Shown piece after piece: positions 1 through 32,000 of a stretch of 32,000 nucleotides of DNA (positions are counted from its first letter, which is position 1; every line of letters begins with the position of its first letter). The stretch spans positions 1-32,000 of the forward strand of contig JAWCFL010000015.1 of NCBI GenBank assembly GCA_038858525.1, read 5' to 3'. The DNA comes from Candidatus Jordarchaeales archaeon. Its GTDB lineage: Archaea; Asgardarchaeota; Jordiarchaeia; Jordiarchaeales; Freyrarchaeaceae. Made by a program: the position numbers and the translations under genes. The notes under the pieces are model-generated. The model was not told where the DNA came from and searched no databases. It was given only the letters and a program-made list of their open reading frames with translations.

Positions 1-2
1 GC

Positions 3-173
3 GATATAGATATCTTGATCGTACTACCAGAAAAGGTTGAGAAGAAAAATCTCTACGTAAAGATCCTTACTAAAGCGATGGACAAATATGGCTTGCCATT
101 GGACGCTCCAGTAGAGCTCCACATAACAACTAGGGAAGAAGCAGGACACCATGTTAAATCAAAAATAATCTAG
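3..173 (+). CDS. Minimal nucleotidyltransferase (MNT), 3' part; 5' end outside the window
   Basis: Manual translation of frame 3: DIDILIVLPEKVEKKNLYVKILTKAMDKYGLPLDAPVELHITTREEAGHHVKSKII*. It has the (S)DIDILIV and xELHITT motifs of archaeal MNTs. Confidence 0.7.
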   Translation, partial: DIDILIVLPEKVEKKNLYVKILTKAMDKYGLPLDAPVELHITTREEAGHHVKSKII

Positions 174-201
174 ATTAAATAATCATAATCATAATCATGG
201 T

Positions 202-1737
202 CTACTTGTTAAGCTCCCTGTACATCTTCTTGAGCTTCTTGTACACCAGCTTGAACTTTAGATAGAGTTCATCGTATATTTCCCTGTTTGCCTGGTTCGG
301 CTCGAACTCCCTCTTGGCTGGAACGATTTTTTCCAGCTCGTCGAAGCTCTTATAGTAGCCTAACGCCACGGAAGCGGTGAGAGCTGCGCCGCGAGACCCG
401 GCTTCCAGCGGGTCTTTCATTTGTCTCACCACAGACCCTGTAACGTCCGCTATTATCTGGCACCATAAGTCGCTCTGGGCTCCGCCTCCGATGATGTTGA
501 TCGAAGGAACTCTGCCGATGAGCTTCTGCACCCCCTCAAGAATCCACCGCATGTGGTACGCTACCCCTTCAAGTATCGCTCTCAAAACATGTGCCTCGCC
601 ATGTGTCAAGCTCAAATTTATGAAGCCGCCCCTAACAGTGTGATCGTTAAGAGGCGAGCGCTCACCATACATCCATGGAGTAAAGATCAGCTTCTTCGAC
701 CCAGGCTCAGCCTCCGCCGCAATTCTGTCCATGACTTTGTAAGCATTCAGCCCCTCCTTTTCAGCCTCAACCATGTACTTGTAGCCCAAGTTGTTTCTGA
801 GCCACTGGTAGCAGGCGCCCGAGCATTCCTGTTCGCCAACCAAAATGTACTTTGTCGGGTCAGCACTGCAAATCGAACCGATATAGTACCTTATGCTCAG
901 CTTTCTGTCTCTTATGGGAGCCACAACCCAGCTGCTCGTCCCTATATATGCGTGAACCTGCTTCTCCCTCACAGCGCCACTCCCAACAGTAGCAGCAGTG
1001 ATATCTCCGCAGCCGCAGACCACCGGCGTCCCCTCCTTGAGTCCGAGGTCCCTGGCGGCTTCAGCAGTCAGCTCGCCAACTATAGTCGGCGACGGAACAG
1101 GCTCGCAAAGCTTCTCCAAAGGTATTCCTGCCTTCCCACATATCGACTCAGACCACTTCATCTTCCCCTTCCTGCTATCGAACATCCAAGTTACATTGGC
1201 ACAGTCCCACGAAGTATAGTACTTCCCCGTGAGCCTAAAGACCAGGTAGTCCTTCGCGTCTAGGAACTTGTACGCCTTTTCGAATACGTGCGGCTCGTTC
1301 TCCTTAAGCCAAACGATTTTCGATATCACATCCTTGGGACCAGGAGCGCCTCCCGTTATCCTTATGAACGTAAGGAGCATTGAGAGAATGTTGCCCGCCA
1401 GCCGCTTAGCTTGCTCCTCCGCCCTGTTGTCAAGCCATATTATTGCAGGCCTAAGCGGCTCCCCATTTCGGTCGATGGGCACCAGTCCGGCCATCTGCGC
1501 CGAAATAGAGACCGCCTCAACATCCTTCACCTTAACCTTGGCAGCCTCAACAGCCTCCCTCGTCGATTTAGAAACTGCAGCCCACCATTCTTTGGGGTTC
1601 TGCTCCGCCCACCCGGGCTGAGGATGGTAAAGCTCATAGCCCGCAACAGCAGAGCCGACAACCTCACCCTCAGTTGTACACACAACACTCTTCACACTAC
1701 TCGTCCCAAAATCCCAAGCAACTACGAAACCAGCCAT
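202..1737 (-). CDS. xylB: FGGY-family carbohydrate kinase, xylulokinase-like (substrate not proven)
   Basis: 511 aa. Motifs DFGTSSVK, EQNPKEWW, SISAQMAG, PAIIWLDNRA, GCGDITAATVGSG, YIGTS, FTPWMYGERSP, LRAILEGVAY, GGGAQSDLWCQIIADV. Upstream GGAGGG RBS. Confidence 0.9.
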   Translation of the reverse strand: MAGFVVAWDFGTSSVKSVVCTTEGEVVGSAVAGYELYHPQPGWAEQNPKEWWAAVSKSTREAVEAAKVKVKDVEAVSISAQMAGLVPIDRNGEPLRPAIIWLDNRAEEQAKRLAGNILSMLLTFIRITGGAPGPKDVISKIVWLKENEPHVFEKAYKFLDAKDYLVFRLTGKYYTSWDCANVTWMFDSRKGKMKWSESICGKAGIPLEKLCEPVPSPTIVGELTAEAARDLGLKEGTPVVCGCGDITAATVGSGAVREKQVHAYIGTSSWVVAPIRDRKLSIRYYIGSICSADPTKYILVGEQECSGACYQWLRNNLGYKYMVEAEKEGLNAYKVMDRIAAEAEPGSKKLIFTPWMYGERSPLNDHTVRGGFINLSLTHGEAHVLRAILEGVAYHMRWILEGVQKLIGRVPSINIIGGGAQSDLWCQIIADVTGSVVRQMKDPLEAGSRGAALTASVALGYYKSFDELEKIVPAKREFEPNQANREIYDELYLKFKLVYKKLKKMYRELNK

Positions 1738-2567
1738 CTAAAAACCCTCCGAAAAACAAATTCGGATAACGAATAATTTTTTATTGCTGAAGAACAATAA
1801 AAAGATTCCTCAAGAGGACCGTGAACCGCCGAATCACTCAAAGCCACAAAATATCACTCTCCTCATTTAGTTTCTTAGACTTGGAAACAGCTCTTCACAG
1901 CCCTCAAACAGTAATCTTTCTCTCCTCAGCTAATAGCTGAACAGCATAAAACCACTAAACCGAGCCATCAGTCCAGCAGCCCTTACCTACAGAACCCATG
2001 AAGCTGGCTAAGGAAATGGCGCTAGAAAAAGTCAGAAAGGCTATAAAAGAGAGGAGACAGCTTCAAGCGGAAAAACTCGAGAAAATCGTTAGAAAGAAGT
2101 TCGAAACGTAAACTTTCCCGTTTCTATCAGCCTCTTCAACTCCCTCTTTTCATCTCCAAATTTCATGGCTCTCCTGGCCACGTCCATGCTCCTACCGTCA
2201 GCCAAAGCGATGCCACTAAGAGCAGACTCTGACGCTAGGCAGGCTATTTGGATGATGCGTCCTCCAAGGATGCTGCGGCTAGTGGAGGAGCCTAAAGTTG
2301 AGGACGTGGCCTTAGATGTTTGGAGGACTGCTTGTAAGCTTTTTGAGCTTCAAAGTACTGCTTTTAATTTCATCCATTCGAGGCATTTGCGGCACAATAA
2401 GCTGCCTCATTTTCGGAAATGACTTAAAGCATGAGAAGCTCAGAAACGGAGGCTGAGTAGTGTGGCATTTAGATGTTTTTATGTTAAGTGTGGAGTATTA
2501 ATGATAAATGTTAAAATGATGAATGGAAATACATAATTTTGATGATTGATGGTTCATTGGTGGGGTT

Positions 2568-4475
2568 TTGATGGTAATAGGGTGCATGTTGCTCAGTATT
2601 GGCGGAGTACCCATAGTTACCAGTATTGTTACGAACGTTTTTGGGGACATGGAGTCCTTATTCGCAGGGGCTATGAGCGCCATAAATAGCGTGATATCGG
2701 AGGTCATGAAGACGAGGGTTAGGTATGTGAGGACGGAGAGATATTACTTGTACTTCAGTTACTCTGGTGAGTTTATGCTTGTGCTCATCTCCGAAGTGGA
2801 GGACCCAAGGCTAAACCAGCTGGCTGACGCCGTGCTGAGTGAAGTGTTAAAGGTGGTTAAAGATTATGATCCTTCGAGTCTCATGTACAACCTTGAAATG
2901 CAGAAGCTTATAGAGAATGTGATTAAAGATAGTCTTACCAAGCATTTGCCCTCAATCTCCAGTGTCACCAAGGTTGCAGATATGCTGATCGCGTCGGCAG
3001 AAAGTTTTAGAGGAAGTATGAAGCTGGGACTGGGTAAAATAATATTTCTTCCCGAAGAGTTGAAGGCGGAGAAAATCGACGTGAAGGTTAAGGGGGAGGA
3101 GGACGTTAAGGAGCTCGTCAACTCGTTCTTAGATGGGGACTTTGAGCGTGCCGCAAGTGAAACGCCGGCACTTTTCAAGTCGGATCTGGCGAGGATCCTT
3201 TACGCTAAGGCGGCGTTAAAAATGAACTCTTTCCCGCCTGATGCGAAGGCTCCACCCCTAAGCAGGGTATACTCTGTTATAATGAGCGTGGAGGACAGCT
3301 TAGCGAGGAAACTCCTCATGGCGGAGCTGAGGAGGTTTCTGGAGGCCGGGACGTATTATGAAAGGGAGAAGTTGATTGATGAAAACCTATTCGAGCTAAT
3401 AGAAAAGATTAAGGCGGTTCACAGCGACGCTGGAGCGGTTTACATGGCTTTGGCCTTACCGACTGGGAGAAGAGAGATAATAGAAGTGGTTGAGCCACTT
3501 ATCGGAGAGAAACACCAACACGTTAGGCACGCTTTGAAGGCTACCCTCTCCATCCTGAAGACATCCATCCTGAGACTGGAGGAGTTTGAGAAGCCAAGCG
3601 CCGCCGTTGGCAGGATAAAGTACGAGCTGAGCAACGTGCCGCCGGGACTTGCGGAGGCATCCTACAACTACTTATTAGCGTTTCAGTTCGCCACACTGAG
3701 TAACCTGATGGAAAAAGACATGGACTTTGATGCTGGCCGTGAGTTGCTCAGCGACACTATTAAGGAGGTGGAGAAAAGGTATGATTCTCTAAGGAAGCTG
3801 TCTAGGAACGTTCCCTGCGACGTGCTGGCGGCAAACTACTGGTTCACTTACAACGCCCTTACAGGTATGTTGGTGTTCACTCTCCACGCCGAGGAAGTGG
3901 AGAAGGAGGCGTTAAAGTGCGGGAAGAAGGTGGCTGGGACGATAAGGTGGCTTATGGATGTGGCTAGGAGGAACAGGATCTCGGTTGACATGTACATTTT
4001 GGCGATGGCCGGTATGCTGGCGGCCTACTCCCGACTAATGTTTCTCCTAGGAACCCCAATTCTAGACGTGGCATACTATGTTAAGCAGCTAGCCCTCCCC
4101 GAGCTGGAAAACTTATGGGATTACTCTCCTCACCATTACCTGCACGTGGTCATAGACTGTCTTGAAGCATTAGGATACACGGCAAGCTTCCTCCCCGCGG
4201 AGGCTGCAAGAAGAAGTATACTGGAGGGGGTGGCACTAGGTTTAGAGGAGATACAAAGGAGAACCAGAGACATACCGGTAATATCCATGCCGGTAGCACT
4301 AAACGCCATAAGGTTCTACGTCCTGTGCGGAGAAGAGAAAGCGAAGGAGAAGGCGAGAAAGCTCGCGGAGGAAACTTCAAATGTCAACAAGTTCCTTGCA
4401 TCGCTCGCAATGAGATCCTTGAACATCGATAAAGCCCCAAAAAAGAAACTAGCCCCATACGACGTATTCACGTAG
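2568..4475 (+). CDS. Protein with an N-terminal longin-like domain and a long alpha-helical (solenoid/TPR-like) C-terminal region
   Basis: 635-aa ORF. The first ~125 aa follow the longin beta-beta-alpha-beta-beta-beta-alpha-alpha pattern (GCMLLSIGGVPIV...LFAGAMSAINSVISEV...VRYVRTERYYLYFSYSGEFMLVLISEVED...LADAVLSEV). The rest is amphipathic-helical with no catalytic motif. Fold call is by pattern recognition. Confidence 0.6.
   Translation: MMVIGCMLLSIGGVPIVTSIVTNVFGDMESLFAGAMSAINSVISEVMKTRVRYVRTERYYLYFSYSGEFMLVLISEVEDPRLNQLADAVLSEVLKVVKDYDPSSLMYNLEMQKLIENVIKDSLTKHLPSISSVTKVADMLIASAESFRGSMKLGLGKIIFLPEELKAEKIDVKVKGEEDVKELVNSFLDGDFERAASETPALFKSDLARILYAKAALKMNSFPPDAKAPPLSRVYSVIMSVEDSLARKLLMAELRRFLEAGTYYEREKLIDENLFELIEKIKAVHSDAGAVYMALALPTGRREIIEVVEPLIGEKHQHVRHALKATLSILKTSILRLEEFEKPSAAVGRIKYELSNVPPGLAEASYNYLLAFQFATLSNLMEKDMDFDAGRELLSDTIKEVEKRYDSLRKLSRNVPCDVLAANYWFTYNALTGMLVFTLHAEEVEKEALKCGKKVAGTIRWLMDVARRNRISVDMYILAMAGMLAAYSRLMFLLGTPILDVAYYVKQLALPELENLWDYSPHHYLHVVIDCLEALGYTASFLPAEAARRSILEGVALGLEEIQRRTRDIPVISMPVALNAIRFYVLCGEEKAKEKARKLAEETSNVNKFLASLAMRSLNIDKAPKKKLAPYDVFT
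4216..4435 (+). repeat. 220-bp exact direct repeat, copy A (copy B at 6256-6475)
   Basis: Line-by-line identity from gtatactggaggggg to catcgataaagc at an offset of exactly 2040 bp. Confidence 0.95.
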
Positions 4476-4585
4476 AAAGATACATCTGAAAATGCGTTTA
4501 AGCCTATTGAGATGTTACCCACGCACACAATAACAGACACTTTTTTAAGCAAATTATCCCCCATATTCAGGATTAGGTGGGAATA

Positions 4586-5545
4586 GTGAATCCGAAAAGT
4601 TACGCCGCACTCTTCACAGTTGTTGTATTCGTCCTAGCATTCGTCTACGCTACCTACACTATTCCAACAGAGATTGCTCTTGGAGCCATCCCCAACACCG
4701 TTGACCCCAGGCTATGGGTCTTCTCTCTCACCTATGGCGTAACTGCTGCAGTGGTGGCTATTTTGGCGCTGCTTGCCTACAGGGCTTCGAGGCCGCTGGT
4801 TGGAGCAGGAAGGCACGTAATGGAGTACTTCGCCCTAGCGCTAGTTTTCTACATGTTGGGCGCTGCAGCCACGTCTATCGGGCTAGGATCCTTTATAGCC
4901 ACAGGCATGTCGTTCAACCCGGCTGTCTGGTATGTGCCCTCCTTCGCTCACTGTGCCCCTATGGCAGTGATGTTTGCAGGCATAGCGCCGTACTTCATGC
5001 TTAAGTTCAGCTACTGGATGGCTGAGCAGAAGGACCCAGGAAGGGTTAGGGAGGCCTCCGTGCTGGCACCGCTCTCCATCCTCCTACTCGTAACAGTGTC
5101 ACCTATGAACTGGTTCGGAATGCACGCCCCAAGATTTAGCCTGCTGGACATGCAGCTGAAAGCGTACCTGCTTGGAATACTAGACCCCTGCCCCAGCCTT
5201 AGCTTGGAAGTCTACCCCGACATAGGAATCTTTTCAGATGGCTTACTGCTGCTGATCAACCTAGTTGCGATAACACAAGTAATCATTTTCCTACGCGGCA
5301 AGGCATCGAGCGAGAAAGACCCTGTTAGGGCTACCAGGATCAAAACCGTTGTTTTAGGTATCATCATGCTACTTGTGTTCTTCCTCTTCAACGTATTCGA
5401 CACCCTAGCAGGAGGCTTAACGGTATTATTGTTAATCGGCTTCGTATTCATGATAACGGCAGTAGTACTATTATACCTCGGAGTAGTAACCCCCGAATGG
5501 TACGCTTCATGGCTCCAAAAAAGAGCAAAAAGAGCAAAGAGCTAA
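4586..5545 (+). CDS. Polytopic membrane protein, ~8 TM (7TM-like core plus an N-terminal helix), copy 1
   Basis: Eight hydrophobic segments and a basic C-tail YLGVVTPEWYASWLQKR. The start is probably GTG 4586 (GGTGGG upstream; VNPKSY aligns with MEPKGY of the paralog) rather than 4577 as in the ORF track. Confidence 0.8.
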   Translation: MNPKSYAALFTVVVFVLAFVYATYTIPTEIALGAIPNTVDPRLWVFSLTYGVTAAVVAILALLAYRASRPLVGAGRHVMEYFALALVFYMLGAAATSIGLGSFIATGMSFNPAVWYVPSFAHCAPMAVMFAGIAPYFMLKFSYWMAEQKDPGRVREASVLAPLSILLLVTVSPMNWFGMHAPRFSLLDMQLKAYLLGILDPCPSLSLEVYPDIGIFSDGLLLLINLVAITQVIIFLRGKASSEKDPVRATRIKTVVLGIIMLLVFFLFNVFDTLAGGLTVLLLIGFVFMITAVVLLYLGVVTPEWYASWLQKRAKRAKS

Positions 5546-5715
5546 AGAAGAGCTAAAACGACAAAGGGACACGTTGCTTAGCATACTAGAAAGCACCGAA
5601 TACAACCTTCATTTATTAATCCAGCTAAACAATCCAAGATTTCCCAAAATGTTCATGTAAAAAGTTAATAATTCAAGCATGAAGTATTATCCTAGATTTT
5701 GGGTTGGATGCTCAA

Positions 5716-6500
5716 AGCGTGATATTATAGGTTATGAAGACGAAGTAGGTATGTGAAGACGGAAGTACCACTTTATACTTCAATCACTCTGATGAGTTGA
5801 CACTTGTGCTTATTTCTGAGGTGGAGGACACCAGACTATACCAGCTGGCTAACACCATCTGGGTGAAGTGTTGAGGATGACTGATGACCATTTGAGGTTA
5901 TTGTATGATTTTGAAGCGCATAGGCGAGATGATCAGGGAGAGCCCTGCTAGGCGTTTACCTTCAATTTCCATCGTCAGTAAGGTCGCGGATATGCTATCC
6001 GCATTGGCGGATATTATTAGGGGAGGGTGTAAGGCTGGGACTAGGCAGAATAATTTTTCTTCCCGGGAGAGTTAAAGGCAGGGAGAGTTGAAGCAAAGGC
6101 TGAGGGTAAGGAGGACATTAATGGGCTCATCAATCGTTCTTGAATGGAGACTTTAAGAGTGTTGTTAAAGAGAAGCCGTCTTTTTTCGAGTCAGATCTGG
6201 CAAGGATCCTTTACGCCAAAGCAGCTTTGAAGATGAATTCATTTCCGCCAGAGGTGTATACTGGAGGGGGTGGCACTAGGTTTAGAGGAGATACAAAGGA
6301 GAACCAGAGACATACCGGTAATATCCATGCCGGTAGCACTAAACGCCATAAGGTTCTACGTCCTGTGCGGAGAAGAGAAAGCGAAGGAGAAGGCGAGAAA
6401 GCTCGCGGAGGAAACTTCAAATGTCAACAAGTTCCTTGCATCGCTCGCAATGAGATCCTTGAACATCGATAAAGCATTGAGAAAGAGGCTAACTCAATAG
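5716..6500 (+). pseudogene. Decayed, internally deleted second copy of the longin/helical gene
   Basis: 5716-6250 aligns by eye with 2688-3239, with substitutions and frameshifts (e.g. LARILYAKAALKMNSFP retained). It is joined directly to 6256-6475, which is identical to 4216-4435. About 976 bp (3240-4215 equivalent) are missing. Confidence 0.85.
6256..6475 (+). repeat. 220-bp exact direct repeat, copy B
   Basis: Identical to 4216-4435. Confidence 0.95.
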
Positions 6501-6603
6501 GATATGTTCGCATAGGTAGAGACGAAAAGTATATCTCAAAAGTAATATAAATATCTGGAAGTGCATTTCGCACGCATCATATAACAGGTTGAGGAGGCTG
6601 ACT

Positions 6604-7563
6604 ATGGAGCCGAAAGGTTACTCTACTCTCTTCACCTTTGTGGTCCTCGCGTTTGCATTAATCTATGCTCTTTACACCATTCCAATGCAGATTGCCCTTG
6701 GAGCTATCCCTTACCTTGTCGACACAAGAATATTGGTCTCATTTTTCGCCTATGGAGGGATTACTGGGGCTGCGGCGTTTTTAACGCTGACCGCCTACAG
6801 GGCTTCGAGGCCGCTGGTTGGAGCAGGAAGACGCGTAATAGAGTATTTCACTATAGCACTAGCTTTTTACATGATGAGCACTGCGGCCATGACTCTCGGG
6901 CTAGGATTATTTATAGCCACAGGCATATCGTTCAGTCTAACTTGGTACGGGCTCATTTACCCATATTGCATTCCTATGGCAATGATGTTTGCGGGTATTT
7001 CGCCGTACTTCATGCTCAAGTTCAGCTACTGGATGGCTGAGCAGAAGGACCCAGGAAGGGTTAGGGAGGCCTCCGTGCTGGCACCGCTCTCCATCCTCCT
7101 GCCAGTAATGGTGCTTCCTCTAAACTGGTTTGGAGGCTACCCTCCAGTGTTCAGTCTATTGGACATGAATCTGAAAATATACCTGCTCGGACTCGGAATA
7201 CCATACCCTATCCTCAATATAGGCGTGAAAATCTATCCGGACATAAGGCTCTTCTCAAACGGCTTACTACTGCTAGTCAACCTAGTAGCGGTAACACAGA
7301 TAATCGCGTTTCTGTACCGTAAGGCAATGGAAGAAACTGATCACGTTAAGGCCGCTAGGCTCAAAACAGTACTCTACGGCTTCCTATCAATAGTAGGATT
7401 CTTCGCCTGCTACACACTCGACGCCATTATAGGAGGGGGCTTTACTATCCTGATGTTCATTGGTTTTGCCCTTTTGCTGACAGCGATTATATTATTATAC
7501 CTCGGAGTGGTGGCCCCCGAATGGTACGCCTCATGGCTCCAAAAAAGGAGGACGAAAACTTAA
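6604..7563 (+). CDS. Polytopic membrane protein, ~8 TM, paralog of 4586-5545 (copy 2)
   Basis: Colinear with copy 1 (AYRASRPLVGAGR, KFSYWMAEQKDPGRVREASVLAPLSILL, YLGVVxPEWYASWLQKR shared). GAGGAGG RBS at 6591-6597 supports ATG 6604. Confidence 0.85.
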   Translation: MEPKGYSTLFTFVVLAFALIYALYTIPMQIALGAIPYLVDTRILVSFFAYGGITGAAAFLTLTAYRASRPLVGAGRRVIEYFTIALAFYMMSTAAMTLGLGLFIATGISFSLTWYGLIYPYCIPMAMMFAGISPYFMLKFSYWMAEQKDPGRVREASVLAPLSILLPVMVLPLNWFGGYPPVFSLLDMNLKIYLLGLGIPYPILNIGVKIYPDIRLFSNGLLLLVNLVAVTQIIAFLYRKAMEETDHVKAARLKTVLYGFLSIVGFFACYTLDAIIGGGFTILMFIGFALLLTAIILLYLGVVAPEWYASWLQKRRTKT

Positions 7564-7841
7564 ACCAGCCGGAAGAAGCATATGCTCAGCAGGACTAAAA
7601 AGCACCGAACACAACAACCCTCCATTTTTTTAACAGCTAAAAAATAGGCTTCCTTATGCAACAAAGCAGTTGTATCCTCAATTTACGTAAAGTTCTAAAA
7701 TAAGTCTTATTAATGAAGTCATTCCAATAAACTTTAATATTTATCGTTAAGTAATTCTAATCGTTTTGTGGGTTCCACGCAACAATAACACAAATTTTTT
7801 ATTATTTCAACCTTTCATTTAGTTTAGAGTGGTCAGGAATA

Positions 7842-9116
7842 ATGGAGGTCACTCCTTTGTTTGACCGCGGTTTGGTTAAAACAACATCTATTTTTGTCAG
7901 TGTAATGCTAGGTGTTGTTCATCCTGTTTTTTGCTTCTTAACTTGTAAGCGCCAATTTGTTGAAACAATTTCTTTCTCGGGTTTAGCGTTTGCTACTTTA
8001 TTTGGCATCGGTGTTCTTTCAGGACTCCTATTATGGGTCTGGTTAGGTAGAGAACTGGGGTATAAGGCTCTCGGCATTCCTGAATCTGAGAAAAGACCAA
8101 CTAAAAGGATTGTCCTTGCATGGTCCCTAGTTGTTCCCGCCTCGCTTCTCGTAGCGACACCAACTCTAATCCTGCTAATTATTTTATATATAACTGGTTT
8201 ACTCGAACTTTTCCCCGTAACGTTTCTCATAATCTTCACGGTTATACTCGGTTTCTTTATAATATGGATCCTAATGAACAATGTCCAGTTCAGAGAAGCC
8301 ATTGAGATTTACCCAAAGCCATCCATAATGCTCACTATGCTCGGATTATTTATTACGGCATTAATCGCAGTTCTCTACTTTATTTATGTTTCAATCAACA
8401 TGTGGCAAAATAACCTTCGAATTCTATTCCTTACCTTGCCATCAATATGGCTCATGCTCATTAAAGCGATCCCTATCTTAAATTTACCCGAAGCCGAGTC
8501 GATTACACTTTCCTCGGGAATGCTTCTACTTATATACGTCGTTGCCGGCGCTATAGCCTTCATATTTTATGCTTTTAAGTATGCTAAAGAAAAAGGAACT
8601 TTTGAAGGTTCAATTATTGTTATGAAAGCGGGCGGAGATAGGGAAGTTAAGTGGGAAGAATTAAAGAGAGAGTTTTCAAGTCTAAGAGGAAAAGTTTTGG
8701 CCAGTTTACCTTACTTAGATGAAACTTCAGTAGAAATTCTTAAAGAGATCCCCAAAAATACGGAGGTACGTATTATTACAGGCGTGGTGGACAGTAAGTT
8801 TAGAAAAAAGATACAGGAACTAGAACGAGAAGGATTAAAAATAATTAAAATAAGTAGAAAGGGAGAAGAAAGCCCTGTGATCCATGACAGAATAGTGGTA
8901 GCTGATAATAAAATCCTAATTCTAGGAACAGACATTAAAAAATCAAGTCTCAGTAAAGGTACATTAATTTTAAGTCTTCGAACCAACATGCTCGAAAAAG
9001 TAGAGGAGTTGATTGGATTTTTAGAGGAGTATTGGAAAAAAAAAGATTATGAATTAGAAAAGGAGGACAACGCGAACAAAGAAACAATATATCCGGTAGG
9101 AACGAAAAAGGAATAA
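7842..9116 (+). CDS. Multi-TM protein with a C-terminal PLD-like (HDR variant) domain
   Basis: 424 aa. About 6-7 hydrophobic helices in aa 15-245, then LPYLD...EVRIITG...IHDRIVVADNKILILGTDIK, a single PLD-type HxK(x4)D-like motif with R in place of K. A sampled line has 33% G+C. Confidence 0.7.
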   Translation: MEVTPLFDRGLVKTTSIFVSVMLGVVHPVFCFLTCKRQFVETISFSGLAFATLFGIGVLSGLLLWVWLGRELGYKALGIPESEKRPTKRIVLAWSLVVPASLLVATPTLILLIILYITGLLELFPVTFLIIFTVILGFFIIWILMNNVQFREAIEIYPKPSIMLTMLGLFITALIAVLYFIYVSINMWQNNLRILFLTLPSIWLMLIKAIPILNLPEAESITLSSGMLLLIYVVAGAIAFIFYAFKYAKEKGTFEGSIIVMKAGGDREVKWEELKREFSSLRGKVLASLPYLDETSVEILKEIPKNTEVRIITGVVDSKFRKKIQELEREGLKIIKISRKGEESPVIHDRIVVADNKILILGTDIKKSSLSKGTLILSLRTNMLEKVEELIGFLEEYWKKKDYELEKEDNANKETIYPVGTKKE

Positions 9117-11418
9117 CGTTTATAGATTGTTAGAAGAGGGTGGTTAGTTTGACCTGATGACCAAGGTGTGGCTAAGCTTTTTTGATCTTTCCTAGTTGGT
9201 TTGTTAAACTTCGCTTAAAAATTTGATGAGGGAGATGAATGTTCTTCTTCATAGTAATTTGATTAATGAAGGGAGGTGTTGAGAGAGTTGAGGGTTACAA
9301 TCCATTTAAGCCTGAAGGGTCTGTTGAAGTTGGATGCTTGTTCCACACCAGTGCTGTAACGGTTTCACTATTTTCTTAGTTGTTACTGAGGAGATTGGAG
9401 TAGCCTAGAGCTGAAAGAGATTGGCAGGATAAATAAGGGTGAGACATGCGGAGCAACATGATCTGGTTGAATACTTATCTGTGGGGACCGTAATTATAAT
9501 CATAGAAATCAGGGGGAACTGGTAGCTTCAGCGTCCTAGGAGAGGTGAGAGGTTTCCAGCTCTTCGTAGGAGCAAGTGGTTTTAGAAGCACCTGGCTTCC
9601 TAGTCGACTCGGTTTACTAGAAAATCGTAGTTAATCCGAGGTCTTCAAACATAGCAATGGTCAAGCAACTCAAATCGGAAGTATGAGGCGGCGCTGGTTC
9701 ATTTTCCTTAGTAAATGTTAAGTTGCGGGGGAATGCAAAGGCGCGTAAAAGCGCATCAGCGTACTCAACATTGATGTAAGGTATTTTTCTCTGAAGGAGT
9801 AAGTAATGGTCTTCAGTATGCGTTGTAACCATAGGCTCCGAAGCCTACACATCTTATAGAAGAAACTTGATAAGTGTATAGGGTTACAAGATAAACATAG
9901 CATATCTATTAAACGTTAATTTACGATCCCCTTATTGAGGGTAGAAAGGGACCTGCAAAATAGCGCTACTCAGAAAGGTAGTGGAGGTATTCTTGGATCC
10001 GGAGGTGGAGATTCTGCACATGGGGTTCTCTAAGTTAAGGAGAGTGGAGTCCGGAAAGCACCGCCACTAAAGGCATAGTGGCCCTCTTTAAGTATGAGGT
10101 AAGTATGAGGACGCGGACATGATAACGGCAATTGAGATCCTTAAGCCGAAGGAGATACTAGACAAACTCAACTTATAATAGCTTTTTTGAGATTAGAGAG
10201 AAGTCTACTGAGGTTTTGCGGTGCGGCAGCGCGGCCGGGTTCACATAACTTTTATCGGGTGAGCCACTGGATCCACAGTGACCCTACGTGAACTGCTAGC
10301 GATATGAAGTCCACTTACCACGGAATGAGACGCTCTTAAAAAAATAGAGTGGGGCGGAGGGACTTTGGGGGGTCCGCGTGGTTAGTGCTGAGATTTAACT
10401 GTGAAAGCCTTAGATTTCGTAGTCACGATCGAAGGTGAAAACCTCTTTATTAACATGGAAAGATAGCATGAACGTTAAAGGCATGAACAATACAAATGCA
10501 ACTCAATTAAAGAAAATAGAGTTCACATTTAGCCTTCATAACTGAGTTAAACACTATGTGATAGACTCACAATCAAAAATTAAAATAAAAATGCTGTAAT
10601 AGGCGCGGGATGTTGTGCCACAGAGATTCTGAAAGAACCTAATGCGACATTCTCAGGGCTGCAGCAGTTAAGAAACAGACAAAAATCTGTATTTATACCG
10701 GAAGGGAGGCCTCAAGGGGTTAAGACGAACCGCCATGTGAAAGCTCATTCGAGCAAGCAGCTCTTTGAAAGGGGGCTTAAAAACTGGCTGTAGACTCAAG
10801 GAAGTTTACTGAAAAACGTAAGGCTTAACTATAATGAAAAGGGAGAGAAAGGTGGAGTTGAAATATTCAACATAGCTAGGGACGATTACGGCCTCAGTCG
10901 CCGAGCAGCTTAAAGAGATCAAAGTAAAAGTGGAGGAACCTGAAACCTCCAAACACTTAAGCCACTAAAAATGGAGCCGAAAAGGTTGAACGCTCAACTC
11001 TATGTTTAGCCACTTTAAGGGTTAAGAGTCCTAATAGGGGGCGGAGAGATCCCTTCCGACATAGCTTGCTCTGATTCCACGAAAATACGCCATTATTGCC
11101 TAATTGTCCACACCCCTTCATTTCCCACCTTTCGTCTAAATAAGTTACCTTAAAAAACTTCACGTCTTCAAGGGATGCGCCATTCCCTACTTCATGTTGC
11201 AATAAATTAACTTTAGCCACCAATTTTTTCTTGGTAAGCTTCATCCATTTCATTTTCTTTTATTCCAACATAATTTCCATTAATAGTTGTCTGTAAGTAT
11301 TCGGAAATCGTAGCCGAAAATCAACGTGAAAACAACCTGGGTGAAAAGGCTACAAGAAAGGCTAATATTGTGCTTATGGTTAGGTGGAGCTTGGCTTAAT
11401 GTTTCGATCGGGGATTGC

Positions 11419-12069
11419 ATGGAGTTAAGGATTGTTTACGATAATGAGGCTAAATTGGGCTTCAAGAGTGGTTGGGGGTTCTCCTGCCTGCTTGGAGACC
11501 ACTTGTTGTTCGACACGGGTGCCGACGCAGATGTCTTGCTATTCAACATGTGAAGGTTTTCCGTGGAGCTTGAAGACATCAACAGCGTTGTTTTGTCGCA
11601 TGATCACGGAGACCACACCGGCGGCCTCCGGATTCTGGAGAAGCTTGGAGACGTGGAGGTTTTCGTTCCACTCTCTTTCCCAAGTCAGTTTAAAAAGCGG
11701 CTGAGTTCCTATCCCAATGTCAGCCTTGTTGACGTGTCCGGGGAAAGGGAGATATCCCGCAACATTTTCACTACGGGCGAGCTCGGGCACTTCGTCAAGG
11801 AGCAGTCGCTAATCGTTAGGACGAACAGGGGCTTAACCGTCGTAACGGGGTGCGCACATCCAGGCTTAGAAAACATCTTGAAAGCTGCCTCGAAGCTCAG
11901 AAAGGTCTATGGGGTAGTAGGCGGCCTCCATGGATTCGATAAGCTGGAAACATTGAAGGAAGTAGGCTTGGTCGCCCCATGCCACTGCACCGCACGAAAA
12001 AGAGAGATATTAAACTTGTACCCGAAAACAAGCCTGAAGTGCTCAGCCGGATGTATAATCGAAATTTAG
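11419..12069 (+). pseudogene. MBL-fold metallo-hydrolase (COG1237-like) interrupted by one in-frame TGA at 11551-11553
   Basis: MELRIVYDN...GWGFSCL...LLFDTG...FNM*RFSVELEDINSVVLSHDHGDHTGG...TGCAHPG...GGLHG...PCHCT. Both track ORFs (11326-11553, 11563-12069) are in the same frame. Confidence 0.85.
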
Positions 12070-12590
12070 CGAGAAACACAACTTTTAGGGCTGCCACTTC
12101 CGTTAAATCTTAACTCACAAACATTAACCTTTAATAAAACTAAACTTACCTCTAACAAGTCCCGTTTCACATCCTCCGCCAAACTATGAAGCACCAGTTA
12201 AAACAGCCCACTTAGTTGAAGAAAAAGTATAGTAGGATAAAGGGATTGAACGAAAAATGGTTAGGAAAACATCGGGGAGACCTTTGAAGGGGGTTTGTTA
12301 GTAAAATTATAGGACTTTAGATTGTTTTGGACCACGCATAGCAAACGAGACGTGTACAGAGTGAAGAATAAGACGAAGGAACCAGCAAACATGTGAATCC
12401 AGATGCAATAACCAGATTTTGAAGTCCGTTGCTCTTGTTATTTTCTGACAAATTTTTGCCGTAATTAGAATTTAGAATACTGTACATAGTGCTTCATAGT
12501 TTAGCGGATATAGCATTTGAGCTAGGCCTCTTCGGGACATGTATAACTGTTTTTCATCTATAATTGTTTAGAGTTGTTCATTTTGAATGA

Positions 12591-12633
12591 GTGGGAATAT
12601 TTAAATATGTGGGAATTAGATGTCTAGTGGGAT
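12591..12633 (+). promoter_or_regulatory. Putative vapBC promoter/operator: TATA-like TTTAAATA within three GTGGGA repeats
   Basis: GTGGGA at 12591, 12609 and 12627 (18-bp period), with palindromic ATATTTAAATAT at 12597-12608. Confidence 0.4.
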
Positions 12634-12892
12634 GAAGTTTATGGAAAGCGTAAGGGTTGATGAAAAAGGCAGGATCCTTATTCCTAAAAGGATAAGGGAA
12701 AAAGCTGGAGTGAGGGAGGGAAGCTACGTTAAAATAAAGGCAGACGAAAAGGGCATAGTGATAGAGCCTCTTAGGGATATAGCCGACAGATACTTCGGCG
12801 CCTTCAAGGTAATTGAGTGGCCGGACGACCTCGACGAATTTGTAACCGAGGTTATGAGAAAATGGTGGACTCGGACCCAGAAGGATACGTAG
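12620..12892 (+). CDS. vapB: AbrB/MazE/SpoVT-family antitoxin
   Basis: VRVDEKGRILIPKRIREKAGVREGSYVKIKADEKGIVIEP is a canonical AbrB swapped-hairpin motif. It overlaps the PIN gene. The start may be ATG 12632 or 12641. Confidence 0.9.
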   Translation: MSSGMKFMESVRVDEKGRILIPKRIREKAGVREGSYVKIKADEKGIVIEPLRDIADRYFGAFKVIEWPDDLDEFVTEVMRKWWTRTQKDT

Positions 12893-13293
12893 ACGTAAAC
12901 GTTTTTGTTTATTGGCTCGGCAACCATCCCACCTTCGGCAGAACATCCTATGAATGGATAAAGAAAATCGAATTATCTCCACGGGGAAAATATGTAACTT
13001 CAGCTCTAACATTATACCAAATAATGGTAATAATGGCTGGATTAACAGGGAGAAACCTAAGGGACCAGGAACTAATCGGAGAAGTGGTAAACTCGGTGGA
13101 GAGCTTATCCGGTTTGAGAATAATACCTTTAACGGTAGAAGACGTAACCCAAGCAGTTAAACTCATGAAAGAATATAATCTGGATTATGAGGACGCAATA
13201 CACTTAGCTTCTGCGTTAAGGAGTAATGCCAAAGAAATGATATCCAACGACGAGGACTTCGATAGAACACCATTAAAAAGAAGATTCAGTTAA
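12862..13293 (+). CDS. vapC: PIN-domain ribonuclease toxin
   Basis: YVDVNVFVYWL...SALTLYQI...YEDAIHLASA...ISNDEDFD are PIN acidic motifs. Likely start is ATG 12862. Confidence 0.9.
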   Translation: MVDSDPEGYVDVNVFVYWLGNHPTFGRTSYEWIKKIELSPRGKYVTSALTLYQIMVIMAGLTGRNLRDQELIGEVVNSVESLSGLRIIPLTVEDVTQAVKLMKEYNLDYEDAIHLASALRSNAKEMISNDEDFDRTPLKRRFS

Positions 13294-13556
13294 AAGCGTA
13301 GAGAGTTTAGACTTCCCCACCGCTTCATCAAAATTTTCATCATAAAACAAATTACTAAGAAGGAGAACCTCACGAAATCGCGAAGCGAGAAGCCAAATCC
13401 ATAACGCCCAAACGAAAGAAGGCCTAACTTTCTAATTATATTGGATTCCACCCCCGTGTTCGGTTTTCCTATGAAAACGTTTATCCTTCTACAGTCCAGC
13501 TTCGAATGCTTTATAGACTTAGAGTTCTCTATCTCCAAACTCCCTATCACAATCAT
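13290..13556 (-). pseudogene. 5' remnant of an AAA_15/AAA_21-type ATPase
   Basis: SLEIENSKSIKHSKLDCRRINVFIGKPNTGVESNII matches the ENFKS...INVFIGxPNTGKSNI N-terminus. The Walker A Lys is lost and the gene is truncated. Confidence 0.75.
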
Positions 13557-13593
13557 CCTTTCCCATAACTCGCCCTTCGGCAGCCTTCACCCG

Positions 13594-13626
13594 CAACCTT
13601 ACTAGAAACAACCTTACTAGAAACAA
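13594..13626. repeat. 15-bp tandem duplication (CAACCTTACTAGAAA x2)
   Basis: Units at 13594-13608 and 13609-13623, just upstream of the ATPase remnant. Confidence 0.9.
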
Positions 13627-13943
13627 GACAACAAGCCACGAGAGAACTTACCAAACCCAGCTTTTAGGGATTTAGTGAAAGCTTCGCGAAGCCAAACCAC
13701 CAAGTCCTCCCAGAAACCGCCAAAGGAAACACCAAAAGGGGAAGGAAACTTTATGCTTAACCTGCAAACAAAAAGCTCCGCTTACCCTTCAAGAAGAGGC
13801 AAGAGGAGGGAGGAAAACGGCGGGCAAGTTCGACAAGAAAGAAGAACGTGTTATACTCCTCGAGAGGGGCTAGTGGACTCGTAAGATAATTGCTGAAACG
13901 TAATGCTTCTATAACGAAAAGGAAAAAGTCGGTGTCGAAGCAT

Positions 13944-14130
13944 TCAACATTTAACAGCCCTCCAAGCTTCCTTCTTAACATAATAATCGAGGGATCCCTT
14001 TCGGAGTGAATGTTTAGATACCTCGATGGAATATGATGCTTGTCAAGTTCCTTCGCCCTGTTGATAAAAGGATCCATAAAGATGCTCCTCGAGTAACTGT
14101 GCAGACAAACAAGAATAATGGCTCTCTTCG
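13944..14130 (-). pseudogene. 3' remnant of a HEPN-domain gene
   Basis: FINRAKELDKHHIPSRYLNIHSERDP, then after a frameshift DYYVKKEAWRAVKC*. This matches the HEPN C-terminal LDKxYIPxRYP...DYY pattern. Confidence 0.7.
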
Positions 14131-14176
14131 CGGAGAACTAGGTCTGTTATTTATAGCTCGCCTCCCGCCTTGGATT

Positions 14177-14564
14177 TCACGAAGTTGATGATTTTTTTCC
14201 ACTAGTAAAAATGGCTCTGCCTGCATCTGTTTCGTCAAATGCTTCTGAGGGGATGCCTCCAGAGGGAGTTTGGGTAGTGGGTTGGAATGTAGAATTTGTC
14301 GAGTAGGGCGGCGTCTCGTTGAATGTTGGAGAAGTCGTCGTCGAAGTGTTATGCGTCACTGCACAAGTCAGAGGTTAAGTACCCTCACGCCTCCTCGGCA
14401 CCCTTAAGTATGAGGAAGGCTTTTAGGGCTTTTTCTGCGGATTGCTGTGCCAGAAAGCAGGCAACATTATACCTTTTGCCTGAAAGGTTATATTTTGCGT
14501 CATCCAGGTCCCGGAGCGCCTGGAGAAACCATCTTTTCGCCTCTCTCACGCTGCTGTCTCTCAT
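14177..14564 (-). pseudogene. HEPN toxin pseudogene (MNT-HEPN pair)
   Basis: REAKRWFLQALRDLDDA...ACFLAQQSAEKALKAFL...A*GYLTSDLCSDA*HFDDDFSNIQRDAALLDKFYIPTHYPNSL, then a frameshift into GGIPSEAFDETDAGRAI. Two stops and one frameshift. Confidence 0.85.
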
Positions 14565-14899
14565 AGAGGGCCCTCCCACTTCTTAAGGCAGACCTTACAA
14601 ATTGATTGCTCTCCTTCATCTCCTTAAATTCCTCCGGGGTATAGACGAGAATGCCCACCCCCTCCACCCTCGGCTCGAGATGAGCATAGAAGTCCTCCAG
14701 CCTGCTCAGAAATCCCTTATCCGTCCTCTTCACAACAATCAAATCGATATCACTTGACTTGTGAACGGAGCCCGACGCCAAAGAGCCAAAAAGAATAATT
14801 TTCTCCACATCAAACTCAACGATCCTCGGCACAATCCTCCTCAGCTCACCCTCCAAAAAGCTCTCTCCTCCTCTCCGCCAACCCCACTCTAAACGGCAT
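14561..14899 (-). pseudogene. MNT antitoxin with a 5' frameshift
   Basis: IILFGSLASGSVHKSSDIDLIVV...GILVYTPEEF...GRALYE. The natural start ATG 14899 (MPFRVGLAERRRELL) is shifted by an extra T in a T5 run. The 3' end is approximate. Confidence 0.75.
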
Positions 14900-15580
14900 A
14901 CCACCACCAAACTCTTCTAATACCAAACCTTTCAAATACATCATCTACCAAACCCATAACAACACACACTCTTATCTCTTCTTCCACTCAAACGAGTCCA
15001 TAGACCACACAAAACTACAATTCAAACTATGTCACACCTTATGCAATAAGCCAGCACTTATTCAACACGCCTGCTAAGTTAAAGTTGGGTCAGTTCACCC
15101 TAACTGAGGTCGTGATAGCTACCGGACATGTGTAGCTGGACAAGACACTGTTACAATACAAGAGCCTACATCAACTTGGTAGACCCCGGGAGGAACGAGC
15201 AAACGGGCTGACTAAAGGCAAGCTGGTCTTGTCTTCGCAACTCGCACTTCACATCTCTTAGGTTTACATTTTCACCTAACAATTTACTTTGGTCTTCGTT
15301 TTGCTGTTATTGAAGTGGAATCTTAAGGCTGGATAATCTAAATAATTTGCGAAATTAAAAGAGGTGCAGCTATGAAACAGACACCTTACTAGACAGAAAA
15401 AGGGCGTGACACTCCTACTAGAATTCCTGTGAGGATCCAAGAACTATGACCTCCCTTCAGTACCTTCCAGCCTTCCCATGCATGTTTTTAGAGGTAAAAC
15501 ATTCAATTCTTTGTCCTTTTAATGAAGTTTCTTCTTAGCAAAGCTTTCAGTATTCCAGCTATCTGCTTTTACAACTTGGC

Positions 15581-16240
15581 TCAAAAAAGAAAGGTATGGT
15601 TCTCCACGTGTGAGAGGATCCAACGGCAAGAATTGAGAAAAACATACGAGAGAGGATCCCCCATCATTATTCGGTATGTTGAGAAAAAGTTGAGATTTAT
15701 AGTCACGTACCACGTTAGGATGACATCTCTTTCAACGTAACGGTGAGTTACTCCAATGTTTGGTAACCCTAACCTATTCACCTTTTTTCTTGACGTGTCT
15801 ATAAAGGAAGTCATCTTTGCAGTAGAAAATTTTCGGGGTGTTGTAGTCAAAAAACACCGCCCTCTTTATCAGGGTGTTACAAACGAACGGTGTCTCCCTT
15901 TATATAGACTGGTTTTATCTTGCTAGTAACATTCTTGTAAGGCTTCAATATGTATGTCGTCATCTGTGCATACTGTTGAAACGGCTACAACATTTGGATA
16001 CTTGGTAAACTTGCTAACAACGTCAAACCGGTTTGATGGGATTTCGACGTCATCGTCGAACATAGTTATCCATTCGGTTTTGCATTTCATTGCTCCTTAT
16101 CTTTCTCGGCTATAGACAATGGTTTCGAAGTCTCAAATACAATATTGTTAACCCATGGAGCATTCGCAAGAACCTTTATCAAATTAGGATTTACTATTTG
16201 ATGGGTCTTTGGTTGGGATTAAAACATCAATCTTGTCCAT
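15581..16240 (-). pseudogene. Glycosyltransferase family 2 (GT-A) pseudogene
   Basis: Manual multi-frame reading: MDKIDVLIPTKDP / LIKVLANAPWVNNIVFETSKPLSIA / GAMKCKTEWITMFDDDVEIP (DxD) / DDFLYRHVKKKG. Several frameshifts. Confidence 0.6.
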
Positions 16241-16539
16241 TGCAAGCAATAATATGCATTCGAACTTAAAAGTTAATGTGCCACAAGTAAAAGTTCTGCT
16301 CCAGCTTAATTTCGTTAAACTGCTTGGGAGTATAACGCCGAGTGGCTTCCTCCCACTAGCTGCTATCATTTATTCATTACTGTTACCAAGACTCTGTCAT
16401 TCGAAGATCGAGAGCTTAGTTCTTAATATACCCTCCTTTTACCGTAAGAAACCCTGTTTTTGCATTTTTAGGTATTTTAATGATAATGAAAAAACCGTGT
16501 TTTACATCACTATCAATCTATTGGCTTAGATTGTCGATT

Positions 16540-18021
16540 TTATTTAGGTAGGACGAAAGTTATGATGTGAAAATTGTCAATTTTATCGAGTTTGTAAAGG
16601 TCAAAACCAGCTTCTTTTGTTATCTCTATGCATTTTTCAAGAATAGTTTTGTCTTCTTCATGCAAAATCGTTGTAAAATACCGAGATGACTTAAGGACGC
16701 GGCGCATTTCAAGGACGAATCTAGTGTACATGTCTAAGTATTTCTTTAGATCTTTTCCTTGTCTAGGATTCACTACAAACTCCTTTTCGAAATCCAGTTC
16801 CTCTTTCATCCATGAAGTATAGAAGGTGCTCAATTCAAAGAATTGCGCTTCGTCCGTGTGAGGCGGATCCGTTATAACATAGTCAACGGAGTTATCGGGT
16901 AATGAGAGCTTTGCTGCATCATCTAAAAGAAAGGCTACGTCAGCTTTTTTTCCAAGTACTTCTGCGTTTCCTCCCTCTTTTCGCTTACATTGACAAGAAG
17001 ATAGCTTGTGTATAAGGTCATTTGCCGCTCTTATAAAGACGTAGAATGGATTTCTAATTACATACTTGCGAGGTATCCAATAGCTGTTTATTGGCCAGGT
17101 GCCTCCAGAAGGCCTATTCATTTTACTGCTCCTTGCAAGAGTTGCCATGAAAATTAGGTGTAAACACTTTTTTGTAGTGTATGAAACGTTTATTTCGTTG
17201 ATCTTGTGCCAAAGGTATGATAGGAAAGCAAGAGTTCGGCTGTCAAAAAACTCGTGAACACGTTCCACATCTCTCTTCTTTAAAAATGGTTTCCCATCAG
17301 GATACCTCAGTTCAGTTTTTGGATACCAATATGCCGGGCGAATAGGATCCTCAATCAGCCACTCAGGCTCACAAAAACCATTTATTTCCGTTCTCCCGCA
17401 AATACATGGTTTAACATAATTAATCTCAATGGGTAAAACTTGTTCTGTAACAGCACCCATTTTAATTAAACCTTTTAGCGCATTGGTGACTCCATTTTTC
17501 TGTATGTCAGACAGTTGTTCCACAAGCTTTTCATGTGTTACAAAATCACTTTCTCTAATTTTTTCCAGTACCTTTCTTCGCAGCTTGGTAGCTTTTTCAG
17601 GCTCAAAATTAAACATGTAAAACCTAGTAAAAATTATAGACTTTACCTCTGCTATTTCGCCACAAGGGCACTTTATTGAAAAAAGTTCTTTTCTGCTAAC
17701 TTTTATCTTCTTCTCTCCAGTAACAACCTCGATTTCTTCATCCTGAACAATGACGTCTATAACCTTTTTCAGCTCTTCGACATCGCAACCCAAAATAGTT
17801 CCCTCTGCAATAAGCTTAGCGAATGAATTAAGGTCGACATAAATAGCTCTTCTTCCTAATTCAAGAGCTACCTTCACTATGTTTCCGCTTCCGGCAAACG
17901 GGTCAAGAACCACCTCACCCTCCTTCGTGAACTCTTCAATATATTTTGACACCATAAAAGGCGGCTTCCTCCCCCAGTACCTCACCAACTTAGGACTATC
18001 GACAACCATTTTTGTCACCAT
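16540..18021 (-). CDS. Amino-DNA methyltransferase (N6-A/N4-C), alpha-type motif order, with Cys-flanked HTH-like insert
   Basis: YWGRKP; motif I VLDPFAGSG; DLNSFA; long central region; motif IV variant DYVITDPPH. Start most likely ATG 18021, just after the upstream stop (track start 18054 overlaps). Confidence 0.88.
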   Translation of the reverse strand: MVTKMVVDSPKLVRYWGRKPPFMVSKYIEEFTKEGEVVLDPFAGSGNIVKVALELGRRAIYVDLNSFAKLIAEGTILGCDVEELKKVIDVIVQDEEIEVVTGEKKIKVSRKELFSIKCPCGEIAEVKSIIFTRFYMFNFEPEKATKLRRKVLEKIRESDFVTHEKLVEQLSDIQKNGVTNALKGLIKMGAVTEQVLPIEINYVKPCICGRTEINGFCEPEWLIEDPIRPAYWYPKTELRYPDGKPFLKKRDVERVHEFFDSRTLAFLSYLWHKINEINVSYTTKKCLHLIFMATLARSSKMNRPSGGTWPINSYWIPRKYVIRNPFYVFIRAANDLIHKLSSCQCKRKEGGNAEVLGKKADVAFLLDDAAKLSLPDNSVDYVITDPPHTDEAQFFELSTFYTSWMKEELDFEKEFVVNPRQGKDLKKYLDMYTRFVLEMRRVLKSSRYFTTILHEEDKTILEKCIEITKEAGFDLYKLDKIDNFHIITFVLPK

Positions 18022-18026
18022 ACTAA

Positions 18027-20141
18027 TTAAATTAGTGGCTTTGCATGCCTCCATAATTCATCGAATTCTTCTTTAAATCTTTTAGTTCCATGCAAACTAC
18101 AATCAATAATTAAATTTTCAACGTTTGAATCCAAACCACTAATTGTAAAATTAAATGACCCATGAAGTAGTATTACGCCGTCTACCAGCATACCCTTCGC
18201 ATGTAGTTCCTCCATAATTCTCCCTTGAAAAAGAGGAGAGTACTTTTTCGAGGCTTCAGTCAGTCTATTTATACTTTGAACTTGCACTTCGTTATCAGGG
18301 TCGATCTTCGTAAGTATACGAATTTTCAAATCTCTCTCTTCAGCTAATTTAACCAAGTTTTCAACTATTTCCGGAGATATCCATGGACTAACCAAATCGA
18401 TATTACTTTTAGCGGCTGATAGCGCTTCTTCAAATTCCTTCTTAACTCCTTTTCTTAATGGAAATGAGCACACTGGTTGTTTTATCATGATTAACATTTT
18501 TTCAAGAACTGCTTTAAGCACTCTTTCACTAACAAGGAATGGTTGATCGAATGGTAGGAAGGTACACCCTCTCTCCATCATTACACACAACTGACAACCA
18601 TCCCAACAATGCGGCCCCTTAGCCAAGAGATCATCCAACAAAGACCTTTCTTCTTCAGAAAGTCCTGAAAGGGTTTTCACTATTGCTTTACGAATAGAAT
18701 TGACATGCGGATAAATCATTGTATTAGGAAATGAGTTATAATAGGCTTTGAGTATTAAATCGACGAGTCTCTTACAATCTCTTTGAAAGAAGTCTAACTT
18801 ATTCAAATTTGTCAATTTTTTCTGAACTCTATCCTCACAATTTTCACTAAGTCCTCTTAATGCGGCAGAGACGAGCTCTTCAAGCATATTAGTCCCCTGA
18901 ATTCTTTCAACGAAACTTTTTAGGTATCCAAACCCTCCTATTGCTGTTTCAAAAAAAATCACTCTGATTTTTTCAGGAGACTCCCCCAGAACACGTAGCT
19001 TTGGATGCTCTATATAATAACTGATATCTTCAGTTTTACATCCAAATTTTGCAACTAAAGCATCTTTAAGCACATGTGCCAAACTATGAAGAAACAAAAT
19101 GCTAGCAAAATCCACAAGATCAGGAGTAATTTTCCCCCTTCGAACATCTTCGACTATTTCATTCACGGACTTGTCATGTTTCATATCTTGAACGACTTGC
19201 TCAACTATCTTGTCAAGCTTATTGAACCCTTTAAACCCTTTCCTCTCAGGTATAAACTCATGTTCTTTTTCTTCTCCCATATACAATCTGTATTTTAGAA
19301 TGACCCACCTAGCAACTTCATTATTTGATGATAGAACATCTTCGATTAATTCATATAGAGGTTCAAGCATAAATTCCAATTCAATTGCATGCACATTGCT
19401 TATTTCGAATCCCAAACCTTCTTTGAGGAAAACCGTGGGGTACGTTGGCATCCATTTAATTTTTGGGGAAAAAACAACTCCATTAATAAACATCTTAAAG
19501 CTGGCATGGTCAGTGAATCTCAAAATAGCTAACGGTTTACTCTCATATCTAATAGTTAATATTGGTAAAAAAGTGAATCCTCCGACATGTTCATCAAATT
19601 TTTTCCGAATTTGGGGATACACGTTAAAGAGACTTGAATAGGAAACAGGTCCCTTAGAGTAATATCTACACTGACTTCCTTTTGTATTCAGATAAGGACA
19701 ATCCTTTTTCTGCGGACAGCTCTGCTGAGAAGACAATAAGGTCCACCCGAGCACGCAATAATAACCTGAGTTAAGGGCAGACCAGCTAAATTCCATATAT
19801 GTTGGAGGGAAATCCCAATGACCATATTTAACATTTTCTCGTATATAAATGTACGAGCGATCCTCATCTTTTTGAAATGTAATAGCGTACAATTGATATG
19901 GATGGAGAACCGTTTTGAAAAAACGAGGCGATATGGATACTTTAAACGAATTTTTGCAGCTTTTTGAGCGCCACTCAAGTTGCGAAGTAGTTTTAATTTT
20001 AAAGTAGGCTAGTGGTGTTAGTATAAGTGTGTAATGTTTTTCAGCTTCAGCTCTCAAAAGCTTAAAGGGAGTGAATGTGTAAAGAGCTTGGATTCCTTGC
20101 CTTTGTATGGGTCGTTTGTCGAATATCTCACCTCTCGTCAT
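18027..20141 (-). CDS. DUF1998/MrfA-type Zn-binding domain fused to a C-terminal PLD-family nuclease (DrmB-DrmC-like or DpdJ-C-term/DpdK-like)
   Basis: HSLAHVL...FFETAIGGFGYL...C...HCWDGCQLC...C (DUF1998 pattern), then LVSPWI...IRILT...LHAKGMLVDG...HGSFNFT..GL..NVE (HxK(x4)D + GSxN). ATGA overlap with the helicase. Confidence 0.8.
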   Translation of the reverse strand: MTRGEIFDKRPIQRQGIQALYTFTPFKLLRAEAEKHYTLILTPLAYFKIKTTSQLEWRSKSCKNSFKVSISPRFFKTVLHPYQLYAITFQKDEDRSYIYIRENVKYGHWDFPPTYMEFSWSALNSGYYCVLGWTLLSSQQSCPQKKDCPYLNTKGSQCRYYSKGPVSYSSLFNVYPQIRKKFDEHVGGFTFLPILTIRYESKPLAILRFTDHASFKMFINGVVFSPKIKWMPTYPTVFLKEGLGFEISNVHAIELEFMLEPLYELIEDVLSSNNEVARWVILKYRLYMGEEKEHEFIPERKGFKGFNKLDKIVEQVVQDMKHDKSVNEIVEDVRRGKITPDLVDFASILFLHSLAHVLKDALVAKFGCKTEDISYYIEHPKLRVLGESPEKIRVIFFETAIGGFGYLKSFVERIQGTNMLEELVSAALRGLSENCEDRVQKKLTNLNKLDFFQRDCKRLVDLILKAYYNSFPNTMIYPHVNSIRKAIVKTLSGLSEEERSLLDDLLAKGPHCWDGCQLCVMMERGCTFLPFDQPFLVSERVLKAVLEKMLIMIKQPVCSFPLRKGVKKEFEEALSAAKSNIDLVSPWISPEIVENLVKLAEERDLKIRILTKIDPDNEVQVQSINRLTEASKKYSPLFQGRIMEELHAKGMLVDGVILLHGSFNFTISGLDSNVENLIIDCSLHGTKRFKEEFDELWRHAKPLI

Positions 20142-23008
20142 GCTTCCTCAACCCCTACTAACTCGAAATCAGGTGATGGTGTTTCTAATAACAATGAAAA
20201 GTGAATTTTTCCTTCAAAAAGCAAATTTAGTACTTGAAATAAATCAAACTTATACCCAAGCATAAGACTTGGTTCATTCTTTATTCGTTCAAAAGCCTCC
20301 TTCGCGTCAATTACTTCTAAGTCAACTGACTGAATTTTATCAAGCTTGGGAAAAATTTCGTCCAGAAGCCTAACCAGATCCGTACGTTCATCCCCTAATT
20401 CAGTTAGCTTATGTATAAACTTATTAAGGTCAGAAGAGTAGCCCGGTACAACTAATTGGATTATAATATTGCGCGTCTCATCGAGATTCATCAATTTGTC
20501 TTTAGCACTTTTAAAGACATCTGTATTCTCCCGTAACCACTTATTTATAGGATGACTTTTCTTGCTCTTTATTGCTTCATCTATTGCTTTTTGAAGACTA
20601 GAAATCCTTGGAAGAATTAAATCGATTGTCTGAGTAACTTCTCCTAATTTTTCTCTGAATTTTTCTCCAACTTCCGATAGAACCATGTTGTTCGAGGAAA
20701 TGATGTCATCTAACGCATCGACTAAGTTTTTTATTTTCTCCTTTATTTTCTTAGCCTGCTTTTTGCTATTCTCTATTAATGTTTTAATCTCACTTACTTC
20801 ACTTACTTTTTCATATTGTTTCGTTCCTGCTCGCAACTTTCTTAGTCCGTTAAGAAGTGGATCTAACAATTTGATGAATTCATTAATGGAATCTTTCAGT
20901 ACTTCCTCTTCAAAAAGCTTCACTTCCCTATTGAAATCGGGCAGGTTTTCCAGATCATTTCTAATTTCTTCTAGGCAATCTATCATGTTTTTATCTGCAC
21001 TTATGCCTTCAGTGTCTATATCGATGTATGTTTTTTTGTTTTCTAGTGTACGCTTTAGAAGAAGGAGTGAAAGAGTGTGCTGCAACTGTATATTGTGACT
21101 TGCTTTGCCTATGCGTAGAGGCGGCAAAAAACTAATGCTTTCTAAAGTTTCTCTTAGCCGCTCATCAAACATATAAAGTGTACTTAGAGGCAGCGCTGGG
21201 AATACTATAATTCCTAGGGCAATCCGATAACACGACAAATTTCTTCCAGCTCTTCCTACTCTCTGGACAACGCCTTCCGGTGTTAGCGGAAGCTTATGCT
21301 GGATTATAACTGCAACATCCGAGAGGTCTATACCTAGCTCAAGAGTCGATGTAGATAATAGCATTCGTTTTTCGCCTCTAACAAATGCGCTTTCTATTTC
21401 TGCTCTTTTTTCTAATGAAAGGCCGCCGTAATGCATATCTATACTTTGCTTATAACAATTCAGAACGAAATTTTTGAATACGGATAAATTACTACAGGTT
21501 CTTTCCGGGGCTAGTGTGATCCAACAATAATCATTAACCGGAGACTTATCTGTATTAAATATGTGATCCGTGATTTCTCTTCCTTTTCTAACTCCCAATA
21601 TAGTTGTGTGTACGTAATCTATCATAGTGCTTATTTCAGAAATGCTATCAATGAATGTTATACCTTTCATGTTATTCCTGTGACACCACAAAGTAACTGC
21701 AAGGATCAAAGCTTCTGTCAATGTTTCAATATCTTTGTCTGGATGCGGTAAAAGATAGAGATAAAGAAGAATACGATTAGATCTTTTCCCGGGGGCATTT
21801 TTGAGTGCTTCCTGAAAATCGATGTAAAAAAGTTCGGTCTCGCTTATTCCAGCTAAAGAAGCAATAAACTCTTTAGGATTAGAAATGGTAGCTGATGAAA
21901 AAACAAAAGTGGGAGGATGCCCGCGTTGGCTTGCGACAAATCTCAACATTTTTAAGATATAGCTAATATGTTCACCTAGGAAATGAGTGTACACGTGTGC
22001 TTCATCAATGACAACAAAATCCACATCATTAAATAAATTGACACTTCTTGACGACAATAACCTTCTATAGATTATCCACATGTTTGTTATAAGAATGGTC
22101 GGCTTTTTTTCCCATATATCGTCTTTAGTCGGTATAATGTAAGTATATTCTTTCCCACAATTGTTACATACCACCAGATTTCTTCCTCTTTGCGATTTAA
22201 TTATGAGCTCACCTTCTTCACAATACACACAATTTAACTTTCGAAAGCTAGCACCATCTTCTGCACTTCTCTTTCTGGGAGTATCGCTATCATCTATCCC
22301 TATAGTTATGACGTCTTTTCCGTTAGCTCGTAAGTCCAAATTTACATTATCGAGAAATTTTAAGAGTAACCGAAGCTGATCCCTTTCTAGAGCTTTCCTC
22401 GGGTAAATAAGAAGACATGCTACCCCGCCTCTGCCATTTATAATTCTCTCAATTGACCTTACAAGCAAAGGTATGAGAAAAGCAAGTGTTTTCCCTGAGG
22501 CAGTCGGTGCAACTATTGAAACATTCTTGTAAGAGCCAGAAAGGAGCTCCTTAATTATTGAATATTGATAACTAGACAGTCCCTTATATCCTGCTCGAGA
22601 TAGTGTATTGGTCAGACACTCTATAACCAAGCTGGGCGAATTAATTTCTTGGAGAATTTCACTTATCTTGTACCTCCCAAAGTCAGGCACGAGCTCTTTT
22701 CTTAAAACTATTTTGAATTCCAGCGGTATAGGATCCTGGCGTTCTAAGTTTCTGACTTGAATTAAACGGTATATTAAATCAAAATGCGTTGTTCGATAAC
22801 AGTCTTGGTCAAACGGAATAATAAGTCCCTTAGAAACTAAATCAGAAATATTTATCGTTTGACTTATCGCTAAAATGTCCTCGCTGGTGAGGAAAGTCTG
22901 AGGGGCACTGAATTTGAATGAATTGCGCTCAAGTTTTTCATATTCCAGTTCCACCAACCTTTGATAAGTATCTGCTAATTCTTCATTTATTATGCTCATC
23001 GCACTCAT
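20138..23008 (-). CDS. SF2 DEAD/DEAH-box helicase, DrmA/DpdJ/MrfA-like, with Zn finger and C-terminal coiled coil
   Basis: Q motif LSSYQ; I APTASGKT; Ia YPRKALERDQ; CVYC...CNNC; II DEAH; III SAT; IV FIDS; V STLELGID; VI QRVGRAGR. Confidence 0.92.
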   Translation of the reverse strand: MSAMSIINEELADTYQRLVELEYEKLERNSFKFSAPQTFLTSEDILAISQTINISDLVSKGLIIPFDQDCYRTTHFDLIYRLIQVRNLERQDPIPLEFKIVLRKELVPDFGRYKISEILQEINSPSLVIECLTNTLSRAGYKGLSSYQYSIIKELLSGSYKNVSIVAPTASGKTLAFLIPLLVRSIERIINGRGGVACLLIYPRKALERDQLRLLLKFLDNVNLDLRANGKDVITIGIDDSDTPRKRSAEDGASFRKLNCVYCEEGELIIKSQRGRNLVVCNNCGKEYTYIIPTKDDIWEKKPTILITNMWIIYRRLLSSRSVNLFNDVDFVVIDEAHVYTHFLGEHISYILKMLRFVASQRGHPPTFVFSSATISNPKEFIASLAGISETELFYIDFQEALKNAPGKRSNRILLYLYLLPHPDKDIETLTEALILAVTLWCHRNNMKGITFIDSISEISTMIDYVHTTILGVRKGREITDHIFNTDKSPVNDYCWITLAPERTCSNLSVFKNFVLNCYKQSIDMHYGGLSLEKRAEIESAFVRGEKRMLLSTSTLELGIDLSDVAVIIQHKLPLTPEGVVQRVGRAGRNLSCYRIALGIIVFPALPLSTLYMFDERLRETLESISFLPPLRIGKASHNIQLQHTLSLLLLKRTLENKKTYIDIDTEGISADKNMIDCLEEIRNDLENLPDFNREVKLFEEEVLKDSINEFIKLLDPLLNGLRKLRAGTKQYEKVSEVSEIKTLIENSKKQAKKIKEKIKNLVDALDDIISSNNMVLSEVGEKFREKLGEVTQTIDLILPRISSLQKAIDEAIKSKKSHPINKWLRENTDVFKSAKDKLMNLDETRNIIIQLVVPGYSSDLNKFIHKLTELGDERTDLVRLLDEIFPKLDKIQSVDLEVIDAKEAFERIKNEPSLMLGYKFDLFQVLNLLFEGKIHFSLLLETPSPDFELVGVEEA

Positions 23009-24500
23009 CCCAGTGCACAGAATTTTTGGGCAAAGAGAAAAATTTTGAAATAGGTATTACGCCTCTTTGAGCTAATTTCAGAGATCTATTAAAGTGCATC
23101 AACACACTAGAATCATTAATTGAAAGATTTAATTTATTTCTTATGATATCCTTAATTTCCATTAAATCCTTTCCTTTTCCTTGGCATTTATTTATCCAAA
23201 TGGCGATTTTTAATGCTTGAGTAATATGCATCTTTAACTCGTTTTCTTTTAGTTTAAATAAGTGATCGAAACCATAAAGAGTCAAGAGACTTTCAATTAA
23301 GGATGGATGAAGATAAAATAGAACATTATTAATGATTTGATAAACGCCTAGACTCTCCAAAATAATTTTAATTCCTTCCCATTTTTGGAGAAGACGAAAC
23401 GCAATAGTATCCCAATTAAGTTTATGCTGCTTAAAAAACGGGCTGTGAAAAACGTCTACCATCTCACGTTTTATTTTCTCTAACGTTGCTTCCAGACTTA
23501 ACGGTTCAGAAGATTCAAGATATTTTCGCCTCAACACGATGGAAGCAATAGTTATCACTATATTACTGTATTCATCATCAAACAATGCTGAAGAGTTTAA
23601 GGGATACAGTAATATTTGAAAGGAAGGATGTTTTTGCGTATATTCGTCATATATTCTTATACGCTTTATTATAACTGCCTCAGTTAATGATTTGTTTTCA
23701 ATGAGATGTGAATTTTCTTTAGGCAATAAGCAATAACATAATTTGGAATTTAGTGTATTATCGAGTATGTTGACCTTTAATTTAAGATAATGATTTCCTG
23801 ATGTTTTAACTTGCTTCGGGTCTAGATAACAGACCGTTTTATGGAGTGTAAAAATATCTAACTGTCTGTCACCAATGATTATGAATGGTGATTCATACCA
23901 TACAAATTTGTTTGTCAGGTCTGGGGGGTATAAAGCATTGAATATGTATTTTTTACTCAACTTAAGGGTTGAATCAACGTTGTTGCACCAGATTCTTTCC
24001 ACAGATTTAAGCCAGGCAAAATTAGCCATTGAAATATAGACATTTTTTGATGGAGAAAGAATAGTAAACAGAAAATTTTTGAGACGAAGATATTTTAAAC
24101 TAGATGGATCTAATATTGCTTGTTTTTCACCCCAATAGACAGCTGTAAAGATTCTATCAAATGAGAAGCTGTAAACTGGAAGGAAAGATGCTCTTTTGTG
24201 AAGTACTACGGGAGTTAGTGATAAATCTCGCTTGATCAAATTACGCCATTTAACTTGAGGGAATATTTCTCCAATTTCAAATATAAAGAACAATTTATTT
24301 AAATTTGTGGAACTGCAACTATCCTTTAGTTGCAATCTAATACAAAAATTCTGTTCATCGATACCTATGCACGGATGTTTATTACTATGAAGAAAATTAT
24401 ATGCACGAAACAAGTATTCCTTGTAGCTTTTTTGCATTATTTTATTTCCTTTTAAAATGTAATTCATATGCTCCTCAAGAACAACTTTTTCAACGTCCAT
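22983..24500 (-). CDS. Hypothetical protein (~505 aa), first gene of the low-GC operon
   Basis: Long uninterrupted ORF overlapping the helicase start by 26 bp. No recognisable motif. ATG 24500 is preferred because TTG 24521 lies too close to the TATA box. Confidence 0.75.
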   Translation of the reverse strand: MDVEKVVLEEHMNYILKGNKIMQKSYKEYLFRAYNFLHSNKHPCIGIDEQNFCIRLQLKDSCSSTNLNKLFFIFEIGEIFPQVKWRNLIKRDLSLTPVVLHKRASFLPVYSFSFDRIFTAVYWGEKQAILDPSSLKYLRLKNFLFTILSPSKNVYISMANFAWLKSVERIWCNNVDSTLKLSKKYIFNALYPPDLTNKFVWYESPFIIIGDRQLDIFTLHKTVCYLDPKQVKTSGNHYLKLKVNILDNTLNSKLCYCLLPKENSHLIENKSLTEAVIIKRIRIYDEYTQKHPSFQILLYPLNSSALFDDEYSNIVITIASIVLRRKYLESSEPLSLEATLEKIKREMVDVFHSPFFKQHKLNWDTIAFRLLQKWEGIKIILESLGVYQIINNVLFYLHPSLIESLLTLYGFDHLFKLKENELKMHITQALKIAIWINKCQGKGKDLMEIKDIIRNKLNLSINDSSVLMHFNRSLKLAQRGVIPISKFFSLPKNSVHWDECDEHNK

Positions 24501-24539
24501 AAAGCTCCATTCACCTCTCAAAAAATAGGTGATTGATTT

Positions 24540-24554
24540 TATATAAACTTTTTG
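24540..24554 (-). promoter_or_regulatory. Archaeal BRE + TATA promoter of the helicase operon
   Basis: Minus strand reads CAAAAAG-TTTATATA, about 40 bp upstream of ATG 24500, with GAGGTG and GGAG RBS-like motifs in between. Confidence 0.65.
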
Positions 24555-24897
24555 TCACTTACTAAAGTTGTGTAATAATTTGCTTTCATATAATGAATTT
24601 ATGAAGAAGTGAATGAGCTCTCTTTAATGAGTGTTTAAATCGCCCCTAAAACCTGCAAAGTTCTGCGAAATGGTTTCACCCAAGGAGGCGACCAAAGAGG
24701 AATTGTACAAAACGCCTAAACCTTCGGTAGAGGTGAGTTTATAGTGAAGCTGACCTCTCCCGACTTTATAAAGACTCCTCCTGTTAACTGTAATTTAAAA
24801 TTGAACAATCCGGCTGATTAAAAATTTGAACTATTATGAAGCGTGGAGCGTTGATGTTTTTAAGAGCAGTAAGTAAGGAGTTGAGTGGTGGAAGTAG

Positions 24898-25200
24898 GTG
24901 AGGTCTCTTAGCGAAGTTATAGAGGTTATCAGGAGGCATAGGGAGGAGCTTAGAGAGCGGTATGGTGTTAAGGAGATGGGTTTTTGCTCCCTTGTTAGAG
25001 GAAAGAGTGATGTCGACATACTTGTCGAATTTGAGAAGCCTATCAGCTCTTCAATTTTCTCGGGCTGGAGGATTACCTCAGCAGCTTGATGAGTGGAAGG
25101 GCGGACCTCTTTTCCAAGAAGGCGCTGAAGTCGCACATCGAAAAACACATCTTTAAAGAGGTCGTAATTGTATGAAGATGAAAGGAGACGTTAGGGATTA
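24898..25200 (+). pseudogene. MNT pseudogene plus a 5' stub of its probable HEPN/DUF86 partner
   Basis: IRRHREELRERYGVKEMGFCSLVRGKSDVDILVEFEKPIS, then frameshifted LEDYLSSL...KHIFKEVV, followed by MKMKGDVRDY and truncation. Confidence 0.8.
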
Positions 25201-25374
25201 TGTGTTGCGCGCTGTCATTCATTCAAGAGACCGAGGTGGAGGGTGCGTTTGCGCTTTCCGTGGTAAGTTTTTATTTTTTAGATGCTTTTGTATATGATGC
25301 ATATTTTGTGTGTAATGTATATTTTGTTGGTTTGGTGGTGTTTTTGTCTACTGTTAGGATAAGTGATGATAATA

Positions 25375-25600
25375 AGATGGTTCTTGTATTGGTTAATTCT
25401 AGGATTAGGGAGATGTTTTGAAGGAAAATGAGTGTTGATGGAGATGATACGTTTTTGGCGGAGTTGTTTCTTAGGAGGGGGAGTAGTGTGATGGATTTTT
25501 CGGTGTGTTGAGGGATTTGGATGTTGGGGAGCTGAACTCCCTTTTGAGGGTTGAGCGGGAGGGTGAGGAGGAGAGGTTGAGGAGGCTTGAGGGAGAGAGT
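25375..25600 (+). pseudogene. Degenerate AbrB-like antitoxin
   Basis: Fragments SRIREMF / SV.DF.GVLRDLDVGELNSLLRVEREGEEERLRRL directly upstream of the PIN remnant. Confidence 0.5.
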
Positions 25601-25981
25601 GGTTGTTGATGCTGGTGCGTGGCTGGAGTTTTTCGCTGGGAGTAGTGTTGGGGGGGAAGCTGGTGGGCCTCATTGAAGGCGCGGAGGTGTATGTTCCAGC
25701 TTTAGTTGTTTCTGAGCTTTTCTATGTCCTCTGCAGGAAGGTGGGGGGAGGAGCGCGCAGCAGAAATCGTTAGGAGGTTCGTTGATTCTGTGAAGGTTGT
25801 TAGTGATGTGGGTTTGTTCTTGGAGGCTGATGGTCAAGTGTAAGGCTCCCATAGCCCTGGCTGATTGCAGCGTGCTTGTTCTGGCGTCCATGGGGGGTGG
25901 AAAGGCGGTTTTCAGGAGAAGGAGAAGGAGCTGGAGAAGGCTGAAAGGAAAAAACCACTAAAAAAGGGTAGAGTACCTTGA
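25587..25981 (+). pseudogene. PIN-domain (VapC) pseudogene
   Basis: Reconstructed VVVDAGAWLEFFAGS...VPALVVSELFYVLCRK...KCKAPIALADCSVLVLA, with +1 shifts in two G runs and a further indel. Confidence 0.8.
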
Positions 25982-26098
25982 ACAAGACCAGTAATCAAGT
26001 GAGGGCTACAAGTGTTGCGCTCGTTGTTTCATTAATTTCTGGCGACAAAAGAAACGTTAATTGTGGTGCTGTGTATATGTTGGGTTTGGGTGTTGATT

Positions 26099-26324
26099 GT
26101 GATTAGAAAAGTTCGTCTTGAGAATTTTGGGGGTGTGGCTGAGGGGGTTGTTGAGGGGGGCTGAGCAGATGACTTTGCTTGTTGGTAGGAATGGTGCTGG
26201 TAAGTCTACATGTTGGAGGAATTGTATCTCGTGTCGGGTGCGTCCAGCGTCTCGACGGGGTGAAGGGAGTAGTATATTGGATTACGTTGTAGGTAGGAGA
26301 GGGTGTCGGGGTTATATGGAATAA
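26099..26324 (+). pseudogene. AAA_15/AAA_21-type ATPase pseudogene (may extend to ~26600)
   Basis: MIRKVRLENFGGVAEGVVEG / EQMTLLVGRNGAGKST (Walker A) / EELYLV / LDYVVGRRG, with frameshifts and stops. Confidence 0.8.
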
Positions 26325-26646
26325 GGATAGGCGCGTTCTCTGGTATTTGGAGAAGTTGAGAAAACAGGTCAGGATAGAGCGTGGACGTTGATAGTGTTGT
26401 CTATGATTTTCAGATACTCGATGATGAATGAAGAGGGAGCTGTACGCTGCGTGGCAAACGGGTTTCGGATGTCGACATTTTTCCGGTGAGTCGTGGCGGG
26501 AGACTTGCTCGATGTTTTGGTTTCCTTTGTATAAAGCGCCATAACAGTTTGGCGGCAGCGCATCGCTAGGGAAAAGGGTGGTTTCTACGGTTAACTCAAC
26601 AAGAATTCGCTTGTTGGGATAATTTTTGGGGGGATTAACTTGTTTT

Positions 26647-27582
26647 TTACTTTTTTCTTTTTGCGATGCCTGACCATGAAGCTTGGTTTAGGCCTCTCTT
26701 CCTTGCGGCTTCTGTTAGGAGGTCCATTTTTTCCTCGGTTATCAGGTCGTCGTTTTCGAATTCCCAGCTTATGCCTAGCCTCTTGTACTTTTTAAGGCAG
26801 GCTTTATTAAAGGCTAATAATTCGTATCTTTCAGCTGTAGGAAGATTTTCTCTTATGAAGTCTGCAATTTTTTCGATGTTTTTTGCATCGTCCGTGTATC
26901 GTGGGATGATGGGGGTCCGAGCCCAAATAGGCTTGCCTAGTTCAGCTATTCTTTTGGCGTTTGTTAATACGAGGCTGAGTGGGACCCCGAGACACTTTAA
27001 GTGCTTCTCTTCATCCATTAGCTTTATGTCGAGTATTACGAGTTCCGTGTTTTTCACTACGGGTTCTAGAAGCCTCCAATCGACCCCCAAACTTGTTTCG
27101 ACGGCTGTGTGAATGCCCTTTTTCCTGAGTTCTTTAAGTAGGTTGGTTGAAAATTCGGATTGAATTGCTGGCTCTCCTCCGGAAAGCGTTACACCGCCTC
27201 CGGATTTCTCATAGAACACTTCATCTCTAAGAAGTATCGAGACAACCTCGTCCACCGTGTATTGTTTTCCGTAGATTTCGAGGGCGCCAGCTGGGCATGC
27301 TTCTACGCATTTTCCGCAGTAACTGCATCTATCTCTTAGTATTTCTATTCCATTTCGCCCCGTTTTTATGGCTTCACTGGGACATATTTTAGCGCATTTG
27401 CCATCCTTGATGCAGAGTTCTTCATACCAGACTATTTCAGGGTGCATTTTTATGCCCTCTGGATTTTGACACCAGGGACATTTCATTCTGCAACCCTTTA
27501 GGAAAACAGTCGTCCTGATCCCGGGGCCGTCTTCAGTGCAATGACGCTGTATATTGAAAATAAGACCAGTATCTGGATTCAT
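26647..27582 (-). CDS. Glycyl-radical enzyme activating enzyme (radical SAM) with 2x[4Fe-4S] ferredoxin insert
   Basis: DGPGIRTTVFLKGCRMKCPWCQNPE (CxxxCxxC), CIKDGKCAKICP, CSYCGKCVEACP, GGGVTLSGGEP. Directly downstream of the GRE. Confidence 0.95.
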   Translation of the reverse strand: MNPDTGLIFNIQRHCTEDGPGIRTTVFLKGCRMKCPWCQNPEGIKMHPEIVWYEELCIKDGKCAKICPSEAIKTGRNGIEILRDRCSYCGKCVEACPAGALEIYGKQYTVDEVVSILLRDEVFYEKSGGGVTLSGGEPAIQSEFSTNLLKELRKKGIHTAVETSLGVDWRLLEPVVKNTELVILDIKLMDEEKHLKCLGVPLSLVLTNAKRIAELGKPIWARTPIIPRYTDDAKNIEKIADFIRENLPTAERYELLAFNKACLKKYKRLGISWEFENDDLITEEKMDLLTEAARKRGLNQASWSGIAKRKK

Positions 27583-27628
27583 TCAATCACCAAACAGATA
27601 AAAGGTGAGAAAAAAGAAAATTAGGGGG

Positions 27629-30154
27629 TTACGCTTCATATTCGAAGCGGGCTATTATTTCGTCTTGTAGGACTTTCGGTAGGTCTACGAATCTGAAGGA
27701 GTATCCGGAGACTTTGACTACCAGGTCGGGGTATTTTTCTGGGTGCTTCTGGGCGTCTAGCAGTGTTTCTTTGCTTAGGGGGTTGAATTGAACCATTCTG
27801 CATCCCAGCTCGAAGGCTGCCTCGATTAAGGATGCAAACTTTTCCAGTCCCTCGCTGCTCTTTATTGTTGCCGGGTTGAGGTTTAGTGTTAGTGATGTCC
27901 CGTCGCTCTGGTTGGCTTTTGACACTACCGCTGCCGATTTCAAAACAGCGGTGAGACCGTTTTTCGCTGTTCCATCCACCGGGTTGATCCCGATCGCGAC
28001 CGGATTGTACGCCAGTCTTCCATCAGGTGTCGCTCCTATCAGTTTTCCTTCTAGGATCTGAGTGCCTGAAACCGAGATAAGGCACGTTCTGTGGGGGCCT
28101 CCCATCCAGCACATTCTTTTTCTTGCCTCTCTGTCGAGGACTTTTGCTGCCCAGAGAGCTAGCTCGTCCACGTATGGGTCGTCGTTTCCGTATTTTGGTG
28201 CTTTAAGTAGAATTTGTCTGACCTCCTCAGAGTCCTTGAAGTTGCTTCTGAGGGCTGATAATAGCTCTTGCATAGTGATGAGTTTCTTGTCGAATACCGC
28301 CCACTTGATTGCGGCTAGTGAATTGGCTATCGTCGCTATTCCCTGAGCGCTGACATTGGAGTGGTTGTATTTGGCTCCCCCACTCGTGAAGTCCTTAGCT
28401 GACTCTATGCATCCTTCAATCGTTGCTGAAAGAATCGGCACCGGGTAGTTTTCTGCGATTATCATGTCTTTTATGTAGGATTTCCTTACGCATAGGTCTA
28501 CCGCGTATTCAATTTGCTTCTCGAAGGCTTTCAGCACGTCCTCGAATCTTTCAAAGTTCGTCGGTGTTTCGGCTCCAACTTGCTTCCAGCCGAGTATGTG
28601 TAGTCGGCCGCCGTTTAAGGCTGCCTCTAAGACGGAGGGCAGCCGGATGCATTGCCCGGAAGTGTATCCGTTGTTGTTTCCGCTTCCCGTTGGCTCCACA
28701 CACCCCACGATCGAATAGTCGCGGGCGTCTTCTATTAGGTAGCCGTCAGCCACGAGGCCTCTAATTATCGTGGTGTCATTGTGGAACGCCACTCCGCCTG
28801 TTACGCGGTAAACTTCCGCTGCTTTAAGCAGGAAGTCGCGTGGGGTGTTGGGTGCGACCCTAACAGCTAGTCCGGTGCGGCCACACCCTCTTAACCTTTT
28901 TAGCGCCTCTATGAATAGGTAACTGACATCATTTACGGCGCAGTTGCCATTTCTGTCAACCCCACCGATGGTTATGTTGTTCGGGCCGAAGTAGATGTCC
29001 TGTGCAACCTTTATGAGGTACTCCATAAGGAGCTCCAGCGCTTTTTCCGGCGTTATTCTGCCACTTTCAACATCTTGCTTGTAGTAGGGGTATAAGTATT
29101 GGTCTACCCTGCCTGGGGCTATTATCATTTCTCCTCCGTATGCTATTGCCATGACGACTTGGGTGAACCAGATGGCTTGTAGAGCCTCAACGAATGTTGA
29201 GGGTGGTTCTGCGGGTACCCGTCTAATTCGTTTAGCGACCTCTAGGAGTTCACGTCTCCTCTCGTCGCCCGCCTTTGATGCTAAGTCTTCAGCAAGCACA
29301 GCAAATCTCTCTGCAAATTCGCAGACAGCTTCAGCAGACACTATCACGGCTTCCAGGAAGTCTTTAGCTTTTTTGAATTCTTCAGAGTCTTCTGGGAGGC
29401 TCTTTCTTAGCTCCTCTAACCTCTCTTGTGCCTGTCGCGCGATCCCCCTGAAGCCTAAGTCAAGCACTTTCTTTGTCCCAATAGTGATATGTCCTTGCAT
29501 CGGCGTAACTGCTACAAGACAATCCATGTCGTATGGCGCTGACCAGATGAACTTGTATTTCTCAACGAACTCGTCTGGAATCTTTATGGGCTCGCCCAGC
29601 AATCCCTCTTCAGCAAATTTCCTCGTTATGAGCGCCGAAACTGACCGCTCCCGCCAGTAGGGTATAATTTCCGTGGTTAACAGTCGAAATTCTTCGTCTG
29701 AGAGGGATTTAGCTAATTCCATTAACCTCTCTGCGGAGAGGCTTCCAATCCCATCCTGGAAAGCCTCCTTAATTTTTTCTGGATTGTTTCGAAACAGCAA
29801 TGGCATCAATATCTCTCTTGAAGCCGGCCCAAATACCTCAACACCTAATGGGATTCCTCCTCTTTTTCCCGCCCAGCAACCCACTATAAGTTCCTCGTCT
29901 TCAATTCTAATACTCATGTTCCTTAATGTTTCACGAAAAGCCATCGCTGCACGCATACAAGGACCTATGGGTTGACTTTCAGTAGCCTTGTACACCCGCG
30001 TATACCACAACATTCTTTCGATGTCGGTTTGAAGCGGCGTATTCAAAACCTTCTCTTTATATTTCCTGATCCTTTCAGGAACGCCGGCTTCTACTTCCTC
30101 TCCCTTTACAACAGTCCCCCTACAAACAGTTTCTACAACTTTTTCCGTTCCCAT
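27629..30154 (-). CDS. Glycyl-radical enzyme (PFL2/dehydratase-lyase-like clade), substrate unknown
   Basis: 841 aa. Cys loop YSIVGCVEP; Gly loop LVVKVSGYS; GRVDQYLYPYY; PKYGNDD; GATPDGR. Confidence 0.95.
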   Translation of the reverse strand: MGTEKVVETVCRGTVVKGEEVEAGVPERIRKYKEKVLNTPLQTDIERMLWYTRVYKATESQPIGPCMRAAMAFRETLRNMSIRIEDEELIVGCWAGKRGGIPLGVEVFGPASREILMPLLFRNNPEKIKEAFQDGIGSLSAERLMELAKSLSDEEFRLLTTEIIPYWRERSVSALITRKFAEEGLLGEPIKIPDEFVEKYKFIWSAPYDMDCLVAVTPMQGHITIGTKKVLDLGFRGIARQAQERLEELRKSLPEDSEEFKKAKDFLEAVIVSAEAVCEFAERFAVLAEDLASKAGDERRRELLEVAKRIRRVPAEPPSTFVEALQAIWFTQVVMAIAYGGEMIIAPGRVDQYLYPYYKQDVESGRITPEKALELLMEYLIKVAQDIYFGPNNITIGGVDRNGNCAVNDVSYLFIEALKRLRGCGRTGLAVRVAPNTPRDFLLKAAEVYRVTGGVAFHNDTTIIRGLVADGYLIEDARDYSIVGCVEPTGSGNNNGYTSGQCIRLPSVLEAALNGGRLHILGWKQVGAETPTNFERFEDVLKAFEKQIEYAVDLCVRKSYIKDMIIAENYPVPILSATIEGCIESAKDFTSGGAKYNHSNVSAQGIATIANSLAAIKWAVFDKKLITMQELLSALRSNFKDSEEVRQILLKAPKYGNDDPYVDELALWAAKVLDREARKRMCWMGGPHRTCLISVSGTQILEGKLIGATPDGRLAYNPVAIGINPVDGTAKNGLTAVLKSAAVVSKANQSDGTSLTLNLNPATIKSSEGLEKFASLIEAAFELGCRMVQFNPLSKETLLDAQKHPEKYPDLVVKVSGYSFRFVDLPKVLQDEIIARFEYEA

Positions 30155-30215
30155 CCTCTCCCTTCATTTATTTCGTATCTTCCTTCCCCCAAGAGAATAA
30201 ACGGTCCTTGGAGGC

Positions 30216-30258
30216 TTAAAAATTTGTTTTTCAATTCTTGACCACTTTGGTTCAACAA
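30216..30258 (-). promoter_or_regulatory. Putative GRE-operon TATA box with an upstream imperfect inverted repeat
   Basis: Minus strand GAAAAACAAA-TTTTTAAG (TATA-like at 30216-30223). Inverted repeat TTcTTGAccactttggtTCAAcAA at 30235-30258. Confidence 0.4.
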
Positions 30259-30318
30259 AGATTTTTAAAGGTAAAACGGCGGTTAGAATAGGAGGAGCTT
30301 AATAAGGGGGAGGGGAAC

Positions 30319-30730
30319 ATGAAAACAGATTTTTTATGTTTTTGGAGGCGTAAGGGCTGACGTGATGTTCTGGTTGTGGTTGATGATTCACTTGACTCAT
30401 TCGAGGTTAGGAGAAGGCTGAGTGACGTGTCTTTAACATCCTCATCGAGGAAGGAGAGCTGATTTCTGTTTTAGCGGTGCCAGAGAGCGTCTTCAGAAAT
30501 TATAAGTCTCCATTCATGCTGAATGTGAAGGAAGAGGGAATAAGGGTATGATTGAACTTTCCCACCTTGTAAGAAAAGGCGGAAAAGTTCTTGGAAATCA
30601 TGAAGCTTGCGTTTAATTCCGGGGACTACGACTCCTGCGTCTCAAGGTGCTACTTATACGACGTTCTTTATTGTTGAGGCTGTTTTGCTTAACAAGGGTT
30701 TGAGAGCAACTTCTAATAAGGGGTCCATGG
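30319..30730 (+). pseudogene. Decayed MNT-HEPN pair
   Basis: MNT fragments YVFGG / DVLVVVDDSLDSFEVRRRLSD / LIEEGELISVLAVPESVFRNYKSPFMLNVKEEGIRV*. ATGA overlap at 30548 into HEPN KAEKFLEIMKLAFNSGDYDSCVSRCY, frameshifted and truncated. Confidence 0.75.
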
Positions 30731-30786
30731 TGGAGAGTTTTTGTTTTTGTGTTGTTTGTTTTGTTTCAGTAAGTTTTTAGGGTTGT

Positions 30787-31299
30787 GTGTTTTTGTTTTG
30801 TGTGGTGGTTTATTTGGTTTTGGGTCCTTATGCGCGTGTTTTGGATAGGCTTGTTGAGTGCCTGAGGGAGCGCTTTAACCTTGTTAGTGTGGTTGTTTTT
30901 GGGTCTGTGGCGAGGGGGGATTTCAGGAGCGATAGTGACGTTGATGTTTTGATTGTGGCTGACAACTTGCCTGACAGGTACGAGCGATTTAAGATTTTCG
31001 ATGACGTGGAGAAGTGCTTGGAGGATGACCTGAATGAATTGAGGAGAGCTGGGTTTAGCGCCTTCATTAACCCGATCATTAAGTCTGTTGAGGAGGCTAG
31101 CAGGGTCTCCCCCCTCTACTTGGACATGGTTGAGGACGCCGTCATACTTTATGATAGGAATGGCTTCTTTGGGAAGGTTCTTGACAGGCTTAGGGGGAGG
31201 CTGAGGGAGCTTGGGGCTAAGCGGGTGCGCTTGGGGAAGAAGTGGTACTGGATTTTGAAGGAAAACTATCGTTTTGGGGAGGTCATAGAGATTGAATAA
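30787..31299 (+). CDS. Minimal nucleotidyltransferase (MNT antitoxin)
   Basis: VVVFGSVARGDFRSDSDVDVLIV (GS...DxD). The true start is probably a few codons downstream. Confidence 0.9.
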   Translation: MFLFCVVVYLVLGPYARVLDRLVECLRERFNLVSVVVFGSVARGDFRSDSDVDVLIVADNLPDRYERFKIFDDVEKCLEDDLNELRRAGFSAFINPIIKSVEEASRVSPLYLDMVEDAVILYDRNGFFGKVLDRLRGRLRELGAKRVRLGKKWYWILKENYRFGEVIEIE

Positions 31300-31717
31300 C
31301 GTGGAGATGGCGGCCTCATACCTGGAGGAGGCCTTGAGAAGAGTTAGGGTGGCTGAGTGGTCTCTCAGTGAGGGGGCTTACGCCTATTGCATCAGGCAGT
31401 CGCAGGAGGCTGTGGAGCTGGCGTTGAAGGCGGCATTGAGAATGGTGGGAGTCGAGCCCCCAAAGTGGCACGACGTCGGCCCGGTCCTACTAGAGAGCCG
31501 TGGACGCTTCCCGAAGTGGTTTGACGAGAAAATAGACGAGCTTGCGTCAACGTCGAGGTGGCTTAGGCGTGAGAGGGAGCCTAGCATGTATGGCGACGAG
31601 GAGAGCGGCCTACCTCCGCAAAGACTTTACACGAAAACCTACGCGGAGAGAGCACTCAACGAGGCGAGAAACACTGTCGAGTTCGTCCGCAGGCTAATTC
31701 GAGGGGGAACCGGGTGA
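31292..31717 (+). CDS. HEPN-domain protein
   Basis: YLEEALRRVRVAEWSL...YAYCIRQSQEAVELALKAALR...PPKWHDVG...LRREREPSMYG. Overlaps the MNT. Confidence 0.9.
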   Translation: MNNVEMAASYLEEALRRVRVAEWSLSEGAYAYCIRQSQEAVELALKAALRMVGVEPPKWHDVGPVLLESRGRFPKWFDEKIDELASTSRWLRREREPSMYGDEESGLPPQRLYTKTYAERALNEARNTVEFVRRLIRGGTG

Positions 31718-31808
31718 CTGAGCTGAGCACTCCCGATGACCTTTCGTCAAAACAAGGACCTATGTTTTTCAGAGAATAAGAAAAAAGGTTGTTTGGCTGT
31801 GTTGCTGG

Positions 31809-32000
31809 TTATTTCTGTTTTTTCTTTGCCACTTTTACAGTTCCTTCGTCCGCGTCTACTATTACGTGGTCTCCTGTTTCTATTGCTTCGAGAGGGTTCT
31901 TATCTAGGTTATCTATGAAGGGTATTTGTGCGAGTATCGCTCCTGTTAGGAGTATTTCTTCGCTTTTCACGTTGATTATGGCTGCCGGCGCTGTGCCACG
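31809..32000 (-). CDS. Aconitase X swivel-domain subunit (DUF126-like), 3' part; 5' end outside the window
   Basis: Manual translation RGTAPAAIINVKSEEILLTGAILAQIPFIDNLDKNPLEAIETGDHVIVDADEGTVKVAKKKQK* (63 codons plus TAA at 31809-31811). Confidence 0.8.
   Translation of the reverse strand, partial: RGTAPAAIINVKSEEILLTGAILAQIPFIDNLDKNPLEAIETGDHVIVDADEGTVKVAKKKQK

Follow-up and report, generated by a model that had tools for sequence, protein, structure and literature searches.

A tandemly duplicated longin-scaffold and membrane-protein gene pair in a Jordarchaeales genome: possible lineage-specific form of a conserved Asgard module

Actinobacterial conservons bring together a membrane sensor kinase (CvnA), a roadblock protein (CvnB), CvnC and a Ras-like GTPase (CvnD). 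Longin and Roadblock/LC7 proteins, along with lineage-specific fusions, have been described in Asgard archaea (Liu et al., bioRxiv 10.1101/2020.10.19.343400; Tran et al. 2024, PMC10933270), and the latter source presents longin/roadblock dimers, eukaryotic as well as bacterial, as platforms for small GTPases. The N-terminal domain of the scaffold described below has matches in 336 of the 400 Asgard genomes searched, and the genome considered here holds only about 13 longin domains in 2.09 Mb. In this report we describe a gene pair from that genome, in which a longin-containing scaffold is followed by a polytopic membrane protein, and discuss its duplication, its relatives in other Asgard genomes and its possible function.

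The host is a hot-spring Asgard archaeon, Candidatus Jordarchaeales, and the window analysed comprises the first 32,000 nt of contig JAWCFL010000015.1. An Asgard host had already been suspected in the original prediction, which was made from the letters alone, and named homologs from Candidatus Jordarchaeales bear this out. The features of the locus are as follows.

2571..4475, + strand: scaffold gene, 634 aa from the ATG at 2571; the ORF opens at a TTG at 2568 (635 aa)
2571..2954, + strand: predicted longin domain of the scaffold (DSSP of the model, profile match, VIA-align matches)
Scaffold protein, parts: predicted longin, aa 1-128; low-confidence linker, about aa 129-180; modelled TPR-like alpha-solenoid, about aa 180-625
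4586..5545, + strand: membrane paralog 1, about 319 aa; ORF 4577-5545 opens at a GTG at 4577
4775-4812: exact tract of 38 nt, identical to 6793-6830, encoding the loop YRASRPLVGAGR
5003..5085, + strand: exact tract of 83 nt, identical to 7018-7100 in paralog 2, encoding the conserved, predicted cytoplasmic loop KFSYWMAEQKDPGRVREASVL
5585..5606, + strand: 3'-flank core of 22 nt after paralog 1, with its twin at 7594-7615 after paralog 2
5713..6509, + strand: scaffold pseudogene copy between the two membrane genes, with stops, frameshifts and an internal deletion
6256..6475, + strand: exact tract of 220 nt, 100% identical to 4216-4435 (3' end of the intact scaffold gene)
6604..7563, + strand: membrane paralog 2, about 319 aa; ORF 6589-7563 opens at a TTG at 6589

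The alignment with homologs makes the ATG at 2571 the likely scaffold start; for the membrane genes 4586 and 6604 are the likely starts. Scaffold and membrane genes are separated by a gap of 100-130 nt in which an oligo-T run (CTTTTTT) precedes an A/T-rich stretch, and due to this run the two genes may be transcribed separately. RNA-library contigs from a relative about 97% alike map on the scaffold gene and both membrane genes; they are a weak sign of expression, since DNA carry-over is possible.

The tandem duplication of the scaffold-membrane unit predates the divergence of the species in this genus; the second scaffold copy decayed afterwards, with both membrane paralogs staying intact. 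Direct-repeat families recur at a spacing of about 2015-2040 nt, and paralog 1 groups with the divergent upstream membrane copy of the sister genome G114. The N-terminal remnant of the pseudogene (5716-6249) shares 73% nucleotide identity with 2688-3238 and is interrupted by several stops and frameshifts; the part corresponding to 3239-4215 of copy 1 (about 977 nt) has been deleted from the pseudogene, and the C-terminal remnant begins at 6256, the 220-nt exact tract starting precisely at the deletion junction. Outside their exact runs of 83 and 38 nt the membrane genes are 53-80% identical, and the encoded proteins are 61% identical. The exact tracts of 220, 83 and 38 nt show gene conversion between the copies, and 6256-6475 is a tract of recent gene conversion or repair. 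Three independent hot-spring DNA runs, from three studies, yield unitigs that cover 5494-6285; the four junctions of the exact 220-nt repeat are all present, and the unitigs of the three runs stop 30 nt into both copies. As the four junctions occur in independent runs, the layout did not arise through an error of this assembly.

The original prediction had named a duplicated unit, and the direct repeats, the broken scaffold copy and the unitigs of independent runs confirm it. The duplication had been thought to extend into the 3' flank (5575-5630 resembling 7585-7645); this similarity is real but short, being confined to the 22-nt core ACTAnAAAGCACCGAAnACAAC, which sits 31-40 nt past the stop of each membrane gene. 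The core has no third copy in the 2.09-Mb genome (0 expected in shuffles) and is missing from the relatives' loci. Paralog 2 is intact and retains every family-invariant residue. Because the membrane paralogs are intact and have been partly homogenised by gene conversion, the single scaffold probably serves both; this earlier proposal is plausible, and G114 shows the same layout, with one scaffold gene between two membrane paralogs.

From fold model and sequence, the scaffold N-terminus is best described as a longin domain rather than a roadblock, profilin or PAS domain. TRAPPC1/2/4, VAMP7/Sec22/Ykt6, the AP sigma and mu N-termini, SRX and Mon1/Fuzzy have the longin fold in common. According to DSSP of the AF2 model, the topology is beta-beta-alpha-beta-beta-beta-alpha-alpha with no helix ahead of strand 1 (E4-10, E15-21, H28-46, E53-55/60-66, E69-75, H80-97, H102-124; pLDDT 33-67 here). 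A longin profile built from 25 N-terminal domains matched TRAPP Bet5 best (7ea3_D, E 1.1e-6, positions 2-98), with further matches to 3cue_C (7.3e-6), TRAPPC1 (7b6d_C, 0.0035) and the delta-COP longin (5mu7_B, 0.0051). Among the VIA-align matches listed for residues 2-128 there are only longin domains, namely synbindin (2zmv_A, Z 12.2, rmsd 2.8, 121 aa), the SYBL1 (VAMP7) longin (2dmw, Z 11.6), AP-3 sigma (Z 11.2), sedlin (Z 10.9), AP2 mu (Z 10.8), Sec22 (Z 10.8) and CPLANE (7q3d_C, Z 10.1). Asgard longin clusters score TM 0.79-0.84 against the Atlas's own model, and the one Atlas cluster that aligns over its whole length (138 aa, TM 0.74 as normalised by the match) carries the annotation FUZ/MON1/HPS1 first longin domain family. 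In Pfam, the scaffold (P0001) has no match at E <= 1, and its family members and small homologs stay below the gathering threshold for PF19036 (Fuz_longin_1) and PF04099 (Sybindin), at best with 24.2 bits versus 26.1.

Two other assignments were rejected. A Roadblock/LC7 domain (PF03259), in which a helix comes before the first strand, does not fit a chain that opens with strand 1 and has no Pfam match, and the hit to Robl_LC7 7f8f (E 0.018) is weaker than those to longins. Tri-longin Rab-GEF subunits (Mon1, Ccz1, Fuzzy, Inturned, HPS1, HPS4), with three longins in a row per chain, differ from the scaffold, which has one longin only and helices alone from 102 to 634.

The remainder of the scaffold is modelled as an all-helical, TPR-like solenoid. 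TPR proteins reach Atlas TM-scores of 0.50-0.63 against residues 180-625, and MalT domain III, PlcR, NprR, Ctr9 and a proteasome lid subunit VIA-align Z-scores of 9-11, lower than the helical-repeat background quoted at Z about 13; Pfam TPR matches no member of the scaffold family. Both halves of the protein had been recognised beforehand: the longin-like N-terminus agrees with the Bet5 profile match and fold matches of Z 10-12, and the all-helical remainder with the modelled solenoid. The full-length family (longin plus solenoid) is found only in the GTDB families f1, f22, f24, f25 and f30. In 14 more distant scaffold paralogs the membrane homolog is not the next gene, and for the contig C29 copy, as for its orthologs, the next gene is rubrerythrin-like (about 185 aa). 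Given these subfamilies with non-membrane neighbours, the solenoid scaffold is not bound to membrane partners as such.

The partner has eight TM helices and a C-terminal amphipathic helix by AF2 model (pLDDT 62) and hydropathy, in keeping with the roughly eight expected. An alignment of 36 homologs reveals a conserved seven-helix core, to which the Jordarchaeales forms add one N-terminal helix. The core is predicted from sequence to be N-out/C-in, with basic loops after core helices 1, 3 and 5 and a basic C-terminus, and the predicted cytoplasmic loops are the most conserved and the gene-converted segments. D275, N178, W179 and R79 (P0002 numbering) are invariant or nearly so and lie inside or beside helices; the family motif P-x-N-W-(W/F)-G (PxNWWG) is predicted to face outward. 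The two membrane proteins (P0002 and P0003) have no Pfam or NCBIfam match, none of the 36 family members searched matches any 7TM family, and the family profile finds no PDB match at E <= 10. In a Foldseek comparison of the model with the PDB, TM-scores were 0.35-0.42 and the lowest E was 0.03.

The original prediction took the membrane protein for a receptor or sensor, possibly of HisKA_7TM or GPCR-like fold, and linked the scaffold to small GTPases. In one alternative reading, the cytoplasmic face of a ligand-sensing seven-helix receptor would switch the longin platform, which would serve as GEF or GAP for one of the genome's small GTPases; the pair would then be the prokaryotic counterpart of a signalling chain from receptor through regulator to G protein. 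The service of longin/roadblock dimers to small GTPases (PMC10933270) agrees with such a scheme, as do the approximately 12 GTPases of Ras/Rab/Arf type and the two fusions of longin to Arf that the genome encodes. The seven-helix core of the model (pLDDT 62) superposes best on GPCRs in VIA-align (Ste2, Z 9.4 over 231 aa; adhesion GPCR, Z 9.3), and serpentine receptors score Atlas TM 0.45-0.57. However, the model is poor, the GPCR match falls below the quoted background for helical bundles, the 7TM hydrolases ACER3 (Z 8.6) and AdipoR2 (Z 7.4) match nearly as well, and BAR domains are matched too; moreover, no sequence link leads from the membrane family to any receptor family, and no GTPase gene adjoins the pair here or at 48 distant loci. 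A receptor role, which draws on resemblance to a seven-helix bundle that does not exceed this background, and a GTPase link are putative, and we consider signalling of this kind unlikely.

The matches to alkaline ceramidase ACER3 and adiponectin receptor 2, like the near-invariant polar and charged residues D275, N178, W179 and R79, would also suit a transporter or an enzyme such as a 7TM hydrolase or a lipid-modifying protein, with the longin as a regulatory or assembly subunit instead of a signal transducer. Against this idea, the sequences of the family resemble none of these proteins, the outward-facing PxNWWG is not a known catalytic signature, and the conserved surfaces are mostly cytoplasmic loops; it seems improbable, albeit the least so of the alternatives weighed here.

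The adjacency of the two genes extends to other genomes. All four other genomes with close scaffold orthologs (G113, G114 and G115 of family f1, G292 of family f25) have a membrane homolog 3' of the scaffold gene, on the same strand and 70-132 nt on. More distant 7TM homologs occur at 48 loci in at least four further GTDB families, where a stand-alone longin lies directly upstream in 13 of 42 cases; directly downstream it is found in none of 46, and among 199 other ORFs there are two, giving 2 of 245 for all ORFs nearby other than the upstream one (odds ratio 54, with shared ancestry ignored; nine of the 13 positive loci belong to one GTDB family, f20). At three more loci the upstream gene encodes a Roadblock/LC7 protein. 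The longin-7TM layouts are co-directional with a 4-nt overlap (f8), divergent (f15, f16, f20) or a co-directional solenoid fusion (f1, f25). Roughly two in three distant 7TM homologs are without a recognisable longin or roadblock neighbour, and the other neighbours are unrelated housekeeping genes. The expectation that the genes stay adjacent elsewhere therefore holds for the close orthologs and, with longins beside the membrane family, across Asgard archaea. In the literature searched we found no published account of a longin paired with a dedicated 7/8-TM protein.

Adjacency might also reflect descent in a few related lineages, without joint function, through shared ancestry and the abundance of longins in Asgard archaea. 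The oligo-T run between the genes, the many 7TM homologs that lack a longin neighbour and the predominance of f20 among the positive loci are compatible with this view. Yet the association recurs in three different layouts, the longin stands on the upstream side only, and the pair was duplicated as one unit; we regard coincidental adjacency as the least likely of the alternatives. Since longin and membrane protein are paired across distant Asgard lineages, the two proteins probably work together.

We favour, at about even odds (probability roughly 0.5), the reading that a two-gene module conserved in Asgard archaea takes a lineage-specific form in this pair. Such a module would consist of a cytoplasmic longin protein and a dedicated membrane protein with a seven-helix core; in the Jordarchaeales form the longin would be fused to a TPR-like solenoid and the membrane partner would carry one extra N-terminal helix. 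We infer that the longin domain docks on the conserved cytoplasmic face of the membrane protein, which would comprise three basic/charged loops together with the amphipathic P-x-W helix at the C-terminus. The docked membrane protein may then anchor or control the longin platform at the membrane, and the Jordarchaeales solenoid may recruit further partners.

With HisKA_7TM, 7TMR-DISM, MASE and GPCR proteins the core of the membrane family has a seven-helix bundle in common, and this core is predicted to be N-out/C-in, with a helix-8-like C-terminal amphipathic helix. In contrast to these proteins, the family has no sequence membership and no fused output domain, the Jordarchaeales forms possess an eighth, N-terminal helix, and the fold resemblance is not above the helical-bundle background. 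The TRAPP core longins (Bet5/TRAPPC1, synbindin/TRAPPC4, sedlin/TRAPPC2) provide the best profile and fold matches to the scaffold N-terminus; they are small, stand alone, have Bet3-family subunits on either side and act on Rab1, whereas the scaffold longin is a solenoid fusion, and no Bet3/TRAPPC3-like or Rab gene is adjacent to the pair. Like the conservon, the Asgard module places a membrane gene next to one of the roadblock superfamily in a cassette that is conserved; the conservon, however, counts four genes, among them those for a histidine-kinase-like sensor and a GTPase, and the Asgard module has two, neither of them a kinase or a GTPase. Conceptually, Ragulator-Rag and MglB-MglA likewise have a longin/roadblock platform placed at the membrane by a dedicated partner, but there anchoring is by a lipidated peptide (LAMTOR1) or through a basic patch and the GTPase is known, whereas here the anchor would be a polytopic protein and a GTPase partner is putative. 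Another comparison is with the widespread Asgard longins, a group to which the scaffold N-terminal domain belongs and whose fusions to GTPases, V4R, two-component domains and TPR are known or present in Atlas clusters; compared with these, the scaffold combines a longin with a TPR-like solenoid of about 450 aa and a dedicated 7/8-TM partner.

Three intact plus-strand open reading frames lie where the original prediction had placed them, and a broken copy of the first is found between the other two:

2568-4475, + strand: scaffold ORF, 635 aa; likely true start ATG 2571, which gives 634 aa
4577-5545, + strand: membrane ORF 1, 322 aa; likely true start 4586, which gives about 319 aa
5713-6509, + strand: broken scaffold copy, between the two membrane genes
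6589-7563, + strand: membrane ORF 2, 324 aa; likely true start ATG 6604, which gives about 319 aa

The two membrane proteins are 61% identical. Searches of the three proteins against Pfam and NCBIfam yielded nothing usable, the sole match being a chance-level Rhomboid_2 (E 0.016), and Rfam and tRNA scans of the window returned no match. The suspected Asgard host is borne out by the named database homologs, which belong to Candidatus Jordarchaeales, and by a genome search, which assigns the window to a phylum with matches to the scaffold N-terminal domain in 336 of 400 genomes.

The pseudogene consists of two parts. The N-terminal part (5716-6249), disrupted by several stops and frameshifts, has 73% identity to 2688-3238, the counterpart of 3239-4215 is deleted, and its end (6256-6475) is 100% identical to 4216-4435 over 220 nt. 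A misassembly could in principle produce both the remnant and the identical tract, and metagenome contigs were therefore compared over 2400-7700 in three hot-spring runs from three different studies. In each run a single unitig spans 5494-6285; it covers the end of membrane gene 1, crosses the pseudogene remnant and stops 30 nt inside the exact repeat. At either edge of each copy of this 220-nt repeat, unitigs terminate 30 nt within it, as expected of two genuine copies. The presence of these junctions in three independent runs rules out an assembly artefact, and the arrangement is genuine. The runs that contain the window sequence are hot-spring metagenomes. A sediment RNA-library run yielded contigs 95-99% alike on the scaffold gene and both membrane genes, which is weak evidence for expression of all three, since DNA carry-over is possible; these contigs leave 5763-6470 uncovered, a gap that carries no evidential weight.

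The duplication is old. Identity between the N-terminal remnant and the intact scaffolds of this genome and of two relatives from the same family (G113 and G114) is 73-74%, against 76-78% among those scaffolds, and the duplication therefore predates the species of this genus. In the membrane-protein tree, paralog 1 groups with the upstream, divergent copy of G114 (100/100 support), a genome in which two membrane paralogs flank one scaffold gene. Lineages have thus rearranged the duplicate differently, each keeping two membrane genes and one scaffold. The start of the 220-nt identical tract coincides precisely with the deletion junction, which hints that the intact copy served as template in a repair or conversion event. 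The membrane genes are 71% identical overall, and yet they agree without a mismatch over stretches of 83 nt and 38 nt, which encode two predicted cytoplasmic loops; since the synonymous sites are identical too, this pattern points to gene conversion rather than selection alone. The locus offers a clear natural case of duplicate decay and gene conversion, with one adaptor gene left beside two membrane paralogs. The proposed similarity of the 3' flanks is real and short, being limited to a 22-nt core located 31-40 nt past the stop of each membrane gene. A conserved regulatory element might occupy such a position; the motif occurs at these two sites only in the 2.09-Mb genome and is missing from the relatives' loci, which rules out that role, and we read the core as a remnant of the duplicated unit rather than a functional element.

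Directly downstream of membrane paralog 2, a 424-aa ORF (7842-9116, +) has no Pfam match at E <= 0.001, and the GC content falls to 0.38. Between this ORF and an operon at 16540-24521 (-) lie about 7.4 kb (9117-16530) in which no stop-to-stop frame of either strand exceeds 192 aa and the tRNA and Rfam scans have no match, a stretch unusually gene-poor for an archaeal genome, which may represent decayed or foreign DNA. The operon, itself in low-GC DNA, encodes an unknown 512-aa protein, a DEAD/Helicase_C helicase, an MZB (MrfA Zn-binding)-PLD fusion and an N6/N4 DNA methylase.

The N-terminus of the scaffold is a longin domain, as had been proposed, and not a roadblock, profilin or PAS domain; this assignment follows from profile, secondary-structure, structural and Atlas matches. 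A profile built from 25 N-terminal domains matched, in the PDB, TRAPP Bet5 (positions 2-98, E 1.1e-6), TRAPPC1 (E 0.0035), the delta-COP longin (E 0.0051), Roadblock (E 0.018) and Mon1 (E 0.23), and small relatives of the domain repeatedly gave sub-threshold matches to the Pfam family Fuz_longin_1 (best E 4e-5, 24.2 bits versus a cut-off of 26.1). AF2 models of the scaffold and the membrane protein, built from shallow alignments, are poor (pLDDT 54 and 62, respectively). In the former, the N-terminus adopts the order beta-beta-alpha-beta-beta-beta-alpha-alpha, without a leading helix, and in an exhaustive comparison of structures residues 2-128 match longin domains only, with synbindin at Z 12.2 (rmsd 2.8, 121 aa) and further matches to SYBL1/VAMP7, AP-3 sigma, sedlin, AP2 mu, Sec22, delta-COP, CPLANE, SRX and Ykt6. 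The separate model of the scaffold in the Atlas reaches TM-scores of 0.79-0.84 to Asgard clusters that carry this domain alone or fused to Arf/Ras GTPases, V4R, TPR or receiver domains, and a cluster matched from end to end (138 aa) bears the annotation FUZ/MON1/HPS1 first longin domain family.

Residues 180-625 of the scaffold resemble TPR-type solenoids in the models (Atlas TM-scores 0.5-0.63; Z scores of about 10 to MalT domain III, PlcR and NprR), with scores that lie inside the background for helical repeats. TPR sequence repeats were not detected in this region, and on both counts it is labelled “TPR-like” only. Against the PDB, a full-length scaffold profile matched just designed helical proteins and coiled coils (E >= 0.02). 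An exhaustive profile search delimits the scaffold family to only 51 cluster representatives, mostly of 600-640 aa. Among 400 Asgard genomes, full-length matches are limited to five GTDB families (f1, f22, f24, f25 and f30), and the first approximately 120 residues alone find matches in ORFs of 130-700 aa almost everywhere.

The membrane protein comprises eight predicted helices and a C-terminal amphipathic helix. Its close homologs are confined to Jordarchaeales-type genomes. Matches to its last approximately 100 residues also occur among ORFs of about 250-270 aa from some 50 further Asgard genomes. An alignment of 36 members reveals a common seven-helix core, to which the Jordarchaeales forms add an N-terminal helix and a longer loop past the conserved P-x-N-W-(W/F)-G motif. 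Basic loops and a basic C-terminus suggest that the N-terminus of the core lies outside and its C-terminus inside, which would place the conserved YRASRPLVGAGRR, KFSYWMAEQKDPGRVRE and RGK...KDPVRATRIK segments, along with the P-E-W-Y tail helix, on the cytoplasmic side. The family has no Pfam entry, and its profile found no match, and hence no solved relative, in the PDB. One membrane homolog, P0011 (QXX87_00965), shares an identical N-terminal half with P0012 and an identical C-terminal half with P0010 (protein alignment A2), and looks like a chimera that arose by recombination between two paralogs at the conserved central loop.

The adjacency of the two genes extends beyond this locus. All four close scaffold orthologs, three in the family of the window (G113, G114 and G115) and one in another family (G292), are followed on the same strand by a membrane homolog after a gap of 70-132 nt. 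In three genomes the gap contains an oligo-T run and then an A/T-rich stretch, and the oligo-T run may indicate separate transcripts for the two genes. None of 14 more distant scaffold paralogs has a membrane homolog next downstream. One subfamily of longin-solenoid paralogs instead precedes a rubrerythrin-like gene. Its member in this genome (G000:C29:16018-17862; locus L002, 1408-3369), 32% identical to the window scaffold, is followed after 3 nt by such a gene (L002 3373-3921, 182 aa) with a C-terminal CxxC...CxxC motif; scaffold paralogs with such a downstream gene (about 182-189 aa) also occur in G114, G285 and G286, and the rubrerythrin-like gene is a second conserved partner of the scaffold family.

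Neighbouring ORFs were also scored with the longin profile at 48 loci of distant seven-helix homologs. The immediate upstream neighbour is a longin match in 13/42 cases, the immediate downstream neighbour in 0/46 and other ORFs of the same loci in 2/199, an upstream enrichment with an odds ratio of 54 and a nominal p of 2e-10, uncorrected for shared ancestry. The longin-positive loci stem from four GTDB families, with overlapping, co-directional genes in one family and divergent genes in the others, and three further loci carry a bona fide Roadblock/LC7 gene upstream. The other neighbours are unrelated housekeeping genes, with no GTPase among them. Proteins of approximately 580-690 aa upstream of some distant homologs were considered as diverged scaffolds and turned out to be DHDPS-APH kinase fusions and a TROVE/Ro60 protein, with no relation to the scaffold. 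Given the enrichment beside distant homologs of other families, the association of longin genes with this membrane family goes back much further, and is far more widespread, than the Jordarchaeales pair; in Jordarchaeales the longin partner has gained a solenoid.

Domain identities, gene linkage and evolutionary history are matters of observation, and in the reading they support best, the longin protein would act together with the membrane protein as one unit at the membrane. The docking site of the longin domain would be the conserved cytoplasmic face of the membrane protein, a contact and a surface that we infer, with the KFSYWMAEQKDPG loop or the C-terminal PEWY helix as the candidate binding element; the solenoid might then provide a surface for further partners. 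A complex prediction for the longin domain (A5) and the membrane protein (A6), run without controls, scored 0.00, a value that carries no weight in either direction. A downstream GTPase for the unit is speculative. The genome encodes just 13 or so longin domains, along with about 12 small GTPases, none of the latter near the pair. Two ORFs elsewhere in the genome (G000:C46:9482-10246, -, and G000:C17:38134-38913, +; about 300-316 aa) join a longin of this type to an Arf-like GTPase domain, and longin-GTPase coupling thus exists in this organism, though not at this locus.

The original prediction went further and envisaged a receptor-transducer pair. Its domain identities and linkage hold, and a “receptor-like bundle” is only possible: comparison of the weak membrane model (pLDDT 62) places GPCRs on top (Ste2, Z 9.4; an adhesion GPCR, Z 9.3), with seven-helix hydrolases and BAR domains close behind. 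That the seven-helix protein is a ligand-sensing receptor, whose cytoplasmic loops switch a longin platform regulating a Ras/Arf-like GTPase, is in our estimate improbable. If true, a pathway from receptor via longin regulator to small GTPase would already be present in Asgard archaea, as a prokaryotic forerunner of eukaryotic membrane-receptor/GTPase signalling, and the Jordarchaeales longin-solenoid would be an elaborated form of the scaffold.

By linking a single longin subfamily to a single family of membrane proteins, the conserved pair offers two proteins for joint testing, and it points to the predicted cytoplasmic loops as the likely contact surface. It also provides a way to ask how longin platforms first reached membranes, a step at the heart of ideas about how eukaryotic trafficking and signalling arose. 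The longin/roadblock proteins of Asgard archaea form a familiar group that has expanded and been heavily shuffled, comprising 130 asCOGs (bioRxiv 10.1101/2020.10.19.343400), with 41 longins in one Lokiarchaeon (PMC10933270). Asgard genomes harbour dozens of longin/roadblock genes and small GTPases, and partners can be assigned to hardly any of them, because the genes rarely reside in operons with their partners (PMC10933270). Literal text searches of the open-access literature, which cannot exclude such a paper, retrieved none on the longin-solenoid family or the longin-7TM gene pair. Asgard longin proteins as such are known; at this locus the longin is fused to a solenoid and paired with an uncharacterised 7/8-TM family.

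Follow-up and report, generated by a model that had tools for sequence, protein, structure and literature searches.

The window analysed here, 32,000 nucleotides of a contig of a Jordarchaeales archaeon, contains at positions 16540-24500 four minus-strand genes (A to D, in the order of their reading), which are a real, conserved system with a probable defensive function. We consider it fairly likely that they were acquired horizontally and make up an antiviral module that resembles restriction-modification and belongs to the YprA-helicase (DISARM/Dpd) superfamily, in which the products of genes B and C form the motor, the PLD domain of C is the effector, the methyltransferase D provides the self mark and the gene A product is an accessory. 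The system is unnamed, and it is a variant within the DISARM-like/Dpd-like classes, not a categorically new kind. The original prediction of a "new defence system" held in part: comparison with PADLOC-DB v2 and NCBIfam gave no catalogued system matched at threshold, but B and C are a split YprA-family helicase plus PLD and belong to the "uncharacterized DISARM-like/Dpd-like classes" that have already been acknowledged (Bell et al. 2025, PMC12458937).

The architecture described previously for this locus (four co-oriented genes behind a BRE/TATA promoter, with overlaps of 26 bp and of ATGA) was found again by direct reading. The putative archaeal promoter (24539-24556, minus strand) consists of the TTTATATAA TATA box at 24547-24539, located 39-47 nt 5' of the gene A ATG, and of a purine-rich, BRE-like stretch immediately upstream of the box. 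A GGTGA (24515-24511) precedes by 10 nt this ATG (24500), which is in frame within the ORF 22983-24521. Gene A (22983-24500) encodes the 505-aa lead protein, gene B (20138-23008) a 956-aa DEAH helicase of the YprA/MrfA family, gene C (18027-20141) a 704-aa fusion of an OB-CON-DUF1998 canopy with a PLD domain, and gene D (16540-18054, an ORF of 504 aa) a DNA amino-methyltransferase, all on the minus strand. The A/B overlap comprises 26 nt and the B/C overlap 4 nt (ATGA). As to the C/D junction, the previously reported gap of 5 bp holds for a D that begins with the ATG at 18021, but turns into a 28-nt overlap for a start at 18054; the alignment with five homologous methyltransferases favours a start later than 18054, and the true one is probably 18021 or 18009. 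At the other end of the operon an oligo-T run (T6; 16488-16495, minus strand), situated ~45-50 nt 3' of the methyltransferase stop, is likely the archaeal terminator, to judge from the sequence.

The protein of gene B is predicted to have a YprA/MrfA-type SF2 DEAH core. It consists of an N-terminal region, RecA1 (GKT, DEAH), RecA2 (QRVGRAGR) and a helical/coiled-coil tail of ~350 aa, carries a CxxC...CxxC Zn ribbon (C260, C263, C281, C284) inserted in RecA1, and has no DUF1998 module of its own. The GKT, DEAH and QxxGRxGR motifs are invariant in the helicase homologues, and among 28 homologues the cysteines of the Zn ribbon vary hardly or not at all. Pfam recognized DEAD (4e-21) and Helicase_C (2e-15). 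The top PDB match was YprA/MrfA (6znp, 1.9e-24 with phmmer), while Serratia DrmA is missing from the best 60 of the 104 PDB sequence matches. In PADLOC the best model was DpdJ (140 bits, partial), followed by BrxHI (90.4) and DrmA (90); in NCBIfam it was again DpdJ, at 122.4 bits against an equivalog cut-off of 800, with TIGR03817 (DECH_helic, putative DEAH-box helicase) coming second at 103 bits. The DruE models matched only residues about 533-600, the Helicase_C segment, at 47-49 bits.

Sequence comparison and the structural model indicate that gene C supplies the missing OB-CON-DUF1998 canopy of gene B, encoded on the next gene and joined to a predicted Nuc-like PLD nuclease. The fusion of DUF1998 with PLD in one protein, as originally proposed, is borne out by Pfam (PLDc_2, 3e-18; MZB, 5e-6), by the AF2 model (pLDDT 87, pTM 0.84) and by fold matches. 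The canopy spans about residues 4-550, and the PLD domain (554-704) carries HAKGMLVD...GSFNFT, i.e., a single HKD motif, because of which it would have to pair with a second copy to build an active site. Residues 4-550 superimpose on MrfA 506-749 with Z 13.5 (rmsd 4.4, 240 aligned), and the N-terminal part also matches DrmB (7s9v_B, Foldseek E 4e-5) in the DrmAB structure (7S9V), although the PADLOC DrmB model gave no match at E <0.1. Residues 554-703 resemble NucT (Z 18.7), Nuc (Z 18.0) and SauUSI (Z 15.8); profile matches of the PLD domain in the PDB are to Zucchini (8e-12) and Nuc (1.3e-10). Its best defence models are DpdK and DrmC, with NCBIfam scores of 48.6 bits against a cut-off of 100 for DpdK and 22.8 against 133 for DISARM_DrmC_I. 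The DUF1998 four-cysteine cluster (C512, C516, C519, C526, within 512-526) is separated from the PLD domain in the model by one helix only (539-554); an extra four-cysteine cluster lies at 129-158, and all eight cysteines are invariant among the homologues. Of 24 homologues of gene C, 23 retain the complete HxK(x)4D...GSxN signature. The L007-type clade has lost the HKD residues, and hence the PLD nuclease is not the effector in every relative.

Gene D is predicted from its sequence to encode a DNA amino-methyltransferase acting on N6 of adenine or N4 of cytosine. The assignment of this enzyme to the alpha type proved correct, as motif I (DPFAGSG), located near the N-terminus, precedes motif IV (DPPH), located near residue 397; between them lies a CxC...CxC Zn ribbon into which a helical segment is inserted. 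Pfam N6_N4_Mtase was matched at 2e-15 (protein residues 28-83, corresponding to profile positions 164-219), PADLOC gave partial matches to MTase_II (1.7e-30) and PglXI (5.6e-30), and profile comparison with the PDB retrieved M.RsrI and N4-cytosine methyltransferases, over the SAM-binding part only.

Gene A had been regarded as an orphan of unknown nature. It has indeed no match in Pfam, PADLOC, NCBIfam or the PDB, and it co-occurs with the other genes elsewhere; however, it is not an orphan, being a member of a family of 43 representative clusters (at 50% identity) among 1.84 billion proteins. This family, which probably includes relatives in Sulfolobales, is uncharacterized and has strongly conserved motifs. 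Conservation is best in the N-terminal half (about residues 55-250), with the motifs LPxYSxSxD...YWG, SxxNxxWP, YxFNxLxPP and HKT. The AF2 model has a pLDDT of 57, and residues 40-205 are unmodelled in it; for the C-terminal half the prediction is a barrel of OB-like type at about 215-302, with a winged helix at about 302-400. Resemblance to known folds is weak (Z 5-6.6 for OB or winged-helix entries, TM <0.5 for SSB, RecJ_OB and RecO), and the full-length matches in AFDB, with E down to 8e-12, are uncharacterized proteins of 418-494 aa.

The conserved four-gene, DISARM/Dpd-related cluster that had been expected was found again at other loci: the A-B-C-D order is shared by L001, L002/L003, L004 and L010, at 40-66% identity and with unrelated flanks. 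More widely, it is the order A-B-C(-D) that recurs among numerous archaea, D not always being present, and at L012 a distant member of the gene A family adjoins B and C. The B-C core extends to Sulfolobales, haloarchaea and other groups, where the adjacent methyltransferases come from three families. No more than this core is universal; which lead gene and which methyltransferase family accompany it varies by clade. A methyltransferase is adjacent in 10 of the 11 loci that can be judged. It is of the N6_N4 type in the window, L001, L002, L004, L010 and L013, D12-like and convergent in the Sulfolobales loci L005 and L006, and of the Eco57I or N6_Mtase type in L007 and L011. A linkage that persists while the family is swapped is what one would expect from a system of the restriction-modification type. 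There are also relatives with an unsplit helicase-DUF1998-PLD protein of 1,586-1,638 aa, which retain a lead gene of ~490 aa and, in L013, a methyltransferase as well; one of these proteins (P0220) matches DruE models at up to 77 bits, in the Helicase_C segment only. The flanks differ at each locus and the four genes move together; among the neighbours elsewhere are recombinases, primase, TFIIB, TnpB, type I restriction-modification, DUF499/DUF1156, Schlafen-like and MNT genes.

In the Jordarchaeales genome the operon lies on an island that looks foreign, and horizontal acquisition appears to be its origin, considering its absence from other genomes, its position in an insert, its extreme composition and the mobile and defence neighbours of its homologues. 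It is present in none of the 399 other genomes of the phylum, including three of the same genus. In a same-genus genome (G114, contig 3; locus L016) ~400 bp lie between the flanking homologous blocks in place of an 8,982-bp insert, which occupies 16241-25222 of the window as delimited by blastn (the last shared block before it is 15668-16240 and the first one after it is 25223-25398). Besides the operon, the insert holds a truncated MNT-like gene (24898-25089, plus strand) and has a G+C content of 36.5%. Truncated MNT-type (toxin-antitoxin) genes do flank the operon, in agreement with the toxin-antitoxin debris noted earlier. The low G+C content of the operon was likewise upheld (36.1%, with GC3 of 0.29-0.37, as compared to 47.5% for the genome and 53% for glpK), and none of 830 genome-wide 8-kb windows has a lower value; the figure of 27-32%, however, applies to single sequence lines only. 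No direct repeats were found flanking the insert, and its 9 kb hold no integrase, replication or capsid genes, nor are there target-site repeats to mark the island as a mobile element.

The gene set and its domains, the intactness of the catalytic motifs, the conservation of the cluster, the exchange of methyltransferase families and the insertion of the island are shown by the data above. We suppose the following mode of action, in which the defence role, the methylation role, the assembly of a complex and the part played by gene A are all inferred. The products of B and C would make one YprA-type motor, split at the same point as DrmA/DrmB, to which gene B would contribute the ATPase core, the Zn ribbon and a long helical arm, and gene C the canopy closing over single-stranded DNA and the Nuc-like PLD effector. 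Gene D would mark self DNA by methylating adenine-N6 or cytosine-N4 within a host motif; incoming DNA that lacks the mark would be engaged by the B-C motor, probably at single-stranded DNA or at free ends, as is the case for DISARM and MrfA, and the PLD domain would cut it. Gene A is always translationally coupled to the helicase; its product would be a family-specific accessory, most plausibly a nucleic-acid-binding sensor or regulator. In DISARM methylation is not the sole discriminator of self and non-self, and for this reason the methylation logic may be incomplete. The motor part of the scheme has its precedents: DrmAB forms a complex, the canopy of MrfA clamps single-stranded DNA, and in both DISARM and Dpd a YprA-type helicase is accompanied by a PLD nuclease (Bell et al. 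2025, PMC12458937).

How far the module departs from the named systems may be judged by comparing their parts. DISARM reportedly consists of DrmA-DrmB-DrmC plus either DrmMI/DrmD or DrmMII/DrmE (Ofir et al. 2018). DrmC is a stand-alone PLD nuclease, usually with an N-terminal four-helix bundle; DrmMI is PglX-like, DrmMII is a C5 methyltransferase and DrmD belongs to SNF2. Like DISARM, the operon combines a helicase, whose OB-CON-DUF1998 module is on the next gene, with a PLD nuclease, a methyltransferase and an extra accessory gene. The PADLOC matches to DrmA are partial (88-90 bits). Unlike in DISARM, where DrmC stands alone, DUF1998 and PLD form one polypeptide with no helical-bundle domain between them; neither gene A nor the scanned window ORFs of at least 100 aa match DrmD or DrmE, and the methyltransferase is of the N6_N4 type, not C5, with a partial match to PglXI.

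Dpd (dpdA-K) comprises the helicase DpdJ, the PLD protein DpdK and 7-deazaguanine DNA modification. Among the defence models, DpdJ scores highest with gene B and DpdK with the PLD domain of gene C, and the operon shares with Dpd a Zn module inside RecA1 and a PLD domain with no helical bundle ahead of it, both described for that system (Bell et al. 2025, PMC12458937). In contrast to Dpd, the helicase is split, the DUF1998 four-cysteine cluster lost in canonical Dpd is kept, the DNA mark is presumably methylation instead of 7-deazaguanine, and the scores are far below the equivalog cut-offs; there is no dpdA-I in the window, and the methyltransferase takes the modification slot. As had been stated, no SNF2 DrmD or dpdA/queuosine genes are present: SNF2, DrmE, TGT, dpdA-C and 7-deazaguanine/queuosine-pathway genes were all absent among the scanned window ORFs of at least 100 aa.

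In Druantia type III, DruE unites helicase, DUF1998 and PLD in one protein and is partnered by DruH. The unsplit relatives of B and C share this order, but the operon has a methyltransferase and no DruH, gene A has no PADLOC match and DruE is matched in the Helicase_C segment only; at the sequence level the operon showed none of the inserts (BrxA-like, beta-barrel and MarR) that are typical of the ARMADA/Druantia branch. SauUSI and other PLD-helicase restriction enzymes similarly employ a PLD nuclease and an SF2 motor for restriction, yet SauUSI consists of a single chain, is modification-dependent (type IV) and has neither a methyltransferase nor a DUF1998 module.

A bolder version of the antiviral reading, which we hold only tentatively, would make the operon a third, separately nameable DISARM/Dpd branch, essentially archaeal (Thermoproteota, Asgard, Halobacteria), in which the canopy carries the PLD effector, methylation replaces the 7-deazaguanine self mark, and gene A is a new ssDNA/DNA-sensing subunit with an N-terminal fold or activity not described before. 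The opposite reading, i.e., an ordinary divergent member of DISARM (class 1 or 2) or of Dpd with nothing new in it, seems unlikely to us. It would agree with the best models of gene B (DpdJ, BrxHI, DrmA) and of the PLD domain (DpdK, DrmC), with the DISARM-like split of helicase and DUF1998, and with the RecA1 Zn module like that of canonical DpdJ (Bell et al. 2025, PMC12458937), but not with the DpdJ, DpdK and DrmC_I scores, nor with the failure of PADLOC DrmB, DrmD and DrmE to match any of the four proteins and the lack of SNF2, DrmE, dpdA-C and 7-deazaguanine genes among the scanned window ORFs, nor with the DUF1998-PLD fusion, a methyltransferase that is neither PglX-like DrmMI nor C5 DrmMII, and a dedicated lead-gene family.

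Somewhat less probable still is a module for DNA repair or replication restart, comparable to MrfAB, with the methyltransferase as an unrelated neighbour. MrfA/YprA, which has the helicase family and the canopy fold in common with the operon, is the solved protein that best matches gene B (1.9e-24) as well as the N-terminal portion of gene C (Z 13.5), and MrfA acts with a partner nuclease, MrfB (Bell et al. 2025, PMC12458937); since the nearest solved helicase relative is thus a repair helicase and not DrmA, a repair role retains some slight probability. Against it, the helicase gene is split here and a PLD domain stands instead of the MrfB exonuclease; the distribution is mobile, patchy and island-borne, the low-G+C insert being missing in a same-genus genome; the methyltransferase linkage persists though its family changes, and the neighbours are of defence and mobile-element types. 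Moreover, split, Zn-rich, nuclease-linked YprA homologues have been placed in the defence branch (Bell et al. 2025, PMC12458937).

Least of all do we believe the operon to be cargo of an integrated virus or plasmid, serving the element (competitor exclusion or replication) and not the host, with gene A coding for a DNA-binding protein of the initiator type: in the language-model comparison gene A has plasmid Rep-like clusters for neighbours, but at scores of only 0.77-0.80, ~0.8 being the chance level of this atlas (one third of shuffled proteins reach a first match of at least 0.8), and the recombinases, TFIIB, primase and TnpB beside homologous loci are outweighed by an insert devoid of integrase, replication and capsid genes and by four genes that stay together while the flanks vary at every locus.

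As for the antiviral module that we favour, antiviral defence has been mapped far less fully in archaea than in bacteria, and the standard catalogues, judged by PADLOC-DB v2 and NCBIfam, would call no complete system here. It has members in Sulfolobales that can be cultivated and are genetically tractable (S. islandicus and Saccharolobus caldissimus), which makes the hypothesis directly testable. The family links DISARM, Dpd and Druantia type III, the helicase, DUF1998 and PLD parts being split in two places or unsplit, and its interchangeable methyltransferases and lead genes offer a natural series for the coupling of a YprA motor to nucleases and self-marking. If the reading as a third branch is true, it would be gene A that decides when the motor-nuclease fires. 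The occurrence of the operon in an Asgard archaeon of the Jordarchaeales documents the flow of defence-module genes among thermophilic archaea.

The four genes of the operon are arranged on the minus strand as follows: gene A, encoding the lead protein (ORF 22983-24521; 505 aa when counted from the in-frame ATG at 24500), gene B, encoding the helicase (20138-23008, 956 aa), gene C, encoding the DUF1998-PLD fusion (18027-20141, 704 aa), and gene D, encoding the methyltransferase (16540-18054, 504 aa). The overlap is 26 nt between genes A and B and 4 nt (ATGA) between genes B and C. As for gene D, alignment with five homologous methyltransferases favours a start at 18021 or 18009 over 18054, and the 5-nt gap proposed earlier between genes C and D is correct only if the ATG at 18021 is used. 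Upstream of gene A, a TTTATATAA box is located on the minus strand at 24547-24539, preceded by a purine-rich stretch; GGTGA lies 10 nt ahead of the gene A ATG, and a T6 run follows the stop codon of the methyltransferase gene by ~45-50 nt. The G+C content of the operon is 36.1% (GC3 0.29-0.37) vs 47.5% for the 2.09-Mb genome, the lowest value among 830 8-kb genome windows being that of the operon. The original prediction of four co-oriented, coupled genes of low G+C behind a promoter-like box is confirmed by these data. No tRNA genes or Rfam families were found in the window.

The product of gene B contains the Pfam domains DEAD and Helicase_C, and its best relative of solved structure is YprA/MrfA of B. 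subtilis (6znp, 1.9e-24). Its position with respect to DrmA, DpdJ, DruE, and MrfA is judged here from model scores: the matches to defence models are all partial and decrease from DpdJ (140 bits) to BrxHI (90.4) and DrmA (90), while the NCBIfam DpdJ model gives 122 bits at a cut-off of 800. The RecA1 domain holds an inserted CxxC...CxxC ribbon (C260, C263, C281, and C284), which, like the helicase motifs, is invariant or near-invariant among 28 homologues; residues ~600-956 are helical/coiled-coil, with weak matches of the BAR, Laminin, and MCP types. The protein encoded by gene C was modeled with high confidence (pLDDT 87, pTM 0.84). Its residues 4-550 superpose on the canopy of MrfA, i.e., the OB-CON-DUF1998 module at 506-749 (Z 13.5, 240 aligned residues), with a further Foldseek match to DrmB (7s9v_B, E 4e-5), and residues 554-704 form a PLD domain of the Nuc/NucT type (Z 18.0-18.7). 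The domain carries the HxK(x)4D...GSxN motif, with H647 and K649 as HKD residues, and 23 of the 24 homologues retain it; both four-cysteine clusters are invariant. From these domain matches it follows that genes B and C together encode one helicase of the YprA type, split at the point that separates DrmA from DrmB in DISARM, with a nuclease fused to the canopy half.

The methyltransferase has its motif I region at the N-terminus, where the sequence aligns with the C-terminal portion of the N6_N4_Mtase profile; motif IV (DPPH) is found near residue 397. Since motif I thus precedes motif IV, the order is alpha, and the earlier assignment to the alpha-type amino-methyltransferases holds. Within the family, motif IV reads DPPH in the closest clade, DPPF in more distant members, and HPPY in locus L013. 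At residues ~129-219 of the protein encoded at 16540-18054 (-), two CxC pairs bracket a segment of ~85 aa; in the distant homologues from loci L004 and L010 this segment is absent and the cysteines are kept.

The lead protein, described in the original prediction as an orphan, is not one: its profile recovered a family of 43 clusters among 1.84 billion representatives. Searches with the single sequence or with a 30-member profile gave no match in Pfam, PADLOC, NCBIfam, or PDB, and its full-length Foldseek matches among the AlphaFold DB clusters are uncharacterized proteins of 418-494 aa (E down to 8e-12). The best-conserved part (~55-250) has pLDDT <50 and gives no usable model; the C-terminal half shows a weak resemblance to OB-fold and winged-helix domains (Z 5-6.6) and, in a separate comparison, to SSB, RecJ_OB, or RecO with TM <0.5. 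The Rep-like rows of the protein-atlas feature search were at chance level. Prediction of a complex between the lead protein and helicase residues 600-956 scored 0.24 against a mark of 0.32, which is evidence neither way. In every locus that contains gene A, its reading frame overlaps that of the helicase gene.

Gene C has 54 homologues of close length, nearly all of them archaeal, which come from metagenomes, from MAGs labelled Verstraete-, Bathy-, and Aenigmatarchaeota, and from Sulfolobales. As to the conservation of the whole cluster, a point raised in the original prediction, the A-B-C-D order does recur, at 40-66% identity and with unrelated flanks, in the homologous loci L001, L002/L003, L004, and L010. 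In locus L012, a distant member of the gene A family (P0109, E 1e-17) precedes a 993-aa helicase and a 705-aa fusion protein. Saccharolobus caldissimus and Sulfolobus islandicus possess a B-C pair (28-30% identity) with a convergent D12-like methyltransferase gene of ~360 aa. The 435-aa lead protein of Saccharolobus aligns with the gene A profile with an hhalign probability of 39% (E 3e-4), and, judging from this comparison, the upstream protein in the Sulfolobales loci may be a remote relative of gene A. In the S. islandicus locus (L006:5824-7139), two ORFs, of 236 and 174 aa, stand in place of the single lead-gene ORF of ~435 aa seen in S. caldissimus; they may represent a disrupted lead gene.

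More distant variants of the B-C core were also found. In a sister clade (L007:1222-9596 and L011:3310-12600, the latter from Halosimplex marinum), the lead gene is unrelated and encodes a DUF2254-like, predicted membrane protein (585-592 aa), and the methyltransferase is of the Eco57I or N6_Mtase type. The catalytic HKD residues of the PLD domain are lost in the L007 member, Pfam detects no PLD domain in the Halosimplex one, and the effector of this clade may differ. Unsplit helicase-DUF1998-PLD proteins of 1,586-1,638 aa, which share 30-38% identity with gene B, are encoded at L013:8001-12917 and L014:8001-12761, each preceded by a lead gene for an unknown protein of 491-495 aa and, in L013, followed by an N6_N4-like methyltransferase gene; these two loci thus carry the same system with its genes unsplit. 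Comparison with the gene A profile did not show homology for the lead proteins of Halosimplex (hhalign probability 0.9%), L013 (2.7%), and L014 (9%), nor for a 441-aa neighbour in locus L015 (0.1%). An adjoining methyltransferase is present in 10 of the 11 loci that could be judged and belongs to three families, which is a signature of a restriction-modification-type system.

The host is an Asgard archaeon, since the glycerol kinase encoded in the window clusters at at least 90% identity with proteins named Candidatus Jordarchaeales, and the operon was acquired by it. None of 399 other genomes of the phylum, three of them congeneric, contains gene C. In one 95%-complete genome of this genus (G114), the blocks corresponding to 15668-16240 and 25223-25398 are ~400 bp apart, vs 8,982 bp in the window. 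A search of the island revealed no integrase, no tRNA gene, and no repeats at its edges beyond short, chance-like direct and inverted matches. Three MNT-type genes surround the insert (14500-14910 (-), 24898-25089 (+), and 30787-31299 (+)) and are toxin-antitoxin-type modules and remnants; they are PADLOC PDC-S09-like, and the middle one is cut to 63 aa. Comparison with G114 shows two further indels, at 9.2-15.5 and 25.4-30.7 kb, and together with the insert they make this region a variable hot spot. The latter stretch (25399-30743; 5.3 kb vs ~350 bp in G114) includes genes of a pyruvate-formate-lyase-like glycyl-radical enzyme and its activase (26647-30154), missing at the syntenic site, and looks like an indel in a variable region. 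The former (9162-15526; 6.4 kb vs ~1 kb in G114) is gene-poor, with short or truncated ORFs such as a 168-aa metallo-beta-lactamase fragment at 11563-12069, and looks like decayed inserted DNA. Next to it, at 7842-9116 (+), is a gene with 80% DNA identity in G114 for a 424-aa protein, earlier noted as multi-TM with a PLD-like motif; it has no Pfam match and weak ones to PADLOC PDC-S05 (E 3e-4) at residues 290-369.

Among the known systems, DISARM shares with the operon the split helicase but was ruled out, as DrmD and DrmE are lacking among the ORFs scanned in the window, DrmC is fused and below the cut-off, and the methyltransferase is of another type. Dpd is similar in the RecA1 Zn module and the bundle-less PLD; however, dpdA-C are absent from the scanned ORFs of the window, equivalog scores are far below the cut-off, the helicase is split, and the DUF1998 cysteines are kept. 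Druantia III, whose DruE has the same overall order as the unsplit members, was rejected because there is no DruH and the match to the DruE models is limited to the Helicase_C segment. We found no paper naming or testing this system, Table S1 of the Bell et al. supplement being covered in part, and no mention of the Sulfolobales protein accessions in papers.

A restriction-modification-like defence module is the best-supported reading of the operon, for which the data themselves establish the anatomy, the conservation, and the acquisition. By analogy with what is known of the family (Bell et al. 2025, PMC12458937), the methyltransferase would mark self DNA, while the products of genes B and C would form a complex, a DrmAB/MrfA-like motor engaging single-stranded DNA or DNA ends, whose PLD domain, having a single HKD motif, would cut as a dimer. 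The lead protein may act in this defence as an accessory sensor or regulator, possibly a DNA-binding one.
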